From Octopus sinensis (taxonomy: Eukaryota): a DNA stretch of 64,000 nt. A model generated the notes under the pieces. It was not told the origin of the DNA. It was given only the letters and a program-made list of their open reading frames with translations, and made no database searches. A program made the position numbers and the translations under genes. Of the stretch, positions 1 through 64,000 are shown in pieces (within the stretch, counting starts at the first letter, position 1; each line of letters opens with the position of its first letter). The stretch spans positions 20,149,360 to 20,213,359 of the forward strand of contig NC_043019.1 of the NCBI RefSeq assembly GCF_006345805.1, in the 5' to 3' direction.

Positions 1-1574
1 GAGGTCGACTTTACCTTTCATCCTTTCGGGGTCGATAAATTAAGTACCAGTTACGCACTGGGGTCGATGTAATCGACTTAATACCCATGTCTGTCTTTGT
101 TTGTCCCCTCTGTGTTTAGCCCCTTGTGGGTAGTAAAGAAATAGGTATTCGACAGACATAAACATATAAACACACACAGACCCCCCACGCGGCCAGGCAT
201 AGTTTAAAAACGCAACAAAAGGTCGAAATACTACAGAAGGATGGAAGACACGGAAGATAAAAGCAACAAAAGGGAAGCTGAGTGCAGTAAGGAACAAAAC
301 TAGACAAATCATAAACAAAATTGATATCTCACAGTAATAGAAGGGTTTGTGGTGGATTTCGAGGTTTGTTGATGTATCGCTTCATGGTTTTTAACCTTTG
401 TATGTGGCTCATCATCCAGCATATGACCTTGATAAGGGTTTGTAGCAATGAAAGGATGGAGTATAATATAAAATATATATGATATTTAAAACGGGGTTAG
501 AATTTAGTCCAAGAAGCCAGACGATGCTGAAAACAGGTGCGAAGAAACAAGAATAAGCCTGGTAAAATCTGTATCTACGGTGTAACATGACGTTCGTTCC
601 CTGTGTGATAAAAGTCTTCCTCTACACAAGTATAACATCAATTTTCCGGAACCCTTGCTTCCAAAGCAGATGCTACGTTTAGAGTGCAGTTTTGTATCTG
701 TAGTGTACACCAGGGGTGGGGAACTAGCGGTTGTAGGCCACTATGTGTAGCCTTTTTTGAACGAATCCAAATTCTGCAGAACAAATCTTTTTATTTTCAT
801 TTTAACCTTAAAAAATCCAAGCATTTCGGAAAAAAAGCTATCTTTTTTTCAAAACCTTTCTTCTTCAAAAGGTAATTTCGGATGACCATTTTCCCCAGTT
901 AGCTGCAAAGGTCATTGATGAATAAGAAGATTCATACAAATCATTGTGCTCAAAAAAGCACAATGCATCACTCAGTCTACGAATTGAAACCACAATTTCA
1001 TGATCATGAGTGCAATACCCTAAGTCATGTGCACTCATGCCTTACTCTTTACTCTTTTACTTGTTTCAGTCATTTGACTGCGGCCATGCTGGAGCACCGC
1101 CTTTAGTCGAGCAACTCGACCCCGGGACTTATTCATTGTAAGCCCAGTACTTATTCTATCGGTCTCTTTTTGCCGAACCGCTAAGTGTTGGAGAGGGGAT
1201 AAAAATAATAAATAGAAATGAAAGAGAAATGTAGAGGCGACTTACATGGAACATGGTGAATGATTTGGGTAGAGAAATATAAACAGTTGTATTTGAATAC
1301 TGCTTGGCCGCTGTTGGGTACATATTTAGGCTTTTGAGTGCTTTATAAACCTTCTTCTTTCTGAGTTTGTGTATGTGTCTGTGAGCTGAGGGCTGAGATG
1401 GTGAGGGAGAGAGAAATTAGTTCAAATTACCTAGTGCATAAACAAACAAGAGTTTATATAAATCTGGCCTTATCTACAACTGGATTAGACTTGTTTATGG
1501 CAAATCATTGATAGTACCGTCATTGTTATTATTATTGTTGTTGTTGTCATCATCATCATCATGATTATTATCAA

Positions 1575-2250
1575 GGTGACGAGCTGGCAGAATCATTAGC
1601 ATGCCAAACAAAATGCGTAATGGTATTTTTTCAGGCAAGCTGGCAGAATCGTTAGCACGCCGGGTGAAATGTGTTGCCATATTTCGTCTGCCGTTGCGTT
1701 CTGAGTTCAAATTCCACCGAGGTCAACTTTGCCTTTCATCCTTTCAGGGTCGATAAATTAAGTACTAGTTACGCACTGGGGTCGATATAATCGACTTAAT
1801 CCGTTTGTCTATCCTTGTTTGTCCTCTCTGTGTTTAGCCCCTTGTGGGTAGTAAAGAAATAGGTATTTTTTCAGGCAAGCTGGCAGAAACGTTAGTATAC
1901 CGGGCGAAATGCTTAGCGATATTTCATCTGTCTTCACGTTCTGAATTCAAATTCCGCCGAGGTCAACTTCGCCTTTCATCCTTTCGGGGTCTATTAAATA
2001 AGTACCAGTTATGCACTGGGGTCGATATAATCGACTTAATCCATTTGTCTGTCCTTGTTTGTCCCCTCTGTGTTTAGCCCCTTGTGGGTAGTAAAGAAAT
2101 AGGTATTTTTTCTGGCAGAATCGTTAGCACACCGGGCGAAATGCGTAGCCATATTTCGTTGCATTCTGAGTTCAAATTCCGCCATGGTCGACTTTGTCTT
2201 TCATCCTTTCGGGGGAGAGAAATTAAGTACCAGTTACGCACTGGGGTCGA
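1575..2250 (+). mobile_element. Nested/tandem tRNA-derived SINEs (family A: ggcggcgagctggcagaa...gttcaaattcc...aaagaaata)
   Basis: A-box and B-box-like head. The same family occurs at 1-147, 7349-7580, 28144-28370, 29050-29250, 40852-41078, 42980-43472, 49285-49699, 55737-55961 and 57532-58220. Confidence 0.85.
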
Positions 2251-2274
2251 TATAAGATGGGATCCAGTTTGAGG

Positions 2275-4915
2275 ATGGTATAACTATCAGTTCCAAAATT
2301 GGGAGCTAAACCCTCCAAGATCTTCCAAATATATATCACCGCATATCTCTCTCATCTTCTTTCCAGGGAATAGAGATTCAGCCCCTTTAGCCTCTCCCAG
2401 TAGCCCATCTTTTGCATCGAGTCAATCTTCTTTGTGTATTGGTGCTGTATTACTTCCAGTTCCACAGTTTGTTTCACACTCTCTGGGGACCATAGTTAGG
2501 GGGCAGTAGTCCAAGCGATTGAGACTGAAAGTCTGCCATAGGAGTAAAAGGGCTTCCCTTTTCCTGGTTCTGGATGTCCTCAGAAACCATCTGCACACTG
2601 TTGCCATCTTGGTAACGTGCACATGGAATGTTGCATCATTGCTCATGTGAACCCCCAGGCAATTAGGAACCCAGAGGACATCATAAAACAGCAGAAAGAT
2701 CTGAACGAGAACAACATGCAGTTCAATGCTATGAAATTTCAGGCACTCCACAAGGGGCTAAACATAGAGGGGACAAACAAGTACAGACAAACGGATTAAG
2801 TCGATTATATCGACCCCAGTGCATAACTGGTACTTATTTAATCGACCCCGAAAGGATGAAAGGCAAAGTTGACCTCGGTGGAATTTGAACTAAGAACCTA
2901 AAGACAGACGAAATACCTATTTCTTTACTACCCACAAGGGGCTAAACATAGAGGGGACAAACAAGTACAGACAAACGGATTAAGTCGATTATATCGACCC
3001 CAGTGCATAACTGGTACTTATTTAATCGACCCCGAAAGGATGAAAGGCAAAGTTGACCTCGGTGGAATTTGAACTAAGAACCTAAAGACAGACGAAATAC
3101 CTATTTCTTTACTACCCACAAGGGGCTAAACATAGAGGGGACAAACAAGTACAGACAAACGGATTAAGTCGATTATATCGACCCCAGTGCATAACTGGTA
3201 CTTATTTAATCGACCCCGAAAGGATGAAAGGCAAAGTTGACCTCGGTGGAATTTGAACTAAGAACCTAAAGACAGACGAAATACCTATTTCTTTACTACC
3301 CACAAGGGGCTAAACATAGAGGGGACAAACAAGTACAGACAACGGATTAAGTCGATTATATCGACCCCAGTGCATAACTGGTACTTATTTAATCGACCCC
3401 GAAAGGATGAAAGGCAAAGTTGACCTCGGTGGAATTTGAACTAAGAACCTAAAGACAGACGAAATACCTATTTCTTTACTACCCACAAGGGGCTAAACAT
3501 AGAGGGAACAAACAAGTACAGACAAACGGATTAAGTCGATTATATCGACCCCAGTGCATAACTGGTACTTATTTAATCGACCCCGAAAGGATGAAAGGCA
3601 AAGTTGACCTCGGTGGAATTTGAACTAAGAACCTAAAGACAGACGAAATACCTATTTCTTTACTACCCACAAGGGGCTAAACATAGAGGGAACAAACAAG
3701 TACAGACAAACGGATTAAGTCGATTATATCGACCCCAGTGCATAACTGGTACTTATTTAATCGACCCCGAAAGGATGAAAGGCAAAGTTGACCTCGGTGG
3801 AATTTGAACTAAGAACCTAAAGACAGACGAAATACCTATTTCTTTACTACCCACAAGGGGCTAAACATAGAGGGAACAAACAAGTACAGACAAATGGATT
3901 AAGTCGAGTATATCGACCCCAGTGCATAACTGGTACTTATTTAATCGACCCCGAAAGGATGAAAGGCAAAGTTGACCTCGGTGGAATTTGAACTGACTGA
4001 CCCTGGGATCGTATTACCTTCTGGTTCAGTGTATTCCAATTTTAGTCTGGTGTTGGGCTGATTGTGGAGTGCCTGAAATTTCATAGCATTGAACTACATG
4101 TTGTTCTTGTTCAGATCTTTCTGCAGTTTTATGATGTCCTCTGGGTTCCTAATTGCCTGAAATACTTTTGTGTCATCAGCACCACTGGTCAGATTGGCTG
4201 ACTGTACCATGGAGGGCATTTCTGAGAGAGCCACCACAAACAGCAGTGGCCCCAATACAGTTCCCTGTGGGACTCCGCTGAGAATTGGTGTCTCTTCAGA
4301 GTGAGCAACATTGGCTACAATTGTCTGACTCCTACCCTTCAGAAAATCATGCAGCCACTCTCCCAGTTTCCCGGTTTCGCAGCTTGTGACATATCATGCC
4401 ATGATCAACCTTGTCGAAGGCCTTGACAAAGCCAAGGTATATCATGCCTACAGCTGACTGGTTTAGCTGTGGCTTCCATACCCAGTCAAAGTGCTGCAGC
4501 AACTGTGTGAGGATGGAAGCCCTGTTGCATGTTTGTGAGAAGGTTGTTTTCTTCTAGGAATGCAATCAGCCTTTTTCTGACAATGTGTTCCATTGTCTTG
4601 CTAACATGTGAGATCAGAGAGATGGGCCTGTAGGTTTTAGCATCTGCTCTGCTCCCTCCTTTATGGAAAGGGCATATTATACCCTCTTTTAGCATGTTGG
4701 GAAATTTACCACATGCAAGGAAACTCTGAAAGAGTATCTGCAGTGGCTTTGCAAGAGCCTTTTTACATGTCTTTAAGAGAACAGCCAGAAGTCCATCTGG
4801 GCCTGTTGCTAAGTTTGATCTCATCTCATCAATGGCTGATATTACATCCTCTTCTGTTATGTTGATATAATCGATGGTTGCCTCTTTGCTGAATAGATTC
4901 ATTACATTGAAAAAC
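2275..4915 (-). mobile_element. Decayed CR1/L2-type non-LTR retrotransposon RT region, interrupted by a SINE array
   Basis: PDGLLAVLLK...KGGSRADAKTYRPISL...QQGF, SGVPQGTVLGPLLF, ADDTK; resumes at 2658 with LGVHMSNDATF and frameshifted YWERLKGLNLYSLE. Confidence 0.85.
2748..3993 (-). repeat. Tandem array of about 6.8 x 184-bp SINE-body monomers
   Basis: ccacaagggg unit starts at 2748, 2932, 3116, 3300, 3483, 3667, 3851; copies nearly identical. Confidence 0.95.
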
Positions 4916-4989
4916 ACTTTTGGCTTGTTTATTTGCATATTTTCCAGTGGAGAAGTATGTATATATATTATGTGTGTGTGTGTATATAT

Positions 4990-5389
4990 CTCTTTCTCTC
5001 TTTTACTTGTTTCAGTCATTTGACTGCGGCCATGCTGGGGCACCGCCTTTAGTCGAGCAAATCGACCCCGGGGCTTATTCTTTGTAAGCCCAGTACTTAT
5101 TCTATCGGTCTCTTTTGCCAAACCACTAGGTGACGGGGATGTAAACACACCAGCATCGGTTGTCAAACAATGCTAGGGAGACAAACACAGACACACAAAC
5201 ACACACACATATATATATATATATATATGACAGGCTTCTTTCAGTTTCCATCTACCAAATCCACTCACAAGGCATTGGTCGGCACGAGGCTATAGTAGAA
5301 GACACTTGCCCAAGGTGCCACGCAGTGGGACTGAACCCGGAACCATGTGGTTGGTAAGCAAGCTACGTACCACACAGCCACTCCTGCGC

Positions 5390-5390
<1 letters not shown>
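4990..5390 (-). mobile_element. tRNA-derived SINE (family B: gcgcaggagtggctgtgtggt...gactgaaacaagtaaaaga)
   Basis: tRNA-like head with B box ggttcagtccc and an internal (TA)n. Related copies at 1040-1190, 16156-16550, 29270-29640, 31240-31410, 42245-42395, 50520-50942, 59780-59960 and 62385-62790. Confidence 0.85.
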
Positions 5391-5445
<55 letters not shown>

Positions 5446-6597
5446 ATATATATATAGAGAGAGAGAGAAGTTGTGTGTTGATGTGTGTGTGTGTGTGTGT
5501 GTGTTTGTGAGGGAGAAAGAGAATTATTATAGCGTTCATCAAAAATAAAAATGTAAAATGTTTTTTTTCGTAAACATGAGATATCGTCTTCAAATTTAGG
5601 ATGTTTTTGAAAGACACTATATTTTGTAAACAGATTATATGTACTTTCTCACACAACAATTAAAATACATTTATTTCAAATCATTTATCTATTTATCTGA
5701 AAAGGGCAGGATCTGTGTGTGTATACGTGAATATAATTTATGCACGTCCATAAATTAGCACACATGTCACTCTAATTTTAGGACATTGGTCACAATCAGG
5801 GCTGTGTTTTTGTCAACTTATTTTCCCTGAGACACCCACAGATAATGGTAAAAATCGATTTCTAACCATAACTTCTACCAATTTACACGTCGGTGAAATC
5901 TGTAAGTTTGCTATTATGAGTTAAGTCACCTGTCTAGCAATGGCGAGAAAGAAAAACTAAGAGTAAATTTTTAGATTAAAACCCACATGATTTTCACTAA
6001 GAAAAAACAAAAAACTCAGATTTTTTGTGTGGAATCAAGTACCCTGAAACCCTAATATGCTGCAAATCCTTTATTTTGGTTCGGAGAAAAGTGGGGTAAG
6101 GGCAAGGGGGACCCCCACCATCCCAGAATCATTGGAAATTTTTCTTTTTTTTAAATGAATTCCTGTGACCTAATGTGCTACAAAACCGTTTTGGGGGTCC
6201 AAAAAATGGAGTGGGGTGAGGTTGAAGCCTTGGAAATTTCACCCCCACGCCCTTGATCTTTTTACCCATATGATTTTCACTAAAGAAAAGCAATAAAAAT
6301 CTGATTTTTTTTTTGCGTGAAATCAAGTACCCTGACCTCCTAATATGCTGCAAATGCCTTATTTTCGTTCGGAAAATTCTGAATCCCATTCCTTATAGGC
6401 TTTCCCAATCAAATTGTCTGCAACCCATTTTCAGCCAAACGTTTACCAATTTCAACGCATTTCGCTCAAATTTGACGTCAGTGTTACTTAGTTTGGTTTG
6501 AAACAAAGCACTTGATTAGATTAATAACCTAACTTAATCCTGGGTATTTCCCTTGTTGGTATTTGTTTTCGTTCTTTTTTGCTCCTCTTCCTGTTCA

Positions 6598-7010
6598 TAT
6601 CATCATCATCATTTAACGTCCGCTTTCCATGCTAGCATGGGTTGGACGGTTCAACTGGGGTCTGGGGAGCCCGAAGGCTGCACCAGGCCAGTCAGATCTG
6701 GCAGTGTTTCTACAGCTGGATGCCCTTCCTAACGCCAACCACTCCGAGAGTGTAGTGGGTGATTTTATGTGCCACCGACACAGGTGCCAGGCGAGGCTGG
6801 CGAACGGCCATGCTCGGATGGTGTTTTTTATGTGCCACCGATACAGGTGCCGGACGAGGCTGGCAGACGGCCACGCTCGGATGGTGTTTTTATGTGCCAC
6901 CGACACAGGTGCCAGATGAGGCTGGCGAATGGCCACGATCGGATGGTGTTTGTTACGTGCCCACAGCACGGAGGCCAGTCGATGCGGTACTGGCTACAGC
7001 CACGTTCGGA
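6598..7010 (-). mobile_element. SINE family C with (GAT)n tail and internal ~60-bp subrepeats
   Basis: catcatcat-ttaacgtccgctttccatgctagcatggg signature. Copies at 13948, 17270, 23010, 33171, 43950, 44850, 46790, 48690, 54610 and 58335, and in the opposite orientation at 41245-41550, 55140-55360 and 60160-60465. Confidence 0.8.
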
Positions 7011-7859
7011 TATGTTAGATGTATTTAAAAATCAGGATGCTGGAGTGTAAGAAAGTGAGTAAAAATTAGAAGGAAAAAATAACTGAAGGTTGATGCAAAA
7101 AGTGGAATGAAACGAAAAGTAATAAAACCAAGATTGTGGGAACCATAATTAATGTAGCACATAAATACAATTCATCATGATTGAGAGGATAGACTTCATA
7201 ATTCTTACCAGCTAAAGGAAATAAATATCAGGACTTGGACAATGAGATCATTGTCAAAGGGTGGCGTCTCCAAAGTCCATCCCCTCCTCACCATGGTGGG
7301 GACGCTAGCAACAGGTAGTGTCAGAGAAACAGGTAGTGTCAGAGTGAAGGCGGCGAGCTGGCAGAAACGTTAGCACGCCGGGTGAAATGCTTAGTGGTAT
7401 TTCGTCTGCGTTACGTTGTGAGTTCAAATTCCGCCGAGGTCGACTTTGCCTTTCATCCTTTCAGGGTCGATAAATTAAGTACCAGTTACGCACTGGGGTC
7501 GATGTAATCGACTTAATACCTATGTCTGTCCTTGTTTGTCCCCTCTATGTTTACCCCTTGTGGGTAATAAAGAAATAGGTAGTGTCAGAGCTATGCCGTT
7601 GGGACCTTCGGTTCCTGGTAGGGCCACCCACGGCAGATTGGTCTGACACCGAGTGGTATTAGGGCCACAACCCGGCAGACGGAGCTCTGGTGAAAATCTT
7701 CGGAGTGTCTGCTTCGGCAATCGGCGGCTCCTCGGTTGTTCTGTCCCTGCATCTGCGGACAATCTGTGGCAAACAGGATGTCTCCACATGCGGGATTGTT
7801 GGGGACCACTTGTGAAATCCACATATTCCCACGAAACTTCTTCCAAGGAAGAAGCCAAC

Positions 7860-8046
7860 TCAACCCGTCCAGGGTGAATGTCGCCACAAGTACACAGTCT
7901 CATTTCCTATTGAAGTTGGCAGTTGTGGCTTTCCAGCAGGACTGCCATGCTATTTCCTGCAGAAGATTGGTCTAAAACCCAAACAACTGAAGAAAGCCAT
8001 CAAGGAAATAGGCACAGCTGCTGAAACAAGCTCAAAGGGGTTATAG
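7860..8046 (+). mobile_element. HERO/R2-group retroposon restriction-like endonuclease C-terminal remnant
   Basis: FPIEVGSCGFPAGLPCYFLQKIGLKPKQLKKAIKEIGTAAETSS resembles the EVGCRGF...AAE..S motif. Confidence 0.55.
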
Positions 8047-8256
8047 TTGATAAGATGCCACAAGTATATTTCTACCACAGGTGAAGACTAATTCAGCCTT
8101 CACTGCTCCACTCAAGTAAAGTATACAAGCTACAGGTGAAATGCTTGTGGTCCTGAGATACCTTCTGATGATACAGAAGGGTTTCCAGCTTTGCAATGGA
8201 TTTGGAAGAACTTGCAATATTTCACTTACACACACTCACACACACACACACACACA

Positions 8257-8290
<34 letters not shown>

Positions 8291-9629
8291 TTACAACTTA
8301 TTCCAAACATTTATACATTTAACCCTTTCATTACCATATTTATTTTGAGGTGCTCTGTGTCTCTTTCAATTATTTTAAATATAACAAAGAATTTAGTAAA
8401 ATAACATCGTTATAATTAAGCTAGTGTTAGGAACATAAATTGTGACTAAAGTTTGGTGGAAGATTTTAATTCAAAACTTATGAAAACATGACATTTGTAC
8501 TACAGAGCCAGAGCTGGTTTCAGCCAGGTTGGTAACGAAAGGGTTAAATATTCGTTAGAGATAAAATAAATTCAAATAAAACGAATATTGATTGTTAAAT
8601 AATCAAACTTTATTTTCAGAAATTGATTCACAATAATTAGCCATAGACACTGATGCACAAAGATAATTATATTGGAATTTGCTTATTTGTATGTTTTAAC
8701 CTTCCATGCTGAAATTTTTACTTTTTTTTTTTATTTTCATTAAAATAAATATAATAATTAAAGGTGGGATAGCTCAATGGGTGGGGGTATCAGACAAAGT
8801 ACCTCATAGTTTGTGAGTTAATACCTCTTTGGTGAGATGTTTCTTTGTATTTTTGGGGGTGAGGTATTTGATATTCTATTCTGCTCACCTCAATTTGTCT
8901 GACTGTGATAGATTAGCATCTCATCCTGGGATAGATGTCTCGCCTCTGCTTTCCATTACAAAATGCAAGAACTAATGAGCACAGGTCTTCAAAAATCACC
9001 CAACCACTATCAGCAGTTATTCAATCACTTACACACGAGTGTAGGTAATCCCAAATGCATGTTATATTGCTATAAGATGCAGAGAGATGTAACCACTACA
9101 GCCACAGTAAAAACAAACTATCCAGAAGAGAAGAATCACAAAGAGAACAACAGAGGGGAGAGGACACCTGCCTACTACACATACACATGCATGCATACAC
9201 ATACAAAATGACTGGCTTCAGCTGAGAGAATTTTCTGAGAGAATGACTGGCTTCAGCTGAGAGATGATGATGTGGGACAAGCCGGTTGTAGTTCAGGCTT
9301 CTTCTGCAAGAAGCCACATGCAAGGCAAACCTTGAAGATGATGATGTGGGACAAGCCGGTTGTAGTTCAGGCTTCTGCTGCAAGAAGCCACATGCAAGGC
9401 AAACTTTTTAGCCTTCAGGTGTCAGCTCCATGTTTAGAAAATTCTGTCTCAATTATTAAAGCTCTCTGTTGTCTCTTAAAATGATTGAAAAAAATTCTAG
9501 GTCAGTTACGACAGATGTCTTGTACAAGTGGCACATCTCAACACTTACAAAGTCCGACCCCCCATCCCATATGGTTTGTAGAATGATGGTAGATATTAAA
9601 TATTTGAAAATAAACATAAGACAACATTT

Positions 9630-9676
<47 letters not shown>

Positions 9677-10108
9677 GTGAGAGAGACAGACAGACAGAGA
9701 TATAAAGATAAAAGAAAAAATGATCATATTATGTATCAAACAGTTTCCTCTGGTTACTTCAACTAGCTACCTGTGTGTGTGTATTTATATATGTGTGTGT
9801 GTGTGTGTGCATATATCTATACCTATGTATATATATACACACGTGTATATACATACACATACACTTTGTTATACATTTTCATACACCGGTAAACTTTGCA
9901 TTCACTGTATATAGCTACAAATTGTGTTGCACAAGCAATTTGCTCCATGCATACCAAATGCAGAATCAACTTTATGCACATAATATATGAATAAAATGGA
10001 CAAAATCAGCAATGTATAAGCTGTCTGAATAAGCTTGCATGTCCAGGTATGCATGCTAATATCGAACAGTGAAAATGAGCATGCAACACTGCATTGATGA
10101 ATAAATAT

Positions 10109-10311
10109 TCTTTATTTGTGGATTAATGAGACAACCAATGGTTTCATGTGCAGGAATCTTCACAATTGTTCAAGTGTGTCACATGGAAGTGCTGGTGCTC
10201 ATCTATCCAAAAGGGAGACAAATACTAACACTTCTATGTGGTACACTTGGAAAATTGCGAAGATCTTTTCGCATGAAACTGTTGGTTGATTCATTAACCC
10301 ACAAATAAAGA
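10109..10311. repeat. 96-bp-arm imperfect inverted repeat (long hairpin)
   Basis: Arms 10109-10204 and 10216-10311, 22 substitutions, no indels. Confidence 0.9.
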
Positions 10312-10864
10312 AAAAATTCTGCAAGAGCAAAACAACCAGAGATTCAAACTGTTCACTTTTTACACAAAAAGAATCAAGCCACAAATCACTGTTACAATTA
10401 TAAATTAAATGATTTGAAAAATACACACATATACAAACATATATACACACACAATCATACATACATACACACATTTGATTACTGGTCCCTCTCAACAGCT
10501 GTTTCATAAAGATAAACACCATAAAATGTTAACTGCATAATTATGATGCATCATTAATTTATTTAAATTAAATTATATTATGTATTGCATTCCTGCAGTT
10601 ATGGAATTAATGATGTTTATCTTAATAAAACAACTGTTGAACACAAAGTAAAAACTATATATAAAATTTATGCTTTTTATGCATTTATGTTATATATGTA
10701 TATGTATATATATATTGATATTAATTTTGAGTATGTGTGTGTGAGTGCCTATATATGTATTTGTGTGTATATATATATGTGTATGTATATATATATATAT
10801 ATATGTATTTATATGTATACACATACATACACACAAATATGCACATGTACATATATTTGCATAG

Positions 10865-10899
<35 letters not shown>

Positions 10900-11388
10900 T
10901 AAGAGAGTGACCGGGTTTTTTATGCACTAAGCCACTTGGTGGTAAATGGATGTGCTATTAAATTAGTACCCAATTTTCTCACCCTTATCAGTTGAGTATA
11001 TATATGCATACAGTAACATTAAAACAGACACACATTCACTCACATATAGATACATAAATATTCTCGTACATATACGAACATACAAACAGAGAAAATGGAA
11101 AGTTTTCTTATGAAACAAAGCCAGGAGGCAGCTGTAATGATTTGAGGAGATCAGGAAGAAGTAGACTGAAATCATGCAGAACAGAAAAAGGGGCTTACAC
11201 ACCACAGTCAAAGCAATGTCAATCACGTATATTGATTGATTCTTTTGTGACTAGCACCGGGATATCAATCAGAGAAGGTTTAATCAAAATAGGGTCGATG
11301 GAGGAAAAAGAAGTTGCAAATTTGTCTCTCTTAGCAGCATTCTTCAAATGGTGAACATCATGATGGTTTTTACCATTTTAGTTTTATG

Positions 11389-11503
11389 TAATGAGATTTT
11401 TATAATTATAGTGTTAGTAATGAGATTTTTATAATTATAGTGTTAGTAATGAGATTTTTATAATTATAGTTGTTAGTAATGAGATTTTTATAATTAGAGT
11501 GTT
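11389..11503. repeat. 29-bp tandem repeat, about 4 copies
   Basis: taatgagatttttataattatagtgttag repeated. Confidence 0.9.
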
Positions 11504-11908
11504 TTAACCATTTAATGACACAAAAAAAAACCATTCAATTTATTTCTAATATATTTCATGAGGTGTCACAATATTTTCATCACACAACCACAATTTTATT
11601 AAGGACCTTGTGTGTGTGTGTTGTAATGTTGGTCCTTATGTCAAGTTGTAATAAAATCAATTTTACATTAGATTGAAGGATTGTTCATTACTTTTTGTAG
11701 AGTACCTATTTATTATTTTTTAACAAGAATAGTATTGACAGTAACTTTGAAGTTTTTCAGGCTCATCACAGTATGATGATGGCTTATCAAGCCAAAACTT
11801 TGAAGTCACTCTCAACAATATATATATATATCTAATGTAGGATAAAATTTTTTGAAAAAAACTCTATCAATGGCCAGCATATTAAAAAATACCTTTAAAG
11901 GTTAAATT

Positions 11909-12121
11909 TATAGACAACTTATAAATAAGGGCAAAAGAAAAAAATTCTAATACCAAATATGCCAAAAATAAGACAAATCGTCAATAACCATATAATTTAT
12001 CACTATTGTGATATAGTGATAAATAGTGCTTATGGTGATAAATTATATGGTTATTGACGATTTGTCTCTTTTCGGCATATTTGGCATTAGAATTTTTTTC
12101 TTTTGCCCTTATTTATAAGTT

Positions 12122-12128
<7 letters not shown>
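11909..12128. repeat. AT-rich palindrome with ~90-bp arms next to (TA)n
   Basis: acaacttataaataagggcaaaag... is mirrored by ...cttttgcccttatttataagttgt. Confidence 0.85.
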
Positions 12129-12157
<29 letters not shown>

Positions 12158-12320
12158 TAATCAAAGTATACATTACAACCAATCTTACTTACCAAACAGT
12201 TTTGCACAGGCTATCAGGTAATCAGATGATTATCTAATAACTGTGCTCATCAGCGTTGGCAAGTATATGGGGGAAAAAAATTACTATTCTTAGATGGCTA
12301 CATGTTTACACACACACTTA

Positions 12321-13555
12321 CAAGGTGTCCATAAATTATCTTTATGACTTCCACAATTTATCATATCTATTAAAGTTGAGATCCATCAATGAGCTTCTTT
12401 CTATGGTGTAAATAAACATTATTAAAGTTTTAATTTATCTACTGTGCTTTGATATCTAAATCCCTTTGATTTACCTTTAAATGTATTTATTATAATCCCT
12501 GACTTTTAATGAAATTGACAACACCACAAGAGGGAGCACAATGTGTATCCAGACATTCAGGTCCAGTGGAATTACCGTACAAAGAATGGAAAAGAACCTC
12601 TAACTCATGTAGGCATTTATGCCTGGCGTAAAAGGTTTATGGAAACAGAAAGTGTCTTACAGAAAAAGGGGCTGTGTGCTGTGTGACAGAGGACATCTGT
12701 GGAAGATGTTGAGTGAATTTCATTATAGTCCTACTAAGCCCATTCATGCTGCATGTAGACAATTAAGTTTACCACAGTCCAAACTTTTACTGTTTTGCAC
12801 AAGAAACTGATGGTTTTATGCTTATAAAGTACAACTTTTGTGAGCACTACAGCCAGATGACAAACCCCAAAGGATACAATTTGCAGTGGACACGATAACT
12901 CTTCCTTTGAAAGATTCGTTCCAGTGAGAAAGCAACATTTCATGTGTCAGGAATGATAAATAAGTACAGCATCTGGAGAACTGGAAAGAAACAATCCAGC
13001 AGTCAAATGTTTGGTGCAGCCTTTTGTTAGATTGAGTGATTGGCTCATTTTTCTTAGAAGAAGAAGCAAATATTTGCTACACTTATAAGAAATACTTGTA
13101 CTGAAGTTGCACCACCTACAACCAACAGTTATTTCCCAACAATATGGTGGATTGTTACATTGGGGATCGAGTGTTTGAGAGTATTTTTAAAGAAACTTTC
13201 CCCCACCAGTGGATTAGGAGAGGTGGTCCAGTTCTCTGGTCACCTAAGGTATGAGATATAACCCCTCTGGACTCCTTTATATGGGTCTACATTAAAGATA
13301 GAGTATATTGCACAAAAGTTCAAAACTTCAATGATATGAAGGAGAATATGTGCCAAACCATATCCAACATTGATGAAGGGATTCTTAGTCAGAAATTGAG
13401 TATTGTCTAGATGTGTTGCATGCGACCACTGGATCCTATTGGAAGTGTTCTGGATTTTCTTTGTTTACCTATGTTTTGCCATAAATTCTGTTGAGTTAAC
13501 CTTATTTTTTTTTTCTGAATTTTTTAAAGTATAAAGGTAATTAATGGACAGCTTA
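12321..13555 (+). mobile_element. Full-length decayed Tc1/mariner transposon
   Basis: TA-flanked ~26-bp TIRs (caaggtgtccataaattatctttatg / ataaaggtaattaatggacagctta). Broken transposase with T.QEGAQCV...ETESV at the N-terminus and FPHQWIRRGG...W.P...DITPLDSFIWVYIKDRVY at the C-terminus. Confidence 0.85.
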
Positions 13556-13782
13556 TATATATATCAGAACAAAACAAATTGAAGAAAGAAAAAGTAAAGT
13601 AGAGCAGAGAAATAATAAGGGGAGTGGGATTGGAAAAAAAGACAAGAAAAGTTGTAAAAGACAAACAGATGAGAGACAGACTGCAAATGAGAGACCGACA
13701 AAAATGCATTTGACTGGATGTCAGCTACAAAGTCTGATCAGTGATACAACTTCATTATCTCCCTTTGTTGAATTGGTGGGAT

Positions 13783-14787
13783 TTATAGGAATTTTGGTGG
13801 GAAAACTGCTGCCAAAGTTACACAAATGCTACAGAGAGCAAACATCATATTCTGGAAAGATAAAAGAGAGAGAATATGGAAAAATTGAAGCATTTAATAG
13901 AAATGTAAATGTTGATATACATACATAGGAATTTATATGTGTATATCATCATCATCATTGTTTAACGTTTGCTTTCCATGCTGGCATGGGTTGAACGGTC
14001 TGACATGGAGCTGACCAGTAGTGAGCTGTCCAGGCTCCAGTTGTTTGTTAAGGTATGGCTTCAATGGCTGGATACCCTTCCCTATGCCAACCACTTGAAA
14101 GAGTGTGCTGGGTGCTTTTTACGTGCCACCTGCACAGGTGTATTTATGCAGCACCGGCAATTCTACTATATGGCTCAGAAACCTGGACGTTATCAAAGAA
14201 GCTTGAGAGGTGGTTGGATGGAACTTACACTCGCCTCCTTATGAGAGCTCAAAATCTCTCGTGGAAGCCTCATCCAACCAAAGTGCAAATATTTGGGAAA
14301 CTACCACCTGTGTCATCTCTTGTGAAAGGTAGGAGAGTCCAGTTTGCTGGACATTGTTGTAGAGCTGAAAACAAGGTAATTTCTACTCTTCTCCTCTGGA
14401 AGCCATCTGCTCGCGATACCAGAGGACGCACACTCTCCTACCCTGATGTAATCTCCAGGGATACAGATATCCAGCAACAGGACTTCCATAATGCTATGAT
14501 GGACTGTGAAGTCTGGCATAGCATGGTAAATTCCACGGTCGAACAATGATGATGATGACGGATGCTTTTATGTGGCACTTGCACCTGAAAGGACACACCT
14601 GTATATGTGGAAGGCAGCAATTTTAATTAGCTTGATGTGTCTTATCAAGTACAGCAAATTCCCACATCTCCCGGTCTCTTGTCATTTCCTCAGCAAGGCC
14701 CAGCGTCCATTGATCTTATCTCCAAAGATCTCATCACTTCGTCTCACATCTTCCAGGGCTTACCCCTTCTGTGTGTGTGTGTGTATG

Positions 14788-14844
<57 letters not shown>

Positions 14845-14845
14845 C

Positions 14846-14904
<59 letters not shown>

Positions 14905-15589
14905 GGTGTGTGGCTTAGTGGTTAGGCTGTTGAACTCACAATTACTAGATCATGGGTTTGATTCTCAGACTAGGCGATAGATTGTTTTCCTGTGCAAAAT
15001 ACTTCATTTGATGTTGTCCATTCCCCCTTTCATTCAGGGAGGAATGTTGACCTGCTTGTGGCTAAAATTATGCAAAGTGCATTGTGACTATACATACTTA
15101 TATATATAAATATAATTAGAAAAAAAACACCTTTTATCAATTCAAAATGAACAATTAAATTACACCATCTAGAAAATTACATATAATAGAAATATTAAAA
15201 TTAAAATAACAATAATATACTTAATTTTAATATTTCTATTATATGTAATTTTCTAGATGGTGTAATTTAATTGTTCATTTTGAATTGATAAAAGGTGTTT
15301 TTTTTCTAATGTATATATGTATATATATAATATATTAAATTAGAGACAAAACCACTATTATGCAAATCAAACAAAGAAAGACTTAAGCCAATACATAAAA
15401 TAATTTATATAATTAAATTTAATTATATAAATTATTTTATGTATTGGCTTAAGTCTTTCTTTGTTTGATTTGCATAATAGTGGTTTTGTCTCTAATTTAA
15501 TATAATATAATATTTTACTATAAAATTGGATTCAATCCTAAATCTGATTTTTCCCTGTAAATTTGGATTTATTCCCTAATATTTATTAT

Positions 15590-15649
<60 letters not shown>

Positions 15650-17725
15650 TGAAATTTGATTTAGTATTTCTAAATTGAATTTTTCCCTGTAAGTTAGGAA
15701 TAATGTTCCCTCAAATAATTATAATATATATATGACAAAAAAGCTCCTTACCAATACAAGAACGCTTGCAGAATTCTCTCGCTGGTTAGTGACGTAACTT
15801 TTACTGCTGGTTAATTCATTTGTTTGGTTTGGTGACTCGGTGCCCTCGATGTGAGCTACAGCAGCAGCAGATTCCCCACTCTTACCATCTTGGATATAGA
15901 TGTCATGTGACACTTTTTCCTTCTTTTGTCCCACCACTGCTGCCATCTGTTTCGCTTTTGTTGGACTCAACGTGACGCTGATGTTATCGGCCTGTTCTGG
16001 CTGGACAGTAACATTGACACTATCTGAAATGATCACAAAAGTAAACATTAACCCCAAATACACAAACATAAAGCAATTAACCCTTTCATTACCATACTTC
16101 TGTTGGAACACACTGCTTTTGTTTCAATTAATTTTGAAAATAATGAAGAATTTAGGCGTAGGAGTGGCTGTGTGGTAAGTAGCTTGCTTACCAACCACAT
16201 GGTTCCAGGTTCAGTCCTACTGCGTGGAACCTTGGGCAAGTATCTTCTACTATAGCCTCGGGCTGACCAAAGCCTTCTGAGAGGATTTGGTAGATGGAAA
16301 CTGAAAGAAGCCCGTCGTATATATGTATATATATATGTGTGTGTTTGCGTGTCTGTGTTTGTCCCCCCAACATCACTTGACAACCAATGTTGGTGTGTTT
16401 ACATCCCCGTAACTTAGCGATTCGGCAAAAGAGACCGATAGAATAAGTGGTAGGCTTACAAAGAATAAGTCCTGGGGGTCGATTTCCTCGACTAAAGGCA
16501 GTGCCCCAGCATGGCCGCAGTCAAATGACTGAAACAAGTAAAAGAGTCAAAAGAGAGAGCAAGGCCATTAAGATTTACGAGACGGTGGCAGGAACAAAAG
16601 TTAATCGAGAAAAGTCAGTCGTCTTGCAGCTTGGCACCTGGAGAGGCAAGTCGATGCTTCCTGACAGCGTCGTGTGACGTTGGACAGAGGGTCTGATTAA
16701 GTTGCTAGGAGTTTGGTTTGGACCAGACCTCCAAATAGAGAAGAACTGGGCCAAGGTATCGAGCAGGGTGACCCACATAGTCAAGACCTGGTCTTGGCGA
16801 TGGCTATCCCTGAAAGAGAGGGTGGAGGTAGCCAATGTGTTCATCACATCGGTCATCGCCTACCACCTGACCATCGTTCCTTGCCCTGATTCATGGTTGA
16901 TCAAGCTGGAAAGACAGCTCTTCCACTTCTTGTAGAAGGGCTCGAAACCGCTTGTGACAACTGTCAAAGGGTGGGCTAGGGATGCCTTGGCTATTGATGC
17001 GCAGACATGCGCTGAGGTTGCGGCATCTGTGGCTCTACCTAGATGGTGAACGGGTGTGGTCTCTGCTAACGAAACGGATGAATATTGAGGGCAACCTAGT
17101 AACGAGTTGATCTAGCCTGATCTCAGTGAGTGAGGCTGGTGGACAATAATGCTATCGAGAGGGAAGCCCCAAAACTGCATATTCTCTCCTGATGACCCCC
17201 CTAAGCTTGCTAGCATCTGGTATGATGAGTTGGTAGCACTTGCATCTGTAAGTTGTTTGCAAATATATATCATCATCATCATTTAGCGTCCGCTTTCCAT
17301 GCCAGCATGGGTTGGACGGTTCAACTGGGGTCTGTGAAGCCAGAAGGCTGCATCAGGCCCAGTCTGATCTGGCAGTGTTTCTACGGCTGGATGCCCTTCC
17401 TAACGCCAACCACTCTGTGAGTGTAGTGGGTGCTTTTTACGTGCCACCCGCACAGATTCCAGACGGAGCTGGCAAACGGCCACGAACGAATGGTGCTTTT
17501 ACGTGCCACCAGCACGGGGGCCAGGCGAGGCTGGTAACGGACACGAACGGATGGTGCTTTTGAGAGAGAGAGAGAGAGACAGACAGAAAGACAGGCAGGC
17601 AGATGGTGTACGGAGTATAAAGAAGTACTTTAATACAAACCAGCATAACAGCAACAGCTGTAGTAACAGCAGATGTAGAGCCAGAGAAGAGCCAAGTAAC
17701 TTATGTTGTACTTCTTCAAATCCAT
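13783..17725 (-). CDS. Unannotated 141-aa secreted, GPI-anchor-like/membrane glycoprotein (3 coding exons: 17641-17725, 15752-16023, 13783-13851)
   Basis: ATG in aatATGG context with upstream in-frame stops in the same exon (acceptor ttttccag, exon starts 17782). Donors G|GTTTGT and TTG|GTAAGG; acceptors atttcag and tctttccag. Phases 1 and 0 match; total 426 nt ending in TAA. Hydrophobic N-terminus ([18 protein letters not shown]) and C-terminus ([21 protein letters not shown]). Confidence 0.7.
14150..14558 (+). mobile_element. RTE-clade LINE 3' fragment
   Basis: [14 protein letters not shown]...[10 protein letters not shown] followed by a (GAT)n tail. Confidence 0.8.
15115..15504. repeat. 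Two adjacent AT-rich palindromes (15115-15310; perfect 174-bp palindrome 15331-15504)
   Basis: Direct reverse-complement comparison; a relative of the first lies at 28700-28900. Confidence 0.9.
16555..17100 (+). mobile_element. L1/Tx1-clade LINE RT C-terminal fragment
   Basis: [33 protein letters not shown]. Confidence 0.8.
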
Positions 17726-18019
17726 ATTGTTGTTGTTGTTAATGTCGTCTCAGAGGGAATTTTGCAGAAACTATTGGTCTCACTGGAAAAAAAACAGAAA
17801 CAATAAATAGATTGAAATTTGGTTGGGTGGGTGGGTGGGGATGACTTTTAACTGTGACTATAAATATATATAAGTCGAAACAATTTGTTGGCCTTTTACA
17901 GTTTTTATAATTATTTATATAATATTGTTATGTGATATATTATATTCATAGTATTTAATGTTGAATTCCAATAGAATATCTCTATATTCAATTTATCTTT
18001 ATATATATATATATATATA

Positions 18020-18320
18020 GTGACGTATATTTGCCATTTAAATATGGCTAAACCCTAAGGGTGGATGCTACTGTAGTTTGTAGCCCCAGGGGGACACCTC
18101 TTCCAGCTGGCTTTAGACACACTTACTGTGCCCTCTCAGTGTTTGCAAAGGGAAGCCATCCTTCCCATCTTCACCCTTTTCAAACATTGATAGGACACAT
18201 AAAGTGTGTCTAAAGCCAGCTGGAAGCTGGAAGCTGGAAGAGGTGTCCTCCTGGGGCTACAAACTATAGTAGCATCCACCCTTAGGGGTTAGCCATATTT
18301 TAATGGCAAATGAACGTCAC
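18020..18320. mobile_element. MITE-like element with ~85-bp terminal inverted repeats
   Basis: gtgacgtatatttgccatttaaatatggctaaaccctaagggtggatgc is mirrored at 18240-18320; partial copy near 47490-47640. Confidence 0.75.
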
Positions 18321-18955
18321 GATGTGTTGCAGCTACTGTTTATAACTCGCTCTAAGATTTATTATATATATTGTGGGGTGCAAAGAGAAGAGCACCATAC
18401 AAGGGTGACCGTTGACAGAGCAGCTAACTGGCTTCCTTGCCAGTGGCACATAAAAGGGCACCATTCGAGTGTGATCATTACCAGTGTCGCCTTACTGGCA
18501 CTTGTGCCCGTGCTTCTTCAGCTGAATATACCAGATAAGCACATAAATACAGATATATATTTATACTGAACATACATTATACTTACATGTAAGTATAACA
18601 TACGTTCTGTATATATATATATATATATATATACATATATATATGTATGTATGTATGTGCTTATCTGGTATATTCAGCTGAAGAAGGCAGAACTTCTCTG
18701 AAGCAAAACCAGAAATCCAGGATCTTGAATTATCCAGTAAAATCTTTTTTGCTAGTTTATTTTGTCTCTCTGTCTTCTCTTCTGGTGTGATATGAACATT
18801 TACGGTGGTTTTTGACTGCTATTTTAGCATGGTGGTATCTCTCAGATACCCTAATTTATAGTTTTAAATAATTATTACCTTTGTATGGTATTTGTTCCCA
18901 TGCTGGCCACTTGATAAGATCAATATTTAAATATCGATATTATCCTTATTTATAA

Positions 18956-19000
<45 letters not shown>

Positions 19001-19739
19001 TATATATGTATATATATAATGGGTGTCCATTTAGTGGTCATCCCTCTTATATATATATGTTTTATAATTTTTCTGAATCCTAATATTTTTCTATATACCA
19101 GGCCACTGGTTTTAAATTGATATTAATCAAATTAATATTCAATTTTTCACCCTTATTATTTAAATTTGAATAACCATGTTCTCTAACCAGCAAAATTCAC
19201 TGCAGAAAATTATTTTTCTGCAGAATTATTTCCAGTAATTTGGCCCGTCAAAACGAAGAGTTTTGAAATTTAACCCCAAATGTAATTGGTAGAACTATAT
19301 ACATGTTCAATCTCATACGGACGACTCATGTATAGTTCTGCAAATTATATTTTGCTATGACGATCACACTGATGAATTGCAGACATTTACATAAATATTA
19401 CGTAAGTGATTAATTTTTATATTTTGTATCTTTTCATTTGTCTTGCTCACTTACATTCTGGCGTTTGCTGAATTTTCTTGAGAACAATCTATTGTTAGTG
19501 GTCAGACCATATGGGGTCTACATCTAGCATAATGGATGTCCTCTTACTAGTCACCCCACTTATATATATATAAACAAAATAAGCAACAAGGATATCCAGA
19601 GGTAATGCAGTACGATCGTTTCATGTGACTCCATTTAATTGAACAATGTAAATATTACATCAGTTTTAAAATGTATAGCAATCTTCAGGAATGTTGGACA
19701 ACAAGCATTGACTGAAAGGTGACCATCTGACAAAACCAC

Positions 19740-21925
19740 TCAAGATCCTGAAGAAAAAGGAAAATATAATGACCCTAGAAAAAAATAGCCAGGAAAATTA
19801 TGTCAAAACCAAATTTGAAGACCACATATTTGCTGAACAACACAGAAAATCTATCATTGAAATGAAGCAGGAAGTTCTGAATGAGCTTGCAGTTGTAGGG
19901 CATACAAATATGAATGATAGGGAACCACTCCATAAACTATCAAATGCACACCAACATAAACACAAAACAAACATAAAACACAAATAAAAGTTGGCAACTG
20001 TATTACACAAGAAATCATACAACAACTAAAACCCGATCTTAATAAGATAAATGAAATTATTTACTCTGTTGCTAAGGTAATCGAAAGACGCTGTTTAACA
20101 TCCAAAAAGCCAGCAATATCAAATTCGAAAAGGAAATCAAACTGGAGGAGTAGAATTGAAACTGAGATTGAAATATTGCGAAGGGAGATATCAATATTAA
20201 CAGAGCTAATCTCTGGAAATAGTTTAAGATCAAGAAAAGGCAGGAAGATTGTGAGAAAATATGAACTCTCAATAAGAGAAGAACTAATGTCAGTGAAATA
20301 AAGTTCAAGCAAAAGCTCAGAGAATACACAGATTTGAGAAAAGAATCAAATACAAGCAAAATTAGATGTTCAAATCCAATGCCAAATCATTTTACAGGGA
20401 AATAGGGAAAGAAAAAATAACCATTGAAAATCCACCCCTAATGGAAGAAATTGAGAACTTTTGGAAAGGGATCTGGAGTGATGAGAAACCATACAATGAA
20501 AATGCAGACTGGATCAAACGCACCCAAGATACCTACAAAAATCTACAAGAACAGGTATGGGAAGACATCTCAATCACCGACCTAAGAAGAGCACTAATGA
20601 AGGCTCATAAGTGGAAATCCCCTGGTATTGATAGAGTACCAAATCTCTGGCTCTCATCACTCTCGTCCGCACAAAAAATTTTAGTAATACTATTTAATAG
20701 TATTATGAAAGACCCGGTAAAAACTCCCCATTGGATGGCAAGTGGTATTACTTACCTCCTCCCCAAAAATAACAAAACCAAAGACCCAAAAAGCTACTGG
20801 CCTATACCATGTTTGTCTACTACCTATAAGATTCTAGTGGAGAAAACATATACATTTATGAAAGAGAATAACCTCTTTCCCACTGAACAAAAAGGATGCA
20901 AAGATCAGCTCCTAATTAATCGCATGATCCTTAAGAACTGACGTAACAAGCACAGAAATCTCAGCTCTTCATGGATTGATTATAAAAAAGCCTTTGACAG
21001 CATACTACATTCATGGATTCTGAAATTGCTGGACATTTCCAAAATTTCTCCTGTGATTTCAGATTTTTTCAAGTATATGTCACTATGGAACACAAAGCTC
21101 CAATTATATCATTCTAATGGAGTATTGTGCTCAAACAACATTAGCATAAACTGTGGAATTTTCTAAGGTGATTCACTTTCACCACAAATTTTCTGCATAG
21201 CACTAAAACCACTCTCAAGTGAACTGAATAGAACAGGGTATGGCTACAAAATTGACAACAGGAAAATAAGCCATCTATTTTATATGGATGATTTAAAACT
21301 ATATGGCAAAGATGATGAAGAGCTTGAAGGACTACTATATCCTGAGAAAGGATTCAGTGATGATATCGGGATGGAGTTTGGCCTTGAAAAGTGTGCCAAA
21401 GCCACTTTTAAGAAAGGAAAATTGGTAAAGTCAAGTTCAATTAAATTAGATGTCGAAACAGTAATAAAGGGACTTGAGCAGGAACAAACCTATAAATACC
21501 TAGGAATAAACGAAGGCTCTGGTATCCAGCATGCAAGCATGAAAGAGAAGGTTAGGAAAGAATGTTATAGAAGAGTTCGAGCAGTCCTGAAGTCTGAGCT
21601 GAATGCATATAATAAGGTGTTAGCCATAAATTCCTTAGTAGTCTCAGTTGTTCTTTATAGCTTCAATGTGCTTAACTGAAATACCAGTGAAATAATGAAA
21701 ATTGATAGAAAAATCCGCAAGCTACTGACTTGTAATAAAATGTACCATCCAAAGGCAGACATGGATCATCTTTACCTTCCCAGAGCTCAGGGAGGTCGAG
21801 GCTTGATCCAGCTTGAACTTACATATGAAAGCACCACAATTGAACTGGCCAAATACCTTGAAGCAACCAATGATTGGATGCTAAAACTTGTTGAAAAACA
21901 TGAAAAACCGAAAAAACTTCACTGA
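19740..21925 (+). mobile_element. Decayed R4/Dong-clade non-LTR retrotransposon (reverse transcriptase)
   Basis: WKSPGIDRVPN.W, EQKGCKDQLLIN, WIDYKKAFDS, G(stop)GDSLSP, HLFYMDDLKLY, DIGMEFGLEKCA; several stops and frameshifts. Confidence 0.9.
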
Positions 21926-21929
21926 AATG

Positions 21930-22325
21930 AATAAAAGAATGCAGACTACCTCATTGACAAATGATAGGGACCTTCTCTTTGTGGCTGGTGACTTCAATAG
22001 ACATATTGGACAACATGCAGGGGGCTTCCATGGCATACATGGAGGCTATGGGCATGTGGCCAGAATGGATGAGGATAGCTGTGGGAAAAAGTGCCACACC
22101 CTAGCAGTTGAGGAAACCTGTGGAAGAGATAGACCCTGGAAGACCTGGGGGTGAGGTGGTGAAGCACGACCATTGACAATTAGGCCTCACCGAGGCAATG
22201 ACTAGTGACCGAGACCATTGGAAATATGCAGTGCGTGAGAAGACCCAGCAAGCCAAGTGAGATAATAACCCGTGGCCTATGCCAGGGGTGCAACCAGCCC
22301 ACTTATGCGTATGATGATGATGATG
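21930..22325 (+). mobile_element. Internally deleted RTE element
   Basis: VAGDFNRHIG (APE endonuclease) joined to GRDRPWKTW (3' end) and a (TGA)n tail. Confidence 0.7.
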
Positions 22326-22336
22326 ATATATATGAT

Positions 22337-22636
22337 ACTAGCAGTATCGCCCGGCGTTGCTCGGGTTTGTAAGGAAAATAACTATATAAGCATTTTTAGA
22401 GAGTTACTTCCCTTATATAATAGCCAAAAAAGCATTAAAAATGGGGAAAAATGATGGTAAATTTTTTTTTAAATCGTAGACTCATCGTAGACACGCGCTA
22501 ATACCCAGAAGGGCTCGATATGAATCGCGACTATAAGATACCCGGTTTTGGTTAAACTGCACCGCAAAATGTGGGAGTAGTTAGGAATCTAAATCGTAGG
22601 AGACAGACACACAACTTCACTTTTATATATAAAGAT
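22337..22636 (+). mobile_element. Non-autonomous Helitron-like element (second copy 53189-53588)
   Basis: Starts ACTAGCAGTATCGCCCGGCGTTGCTCGGG (subterminal hairpin), ends TTTTATATATA(A/T)AGAT; two related copies in the window. Confidence 0.6.
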
Positions 22637-23436
22637 ATATATAGATATACTGAAAATGCTGTTTTGTCACTTCTATTGTAGTTTTGACAAAATAACTGTT
22701 AAAATCGAACCTCACTCTTCAAAACTTGCATTAAGGATAAGGAACAAGATAAAGTTTCTACTTTCTTTTATAGCAAGTTGATGCAGGTAGTTTACCCCGT
22801 CCCCTTCCGACTTTTAGTTCATGCAATTGAAAAAACTGCATTATTTATCGGATGACCCAATATATATATATATATATATATCATCATCATCATCATGATA
22901 TATATATATATGCATGTATATATATATTATATATATATATGTATATATGTATGTATATATATACATATATATGTATGTATATGTAAGTATTTATATATAT
23001 ATATATAATATCATCATCATCATCATCGTCATTTAGCGTCTGTTTTCCATGCTAGCATGGGTTGGACGGTTCTACTGGGGTCTGTGAAGCCAGAAGGCTT
23101 CATCAGGCCCAGTCAAATCTGGCAGTGTTTCTACGGCTGGATGCCCTTCCTAACGCCAACCACTCCGTGAGTGTAGTGGGTGCTTTTTACGTGCCACCCG
23201 CACAGGTGCCAGACAGAGCTGGCAAACGGCCACGAACGGATGGTGCCTTTTATGTGCCACCGGCACAAGGGCCAGGCGAGGCTGGCAACGGACACGAAAC
23301 GGGGCGGTGCTGGCAACGGTCGTGAAACGGAAGGTTCTCTTACATGCCGCCGGCACTGGTAACACATCTGCAATTTCCATTGATCGATTTCCATTCTGAT
23401 CCTCACTTGCCTCGAGGGCATATAATATATATATAT

Positions 23437-23505
<69 letters not shown>

Positions 23506-23644
23506 AGAGCAATATAATATAAATAAATATATTTAAGAGAAAATTTGATGGACTTTTCTCTTATGAGGTTTTTCACGCTAACTACTTGATAAATTCTTAT
23601 AAAGATTTTATCCTATTTTTAAATTGTATATATGTGTATATAAA

Positions 23645-23685
<41 letters not shown>

Positions 23686-24031
23686 GTATGTATGTATGTA
23701 TATATATGTATATATATATATCGTAAATGAAAGACGGAAGATGAAATATACGAGAATTTTTGTGTGTGTAGGTATACATCGGTATATATACATGTAGTCC
23801 CATTAATGAAATATTAGCGAGGCAGGAATTAGCCCATGAGATTGGGGTCTCCGGTGATGAGGTTGGGGTGGTACATGCGGTGGACGGAACTTAAGAAGAA
23901 ATGCACATTGCTTACTTATTGTTACTACCACCAGCACCACCACCACCACCACTGCTACTGCTCAGTGCTGCTGCTGCTGCTATTACAATCACCATCTTGA
24001 TTTCACATACCTAGGTACACATACACACACT

Positions 24032-24088
<57 letters not shown>

Positions 24089-24829
24089 GCACATCACTAA
24101 TTACAAGCAAACACACAATAACACACACACACATAGAGACATGTTCACATTCACACACGTTTCATTTACATATGTATACATACATGCAAATGTGTGGATA
24201 GAGGAGGATGTTGAAGATAGTGATGGTGATGGTGATGGTAGTAGTGGCAGGAGGATAAAAAATTGGGGGTTGGGCTGTTGTTCTTGTTGTAGATATTGTT
24301 TCGAGACTCTTGATTTTCTTTTTTCGTTAAGGATTAGTCTATCTAGGAGTACAGCGTGTCCAATAGCTCCGAACCAGTTTTTGTTTTAAAGTGTATGCTG
24401 AAGAAGGAGGAGGAGGAGGAGGAGGAGAAGAAGAAGAAGAAGAAGAAGAAGAAGAAGAAGAAGAAATTAAAGATGGGAAAGAAGGAGGATTGAGAATGTA
24501 GAACAAAACAAAAAAGGGAGTTACAAGATCCCTAATAACATGGGCACACTTCTACTACAATTAATAGCACCACTGCTACCATTTGTGAAGGATCCTGTGT
24601 GTGGTTGTTTGACCAGCTAGAAATAGCTGCTAGATTTTTCCCTTAAATTACCGCCTACCATCTTGGAAGTTAGAAGATGACTTTGGATAATGTTATCAGA
24701 GATATGCAATGTTCAGGGGGAATGATGGGATGGATTGGTCATGGTTGGAGTGTTGCGGATGGTGTGCTTTCTATGTTTGCTCAGTCATGTCTGACCAGGG
24801 GTTAAACAACAGCAATTGAACATCACAAC

Positions 24830-25200
24830 AGCCCCTACAACCATCATGATAATGACCATCACCGTTACCACCTACACTATCATCGCTATCACCTACACCA
24901 CACCACAACCAACACCATCACCACACCACCACCACCACCACCACTACCACCTATACTATCATCGCTACCACCTACACCACACCACAACCAACACCATCAC
25001 CACCACCACCACTACCACCTACACTATCATCACTACCACCTACACCACACCACCACTACCACCTACACTATCATCGCTACCACCTACACCACACCACAAC
25101 CAACACTATCACCATTGCTGGTGATGGTGGCGGTGGCGGCAGCGGCGGCGGCGGTGGTGGTGGTGGTGGTGGTGGTAGTGGTGGTGGTGGTGGTGTTGCC
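24830..25200. repeat. (ACC)n/(GGT)n trinucleotide low-complexity block
   Basis: CAC/ACC-rich run followed directly by a complementary GGT run. Confidence 0.85.
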
Positions 25201-25737
25201 AACAGCTTCACTACCACAACAATCACTACCAGTAACAATACCATCAATCAACCATCACACCATCACTCCTACTGTCATCACCACCAAGCTACAACCAATG
25301 AACCCTAACTGCCGCCAACACCCCAACTATTATATGATATAAATTGAACACACAGACACACACAGAAACCCCTAAAATATCAGACAACAAACTAGTCACT
25401 AATCCCTCCTACACACACACACACACACACACACACTTTTTTTTTACCTCCTTAAGAAAAAATACAGTGGGAAGGGTCTGTCTCATAATACTAGACAGTT
25501 ACAATTTTAAAAGGGTTTTCCTACACACAGTGACAGGCAGAAAGGGATAAAAGGATGGTAGGTTGGGTGGGTTATCGGGACTAGTGATAGGAACCATTGA
25601 AGTGGGGACAGTAGCAGCTGGCTTCCATAACTGTAGTAGTAAGGATTAAAATTAGGGAACAGATAAATACACACACACTCATATATATGCATATGTATAA
25701 ACAAATATATATATGCCTGTGTGTGTATGGATGTATG

Positions 25738-25773
<36 letters not shown>

Positions 25774-26337
25774 GAAATGAGGTAATCAGAAGATCGGATG
25801 GTTCATATTTACAGATATTTATTTATATATTACATTTTTTACATATATATATCATATCATTCAGATCATACCATTCAGATCATTAGCGCTTTCTCCCATT
25901 CTAGTGGGGTTTTCATTATAATATTGTAAATCAGGAGAAGAGTATACCCTATAAAATATAGAGCAGTTATTTATTTTTGTATGTGTAACATAAGCCTAGT
26001 AAAAAATCATTGGTTTCATGTCTAGCAGGAACTAATCCCATCAGTTACTGTTTAGAGGAACTGAAAAGATGTCTAGTTCACGCCATGGTTTTTCTAAACT
26101 TACACTACACATACAATATATGTATATATTACACAAAAAGGGGATAAATTCATGGAGTTTGTAAACGTTTTTGATTTTCATTTCATGAATTTATCCCCTT
26201 TTTGTGTATCTAGTACTTGCTTCTTCTTTTAGAGGCCTTTTAATGTACTTATATATGAATAACATATAGTCTAATGACTAATTTGTCTTTTGTGCTAGAT
26301 CACTGGTAATAATAATTTATTTTATTACCCTATTTAC

Positions 26338-26375
<38 letters not shown>

Positions 26376-26588
26376 ATATATAGCTATTCCTTCTACTTTT
26401 AAAGTAGAAGGAATAGCTAATTTTTTTGACTGCTATTTCTAAACTTCGGTATGTGGGGAGCAGATCTTTGCTGAACCCTAATTATAAAGTATTACTTAAG
26501 CTTACCATGAAATGGTATTTTTCATGCCAAATTCTACTTGGTGAAATTACTGATTACTTCTTAATTAATTAATTTTACCCTTTGTTAT

Positions 26589-26646
<58 letters not shown>

Positions 26647-26899
26647 CTCTATGACAGGTTGTGGGGTTCAATGTACTGCTGTGTTTACTGTTACGAAAGA
26701 GAGAAAGAAACCCTAATATAATTGTAGAGGAATCTTCACAGTGGTATAGTTGAAGGTTTCAAAGCCTGTCTGTGACTGCCACCTTAATTCCGGATCCCAA
26801 AACTACCAGACATATGTGTGTATGTGTGTGTGTGCATGTGTGTACATCTATGTACATGTGCACACTTACACACACACGTGTGTGTATGTACATTATGTA

Positions 26900-26941
<42 letters not shown>

Positions 26942-27023
26942 ATATATATATAACACAAGCAATTAAAATTAAAATTTCTCTCTCCTTATATATATATATA
27001 TAAGCTATATCGTATATCATATG

Positions 27024-27094
<71 letters not shown>

Positions 27095-27639
27095 TACTTG
27101 TGTGTGTGTGTGCACGCAGACGTGTGTGTGTGTGCACGCAGACGTGTGTGTGTGTGTGTGTGTGTGCATGTGACATAAAAACCCTAAAAAGAAAACAGCT
27201 TGAACAACAAAAAGTAGAAAAAAAGAATGAACAGCATAAAGATAAATTGAACTTACAGATGAAAAGAGTGTGTGTATATATATATATATATAAATATAAA
27301 TATATATATATATATGTGTGTAATTAGCAGAGTGTCGCTAATGAATTAGTAATGCTCTGTTTGAGTCAGGATCGTTGTTGATGTTTCGCCTTTAAATATA
27401 ATAAGCCCTGATATATGTCCCTTTTTTCTACTTAAAAAGAACCGGGGTCAGCTTGTACTGTATATGTGCAGTTTAACAGTTACACACAAAGGGGAACTAA
27501 TCCATTTTGTGATAAGGGGGTGAAAGGTATGGTGAGAAGAGAGCTGACTAAAAAGGGACAGAGCAAGAGAAAGTGGGAGACTGAGGAGAAAGGAACTGTA
27601 TGAGCAAGAAGACAGATAGGCAGGCAGGCAGTTAGGTAG

Positions 27640-27651
27640 GCAGGTAGATAT

Positions 27652-27708
<57 letters not shown>

Positions 27709-27759
27709 CAGATAGATAGACAGACAGATATATAGATAGATAGATAGACAGACAGATAT

Positions 27760-27796
<37 letters not shown>

Positions 27797-27807
27797 CAGA
27801 CAGATAT

Positions 27808-27844
<37 letters not shown>

Positions 27845-27855
27845 CAGACAGATAT

Positions 27856-27908
<53 letters not shown>

Positions 27909-27933
27909 CAGATAGACAGAAAGATAGATAGAG

Positions 27934-27968
<35 letters not shown>

Positions 27969-28027
27969 CAGATAGATAGATAGATAGACAGACGGACAGA
28001 TAGATAGATAGATAGATAGATAGATAT

Positions 28028-28070
<43 letters not shown>
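27640..28070. repeat. (GATA)n/(GACA)n microsatellite
   Basis: Direct reading. Confidence 0.95.
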
Positions 28071-28071
<1 letters not shown>

Positions 28072-28441
28072 TAAGACAGATGGAAGGAGGATAGATAAAG
28101 ATATATATAGGTAGATGTATAGACAGCAAGATTGATGGAAAAGGCGGAGAGATGGCAGAAACGTTAGCATGCCGGGCGAAGTGCGTAGCCGTATTTCGTC
28201 TGCCGTTACGTTCTGAGTTCAAATTCCGCCGAGGTCGACTTTGCCTTTCATCCTTTTGGGGTCGATAAATAAAGTACCAGTTACGCACTGGGGTCGATGT
28301 AATCGACTTAATCCCTTTGTCTGTCCTTGTTTGTCCCCTCTATGTTTAGCCCCTTGTGGGCAATAAATAAGATTGATGGAAACAGATAGGTGAGTAGACA
28401 GATATGTAGATAAACAAATGGTTTGACAGACCAGCATTGAC

Positions 28442-28478
<37 letters not shown>

Positions 28479-28983
28479 TATGTATGTATATATATATAGC
28501 TGAAAAAAGATATACGAATCAAAATTTAAAATATAAAAGGTGTAGGTGAAAATAACACAGAGACATTTTAAGTAACTCTAAGACATCTTCATATGATTTT
28601 AAAATCATTTTATTAAATTCCTTCTAAATTGAAATATCTCAGATTTACTTCTGTGCTATTTCCACTTCTACCTTTTACATATATATATATATATAAATAA
28701 ATTAGAAAAAAAACACCTTTTATTAATTCAATATGAAAAATTAAATTACACCATCTAGAAAATTACATATAATAGAAAGATTAAATATAAGATAAAAAAT
28801 ATAACGATGATTAAGTAATGTGCAAAATAATAAATAAAACGTATATATTTGGTAGAATTTTTCATTTTGAATTGATAAAAGGTGTTTTTTTTTCTAATTT
28901 ATATATATATTATATTTTGTGAAATTTGATTTAGTATTTCTAAATTAAATTTTTCCCTATAAGTTTGGAATAATATTCCCTCA

Positions 28984-29016
<33 letters not shown>

Positions 29017-29020
29017 GTTG

Positions 29021-29051
<31 letters not shown>

Positions 29052-29638
29052 GCTTAGCGAAATGCTTAGCGGTATTTCGTCTGTCGTTACGTTCTGAGTT
29101 CAAATTCTGCCAAGGTTGACTTTGCCTTTCATCCCTTCAGGGTCGATAAATAAAGTACCAGTTTCGCACTGGAGTCGATGTAATTGACTTAATCCCTTTG
29201 TCTGTCCTTGTTTGTCCCCTCTGTGTTTAGCCCCTTGTGGGCAGTAAAGAAATATATATATATATGTATGCTTTTATTCTTTTATTTGTTTCAGTCATTT
29301 CGCTGCAGGCATACTGGAGCACTGCCTTTAGTCAACCAAATCGACCCCAGGACTTATTCTTTGTAAGCCCAGTACTTATTCTATTGGTCCCTTTTGCTGA
29401 ACCACTAAGTTACGGGGACGTAAACACCCAACATTGGTTGTCAAGCGATGTTGGGGGACAAACACAGACACAAGCATATACATATATATGTATATATATG
29501 ACAAGCTTCTTTCAGTTTCCGTCTACCAAATCCACTCACAAGGCTTTGGTCAGCCCAAGGTGCCATGCAGTGGGACTGAACACGGAACTACCATGTGGTT
29601 AGTAAGTAAGCTTCTTACCACACAGCCACTCCTGTGCC

Positions 29639-29670
<32 letters not shown>

Positions 29671-30022
29671 TTCTTTTACTCTTTTACTCATTTCAGCAAT
29701 GTGGTTGCAGTGATGCTGGAGCATCTTACCTCCCCCCTCTTCCCTCATCTCCTCTCTCTACACTACACCATACGACTTTACACATCACATCATATATACA
29801 TACACACGTCCAGACCTCTCATACGCACTAATACTCTCTCATACACACACACACATTCTTATGTTGGGGCGAGGTCATTTAACCCTATTATCTCCCCTAA
29901 TTTCGCTCTTGCGTCTCACGTTTGATCTTTGACTTCTGGCCGAAATCAGATCACCATGTTGATTCGCTAGCCTCTGCACACATTTTTTTTCTCTCCTTCT
30001 TTCTGTGTTTCTTCTCTGTGTA

Positions 30023-30060
30023 TCTTTCTGTTGAAGAGCGTAGGCTCGAAACGTTAAAGA
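30023..30060 (+). ncRNA. Small hammerhead-like variant
   Basis: TCTTT-CTGTTGA-A-GAGC(GTAG)GCTC-GAA-ACGT-T-AAAGA; stems I and II pair, stem III is the palindrome ACGT, core has A6U. Confidence 0.45.
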
Positions 30061-30156
30061 CTTGTTTTATTTATATTCCTGGGCGCCATACTAATACAAT
30101 TGTTTGTTTGTATTCCACCTGCCTTCGTCTTTTGTCTATTTTCATAAAGCTTCCCG

Positions 30157-30200
<44 letters not shown>

Positions 30201-30551
30201 TTAGACGACTGACCACTAAAAGTGGACAGTCAATATGCTAGATATAGACGTCAAAATCGTCATTTTCCATGAAGAATGTGTTCTCAAGAAAAAAAACTCA
30301 GCAAAAAACCAAAGTGTAAAAATAAGCAAGACAAATGAAAATATACGAAATATAAAACGATTACTTATGTACTGATTAGTTTCACTTGTTAATATTTATG
30401 TATATGGATACGCAAACATCTGCAAGATCATTAGCATAGACTGTCATTTACAAAACACAATTTCCAGAACTAGACACAGAACGCTCAACCGAAATCCAGC
30501 ATGTATAAAGTTCAACAAATTATATTTATGTGTATCTTTCAAATGCCTTTA

Positions 30552-30651
30552 NNNNNNNNNNNNNNNNNNNNNNNNNNNNNNNNNNNNNNNNNNNNNNNNN
30601 NNNNNNNNNNNNNNNNNNNNNNNNNNNNNNNNNNNNNNNNNNNNNNNNNNN
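30552..30651. other. Assembly gap (100 N)
   Basis: Run of exactly 100 n. Confidence 1.
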
Positions 30652-31174
30652 TTAATAGGAGCTGGTAGATTCATGTTGTTTGTTGCAAGAGTGCAGTTGT
30701 TTTATATATGCAAATATATATATATATTCTTCTTTTTGGCTTTTTCTCAACATCCAATCCTCCTTATTTCCTTTCCTTACAAGAGGAATGAACCGAACCG
30801 GAATCTACCCAGTATTCACTCTACATTGAGTGAGAAAACAGTATGGACGGATGTTTGGAGTCCAATAATACCCTGTACACCTATTTGATTATGAACATTT
30901 ACAAGCATACTTTCTCAGTGATACTCAGTTTACCTACCATTATAAATAATACCAAATGTTCTTTCTCAAACCTTTCATAATGTGATACAAGTCTTTGGTG
31001 TAGCAATTGCATGCGGCTGAAGAGGGCTTTTAAACTATCTGTTATGTCGATTATACATTGATGTAAGAATAAGTTGTTTTATAAAGCTTGAAACATGTGT
31101 ACCGCAACATCCTTTGTGTTCTGCTTTTTATTTCATTTGATACATATATATATATATTTATGTCTGTATATGCA

Positions 31175-31205
<31 letters not shown>

Positions 31206-31472
31206 TATATATATATATATACACACACATATATCTTTATACTCTTTTACTTGTTTCAGTCATTTGACTGCAGCCATGCTGGAGCACCACCTTTAGTCGA
31301 GCAAATCGACTCCGGGACTTATTCTTTGTAAGCCTAGTATTTATTCTATCGGTCTCTATTGCCGAACCGCTAAGTTACGGGGACGTAAACACACCAGCAT
31401 CGGTTATCTATCCATATATATATACATATATATATGTGTGTATGGTTCTGCAAATTATATTTTGCTATGACG

Positions 31473-31532
31473 ATCACACTGATGAATTACAGACATTTAT
31501 GTAAATGGTAACAATGAAACCTGGTTTGTGAT
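31473..31532 (+). ncRNA. Minimal type I hammerhead ribozyme motif (Penelope-type)
   Basis: ATCACA-CTGATGA-ATT...AAT-GAA-ACCTGGT-T-TGTGAT: 6-bp stem I, intact core, quasi-palindromic stem III, GUU site. Confidence 0.7.
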
Positions 31533-31974
31533 TAATTTTTATATTTTGTATCTTTCATTTGTCTTGCTCACTTACGTTCTGGCGTTTGCTGAATTTTCTT
31601 GAGAACAATCTTTTCTTAGTAGTCAGACCATGTAGGGTCTTTTTGTAGCACAATGGATGTCCACTTAGTGGTCATCCACTCTTATATGTATGTTTTTGTT
31701 TTTGTTTATTTTTAATGAGGTTCCAAGACAGTGGAGATGGATAGATAAAAATATATGTAGGTATATAGTCTGTTTGACTGAGTGATTGGTAGATAGTTAG
31801 ATGGATATGTTTCTTTATTGGCCACACAGGACTGAAGACAGAGGGGACAAAATACAAAGTAGAGCTTTTCATTTTGGGAAGAATAAGAGAAAAAAAATTG
31901 GGTCCAATTTCGATCAAAAGGGATCGTGGAAAAAAAAAAAGGCCGATCAGTAGGGATCACATATCACAGAAATA

Positions 31975-32700
31975 TCAATGTAAAAAGGGAAAACAGATTA
32001 GGCTTATCCATGGAAAGAAAAGCCTATGGAGAAGACTACGGTAACCTTGGGCAATAATGTCATGCAAAAAAATCACATACCAGTAAGTGACTTTTTTTTT
32101 TGTTTTATAGGATTATGTTCAAGGTGGCTTCATCATTCACAGGTGCCACCTTTGCTACATTCACCCATCTTTTTTGAAACATTCTCTAGACAAAACTTCC
32201 TTCCTCTTCAAGTGATATTTGAAGAAGTTGATGAGAGATTCACCAGAGAGGAAAGTGTTTGTCTCTGGACCTTTCAGATGCATCCACCATACACATTCTT
32301 TCACCATAGCCACAAGTACGATGAAAATGGCTCTTCCTTCCCGTTTGAAGGAAGGAGGCGTGACAACATTCATGATAGACTTGGTTGACAAACTGTCCGA
32401 ATGTGTGCAGAACGGTTTCATCGCTCTGACCGCATCTCAGACAGGTCAGCCCCATGTTTCTTGAGCCGTGCATGTAGAGCTTATTCTGAACAGATAGCAC
32501 TGACAGGCTAGGTATCTCCGGAAGTTGATCATAGGTCCCGGCCCAGATAGATAGATACATGGATAGATGGATGGATGGATGGATGGATGGATGGTGGTTG
32601 GGTCGATCGATCGATCGATCATATATTTTGTCACTGTTGAAGAACTGAAAAAGTGCCTTAAGACTGGATTGATGCCATTTTAGTCTCCTTGTATAAATCT
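31975..32700 (-). mobile_element. L1/Tx1 LINE 3' region with zinc-knuckle remnant
   Basis: LTCLRCGQSDETVLH motif in ORF 32240-32707. Confidence 0.65.
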
Positions 32701-32789
32701 GGGCCAAAGGATCTGTGTGGGATTTCGCTTTTTTCTGGGGTTGGAAAAATACTTGCCCATATTTTGTTAGAATGTTTAAATACCTTTAT

Positions 32790-34222
32790 AGTTCCACTGA
32801 GACAGAACTGGAAGATATCAAGGCAACATGGATTGCTCCAGATATTCATGAGCAGTTGAAAATTGATCTCTCAAAACTTACATCTGAACGAGACATCTTA
32901 GAAGAAGAAATCGAAAAGAAAGATATCCTTCTCCGGAAACTGGGCAGTGATTTGAATACTGAACGACATCTTCGGTTTGAAATAGAAGACGATCTTGAAG
33001 AGAAGAACAAGATTATATCAAGAACTGAACAACCAAATTCGAGATTTGAAGAAGTTGCAAGACCAGTTAGATGAATACGACAACATTAAGAATTAATACA
33101 AACAATTAGTTGCTGATGCTGATAATCAGCATGATGAACTTAAATCATTGAAATTGGAAAATACTTCATTCATCATCATTTCGCGTCCGTTTTCCATGCT
33201 AGCATGGGTTGGACGGTTCTACTGGGGTCTGTGAAGCCAGAAATCTGCATCAGGCCCAGTCTGATCTGGCAGTGTTTCTACGGCTGGATGCCCTTCCTAA
33301 CGCCATGCCCTTCATTAAAGAATGAAAATGCTGAAATGTATGAAGAACTGAAGGAAATAAAATCACAATTGAAGGTGGCTCAGTTAGACCAAGTTAAGAG
33401 CTTGAAGGAGCTACAATTAGAACAGAGGAAAAGTTCTAATCTCCAATTGCACTTGGATCACAAGCAGAAAATCTTGGATGAGACAATTCAGAGTAAAAAA
33501 TTTCTCAGAAGACAGTTTAGCAGAACTGAGAGAAATGTACGAAGTATTGAAAAAACACTTGCATTTCAGTCAAAAAAGCAACCAGCTGGAGAAAATATGA
33601 GTGTTGTAAGAGACCATTTAATGACTGAATTGAAGACAGAACTGGAAGATATCAAGGCAACATGGATTGCTCCAGATATTCAGGAGCAGTTAAAAATTGA
33701 TCTCTCAAAACTTATATCTGAACGAGACATCTTAGAACTCAATGAGAAATATTCAGAGTCTCGGTTTGAAACTGAGAACATTGAGAAATTAATAAAACGC
33801 TACAAGACACACGACCATAACCAAGGTGAATGAGCGTGATGCTGAAGAAAAGATTGATGAAGAAAGAGATAATGAAGAAAGAGCAGAATAAATTCCAAGA
33901 AACTTCTGGCGGCTGTGGCAAAATGTTTGCATGTGAGGATGAACCTAACACTTATGATTGGAGTCGGCTCACTGAAATTAAGGGACGAAACACTATGGTC
34001 CTTCCTCACCTTCATTCAACATATCCTGCTGAGCCGCAGAACATTCCAAGTCCATTTGAAGCGGACATCACTCTGCCAAAATCTGCAAGCAAACGCAAGC
34101 GGAAGAGTCCTGTCAGTTTTCAGCAAGCGAGAATTAAAGAAATCAATGAAGAAAACACACACTTTTCTTATAAAAGATTACGAATAAAGTCACCCATTGG
34201 GCAGAAGGAGTATACTGGCTGA
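32790..34222 (+). pseudogene. Disrupted intronless coiled-coil gene fragment
   Basis: E/K/L-rich heptad sequence across ORFs 32715-33074, 33204-33833 and 33830-34222. Broken by a frameshift near 33010, an in-frame TAA, and a SINE insertion (33171-33309) with CTTCATT target duplication. Confidence 0.6.
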
Positions 34223-34384
34223 CCAAGCATGGCATTTGATAGAAGCAACACACCCAGATTAGCTCGTCGCAGACAGAAAAGGTGGTCTGCACTTTTATGC
34301 ATACCTCAGCCCAAGAGAAAACCCTTGAGAACAAGAAATTTCAAAGAAACAAGTATTTTAATTGAGTATCTTTGAGTGTGTAAT

Positions 34385-34675
34385 CTGAATCTGAAGTATA
34401 CCAGGGAAACATTAATCATTCCGAAAAGCTCTACCTGCGACGATTCTATCTCAATCGAAGGAGAGGAGCTTTCTCCGTCCGGGTTGCGGATCCGTGGAAC
34501 AAGCTGCCAGACGAGATGGTGAAGATGCCGACGACCGCTTTGTTCAAAGCCTCCCTGGACCTCAAGTGGCCTGAACTCTTTACATGAACACCACCCTGTA
34601 CTTAACTCCATGTCCCCCTACATGACCTTGCTATTTGCTTTTGAGCCAAATAAACTAACTAACTAACTAACTAAC
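34385..34675 (+). mobile_element. CR1-type LINE 3' end with (TAAC)n tail
   Basis: [35 protein letters not shown]; an inverted relative with a nested second CR1 end lies at 59135-59760. Confidence 0.8.
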
Positions 34676-34684
34676 CTCAATTAA

Positions 34685-35050
34685 AGCTATGATTTTGAGG
34701 AACCAAATGACATGGTGTGGCCATATTATTCGAATGGCAGACGAACGCATGCCGAAACAGCTGTTTTATGGCGAGCTTGCAGAGGGGAAATGCTATTGGT
34801 ATAAACCTAAAAAATGGTTTAAGGATGGCATAAGGTCTACTATGAAGTCACTTGGAATAAATTCATTGAAGAGGCCAGGATAACACATGTAAGACTCAAA
34901 AGAGATCTAAGGAAGAATGTAATGATCGACAATAACCTTTTTATGTGCACAGACTGTGACAGACCATGCCTATCTTTTGCTGGGATCAAATCTCATCTGT
35001 GAACCCATGGAAAACAAACCTCCGCCAACTATTCTGCCTATATGTCTGTG
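34685..35050 (+). mobile_element. RTE LINE 3' fragment
   Basis: WCGHIIRMADERMPKQLFYGEL. Confidence 0.75.
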
Positions 35051-35059
35051 CACACCTTT

Positions 35060-36553
35060 GAATGCATATACATACATATATATATACATACATACATATC
35101 TATATACATACATACATACATACATATATATACATACATATATACATACATATATATACATATATACACATACATATACATACATATATACACATACATA
35201 TACATACATACATATATATACATACATATATACATACATATATATACATATATACACATACATATATATACATACATATATACATACATATATATACATA
35301 TATACACATACATATATATACATACATATATATACATATATACACATACATATACATACATACATATATATATATACATATATATACATACATACATATA
35401 TATACATATATACACATACATATACATACATATATACACATACATATACATACATATATACACATACATATACATACATACATATACATACATATACATA
35501 CATACATATATATACATATACATACATACATATATATAACAATACATACATACATATATATACATATATACACATACATATACATACATATACATACATA
35601 CATACATATATATATACATACATATATACATATATATATACATACATACATATATATATACATATATATATACATACATACATATACATACATACATACA
35701 TATATATATACATATATATACCATATATATATATATACATACATATATATACATATACATACATATATACATATATATATATACATACATATACATATAT
35801 ATATATACATACATATACATATATATATACATACATATACATATATATATATACAATATACACATATATATACATACATATACACATATATATATACACA
35901 TATATATATATACGTACAATACACATATATATATATACATACATATACACATATATATATATACATACATATACACTATATATATATACATACATATACA
36001 CATATATATATATACATACATACATATACACATATATATATATACATACATATACTATACATACATATCATATTATATATACATACATATACACTATATA
36101 TATACATACATATACACATATATATATATACATACTATACACATATATATATATACATATATATACACATATATATATAACATACATATACACATATATA
36201 TATATACATACATATACATATATATTATACTACATACATATACACATATATCTATATATACATACACATATATATATATACATACATATACACATATATA
36301 TATATACATACATATACATATATATATACATACATATACATAATATACATATATATATACATACATATACATATATATATACATATATATATACATACAT
36401 ATACATATATATATATTACATACATATACATACATATACATATACATACATATACATACATACATATATATATACATACATATACATACATATACATATA
36501 TACATATACTACATATATATATACATACATATATATATACATACATATATATA

Positions 36554-36591
<38 letters not shown>

Positions 36592-37492
36592 GACATATAT
36601 ACATATATATACATATATATACATATATCATACATATACATATATATACATATATATACACACATATATACATATATATACATATATACATTACATAATA
36701 TATACTACATATACATATATATATACATACATATACATACATATACATATATATATATATTACATACATATATAATATTATACATATATATATACATATA
36801 TATACATACATAATACATACATATATACATACATATATACATACATATACACATACATATATATATATGCATATATATATATCCATACAATATACATACA
36901 TATATATATATGCATATATATATAATTACATACATATATACATACATATATATATATGCATATATATATATACATACATATATACATACAATATATACAT
37001 ATATATATACTATATATATATACATATACATATAATACTATGCATTATATATATACATATATATACTATATGCATAATATATATATATGCCATATATAAT
37101 ATATACATATATATATACATATATAATAATATATATACATATATATATATATATACATATATATATAATATACATATATATAAATAATATATAATATATA
37201 ATATACATACATAATATTACATACATATAATATATACATGACATATATATACATACATAACATATATCAAACATATACATACATATTATACATACATACA
37301 TATAACCTACATATATATATTACTACATATATATATCATACATATACATACATATAACATACACATATATACATACACATATATACATAGTATCATACAT
37401 ATATACATACACATATATACATACACATATATACATACACATATATACACCTACATATATACATACACATAATAATACACATATATACATAC

Positions 37493-37525
<33 letters not shown>

Positions 37526-37724
37526 ATACATACATACATATACATACATACATATATATATATATATACTACATAATACATATACATACAATATATATAT
37601 ATATATAACATACATTATATATATATACATACATATATATATATATACATACATATATATATATACATACATATATACATACACACATAATATATATACA
37701 TATACACACACACATACATACATA

Positions 37725-37755
<31 letters not shown>

Positions 37756-38625
37756 CATATATCACCGTGATCACCGTGACCGACCAGACCATCAGATGTT
37801 GCTGCACATCGCTGGTCACAATGCGCTTCGCATTATTTTAGCCTTCAAATGACGCCACCCCGCTGGCGAAGCGAGCAGGCCAACAGAAGAGTGAGAGAAA
37901 GTTGTGGCGAAGGAGTACAGCAGGGATCGCCACCACCCCCTGCTGGAGCCTCGTGAAGCTTTTAGGTGTTTTCGCTCAATAAACACTCACAAGGCCCGGT
38001 CTGGGAATCGAAACCGCGATCCTAACCACTGGGCCATTGCGCCTCCACATACATATATACATACATATATATATACATATATATATACATACATACATAT
38101 ATATACATACATACATATATATACATACATACATATATATACATACATATATACATACATATATACATACATACATATATACATACATACATACATATAT
38201 ACATACATACATATATACATACATACATATATACATACATACATATATACATACATACATATATACATACATACATATATACATACATACATATATACAT
38301 ACATACATACATACATATATACATACATATATATATATATACATACATACATACATACATATATACATACATATATATATATACATACATACATATATAC
38401 ATACATACATATATACATACATACATATATACATACATATATATATATATACATACATACATATATACATACATACATATATACATACTACATATATACA
38501 TACATATATATATATATACATACATACAATATATATACATACATACATATATACATACATACATACATCATATATATATACATACTATATATATAATACA
38601 TACATACATATATATATTACATACA

Positions 38626-38663
<38 letters not shown>

Positions 38664-38680
38664 ATACATATATATAATAC
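35060..38680. repeat. Very long compound (TA)/(TACA) microsatellite, interrupted by a SINE at about 37760-38045
   Basis: Direct reading; explains the spurious Y/I/H/T-rich ORFs. Confidence 0.95.
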
Positions 38681-39472
38681 ATCGAACTCTCTTCATGCAC
38701 CAAATGGCAGTTGCTAGAAAGCTTTCGTGAAGTGAAACCAAGTAGCAACACCAAATGGCGGTGCCCCAGCATGGCCACAGCTCATAAGCTGAAACTAGAA
38801 TCAATCAATCAATCATACATATATACATACATATATACATACATATATATATATATAATATATATATATATATACATACATACATACATATATATATATA
38901 TCCATATACTGCCAAAGATTGTCATATATAACAAATTCAAATTAAATTTATTTAATTTGTGTATTGAACATGAAACTAGTTCAGTATTAACCACTTTAAC
39001 TTTAAAATAAACTTTATTCATCTTGCCCGCTTTTACAGTTATTTTGTATCAAGGTAAATTGTTGATGCCTTATTTAAACATCAATTATTCACCATGCATA
39101 GAAGCAAAGTTTTTTTAACTGCACTCCTCTCTTTACATATAGATATATATACACACACACACATAGAGTGAAGGTGTGTGGCTTGGTGGTTAAGGCATTG
39201 GGCTCATAACTGTAACGTCATGAGTTCAATTCTTGGCAATGTGTTGTGTCCTTAACCAAAACAGTTCATTTCACGTTGCTCCAGTTCAAATATTTACTTA
39301 AAACTAAATAAAGTACTAAATAATAGATAGTATATAATTATATATATACATACATACATATATAAATATACATATATATATATACATATATATATATATA
39401 CCGGAGTAAATACATAAATGTGAAACAAGGTGGAAAAAAGAGTACTCAAATACCAGAGGTAGAGTAGTATGC

Positions 39473-39623
39473 TTTATTTAAAAGCAGCAGAAATTTAACA
39501 ACAGCTGTTACTCGGAGTTTCACGTTCCCGTTCGTCGGACAGTTTAACAAAAGTGTCCGACGAACGGGAACGTGAAACTCCGAGTAACAGCTTTTGTTAA
39601 ATTTCAGCTGCTTTTAAATAAAG

Positions 39624-39624
<1 letters not shown>
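39473..39624. repeat. Palindrome containing two inverted hammerhead-like motifs
   Basis: Arms of about 70 bp. Each contains TGT-CCGACGA-ACG(GGAA)CGT-GAA-ACTCCGAGT-A-ACA (39505-39542 minus, 39554-39589 plus). Confidence 0.6.
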
Positions 39625-39710
<86 letters not shown>

Positions 39711-39777
39711 GACATGCATACATACATACAAATATATTGATTTTATTTATACGTAACATATTTCTGAGTGTGTGTGT

Positions 39778-39790
39778 TTATTGTTTATTT
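39778..39790 (-). promoter_or_regulatory. Candidate MAD1 poly(A) signals (two AATAAA)
   Basis: tttattgtttatt on + gives two AATAAA hexamers on -, about 800 nt after the MAD1 stop and followed by a switch to low-complexity DNA. Confidence 0.5.
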
Positions 39791-40109
39791 CCAATGTTTT
39801 TGGTTTTCTCAAAGTCACTTTCCAAAATCCTATTTCAAAAACAAAAAAATGTTGTAAAATAATCCAGTGTAGACAGCATTTCCCAAGACCATCTTTTAGA
39901 TGCACCATTAGAAATGATGGTGATGGCAGTGGTGTGTGTCTTTCTTTCTCTCTCCCTCTTTCTCATTTAGAATTATGTACACACTGCAGACTTTGCAACT
40001 CACATCAAGTCCTTCATGGTGTAGTGGAGATCAGAGTGACTGGCTCTGGCTGTAGTTTGATCTCTGTCTCTTTCCAGACATTGCTAATACACTGGGGATG
40101 GATTAGAGC

Positions 40110-40360
40110 AGGAACTGATGTGGTGGTAGCATATATTTGGGACAGTTTGTAATGTGGGACGGTGTGAGTAGAACAGGAACTGATGTGGTGGTAGCATATA
40201 TTTGGGACAGTTTGTAATGTGGGACGGTGTGAGCAGAACATGAACTGATGTGGTGGTAGCATATATTTGGGACAGTTTGTAATGTGGGACGGTGTGAGTA
40301 GAACAGGAACTGATGTGGTGGTAGCATACATTTGGGACAGTTTGTAATGTGGGACGGTGT
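40110..40360. repeat. 65-bp minisatellite, about 3.9 copies, in the MAD1 3' UTR region
   Basis: Unit starts at 40110, 40175, 40240, 40305. Confidence 0.95.
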
Positions 40361-40578
40361 GGGGGAAAAGGTGTGTAATGTATGTAGGGTGTTGAGTATT
40401 TTTAAAACAGTGCATTAAATACCAGTTACTGGGTGTTGCATAGGATGAAATATAGACACTGACACGAGGCATATAGGATTCTTTTATACAGTGTCAATAT
40501 GTATGTGGTGATCATTTGAGTGCAGTGTATTATGCCACATTTTCATCAGTTGGTCATACCATAGCAGTGTTTATGTGT

Positions 40579-40734
40579 CTACATGTTTCCTGTATGTCGA
40601 CTGAACAGATCCAAAGTGATGCTGCTCAGGTAGGCAGGGATGCTGTCCTGCTTCTCCAGATAGAGTTCAATGAGTTTGCTGGTTGTCTTGGAGAAGCTGG
40701 TTTCCAGTAACTGCAGCTCACCCGATGGTCCTCT
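40579..40734 (-). CDS. MAD1L1: MAD1 terminal coding exon ([12 protein letters not shown]...FSRHTGNM*)
   Basis: ccaaccag acceptor, TAG at 40579-40581; matches the MAD1 C-terminus. Confidence 0.95.
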
Positions 40735-43700
40735 CTGGTTGGAAGACAAAACAAAATTACATTTGTTATAAAACAATATATAAACATTGTGTGATATTTA
40801 CGATATACATACGTCTGTGTTTCAGATCAGGACACCCACATAAGTTGAATTTCTTTCTTTATTACCCACAGGGGGCTAAACATAGAGGGGGGGCAAACAA
40901 GGGCAGACAAACGGTTTAAGTCGATTACATCGACTCCAGTGATTAACTTGTACTTAATTTATCGACCCCGAAAGGATGAAAGGCAAAGTCGACCGCGGCG
41001 GAATTTGAACTCAGAACGTAACGGCAGACAAAATACGGCTACGCATTTCACCCGGCGTGCTAACGTTTCTGCCAGCTCCAAGCCCTAATTCAGCATAAGT
41101 TGAATTGTCTCTGTTTGGACAGGGATTTTCCCAGTTTTTTATGCCACAGCCTTAACCCTTTAACATTCAGATTAATCTGTCAAATGTAGTGCTTATTTAT
41201 ATACATTGCTTACGTTTATATATATTGCTTACATTTATATACATGCCGGTGGCACGTAAAAGCACCATCCGTTCGTGTCCGTTGCCAGCCTGGCCTGGCC
41301 CCCGTGCCGGTGGCACGTAAAAGCACCATCCGTTCGTGGCCATTTGCCAGCTCCGTCTGGCACCAGTGCGGGTGGCACGTAAAAAGCACCCACTACACTC
41401 ACGGAGTGGTTGGCGTTAGGAAGAGCATCCAGCCGTAGAAACACTGCCAGATCAGACTGGAGCCTGGTGCAGCCTCCTGGCTTCCCAGACACCGGTCAAA
41501 CCATCCAACCCATGCAGGGAAAGCAGACGCTAAATGATGATGGTGATGATTGCTTGAAATTAATTATGCATTATCTTTAAGATAGTTTTAAGATTTTGAT
41601 GATGTGCATGTTTACTTTAAATGTACATGTCTAAATTATCATTAACAACTAAAATAATTATAAATTCAAATTTAACTGTCAATAGTTATATAGAATACAA
41701 TAAAATTTCTTAAATAAAAAAATTTACTTAACTCACAAAAAGCGTGTCATTAACTAAAATTTCAAAATGTGTGTGTATGATGAGTGTTTGTATGTGTTTG
41801 TGTATGTAAGTTGTGTGTGTATGTTAATTTGCGTGTGTACATGTGAGTTTGTGTGAGTGCTTTTGTCTGTGTCTGAGTATGTGTGTGTGAGTCTTTGTAT
41901 GTGCGTGTGTGTACCAACCTGGAAGAGGAGACAGTCATCTGAGGACTCAGAGTAGGCATTACATAATTTGTAGTTGTTGGCGCTAGTAATGTCCAAACGG
42001 TAACCCATTAAACGGTACGTAGCTTCCCTGACCTCTTGGCTGGTCTTCTTAAATGTTTGTAGCAGACGCTTGTTCTTTAATTCTGAAGTCTCCAGCTGAG
42101 AACGTAATTCTACAAAAGAAAGGAAGAGATAATGAGAGAGAGAGAGAGAGAAGAAACAGACAGACAGATAGAGAGAAAGAGATAGAGATACAAAAAGAAA
42201 GAAAGAAAGATAGATACATACATACATATATACATATATATATATGACGGGCTTCTTTCAGTTTCTGTCTACCAAATCCACTCACAAGGCACTGGTCGGC
42301 CCGAAGCTACAGTAGAAGACACTTGCATGAGGTGCCACGCAGTGGGACTGAACCTGGAACCATGTGGTTGGTAAGCAAGCTACTTACCACACAATGGGCA
42401 CAGATACATAGATACATGATGAAAACCTAACCAATGATAGCCCTAGAATATGAAAATATAGCCATAATAAACACAAGAACAGATATGGTGGAGCTGATTC
42501 TTACCAACAACTTCCTTACAATTGCAACCGTCTTGCAGTTTCTGTTCCACTTGTAACGTAACATCTGCAGCTTGTCCACCAGACTGTTCCAAAACCTTCA
42601 CCCGAGCCTGTAATCGGTCAATTTCACTTTGCATATAAGAAATCTTCTCTTTCCGCTTCTGCTGGTCCACAGAAGATGGGTTGAGGGTCATGTGTATAAC
42701 TTTGGTTTTGGTCGGGTCGTAGTCTCCCTGTCGGTAAATTGAAATCCAGATAGTAACTTAGTAAGGAGAAAAGCAACCGTGTAAGAGTCGTAAGGGGTGA
42801 ATAAAAACAACAAAAAAATTGGTAACAGGAAGGATGTCATCATTATCATCAACATCCATGTTCCATGCTGAGACGGTCGGATGATTTGACAGGACCAGGT
42901 GGAACCAAGGCTTGCATAGTGCTCCACTGCCTGATTTGCTATGGTTTCTATTGGTGGATGCCCTTCCAAACACCAACCTATTTCTTTACTACCCACAAGG
43001 GGTTAAACACAAAGAGGTAAAACAAGGACAGACAAACGGATTAAGTCGATTACATCGACCCCAGTGCGTAACTGGTACTTATTTAATCGACCCCAAAAGG
43101 ATGAAAAGCAAAGTCGACCTCGGCGGAATTTGAACTCAGAAGGTGGAAAGTGATGTCGACCTTGATGGAATTTTGAACAACCATCACATGCTGTACACTA
43201 CATACTACCTATGAACTCAGAACGTAACGGCAGGCGAAATACCTATTTCTTTATTACCCACAAGGGGCTAAACACAGAGGGGACAAACAAGGACAGACAA
43301 ACGGATTAAGTCGATTACATCGACCCCAGTGCGTAACTGGTACTTATTTAATCGACCCCGAAAGGATGAAAGGCAAAGTCGACCTTGACGGAATTTGAAC
43401 TCAGAACGTAGCAGCAGACGAAATACCGCTAAGCATTTCGCCCGCGTGGTAACAATTCTGCCTGCTCGCCGCCTTCCAAACACCAACCACTCTACAGCAA
43501 GTGTCATCATGCAGCTTGCAGGATGTGAAATTTTTTTTTTTTCCCACGAGAGTTCCGGACCCCAGTTATGAACTCATTTGCATACAACCAATCATAGCAC
43601 AACCTATCAAACTAATTTATGAGTGCATAACAAGTGACGGGCGATAAGATAAGGTCACTTGGGTAAGGAATGACCATGTTACTTTTCTCTTTTAACAATG

Positions 43701-46700
43701 CTTGTTCCAACCATGGCTGCCTCTGCATAGTTATTTGAGTTGCTTACTTTGTAAAACAGTAAAGGGAGAGGGTTGCTTGCACATCACTCTCTACCCACTT
43801 GAGCAAACAGTCCTCAACTTGTTCCATTTACCAAAAGGTTTGCAAGGCACCAGCAACCCCAAGAGACACACATGTATCCATAGAACATGATTTCTGCTTT
43901 ATGTTACTAAACCTTCATTTGTTGCTTATGTTGAGAGAATCCATCATCATCATATCATCACCATTTAACGTCCGCTTTCCATGCTAGCATGGGTTGGACG
44001 ATTTGACTGAGGACTGGCAAACCAGACAGCTGCACCAAGCTTCAATCTGATCAGGCAGAGTTTCTACAGCTGGATGCCCTTCCTAACGCCAACCACTCCA
44101 AGAGTGTAGTGGGTGCTTTTACGTGCCACCGGCATGAGGGCCAGTCAGGCGGTACTGGCAATGGCCATGTTCAAATTTTGTCATGTATATATATACATAT
44201 ATATATATATACTGATTATTAATTTCCAGCTCTAAAACCTGCACCTTCTTTTCTGAAATGCAAGTGGTCATGTAACTTCCTCTTCAGCAAGAAACCTCTT
44301 CTGCTGTGACCCATTTCCCTTCTCTACTCCTATTCTCCTAGCATAAAATTCCTCCTCTGTATTCAAGGTTCATAGTCTTGAAAGCCACATGGCATCTTCA
44401 CAAGTGCTGGTGGCATGAATAAAGCACCCAGTACATACTGTTAAGGGGTACACATTATAAAGGTACCCAGCCACAGAAACCATGCCATAACAGACACTGA
44501 GGCAATACAATCCTAGGGCTGCATCAGATCATGTCAAGCCATCCAGTCCGCTAATGTGTATGTTGATGATGATGGCAACTGAACAATAATCTATGAACCA
44601 TACCTAGGCACCTATACTGTACTCATCAAAACACCAGCACAGACTGCCATCTGTAGTGGAGATCAGTCAAAGCTGATGCAATCCCTTAAACTTCTATCAT
44701 ATATCACTTACCTGTAATTGACGTTCTTCCAGCTTCATCTCCAGGTAGTTCTTCTCCTCAAGAGCTACTTCTAACTTTTTCTCCAGATCAGCAATTTTCT
44801 CTCTGCAATAACAAATAACACCAAAAAATGTATCAAGCATATATATATATATCATCATCAGCATCATCATCGTTTAGCGTCTGCTTTCCATGCTGGCATG
44901 GGTTGGACGGTTCAACTGGGGTCTGGGAAGCCAGAAGGCTGCACCAGGCCCAGTCTGATCTGGCAATGTTTCTACAGCTGGATGCCCTTCCTAACGCCAA
45001 CCACTCCATGAGTGTAGTGGGTGCTTTTTACGTGCCAGACAAGGCTGGCAAACGGCCACGATCGGATGGTGCCTTTTACGTGCCACCAGCACGGAGGCCA
45101 GGCGAGGCTGGCAACGGCCATTATATATATATAATATTTTAATTTTCTTCCTATGTGAATTATTTTGGAAATTGTGATAAATTTTTCGAAAAGTTCCAAA
45201 TGCGGTTCGCTGAAAAAAGCATATTTATCCTTTTCTATTCAATTGCGATAATAAACATTTTAGTATTTTTGAAACTATAGTATCAAATGCAAATGTTTAT
45301 GAAATATCAATGAATGATATAGATGGGAAATGCAAAAAAAAGAACAGCTAGATTCTTTAACCCTAATTTTGTGGTTATAGAACCTAGCTGTTCTTTCTAG
45401 CATGTTGAATCCCATGAGTAGATTCCTTATGTGTTTAAATGTACACTATATTTTATATATATATAGTATTACTGTAAATGTGGGTACAGAGACAATCTAA
45501 TAAATAGGCAGGCAGATACATATAATTATTTACCTGAGTTGTAAATCAATTTTCTCATTAACATTTCTCAAGTTAGACATAGCTGCAGTAGTCTGGAGCA
45601 TAGAGGATGGCACTGGCTACAAGAGATAATAACAAGGAAAAACATGAAGTAAAAAGTCACACCTGTCTGCAGCAACAGTAAATAATAAGGTGCAAACATA
45701 AAATACACCTGTAATTAAATTTACAAAACATTGCAAATTTTGATGCGAAAACATGTGATAAACATTTGGCAACCAGGTGCACATGTATTTAAATATAAAC
45801 TATAAAGTACACAAAGTTTAAAATTGTAAAATATTAATGCAGGTATGTGTGTGTGTCTATATGAGTGAGAATATTTGAATGAACTGGATTCGGATCTTTT
45901 CACTTTGACCGGCAGATTTTTAAAATAATTTCTTTGTAACTAAACACTTTTAAACTTCGTATACTGGTAGAATGTGTTACATAAAACATTTTTTTTCTCT
46001 TGGCTTTCTTGAGAAAATTCTGTAGTTTGTAAGCTATTTGTTGTTAAATTTCTTGCATTTCAGCAATTTCAACCAATCAATGACGTCTATTGAGGTGAAT
46101 ACAATTTCTGCTGTTGTTTGTCAACAACTTCCTGCGGTCTCTATTTAGTTTGTCACTGTTATTTATGACACATTTCATATCAGTCACGTTTGTATGAATA
46201 AAAGATTGTGGGGTTAGGGATAGGGTTAGGGCTAAGGGTTTCCTTTTTCTTCAGAAATGTAAATAAACCCACGTGGGTTTATAAGTGACAGCTACACCAC
46301 CGGAAGTTCTTGTTGAATTTGTTGACAAACAACAGCAGAAATTGTATTTGTGGGAATATGTGGATTTACTTTCTTGTCTGTAAAATAAAGAAATTAAGAG
46401 AGATAGGAAGAGAGAGAGATAGGAAGAGAGAGAGAGGGAAGAAGAAAAAAGTGAAGAGAAAGAGGGAAGGTGGAAGAGAGAGAGAGAGAGTATAGAGGTA
46501 GAAAAGCTGTAAATTGTTTCAATGGCAATAGTGATACCTCTATCATTAGTTGGCCTCCCTGTGAAGTGGGAGCCTTCAGGGAAGATTCCTGCATATCTAT
46601 GGTCTGACGTAGGGCGGTCAGCATTTCCTCCAGCGTATTGATGCGAGTCCTCAATATTGAATCGGAGTTCATGATGGTTGACTCGTGGTCATATGAAGCA

Positions 46701-47064
46701 ATAATCTGCTGGTAACCGTCCCGTTCCTGCAATGAAATCAAATAAAAGGTTTTCGATCATTCGAGAATTTTCTTGGACACTCAACCACATCATCATCATC
46801 ATCGTTTAGTGTCCGCTTTCCATGCTAGCATGGGTTGGACGGGTCATCTGGGGTCTGGGAAGCCAGAAGGCTGCATCAGGCTCCAGTCTGATCTGGCAAT
46901 GTTTCTACGGCTGGATGCCCTTCCTAATGCCAACCACTCCATGAGTGTGGTGGGTGCTTTTTACGTGCCACCGGCACAGGTGCCAGACAGGGCTGGCAAA
47001 CGGCCACGGTCGGATGGTGCTTTTTACATGCCACCAGCACGGGGGCCAGGCAAGGCTGGCAACG

Positions 47065-47121
<57 letters not shown>

Positions 47122-50100
47122 TAAATTTTCTTCCTATGTGAATTATTTTGGAAATTGTGATAAATTTTTCAGTAGTATTATATTCACTATATTTACACCT
47201 ACCCTATCAGGGCTTTAACCTCCATGGATTTACACAGGATTGAACTTGAAGACTTACTTCTACATGATTGGAAAATGGAACTATGAACTTTCATGCTTCT
47301 TTCTACTTCTCTTTCTTCATCTCCTTATTCCTCTATTCCTGACCTCTATGTTGTCATTTCATTAATCTACACTCTCCTCATTTTCCCTATTTGTCTCCGA
47401 TGAAGAAATATCCCATACTCTGGGATATCCCAGAAACAGCTGTAAGACTTAGAATTTTTTTCCAATAATAATAATAATGTAAAGTATACTAGCCATTTCA
47501 ATATGGCTAACCACTAAGGGTGGGTGTTACTGTAGCTTTTAGCCCCAAGAGATCATCATCTCTTGCTGGCTTTAGACACAATTTCTGTGCCCTTATGGTA
47601 TTTGAAAAGGGAGGTCATCCCTCTCTCGTCAACCTAAGTGATAATAATGTATATGACTCAATATTTGCCTTGCCTTAACGTTTATTGTCCTATTTAAAAA
47701 TTATATATCTGCAACATCAGAAATCTGCAATGGTTCCATAACTATTGACTCAGCAACAAATTTGGAGCCCTAGTAATCTATTACAGCACTTACCCAGCGT
47801 ACCTAGCCATTTAGACCACCTGTGAACTAAACCCCCATATTTTGTATATAAAAAAATATACATATATACATTATGGCTGCTCCCTCGTTATCCAGTACGG
47901 CCATTGCACGAAGCTTAACTGTTATTGGTGCTGTGATCGAATGTGACTTTTTAGCCCAGCTAAAGATCTACAATGTCTTGTACAAAATTGGCAACTAAAA
48001 CCTTTACTGGTAATAGCCGGCTGTAGTTGTAACTGGGCTTCATGTACCTTTGCATGTCATTTAAGTTCTCCTGCCGAATTACACTCTCTTCCACATGCCC
48101 AACAGATATGATTAGTATGGTGTGTTACACCACCACCAGTGGCCAGGTTGTCACTCATCTGTCTCGTTTAATGACTATGAAAATGACTCATGAGTCATAT
48201 ATACACATATATATAAACACACACACACACGCATATATATATATATTTGCTTTCCAAATGCAACACTTCCTTACCTATTCGATAGTATAATCTCTACATC
48301 AAGACCAACATCTCTTGACAGTGTGCGTCCAAGGTAAACAAAGGTGTCAACAACTTCTAACCTTGTGCCGTTCACAAAAATGCTTGGTTCAGATTATGTC
48401 TCTACTGGCACAGCAGAGTCTATGTTCTGTAACCTACTTGATACTGACCCTAGTTCAATGATACTAAATTCATGTTTAAAACTGATCTAAATCCCAACTT
48501 TCCATTAAAATTTTATATTAATTTATCAGTTTGATAATGACAAAGTTACTTTATTAAATTCATTATTTTTTCAAAATTAATTGAATAAAGAAAGGGTATT
48601 CCAACAGAAATACGATAACAATAAGGTAACGATAACAAATACATACACACACATATATGTATCTATATACACATATATATACACACACATCATCATCATC
48701 ATTTAACGTCCGCTTTCCATGCTGGCATGGGTTGGACGGTTCAACTGGGGTCTGGGAAGCCAGAAGGCTGCACCAGGCCCAGTCTGATCTGGCAGTGTTT
48801 CTACAGCTGGATGCCCTTCCTAACGCCAACCACTCCGCGAGTGTAGTTAAAATGCACCCTTTCAAAGCGTAGCCAGGCTCATGGGCCCAGTTTCCTGGTT
48901 TCAATGGCGTATGTGTTCCCCAGCTGGATGGGACACCAGTCCATCGCAGCGTTACTCATTTTTGCCAGCTGAGTGGACTGCAGCAATGTGAAATGAAGTG
49001 TTTTGCTCAAGAACACAACGCGTCACCTGGTCCAGGAATCGAAACCACAATCTTACGATCATGATGCTGACACCCTAACCACTAAGCCACACGCCTCCAC
49101 ATGCATATATATATACACACACACATATATATACATACATACACACACATATACATTCACATATATATATATACATACATATATACACGCATACATGATG
49201 ATTGCTTCATTTTGACAGATGATCGCCATCCCATCAACACACACCGCACTCCAAGTGACAGACATTATTCAAGTTTCTTCTGTATCTATTTCTTTACTAC
49301 ACACAAGGGGCTAAACATAGAGGGGACAAACAAGGACAGATAAAGGGATTAAGTCAATTACATCGACCCCAGTGCGTAACTGGTCCTTAATTTATCAACC
49401 TCGAAAGGATGAAAGGCAAAGTCGACCTCGGCGGAATTTGAACTCAGAACGTAACGGCAGACGAAATACCTATTTCTTTACTACCCACAAGGGGCTAAAC
49501 ACAGAGGACAAACAAGGACAGATAAAGGGATTAAGTCGATTACATCGACCCCAATGCGTAACTGGTCCTTAATTTATCGACCCCGAAAGGATGAAAGGCA
49601 AAGTCGACCTCGGCGGAATTTGAACTCAGAACGTCATGGCAGACGAAATATCGCTAAGCATTTCACCCGGCGTGCTAACGTTTCTGCCAGCTCGCCGCCC
49701 TTTATACATTCACATATATATATATACATGTATACACGCATACATGATGATTGCTTCATTTTGACAGATGATCGCCATCCCATCAACACACACCGCACTC
49801 CAAGTGACAGACATTATTCAAGTTTCTTCTGTGTCTTTGCTGTTTGGAATCTGATTAATGCCATTGAGAGTCAGAGAGGTGAGCAAAGAACGCAAACGAA
49901 GAATGTAACAAGGAGCATAGTGAAAACACTGAATGGCAAACGGATGAATGTCTGATAATGGTAGAAGCACTCCGTCGGTTACGACGACGAGTGTTCCGGT
50001 TGATCCGAATCAACGGAACAGCCTGCTCGTGAAATTAACGTGTAAGTGGCTGAGCACTCCACAGACACGTGTACCCTTAACGTAGTTCTCGGGGATATTC

Positions 50101-51286
50101 AGCGTGACACAGAGAGTGACAAGGCCGGCCCTTTGAAATACAGGTACAACAGAAACAGGAAGTAAGAGTGAGAGAAAGTTGTGGCGAAAGAGCACAGCAG
50201 GGATCACCACCATCCCCTGCCGGAGCCTCGTGGAGCTTTTAGGTGTTTTCGCTCAATAAACACTCACAACGCCTGGTCTGGGAATCGAAACCGCGATCCT
50301 ACGATCGCAATGGCCCAGTGGTTAGTTTGATAATAAGGATATATTTACTGCTGATAATCTGTAGCACCGTTTCTGCCAAGACCTAATTTGATCCGAATTC
50401 TGCTGGTTTTTGGCAAGCTGAGAAGCTACACTCGACTCAAGCTGGTGGACATCATTTTGGAGTTTCCCAATCGTGTTCTCTTGAGTGGTCACTCTGTAAC
50501 AGAAAATTAAAACAATCATATATGCATTATTTACATTGTATACTCTTTTACTTGTTTCAGTCATTTTGACTGCGGCCATGCTGGAGCACCGCCTTTTTTT
50601 TTTTTTTTTTAAATCGAGCATTCTTTTGTAAGCCCAGTACTTATTCTTCTATCGGTCTCTTTCGCCGAACCGCTAAGTAACGGGGACATAAACACACCAG
50701 CATTGGTTGTCAAGCAGTGCTAGGGGGACAAACACAGACACACAAACATACACATGCATATATATATATACATATATACGATGGGCTTCTTTCAATTTCC
50801 GTCTACCAAATCCACTCACAAGGCATTGGTCGGCCCGAGGCTATAGTAGAAGACACTTGCCCAAGGTGCCACGCAGTGGGACTGAACCCGGAACCATGTG
50901 GTTGGTAAACAAGCTACTTACCACACAGCCACTCCTGCGCCTATGTATGTTTGTACATCGACTGAACGTCAGCTTTTCCGTGCTCCCCAGAGATAGCAAC
51001 AGAATCTCCCTCAAATCACAACTTATTACCTTAATATAAATTGGCAATGGTGGATAACATAATGACAGCTAGACATAAAGATGTGATGGTCACAGCTGGA
51101 ACACTTTTGCTTGATCAGAACTGATCCGAGACTAAACAGCAATACATTTTTTTCCCTCTCAATCCTTTCTGTTGAAGAGCAGAGGCTCAAAATGTCAAAG
51201 ACTTTTCCATTCTTCCTGAGTATTAAACTAATACACCTGCTTGTTGTTCCTCCACCTGTCTTCACCTTTTGTTTTCTGTAAATTTG

Positions 51287-51324
<38 letters not shown>

Positions 51325-54300
51325 CACAGGGTGTCCCAAAAAAATGTATACACATAGTGGTTCGGCAAAAGAGAACGATAGAATAAGTACTAGGCTTACA
51401 AAGAATAACAAATTTACAATTATTTAAGGTGTGTATACATTTTTTTGGGACACCCTGTATATATATATATAGATGACTGGATAACTGAAGAGATGGTGGT
51501 GTGGATTTCCACCTTGGCATCCGAAACTCAGAGTTTTATCTTGGCTACCGAATAATTGTCACCGATTACATATACAGATAAATTCTTCTATTTACATAAT
51601 ATTGAGGTCTCTTTCTTTCTTTTGTTGTCTTACCGTTTTTATCAATATATATATATAAAGTTAATCCAAACAAGAAAGCACAAAAAAACACAACATCGCG
51701 AGGATGTGGAACAAATAAAGTATTATTGGACGCTCAGGAAAGAAGGAAAGAAGGAGGGTTTAACATTTCGAGCTGAGCTCTTCGTCGGAAACATAGAAGG
51801 AAAGATCCAGAGAAGGAAAGACAGAGGGAAAAAAATCGCCAACGGTACACACGAGGTCACATGTATCTGTAAATGTAATATGGGACAATTATTCGGTAGC
51901 CAAGATAAAACTCCGAGTTTCAGATGCCGAGGTGGAAATTCACGCCGCCATCTCTTCAGTTATCTGGCCATCGGAAAAATGGCCAGATAACTGATGAGAT
52001 GGTGGCGTGGATTTCCACCTCGGCATCCGAAACTGAGAGTTTTATCTTGGCTACCGAATAATTGTCACATATTACATTTACAGATAAATTCTTCTATTTA
52101 CATAATATTGAGGTCTCTTTCTTTCTTTCTTTTGTTATCTTACCGTTTTTACCAAGATATATATAATCTTAGTCCATAATCAATATGTTCTTTAAAGAAA
52201 CTTACATTGCCTGCAGTTTGCCGTTCTTCTCCAATAACAAAGCTTCAGTGTTCTGCAAGTCAAAAATGGTTTTCTTCACAACTGCTGGGGTCCTGTGAGA
52301 TAAAAAGTACATACATAGCAGAAATTATGATAAACACAAATTTCTATCATTCGTTCCCTACATACGTTTCACCATTGTGGCTGTTTGAAATCTCTGCATT
52401 GAATGTTTCCAAGTGCAATTGGATGTTGAACCACAACAGACCACCCAGGGAAACATTTCATTGCATTACGTTACATTTACAATGGTGAAAATTGTGTAGG
52501 GAACAAAAGAGATGAACTTGAGTTTATCATGATTCTTCCTACATTTGCTCTGTTTATCATAACCAGCAATACAGCTAAGTATGACAATAACCACACCACT
52601 ATACTGGAAGCAGGAGTGGCTGGTGATAAATCCAGTAGTGGTGGTCAAATATTCAACTATACAAACAAGATATACTATATATATATAGATACATATATAC
52701 ATACACATATATCCATATATAAATGCACACACACACACACACACAAATGTACATACACATACATGAGTGTGTGGGGTGGTTGTATATGTGTATGTATAAA
52801 GAGAGAGATGAGGTGAAGGAGGAATAGGAAGAGACATAAAAGTTTAAAAAATAAAGAACTCACAAAGAACTGCAAGTGTTTCTGCCATCATTCAAAGCCT
52901 GCCATTGCTGTAACTGTTGCTTGGCAACCTAACAAAATAAATAGACCAAATAGTAGTGGGCTTTCAAAAGTGACACCTCTCTCTACTGCAGCAACCCCCT
53001 TCCCAGCTCAGTTACAGTGCAAGAAATGTGTCCGGGCCAGTGGCACATAAAAGGCACCATTCGAGTGTGATCGTTACCAGCGTCGCCTTACTGGCACTTG
53101 AGCCCCGTGCTAGTAGGGTGCCAAGAGCACCATCTGAGCGTGATCGTTGCCAGAACAGCCAACTTTTGTTTTTTACAATTTAGTTAACACTAGCAGTATC
53201 GCCCGGTGTTGCTCGGGTTTGTAAGGGAAATAACTATATAAGCATTTTTAGAGATGTAAAGTATAATAGCCATCTCAATATGGCTAACCACAAGGGGGGG
53301 GGTTGTTACTGTAGCTTTTTACGTTCTGAGATTTAATAATACATTTTTAGAGAGTTACTTCCCTTATATAATAGCAAAAAAAATGCATTAAAAATGGGAA
53401 AAAATGATGGTAAATTTTTTTTAAACGTAGACTCATCATAGACGCGCTAATACCCAGAAGGGCTCCATATGAATCACGACTATAAGATACCCGGTTTTGG
53501 TTACACTGCACCACAAAATGTGGGAGTAGTTAGGAATCTAAATCATAGGAGACAGACACCACACAACCTCACTTTTATATATATAGATGACCTTAGCACA
53601 GGCTGTTTCCCAACACACCACCCTGAATGACATAATCAGAAGGGGTCTTGACACAGTTGGTTTCCCGTCTCAACTTTAGTCTGCAGACCTTGACCACAGG
53701 GACAGTAAGTGTCCTAACAGGATAACTCTCTTCCCATTCAAGGGAGGCAGATACCTTGTCTGGGATGCGATGTACAGCAACACATTACCCAGCTCCAACC
53801 TCGTGGTGTCTGTTGCAAAACCACCCTGGTGTCGCCACCCATAATGCGGAGGAGAGAAAAATCATTAGGTACAGGAGTTTGGCCAGCAACTAATCGTTTG
53901 TGCCGGACACTCTTGAGACGTCAGTTTTCTAGGATCCTGTACCACCAAAATAGGGATAGTACCTGCAAAGTAGGGATAGTGGAAGCCCATTGGGGAAATG
54001 AATCCCATGAGGTGGAGTGGCTACTGCAGCAAGGGTCGCTGGTCATTCTCCACAGCAATACCATTGCGGTCATTACCACAGGACACATTACCCTGGATCT
54101 TTCCACCTCCACACCCAAAGAGGCAGTCCCAACCACTTTGGGAACCACTGCACTAGAGGGTATGAATAAGAAAAAAAACAGATGGGGTTAGATAGAACAG
54201 GGGAGATACGATACACTACAGGGGTGGGTATGAGAAGAGGGGAGAGATTAGACAGAACAGGGGAAATGTGAGACACTATAGGGGTGGGGGCAAGAAAGAA

Positions 54301-56652
54301 GAGGGGAGGGTTGAGACACAAAAAGGGGAGGCCGCTAGAGCCAAGGGGTTTACCTCATAGTCACATTCCATAGTGTTGTAGTGTGACAAACGCTGCTCAT
54401 AACGAGATATCTTCTTCTGGGAACCTTCCAGCTTCTCTTTTAGAACAGCTGTCATTTCTTGATGATTCCTGGAAATATAAGAATGCCATCACAATCACCA
54501 TAACCACCAACATCATTAATGAACTTGTCTATGTGATCAATCTGCTAGAAATAGCTACGATATTCCCCTCAAATCACACTCTACATTCTTAAAAAGAAAA
54601 AAGAGAACACATCATCATCATCATCATCATTTAGCGTCCGCTTTCCATGCTAGCATGGGTTGGACGGTTCAACTGGGGTCTGTGAAGCTGGAAGGCTTCG
54701 TCAGGCCCAGTCAGATCTGGCAGCGTTTCTACGGCTGGATGCCCTTCCTAACGCCAACCACTCCATGAGTGTAGTGGGTGCTTTTTACGTGCCACCTGCA
54801 CAGGTGCCAGACAGAGCTGGCAAACGGCCACAAACGGATGGTGCTTTTACGTGTCACCGGCACGGGGCCAGACAGGGCTGGCATTAGAATATATAGTCCT
54901 AGGTAGAGTATATCTGAAAGAATAAGAAAATAAACAGAACTTCCACCGTTGATTTGCCTGCTCAATCAAGTCAGACCCAGGGCTACACAACATCGTCATC
55001 ATGACCATAGACTCTACTAATAACACCTACATCACTCCACCACCCACCCCAAATTAACCCTTTAGCATTTAAACCAGCCTTACCTGACCCTGCTGTACTC
55101 AAGGAAACCCATCCTCCACAGCAGAAGTGTTCAGGCCACATCTAGTGAAGAGACCTGTGCCAGTGCCATATAAAAGTGCTCATGCTGGTGGCACATTAAA
55201 AGCACCCAGCACTCGCTGTAAAGTGGTTGGTGTTAGGAAAAGCATCCAACCATGGAAACTAAGCCAAATCAGACTGGAACCTGGTGCAGTTCTCCAGCAT
55301 GCCACCAGCCTTGGTCAAACTGTCCAACCCATGCCAGCATGGAAAACGAACGTTAAAGGATGATTACATTTTCTTCTCATCTACCAAAATCACTGCTGCC
55401 TTCTGCTCCCCACCCCATTCCACAATTAGCCTCCACCCACCACAATCATCATCACCTACCATACACACACAATGATGGAAAAAAAAACAACCCCAAAACG
55501 CTATGACCTGCAGAACAGCCAAACCCAAGTGAAAAGTATAAGGTACAATGCTGACTCCTTACTTAAGGTAGGTGTTATCGACTTTTAACATTTCCAATTC
55601 CTTCTCCAGTTCTTCCATCTTTGAGAGCTGCACTTTGAGGTTCTTCCTCAGAATCAATTCCTCTTCATACTGAGCAAGTTTCTGCTCCAGTTCCTGAAAT
55701 TAAAGTAAAGCGAGAGAGATATGCAGTGATATATATTTCTTTACTACCCACAAGGGGCTAAACACAGACGGGACAAATAAGGACAGACAAACGGATTAAG
55801 TCGATTACATCGACCCCAGTGAACTGGTACTTAATTTATCGACCCCGAAAGGATGAAAGGCAAAGTCGACCTCGGCGGAATTTGAACTCAGAACGTAGCG
55901 GCAGACAAAATACCGCTAAGCATTTCGCCCGGCATGCTAACGTTTCTGCCAGCTCGCCGCCTTTTATGCAGTGATATACATCTGGAAAATTCTGGGGGGG
56001 TCTTGTCCCAAACTTTGGCATTCAAAGTTACCCCAACCGCAGAACGGGGTGCCAAAGATCCCAACATCACCATCAAAATACAGGACCATATACTGCAACA
56101 GCTTGAGTTTCAGAGGACCACAGCTCTTCAATATCCTTCCTAAATATCTGAGAGACCTGCATGGTGTGGATGTGGGTTCCTTTAAAACTAAATTGGATCT
56201 CTTCTTGTCAAGGGTCCCAGATGAACCTACCTCTCGGCAGGAAACACAGATGCGAGCAGCGGCATCGAACTCCCTTGTTGATCAAGTGCCATGTATCAGA
56301 GGTGGTTTCACATACTAGTGTAGCTCATTCAACGGTTGTGCCCCAGCATGGCCACAGCCTTCGGGCCGAAACATTTTTAAGGAATTTAAGGATTTACACA
56401 AATGATTGTCATTGGCATCATCACCATAATACCCACATTTCCATAATCACATAGGGTGGGATGGTATTTGTCGAGGTGGATTTTCCACAGCCGGATACCC
56501 TTCCTGTTGCCAACCCTCACTTGCTTCCAAGCAAATTAATATTTCCTCCCCATAACTGACATGTTTTCACAGAAGATTGGAAATGCAGGACACACATTTA
56601 CAACTACCATGTGATGTTGAGGGAAGGAGACAGAAACCTCAATGTCCCCATA

Positions 56653-56688
<36 letters not shown>

Positions 56689-59600
56689 AGATGGTTGGTG
56701 CTAAGAAGGGCATCCAGCTGTGAAAACCATGCCAAAACAGACAATGAACCTGGTGCACCCATTAGAATCAAAGGTGATGGGGAAAAAGGTTTTAAAATAA
56801 CCCACCTTTACCAATTTGTAGGCAGTTTCCATACCATCTTTGTAAGCTTTCATTTCCACTATCTGCTCCTGTGCACCTATAAGGAGTCTGAAATAAAGAT
56901 ATTGGTTTCTTATAAAATAAGAAAGAAACAGACACAAAGTTTATTTGGAGGTAAACAAGCTAATATAAACAGTTAACGCTTTAGCATTCAGATTTAATGT
57001 CAAATGTAACACTTATTCACATTGTTTTTGAATTAATAATGCATTATTTTGTAGTTTCAAGATTTCAATGAAGTGACTTGCTTATTTTTAGAATGACATT
57101 GTAGGGTAGGTGTGAGAGACTGGATCTGGACAGCTTGAACATAAAATATTTTGTCCAGATAAGGACGGATTTACCCCTATTTAAATGAGGTCCCTGTACC
57201 TCTGCAACTTACTTTTTTGTAGACAATAGTTGAGTCTTCATCTCAGATAACTCACTTTGACTGGTCTGTAACTTTGTCTGTACATCAAACAGCTTTTCCT
57301 TGTGGGAGCGTATGTCTTGGTCATGTTCCAGGATTTTCTGGGAGAATATAAGGGTGAGAGTAAGTAAGAACATGGAGTCAGAATAGGAGTGAAAGAGATG
57401 TGAGGAAGATGTAAGAGTGTAGCTCGAGATGATGATCATGGTGGTGATGTTGATGATAATGGTGATGTCCACAATGTTAAGGATGATAACAGTGATGATG
57501 GTATTGATGAGGAGGTAATGATGATTTTGGCGGTATGCTTAGCGGTATTTCGTCTGTCTCTACGTTCTGAGTTCAAATTCCGCCGAGGTCAACTTTGCCT
57601 TTCATCCTTTCGGGGTCGATAAATTAAGTACCAGTTACGCACTGGGGTCGATGTAATCGACTTAATACCTATGTCTGTCCTTGTTTGTCCGCTCTGTGTT
57701 TAGCCCCTTGTGGGTAATAAAGAAATAGGTATTTCGTCTGTCGTTACGTTGTGAGTTCAAATTCCGCCGAGGTCGACTTTGCCTTTCATCCTTTCGGGGT
57801 CGATAAATTAAGTACCAGTTACGCACTGGGGTCGATGTAATCGACTTAATACCCATGTCTGTCCTTGTTTGTCCGCTCTGTGTTTAGCCCCTTGTGGGTA
57901 ATAAAGAAATAGGTATTTCGTCTGTCGTTACGTTGTGAGTTCAAATTCCGCCGAGGTCGACTTTGCCTTTCATCCTTTCGGGGTCGATTAAATAAGTACC
58001 AGTTACACACTGTTTATTTTTAAAATGACATTGTAGAGTTGGTTTGAGAGACCAGATCTGGTCAGTTTGAACATAAAACAGAATATTTTGACTGGATATG
58101 GCAGATTTAAATACTAAAAGATTAACCATCTTTAATGGATACCTAGATGTATATAATCGACTTAATCCGGGTGTCTGTCTTTGTTTGTCCCCTCTGTGTT
58201 TAGCCCCTTGAGGGAAATAAACAAATAAGTAATGATGATGATTGTGATGCTGACTAAAGATTATACTAAAAGACAGTGGTGATGATCAAAAAAGAGAATG
58301 ACCAAAGGTCAAATAATGATGATGGTGATGATCCTCATCATCATCATTTAGCATCCGCTTTCCATGCTGGCATGGGTTGGACGGTGCAACTGGGGTCTGG
58401 GAAGCCAGAAGGCTGCACCAGGCCCAGTCTGATCTGGCAATGTTTCTACGGCTGGATGCCCTTCCTAACGCCAACCACTTCGTGAGTGTAGTGGGTGCTT
58501 TTTACGTGCCACGGGATGCTGGCAAACAAAAAAAAACATAGAAAAGTAGCAGAGGAAGAGAAGTGAGAGTAATAAGGTAAATGGTGGTGTAAAAACATGG
58601 ATGAAACTGTGTGAGGTAATAACAGTAAAAGTAGCATTACCTGCTGTTTCTGGCAGTCTGAAGCCACTGCTGCCTTCTTCAAAGCAACAATCTCCGAATC
58701 CATTTTGTTTAGTTTGTGAGCCATTTCAGCATTTTCTCCTTGAAGATGCTTCTCTTTCTCATAGAGCAGCTTCAACTGCGTCCGCAGTTCGTCGGCCTTC
58801 TCCTGGCATTGCTGCAATGGTCAAAATACACAGCACATGATCAACAACCAACCAACCAAGCACAAGTAAGGAACAATGGTTAACCCTTTCGTTACTATAT
58901 TTATTTTGAGATGCTCTGTGTTTCTTTCAGTTACTTTAAATATAACAAAGAATTTACTAAAATAACTTAGTTATCATTAAGCTAGTGTTAGGAACATAAA
59001 TTGTGACTAAGGTTTGGTGGAAGATTTTAATTCAAAACTTAAGAAAACAAGACATTTGTACAACAGAGCCAGAGCCAGTTTCAGCCGGGTTGGTAACGAA
59101 AGGGTTAAAGACATGTTGGACAATGATAAGTTAAGTTAGTTAAGTTAAGTTAATTTTTTGGCTCAAAAAGCAAAAAGCAAGGCCATGTAGGGGGACATGG
59201 AGTTATAATAAATATATAATGAAATTATTGTATACAGTGCTCAGGTGCACCACAACTTGTCAGAAAGGGCATATAAAGTACATGCAGTAATGTAGAAATG
59301 TCTGGAAAGCGAACAATGTATGAGTCAGATACATGCTTGCGTGTGTATGGAGGGGAGAAAATCAAGTGTAGTGTTGGCGAATCTCAGGAAGCATGGAAGT
59401 TTTGAAGGATGCAGTGCTCCGACAACTAACAACCGATGCCGGCAGTTTGTTCCATGCTTCAGCAACTCTCAGCATGAAAAAATGTTTCCTGAAGTCATGG
59501 GAGCTGTGCTGTTTTCTTAGGGTGGTGTTCATGCAAAGAGTTCAGGCCATTTGTGGTCAAGGGAGACTTTGAACCGAGCGGTCGTCGGCATCTTCACTAT

Positions 59601-61689
59601 CTCGTCCAGCAGTTTATTCCATGGATCCGCAACCCGGACGGAGAAAGCCCCTCTCCTTCGATTGAGATGAAATCGTCACAGATAAAGCTTTTCGGAGTGA
59701 CCCCGCAGCCGACGCTCTGGAGCAGGAGTGAAGAACAGCTTTTTCGAGGACAAGCAATAGTAAAACATACAAGGTTTATTTTGTAGCTTTCCAACAGTAA
59801 GCACAGGCCTGACCATGTGGTAAGAAGGTTGCTTCTCAACCACATGGTTTTGAGTTCCATCCCACAGCATGGCATCTTAGGCAAGTGTCTTCTACTAAAG
59901 CTGTAGGACAACCAAATCCTTGTGAGAGGATTTGGTACACAGAAACCGAAGAAAAAGCTCACTGTGCATGTGTGTGTCTAGATGTCTTTCATGTTGCTCA
60001 CCCTCTTAATTATTTTTCCAGTGAAGTATATTTATTCTCCCTGGTTTTCTCTACAAGAAATCAACAAAACTGTTGTGTGATATATTGCTTACTAGATTAA
60101 ACACGCATATATCCATCAACACCAACATCAAAATAAAAATCAAATGGAAATTGTAGTTAAGACACCTGTGCCGGTGACACGTAAAAAGCACCGTCCACAC
60201 GTGGCAGATGCTAGCGCCGCCTGACTGGCGTCCGTGTTGGTGACACGTAAAAGCATCAACCGATCGTGGCCGCTTGCCAGCCTCCTGTGGCACGTAAATA
60301 GCACCCACTACACTCACGGAGTGGTTGGCGTTAGGAAGGGCATCCAGCTGTAGAATCACTGCCAAACCAGACTGGAACCTGGTGCAGCCTCCATGGCTTA
60401 CCAGACCCTGGTCGAACCGTCCAACCCATGCTAGCATGGAAAACGGATGTTAAATGATGATGATATACCAAGCCGGTGACACGTAAAAGGCACCTGTATC
60501 AATGACACATAAAAGGCACCAACTACACAAATGTCGTTCATTTTCAGTCTTTCAAGAAAAATATGTCAGGCCATTGGGAAATATTACGTTACGTAGAAAC
60601 AAGTGGGGGTTGGCCACAAGAAGGGCATCCAGCCATTGAAAATCTGCTTCAACAAATTCCTGGAAAAGTGGGCCTTAAAACAATGACAATGACAAATGAT
60701 GATAAAAGAAAAGAGAATTTGTTTGGGTTTTTTTCTTTCTATAACCCTTTAGTATTCACCTTATTCTGTCAAAAGTGGTGGTAGCTGCCCCCTTGTTATC
60801 GAGTATGGCCACTGCACGAAGCTTAATCAATGTTGTTATTGTGCAATGCCTGTGCAAGAAGATTTTTTTTAAAGTGAGGAAAGGCTGTGCACTGAGTCAA
60901 TCCCACTCACTAAGCAACAGCAGCCATAATCCGAAAAGAAGAACAAGTCAACATCATCGGTAACCACTGAGCCGCAGGTTTTATGTTGGAGTTATCCCAG
61001 TTACCTGAGTTAGCTTCTCCAAGAAGGATGCCCTAACAAAGGCTAGGAGTCCTTCACTCCCAATGGTTTAACCGCGCGATCGGGTATTCAGTCCGATTAT
61101 TTCTATGTCCCCGCGCATGATACAGCCTTAAGACATTTATTGGATGGCCGTTGACTCTCAAGAGCTCCACCGCCCTTTGATGGGTTTTGTTTTTCATCCC
61201 GCAGGGTGTCCAGTAAACACCCTCCTCACCAAGCAAGCTTGGTGGGGTTACCGGTTTAGTCGCTGATGACCCGACCATGCAACAGGTTGTACTGGGTTAC
61301 ATGTTACCAGTAGCACTCAAAAGTAATGCTTCTTTTATTCACAATGTCTTGAACTGAACATGAAATATCTTGTAGTTCTAAGATTTTTAACCATGTGACT
61401 GTTTATTTTTAAAATGACATTGTAGGGTTGGTTTGAGAGACCAGATCTGGTCAGTTTGAACATAAAACAGAATATTTTGACTGGATATGGCTGATTTAAA
61501 TATTAAAAGATTAACCATCTTTAATGGATACCTCTTTCTCTTGCTTTTCCAAGTTGATCTGTTTTGTGGTCTCAATCAAAGACTGTTTCAGTTTCACTTC
61601 GAGGGCTTGAACCTGAGACTCGTATTTTGCAACATCACTCTTCCATTTCAGATATTTAGCTTCACGCAATGAAGTATCAAGTTCTTTGG
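40579..61689 (-). CDS. MAD1L1: Mitotic spindle assembly checkpoint protein MAD1 (multi-exon gene, 5' end incomplete)
   Basis: 15 exons with GT-AG boundaries and matching phases join into 2012 nt of open frame. The protein is a long coiled coil, then [17 protein letters not shown] (MAD2-interaction motif), [33 protein letters not shown], and a C-terminus LQLLETSFS...[20 protein letters not shown]. These match the MAD1 C-terminal RWD-like domain as recalled from human MAD1. Confidence 0.95.
41919..42109 (-). CDS. MAD1L1: MAD1 exon ([17 protein letters not shown]...DCLLFQ)
   Basis: ttttgtag acceptor, CAG|GTTGGT donor, 191 nt, phase 1/0. Confidence 0.95.
42505..42727 (-). CDS. MAD1L1: MAD1 exon with MAD2-interaction motif ([17 protein letters not shown])
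   Basis: gacag acceptor, G|GTAAGA donor, 223 nt, phase 0/1. Confidence 0.95.
44712..44802 (-). CDS. MAD1L1: MAD1 exon (EKIADLEKK...LEERQLQ)
   Basis: ttgcag acceptor, CAG|GTAAGT donor, 91 nt, phase 2/0. Confidence 0.9.
45534..45616 (-). CDS. MAD1L1: MAD1 exon (PVPSSMLQ...KIDLQL)
   Basis: cttgtag acceptor, AG|GTAAAT donor, 83 nt, phase 0/2; required for phase continuity. Confidence 0.8.
46538..46726 (-). CDS. MAD1L1: MAD1 exon ([15 protein letters not shown]...QLMIE)
   Basis: ttgcag acceptor, GAG|GTATCA donor, 189 nt, phase 0/0; matches the human ERDGMRAILGSYDSE region. Confidence 0.9.
47393..47448 (+). ncRNA. Small hammerhead-like variant
   Basis: GTCT-CCGATGA-A-[ATATCCCA/TGGGATAT hairpin]-GAA-ACAGCTGT-A-AGAC; perfect 8-nt palindromic stem III, GUA site. 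Confidence 0.5.
48850..49100 (-). mobile_element. tRNA/CORE-type SINE
   Basis: tggaggcgtgtggcttagtggttag head, ggtttcgattcc B box, ttgagcaaaacacttcatttcac core; partial relatives at 14905-15000 and 39170-39290. Confidence 0.7.
50349..50493 (-). CDS. MAD1L1: MAD1 exon ([10 protein letters not shown]...[10 protein letters not shown])
   Basis: gttacag acceptor, GCA|GTAAAT donor, 145 nt, phase 2/0. Confidence 0.85.
51327..51457. mobile_element. Tc1/mariner-type MITE
   Basis: TIR CAGGGTGTCCCAAAAAAATGTATACAC and its reverse complement, in TA-rich flanks. Confidence 0.8.
51480..51540 (+). ncRNA. Hammerhead ribozyme motif (pLTR copy A)
   Basis: GATAA-CTGAAGA-GATG...CATC-C-GAA-ACTCAGAGT-T-TTATC. 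Confidence 0.65.
51758..51792 (-). ncRNA. Small hammerhead-like variant
   Basis: Minus strand GTTT-CCGACGA-A-GAGC(TCA)GCTC-GAA-ATGT-T-AAAC; U4C change and an extra A after A9. Confidence 0.45.
51903..51965 (-). ncRNA. Hammerhead ribozyme motif (pLTR copy B, sense to MAD1)
   Basis: Minus strand AGATAA-CTGAAGA-GATG...CATC-T-GAA-ACTCGGAGT-T-TTATCT. Confidence 0.7.
51985..52047 (+). ncRNA. Hammerhead ribozyme motif (pLTR copy C)
   Basis: AGATAA-CTGATGA-GATG...CATC-C-GAA-ACTGAGAGT-T-TTATCT. Confidence 0.65.
52206..52292 (-). CDS. MAD1L1: MAD1 exon ([13 protein letters not shown]...KLQA)
   Basis: ctcacag acceptor, GTAAGT donor, 87 nt, phase 2/2. Confidence 0.85.
52864..52928 (-). CDS. MAD1L1: MAD1 exon ([21 protein letters not shown])
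   Basis: tttgttag acceptor, GTGAGT donor, 65 nt, phase 0/2; conserved Trp as in LQSWERL. Confidence 0.85.
54354..54468 (-). CDS. MAD1L1: MAD1 exon ([15 protein letters not shown]...ECDYE)
   Basis: tttccag acceptor, GAG|GTAAAC donor, 115 nt, phase 2/0. Confidence 0.85.
55563..55693 (-). CDS. MAD1L1: MAD1 exon ([11 protein letters not shown]...DNTYL)
   Basis: tttcag acceptor, GTAAGG donor, 131 nt, phase 0/2; resembles human DLEQKL...LERELKQL. Confidence 0.9.
55975..56325 (+). mobile_element. CR1/L2-type LINE 3' end
   Basis: [15 protein letters not shown]...[16 protein letters not shown]...AAASNSL. Confidence 0.8.
56806..56887 (-). CDS. MAD1L1: MAD1 exon (LLIGAQEQ...YKLVK)
   Basis: tttcag acceptor, AAG|GTGGGT donor, 82 nt, phase 2/0; bridges the phases of the flanking exons. 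Confidence 0.8.
57213..57337 (-). CDS. MAD1L1: MAD1 exon (KILEHDQD...LLSTK)
   Basis: ctcccag acceptor, GTAAGT donor, 125 nt, phase 0/2. Confidence 0.85.
58641..58811 (-). CDS. MAD1L1: MAD1 exon ([10 protein letters not shown]...DCQKQQ)
   Basis: ttgcag acceptor, CAG|GTAATG donor, 171 nt, phase 0/0. Confidence 0.85.
61532..61689 (-). CDS. MAD1L1: MAD1 exon ([12 protein letters not shown]...LEKQEKE)
   Basis: tttcag acceptor, GAG|GTATCC donor, 158 nt, phase 1 in / 0 out. Confidence 0.8.
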
Positions 61690-61856
61690 CTGAAATACAC
61701 AAACCAACTAGTCAATCATTTAAAAATCATTTAAAATAATTGAAATCAAAATCCTTCACACAAACATAAAAACAAGTTTATAAGATCTCTTTAATACTTA
61801 AGGGTATCCCTTGGCACATCTTCAATCAAGCATTCCTAAGGTATTTTTCAATGCTA

Positions 61857-61893
<37 letters not shown>

Positions 61894-62325
61894 TCCCTCT
61901 GAAAGGTAGCATCAGCTAGCCAGGCTATCTGAAGCAGTTTGATTCATGAAGCGAGTCATGGCCATTGGTGAAGGACCAGAACCAGATACTATATGTGTAT
62001 GTGTGAGTGTGTGTGTGTGTGTGTACTGTCTCCTTGCCTTGACATCACATGATAGTCATAAGAGAGTGTCACCATCATGCAAGCGATGTCTTTTTGTTTC
62101 CAATGAAAGTGTCTGGCCATGGGAAAAATATTGCCTGATTTAGAAACAGGTGTGGGTTGGGCACCGGAAGGGCATTCAGCCACAGAAAATCTGCCTCAAT
62201 GAATTTCACTTGACCCATGCACTCATGGAAAATTGGACGTTAAAACAATGATGACAATTCGCATCATTGAGATATTCTGGGGGTTGTTGGACACTGTCTT
62301 AGGCATGAAGCCCTCCTCTGCTTAC

Positions 62326-62358
62326 TGTAAGAAGAGGAGAACATCAGCGAGATGAATT
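62326..62358 (-). CDS. MAD1L1: Candidate upstream MAD1 micro-exon (EFISLMFSSSY)
   Basis: Ends in A|GTAAGC, a phase-1 donor that matches the phase needed by exon 61532-61689. The acceptor is weak, so this could instead be an intronic pyrimidine tract. Confidence 0.25.
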
Positions 62359-63521
62359 CTTCAACAATATCAACAAAGTAGACGTAGGTGTGGCTGTGTG
62401 GTAAGAACCTTGCTTCCCAACCATAGGGTTCAGTTCCATTGCATGGCACCTTGAGCAAGTTTCTTCTACCATAGTCTGTGAGTGGATTTGGTAGATGGAA
62501 ACTGAAAGAAGCCCATAGTGTGTGTGCCTATGTTTGTCCTCTACCACCACTTGACAACTGGTGTTGGTGCTTACATCTCTGAGCCTGGCACAGCCTTCCA
62601 GCATCCCAGCCCAGTCAAACCGTCCAACCTATGCCAGCATGAACAACAGACGTTAAATGATGATGATGATCACTCAGCTGTCCAGCAAAAAATAAGTACT
62701 GGGGTCAATACATTTGAGTAAAATATTTTTCAAGGCAGTGCTCCAGCATGGCTGCAGTCTAATGACTGAAACAAGTAAAAGATAAAGAAGAAACTAGCAG
62801 CCCATTCCACATACGTGACAATCAATATGCTGGAAATAACACCTAAATCTCACTTAAATCACACCAAAGCATCTTTAAAAAAGAATACATCGAGAATTAG
62901 ATTATCCTGTAACTGTGATATAATTAAGAATCATCATGGGTAGAGTGTTCTTGGGTTAAACAACAACTGCATGATTACAAAAAGCTAGTAAAGGGGCCTC
63001 TACATGGTTGCTAAACCTGCTAGAAATGGTATCCACGTCTCCCTCAAATCAGGTTATTATCTTAAAAAAAGCAGGACACATTAAATAATGAAAATCCCAA
63101 TACACAAAAAGGAGGGACGGTCATAATTGGAATGCCTTAAATAATAAGTCACTTTGATCAGGATTAACCTGGGCCTACAAAGCAACATCTGTAATAGTTA
63201 CAAGCTGGAGTATTACCTGAGATGAGAGAGATTTGGCTGCTATTTCTAGAGACTGCATAGTCTTCTTTGTTGGTTATTGTTATTTAGCCCCAGGTCAGTC
63301 CTAAAACACCAGACATATGATCACAGTCATTCCAACCCTGACTATCCAGTCTTTTTCCAAGGCTATATTATTTAATGTGTCTTTCCCAGAGAAAGTAAAA
63401 TGAAATGACTTTTGAGAGTTGTGGCTGCTATTTCTAGCAAGTGAAGTGCCACCACAGAGGCTTCACTGTTGGCTCAGTAGGTGACTGTGATACAGTGAGG
63501 TACATGGATCAAACATTTAGA

Positions 63522-63667
63522 CTAGGCATGGGCAACCTTTTCCAAAAAGTGGGCCCCATGAGATGTGGCTCACTATCAGGCAGGCCACACTACTAAAAAA
63601 ATTCAAGGTAAATTTTCATTAGGTGTGTCATTCCTAAAATCCTGCAGACTGCAGGTTGCCCATCATT
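63522..63667. mobile_element. hAT-like MITE
   Basis: Termini taggcatgggcaacct / aggttgcccatcattg. Confidence 0.45.
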
Positions 63668-63752
63668 GAATTAGAAATTAATGTATGAAACAGCTTTACT
63701 GCCTTATCCTAGAAAAAGAAAGAAAAAAACTTAAACAGAACATCAAGGTGAT

Positions 63753-63790
<38 letters not shown>

Positions 63791-64000
63791 ACAAAGGGTG
63801 AAACTAATTAATTAAGAAGTAATCAGTAATTTCACCAAGTAGAATTCGGCATGAAAAGGACCATTTCATGGTAAGCTTAAGTGATACTTTATAATTAGGG
63901 GGGTTCAGCAAAGATTTGCTTCACCACATACCGAAGTTTAGAAATAGCAGTCAAAAAAATCTTAGCTATTCCTTCTACTTTAAAGGGGGTTCCCAGAAAA

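What the first reader, a model, noticed from the sequence alone, without database searches (positions are those of the whole stretch)
13783..17725. Hidden three-exon gene for a 141-aa signal-peptide, GPI-signal-like glycoprotein that the ORF track does not show
Seen: the phase-consistent splice chain gives [141 protein letters not shown]. Each exon supplies one module: a Cys-rich signal peptide, a Cys-free S/T-rich ectodomain with three N-X-S/T sequons (N32, N42, N94), and small residues NSAS followed by a hydrophobic tail. Established: a small-residue omega site plus a hydrophobic C-terminus is the GPI-attachment signature. I recognise no family, so this may be a lineage-specific cell-surface protein (inference).
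Basis: partly seen in the sequence, partly recalled or inferred. Interest (0 to 1): 0.75.

Follow-up and report, generated by a model that had tools for sequence, protein, structure and literature searches.

The report
Small cephalopod-only surface glycoprotein gene
The three-exon gene is real and conserved, but it is already in the public Octopus sinensis annotation as "uncharacterized protein LOC115223720"; it encodes a small, probably lipid-anchored, cell-surface glycoprotein found so far only in octopus and cuttlefish-type cephalopods.

Summary
The splice chain is exactly as described: minus strand, 17725-17641 / 16023-15752 / 13851-13783, two GT-AG introns, 426 nt, 141 aa. Its product is 100% identical over its full length to RefSeq XP_029650261.1 (LOC115223720, Octopus sinensis). 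Annotated 141-aa orthologs exist in O. bimaculoides (96%) and O. vulgaris (99%). The gene is therefore hidden only from a prokaryote-style ORF list.

It is under coding constraint. O. sinensis vs O. bimaculoides gives dN/dS 0.18. The exons carry 2.8% mismatches and no indels, against 6.3% and 4.4% in alignable flanks. Against O. vulgaris the exons differ at 1 of 426 sites, versus 3.7% in non-coding DNA.

Distant homologs (33-40% identity) are spliced transcripts from Sepia pharaonis and another RNA-seq series, plus an unidentified genome contig. They share the architecture, both intron positions and phases, and an invariant core ([16 protein letters not shown]). Pfam, PDB and the literature gave nothing, and there are no non-cephalopod relatives.

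Best reading: cleaved signal peptide, acidic disordered Cys-poor glycosylated ectodomain, GPI anchor. A short-tailed type I membrane protein is the main rival. Function is unknown, and I found no octopus transcript here. Interest is low.

The parts
17750..17752 (-). In-frame TGA stop 27 nt upstream of the start codon. The ORF cannot extend 5' within this exon.
17641..17725 (-). Coding exon 1: ATG plus 28 codons and 1 nt. It encodes the predicted signal peptide [28 protein letters not shown]. The predicted cleavage after A28 coincides with the exon boundary.
   Evidence: Identical to the RefSeq model. 96.5% and 98.8% nt identity in O. bimaculoides and O. vulgaris, without indels.
16024..17640 (-). 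Intron 1 (phase 1, GT-AG, 1,617 nt). It holds two tandem SINE-like units and TE-derived ORF fragments.
   Evidence: The homologous phase-1 intron sits at the same codon position in the cuttlefish-type genome contig L018.
15752..16023 (-). Coding exon 2 (272 nt): the whole ectodomain (D29-S115) plus the first four tail residues (VLVL).
16007..16015 (-). N32-V-T sequon, the only N-glycosylation sequon conserved in the Sepia-type homologs (N23-I-T there).
15875..15943 (-). Conserved core, aa 56-78 ([23 protein letters not shown]). A57-V59, E64, K65, S67-K76 and G78 are invariant in all six family members.
15764..15775 (-). N112-S-A-S115: run of small residues, the candidate GPI omega site (SSAA / NSAA in the homologs).
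   Evidence: rule from established knowledge of GPI signals
13852..15751 (-). Intron 2 (phase 0, GT-AG, 1,900 nt). It holds TA microsatellites, two long palindromes, a SINE-like unit and a retroelement-like ORF.
   Evidence: A homologous phase-0 intron lies just before the hydrophobic tail in L018.
13783..13851 (-). Coding exon 3: [22 protein letters not shown] plus TAA. This is the bulk of the C-terminal hydrophobic tail, either a GPI-signal peptide or a TM anchor.

Best explanation
This is the protein-coding gene LOC115223720 of Octopus sinensis. It has three coding exons and belongs to a small orphan family seen so far only in coleoid cephalopods.

Proposed mechanism:
1. Exon 1 encodes a cleavable signal peptide that takes the protein into the ER. 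Cleavage is predicted after Ala28, at the exon 1/2 junction.
2. The roughly 85-residue ectodomain is acidic (pI about 5), Cys-free, predicted disordered and S/T-rich. It is N-glycosylated at least at the conserved N32, and probably O-glycosylated on the S/T-rich stalk.
3. The C-terminal hydrophobic peptide is removed by the GPI transamidase at N112/S113 and replaced by a GPI anchor.
4. This leaves a small glycopeptide on the outer leaflet of the plasma membrane. Its invariant [10 protein letters not shown]-centred motif is the likely interaction epitope.

Shown: the gene model, its conservation and purifying selection, the conserved architecture and intron positions, and transcription and splicing in cuttlefish-type relatives.

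Inferred: signal-peptide cleavage, glycosylation, the GPI anchor, and any role in surface recognition or adhesion.
For: **Gene model.**
- The spliced product is 100% identical, at 100% coverage, to XP_029650261.1.
- The annotated CDS span equals 13783-17725.
- 141-aa orthologs exist as XP_014782255.1 (O. bimaculoides) and CAI9739385.1 (O. vulgaris).
- All four splice sites and the frame are intact in all three species.

**Selection.**
- O. sinensis vs O. bimaculoides: 7 synonymous and 5 non-synonymous changes, dN/dS 0.18; binomial p=0.005.
- Exons show 2.8% mismatch and 0 gaps, against 6.3% and 4.4% gap columns in alignable non-coding DNA (p=0.003).
- O. sinensis vs O. vulgaris: 1/426 exon differences against 3.7% in non-coding DNA (p=1.7e-6).

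**Distant homologs.**
- P0007 (140 aa) comes from 6 RNA-seq contigs, including SRR3011300, which is Sepia pharaonis.
- P0006 (139 aa) comes from 8 RNA-seq contigs. Both have complete ORFs with upstream in-frame stops.
- P0008 is the exon-2 ORF on a genome contig.
- Intron 1 (phase 1, in the codon after the signal-peptide Ala, three residues before the NxT) and intron 2 (phase 0, just before the tail) are at homologous positions.

**Architecture.**
- N- and C-terminal hydrophobic segments occur in all full-length members.
- Small residues (NSAS/SSAA/NSAA) precede the tail.
- In the Sepia-type proteins the tail is a textbook GPI signal: omega S-S-A, a 7-8-residue spacer, a 15-residue hydrophobic end and no cytosolic residues.
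- The tail evolves much faster (10/22 identical) than the ectodomain (87/99) between the two decapodiform sequences, as expected for a cleaved signal.
Against: - No octopus transcript or junction read was seen. The Logan-derived protein set gave no octopus member, so expression and splicing in Octopus rest on the annotation pipelines and on conservation.
- No trained predictor (SignalP, NetGPI, DeepTMHMM) was available. The signal-peptide and GPI calls are rule-based.
- In the octopus protein the hydrophobic stretch starts right after NSAS with almost no polar spacer, is 21 residues long, and is followed by PPKFL with one Lys. That also fits a TM helix.
- The AlphaFold2 model is uninformative (pLDDT 47).
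- Only six sequences define the family, so statements on distribution are limited by database coverage.
Confidence: 0.6

Rival explanations
1. Same gene and same secretory entry, but the C-terminal hydrophobic segment is a permanent transmembrane helix. The product would be a type I single-pass membrane glycoprotein with a minimal cytosolic tail (PPKFL), similar to small sialomucin-type membrane proteins.
For: In Octopus the segment V116-F136 is 21 residues with a high mean hydropathy (KD19 = 2.3). It starts directly after NSAS without a clear polar spacer, and is followed by a 5-residue tail containing Lys139.
Against: The Sepia-type homologs have only 15-17 moderately hydrophobic, G/S/T-containing residues ending 3 residues from the C-terminus, with no basic flank. 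The tail is the least conserved part of the protein (45% vs 88% identity). Small residues are conserved immediately upstream.
Confidence: 0.27
2. Secreted peptide or prohormone precursor. The ectodomain would be released and cut at basic sites (Q-K62-K63-E-K) to give bioactive peptides, one including the conserved [10 protein letters not shown] segment.
For: A signal peptide, small size, a KK pair just upstream of the invariant motif in Octopus, and an invariant short motif inside an otherwise fast-evolving protein.
Against: The dibasic site is not conserved: the Sepia-type sequences have AAQHEK. There is no flanking basic site after the motif and no Gly-Lys/Arg amidation signal. A conserved C-terminal hydrophobic tail is not a feature of prohormones.
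Confidence: 0.08
3. Not a functional gene: a fortuitous open frame and splice-like sites that ab initio predictors picked up in three closely related genomes.
For: Long open stretches are common in this window (28 of 130 or more codons). The three Octopus species are close relatives, so shared ORFs alone are weak evidence.
Against: Substitutions and indels are depleted specifically in the exons and dN/dS is 0.18. Homologous spliced mRNAs with complete ORFs occur in 14 RNA-seq assemblies of decapodiform cephalopods. Intron positions and phases are the same and a 10-residue block is invariant.
Confidence: 0.03

Closest known systems
RefSeq LOC115223720 (XP_029650261.1 / UniProt A0A6P7TMN8), with orthologs LOC106877760 (O. 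bimaculoides XP_014782255.1) and O. vulgaris CAI9739385.1, all 'uncharacterized/hypothetical'
   Same: Identical protein (100% identity and coverage) and an identical CDS span. The orthologs are 96% and 99% identical, with the same three coding exons.
   Different: Nothing differs; this is the same gene. The public records carry no function, domain or family name.
Vertebrate small GPI-anchored glycopeptide antigens (CD24, CD52). This is an analogy from my own knowledge, not homology.
   Same: The layout is alike: a signal peptide, a short Cys-free S/T-rich heavily glycosylated ectodomain with no globular fold, an omega site of small residues, and a hydrophobic C-terminal signal.
   Different: There is no sequence similarity (no hits). 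The mature cephalopod peptide is longer (about 85-95 aa) and carries a strictly conserved 10-residue motif. GPI anchoring is untested here.
Small type I sialomucin-like membrane proteins, such as podoplanin-type (analogy, own knowledge)
   Same: A signal peptide, a disordered acidic O/N-glycosylated ectodomain, a single C-terminal hydrophobic segment and a very short tail.
   Different: There is no sequence similarity. The homologs' tails are too short and too weakly hydrophobic for a stable TM helix, and lack a basic cytosolic flank.
FAM186A PQQAQ repeat (Pfam PF20869), the only non-cephalopod hits of the exhaustive search
   Same: Octopus residues 28-58 ([24 protein letters not shown]) resemble the LTPEQAQALGVTLTPQQAQ repeat. 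Hit E-values are 1.8e-9 and 4.2e-9, from scores summed over 17 and 9 matched stretches.
   Different: The octopus protein does not match PF20869, even at E up to 10. The QPEQ segment is absent from the Sepia-type homologs. FAM186A proteins are about 2,400-2,500 aa, with dedicated N- and C-terminal domains. I judge this to be repeat-amplified compositional similarity.

Membership tests
Annotated gene LOC115223720 (Octopus sinensis) and its Octopus orthogroup | Same protein sequence and same genomic CDS span | tested here: met
   100% identity and coverage to XP_029650261.1. The locus L001 gene span is identical to window 13783-17725.
Annotated gene LOC115223720 (Octopus sinensis) and its Octopus orthogroup | Orthologs at the syntenic position with the same exon structure | tested here: met
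   Exons map colinearly in L002 and L003 with intact GT-AG sites. The flanks are colinear with O. vulgaris over about 20 kb.
GPI-anchored proteins | N-terminal cleavable signal peptide | tested here: inconclusive
   A hydrophobic N-terminus and a (-3,-1) motif (C-Y-A|D; T-F-A|G in Sepia-type) are present. This is rule-based only; no SignalP was available.
GPI-anchored proteins | Omega, omega+1 and omega+2 small residues, followed by a short spacer and a hydrophobic C-terminus with no cytosolic domain | tested here: met
   This is met clearly in the Sepia-type members: S-S-A-A, a 7-8-aa spacer and a 15-aa tail. In Octopus, N-S-A-S is present but the spacer is short and hydrophobic, and a PPKFL end follows.
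GPI-anchored proteins | Actual lipid anchoring (PI-PLC release, dependence on the GPI transamidase) | not testable with these tools
   This needs a bench experiment.
Type I single-pass membrane proteins | Hydrophobic helix of about 20 residues followed by a basic cytosolic flank, conserved across the family | tested here: not met
   Octopus fits: 21 aa and one Lys in a 5-aa tail. The Sepia-type members have 15-17 aa with no basic flank, and the segment is poorly conserved.
FAM186A / PQQAQ repeat (PF20869) | Match to the Pfam model above the gathering score, together with FAM186A/B N- and C-terminal domains | tested here: not met
   No Pfam hit at E up to 10 for the octopus protein or at E up to 0.01 for P0006/P0007.
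Ly6/uPAR three-finger GPI proteins | 8-10 conserved cysteines forming the three-finger fold | tested here: not met
   The mature octopus ectodomain has 0 Cys and the Sepia-type have 1. There is no Pfam hit.
Neuropeptide / prohormone precursors | Conserved mono- or dibasic processing sites flanking the conserved peptide | tested here: not met
   The KK of Octopus is replaced by QH in the Sepia-type sequences, and no basic site follows the motif.

The most novel reading that the evidence does not exclude
LOC115223720 would be the octopus representative of an undescribed, coleoid-cephalopod-restricted family of GPI-anchored, intrinsically disordered surface glycopeptides. The family's invariant [10 protein letters not shown] motif has been held fixed since octopods and decapodiforms split (about 270 Myr by my recollection of published estimates). 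That would suggest a lineage-specific recognition or adhesion ligand, possibly tied to a cephalopod innovation.
Probability: 0.45. Interest if true: 0.4.

Novelty: already known. Interest (0 to 1): 0.2.

Why it matters

Biologically, it is one of many taxon-restricted cephalopod genes without a function. The modest additions here are:
- a link between the Octopus gene and expressed cuttlefish-type homologs;
- conserved intron positions;
- evidence of purifying selection;
- a sharply conserved 10-residue motif;
- a family-level argument for GPI anchoring.

If the protein proved to be a lineage-specific surface recognition molecule, it would interest cephalopod cell and neurobiology. Nothing here points to a new kind of mechanism.

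Tried and rejected
- **Pfam.** Scans of the octopus protein (E up to 10) and of P0006/P0007 found nothing.
- **PDB.** A sequence-profile search found nothing at E up to 1.
- **AlphaFold2.** Run on the 6-sequence alignment, it gave mean pLDDT 47 and pTM 0.24, with only the two terminal helices. I did not run fold search, because a low-confidence model gives meaningless matches.
- **Exhaustive HMMER (1.84 billion representatives).** Besides P0006, the only hits were two FAM186A proteins matching residues 28-58. I rejected these as repeat-amplified similarity (the segment is missing in the Sepia-type homologs).
- **Profile searches.** Two searches of the 5.8-billion-protein set added only P0007 and P0008. 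No mollusc outside cephalopods appeared.
- **Paralogs.** tblastn of family members against the window and the orthologous loci found none.
- **Literature.** Searches for the accessions, LOC ids and the motif found nothing. The SRA/ENA ids of P0006 and P0008 could not be tied to a species. Only SRR3011300 could, as Sepia pharaonis.
- **Rfam.** Nothing on 12000-19500.
- **Neighbour gene.** I placed the neighbour gene by synteny instead.
- **Prohormone reading.** Rejected because the dibasic site is not conserved.
Full report
**1. The observation**

The window is eukaryotic, AT-rich and repeat-laden DNA. On the minus strand, the segments 17725-17641, 16023-15752 and 13851-13783 join into a 426-nt frame.

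- Both introns are GT-AG with good contexts: CTG|GTTTGT, TTTCAG|AT, TTG|GTAAGG and a pyrimidine tract followed by CCAG|AA.
- The first intron is phase 1 and the second is phase 0.
- The ATG has A at -3 and G at +4. It is preceded by an in-frame TGA at 17752-17750.

The claim that the ORF track does not show the gene is mostly right. Exon 2 does sit inside a listed 130-aa ORF at 15719..16111(-). Exons 1 and 3 are too short to be listed.

An open stretch of this length is not remarkable here. The window holds 28 stretches of 130 or more codons outside a microsatellite, against about 2 expected from a first-order Markov model. Most lie in transposon debris. The case for a gene must therefore come from elsewhere.

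**2. Identity**

A search of about 5.8 billion proteins with the spliced product returned one cluster at 100% identity and 100% coverage. It is XP_029650261.1, 'uncharacterized protein LOC115223720 [Octopus sinensis]'.

- The encoding locus lies on chromosome record CM016881.1 of GCA_006345805.1.
- Its CDS span of 3,943 bp is base-for-base the window interval 13783-17725.
- The same cluster holds XP_014782255.1 (O. bimaculoides, LOC106877760, UniProt A0A0L8GDR4) and CAI9739385.1 (O. vulgaris). Both are 141 aa, at 96% and 99% identity.

It is hidden only from a prokaryote-style ORF list.

**3. Is it a real coding gene?**

I mapped the three exons in the O. bimaculoides and O. vulgaris loci. All splice sites and the frame are intact. 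The introns differ greatly in length: the gene spans 13.1 kb in O. bimaculoides, 3.9 kb here and 3.2 kb in O. vulgaris.

*O. sinensis vs O. bimaculoides*
- There are 12 substitutions in 426 nt, 7 synonymous and 5 non-synonymous.
- dS is 0.084, dN is 0.015 and dN/dS is 0.18.
- The excess of synonymous changes has binomial p=0.005.
- Residues 46-121 carry five synonymous changes and no replacement.
- In the alignable blocks around the exons, coding columns have 2.8% mismatches and no gaps. Non-coding columns have 6.3% mismatches and 4.4% gap columns (Fisher p=0.003).

*O. sinensis vs O. vulgaris*
- The exons differ at 1 of 426 sites with no indel.
- 5.1 kb of introns and flanks differ at 3.7%, with 1.9% gap columns (p=1.7e-6).

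The depletion of change is exon-specific and frame-aware. That is what purifying selection on a protein looks like.

**4. Distant relatives and gene structure**

An exhaustive HMMER scan of 1.84 billion representatives found one further small protein, P0006 (139 aa, E=9e-4), and two giant repeat proteins. Profile searches seeded with P0006 added P0007 (140 aa) and P0008 (109 aa), and nothing else, even at E up to 10.

- **P0007** is encoded complete on six 1-2 kb contigs assembled from RNA-seq runs. One run, SRR3011300, is listed as Sepia pharaonis whole animal in PMC5541922.
- **P0006** is encoded on eight RNA-seq contigs of the series SRR27666063-81. I could not determine the species. It is 76% identical in nucleotides to the S. 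pharaonis transcript.
- **P0008** is the exon-2 ORF, reading into the intron, on a 225-kb genome contig from ENA ERZ21867824.
- The transcripts carry in-frame stops upstream of the ATG, so their ORFs are complete.

I aligned the S. pharaonis transcript to that genome contig.
- Exon 2 starts after ...TTTCAG, so intron 1 is phase 1, in the codon after the signal-peptide Ala. That is three residues before the NxT sequon, the same place as in Octopus (YA|D-S-V-NVT versus FA|G-C-I-NIT).
- Intron 2 is phase 0 and sits immediately before the hydrophobic tail. It is one codon away from the octopus position relative to the conserved Glu.
- Exon 1 was not found within the 10 kb of contig held upstream.

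The family therefore includes spliced, expressed mRNAs in decapodiform cephalopods and shares its intron-exon plan with the octopus gene.

**5. Architecture**

All full-length members have the following parts.

- **A hydrophobic N-terminus.** It ends in a small-x-small motif: C-Y-A|D in Octopus and T-F-A|G in the Sepia-type. The odd Cys/Tyr richness of the octopus signal peptide is Octopus-specific.
- **An NxT sequon.** It lies a few residues into the mature chain and is the only conserved sequon. N42 and N94 are Octopus-only.
- **An invariant core.** Within AVV-x4[15 protein letters not shown], residues S67-K76 are identical in all six sequences, although overall identity is only 33-40%.
- **An acidic stalk.** It is rich in S/T/P/A and variable in length.
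- **A run of small residues.** These are NSAS, SSAA or NSAA.
- **A C-terminal hydrophobic segment.**

The predicted mature octopus peptide (29-112) is about 9 kDa before glycosylation, with pI 5.2 and no Cys. AlphaFold2 on the six-sequence alignment gave only the two terminal helices and a low-confidence, disordered ectodomain (pLDDT 47).

**6. GPI anchor or transmembrane helix?**

The established GPI signature is as follows (my knowledge of the big-PI/PredGPI-type rules):
- small residues at omega and omega+2;
- a spacer of about 6-10 residues;
- a hydrophobic stretch of 12-20 residues running to the C-terminus.

The Sepia-type proteins fit this closely: S115-S-A117, spacer ARMGVAMS, then LGCVFVAAAIGMTQL. 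They have no basic or cytosolic residues.

The octopus protein is more ambiguous. Its hydrophobic run (V116-F136, 21 residues, KD19 2.3) begins right after NSAS and is followed by PPKFL.

Two family-level facts favour a cleaved signal.
- The small-residue site is conserved while the tail sequence is not.
- Between P0006 and P0007 the tail is 10/22 identical, against 87/99 for the ectodomain.

I put GPI anchoring at roughly 0.6 and a short-tailed type I membrane protein at roughly 0.27.

A prohormone reading is unlikely. The octopus KK is not conserved and the C-terminal tail is.

**7. Comparison with what is known**

- No Pfam family matches.
- No PDB relative matches.
- No paper mentions the accessions or the motif.
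- The two large hits are FAM186A proteins, with PF20869 PQQAQ repeats and FAM186A/B N- and C-terminal domains.
  - They match only octopus residues 28-58, through 9-17 summed repeat stretches.
  - The octopus protein does not hit PF20869.
  - The QPEQ segment is missing in the Sepia-type homologs.
  - I reject homology.

Functionally, the nearest analogues are small GPI-anchored glycopeptides such as CD24 and CD52, or small sialomucin-type type I proteins. This is a resemblance of layout only, recalled from memory.

**8. Limits**

- I found no octopus transcript. The only octopus records are genome-derived models.
- Signal-peptide, glycosylation and GPI statements are rule-based.
- Restriction of the family to coleoid cephalopods is what the databases show. 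It depends on which mollusc proteomes they hold.
- There is no paralog in the window or in the orthologous loci.

**9. Verdict**

What is new here is limited to four things: the link to expressed cuttlefish-type homologs, the conserved intron plan, the selection tests, and the invariant motif with the family-level case for a GPI anchor.

Noticed in passing
window 17429-17561 (intron 1), 14111-14130 (intron 2) and 16 other sites across the window: A dispersed SINE-like element with the core GGTGGCACGTAAAAAGCACC occurs 18 times in 64 kb at up to 3 mismatches (0 expected). Intron 1 holds two tandem 62-nt units. There is no Rfam match in 12000-19500.
   Followed up: partly
window 15326-15509 and 15115-15310 (intron 2): Two adjacent near-perfect palindromes. 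One has 92-nt arms with no loop (99% complementary). The other has 90-nt arms with a 16-nt loop (100%). The second has a related copy at window 28673-28915 and a degraded copy in the O. vulgaris intron, so it looks like a foldback or MITE-like element. The first has no copy in the O. vulgaris or O. bimaculoides loci. It could be a recent foldback or an assembly artefact.
   Followed up: partly
window about 9060 down to below 3148, minus strand: By synteny with the O. vulgaris locus (L003 17732-23216), where a gene with a product of 318 residues or more and a PF00153 Mito_carr hit is called, a mitochondrial-carrier gene lies about 4.5 kb downstream of LOC115223720 on the same strand. I did not map its exons in the window.
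   Followed up: partly
window 2748-3994: A tandem array of 6.8 copies of a 184-bp unit at 99% identity. Related units occur at about 43212-43476, 49283-49699 and 57544-58012, so this is a dispersed satellite or TE-internal repeat.
   Followed up: no
window 35065-38674: A 3.6-kb degenerate (ATAC)n / CATATATATACATA microsatellite. It explains the GC trough (0.19) and the strongly negative GC skew (-0.63). It also explains the cluster of long overlapping pseudo-ORFs on both strands, for example 34956..36698 at 580 aa.
   Followed up: yes
window 14055-14549 (+) in intron 2; window 4486-5166 (-): These are transposon-derived ORFs. The 164-aa ORF antisense in intron 2 contains an LLYGSETW-type motif, which I recall from non-LTR retrotransposon reverse-transcriptase C-terminal regions, but it has no Pfam hit at E up to 0.01. 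The 226-aa ORF at 4486-5166 has a weak RVT_1 hit (E=0.0014, below the gathering score).
   Followed up: partly
window 17782-17784, about 57 nt upstream of the ATG: A strong acceptor-like site, T-rich tract then CCAG|TG, lies just upstream of the start codon. The mRNA may therefore have an additional non-coding 5' exon. The AACAACAA-type sequence immediately before the ATG is also present in the cuttlefish-type transcripts (...AACAACAAA-ATG).
   Followed up: no
L002 (O. bimaculoides) 10086-14785 and 15058-23069, compared with the window introns: Intron sizes differ several-fold between close species. Intron 1 is 4.7 kb in O. bimaculoides, 1.6 kb here and 1.0 kb in O. vulgaris. Intron 2 is 8.0, 1.9 and 1.8 kb. 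The exons are unchanged in length. This probably reflects lineage-specific repeat insertions.
   Followed up: no
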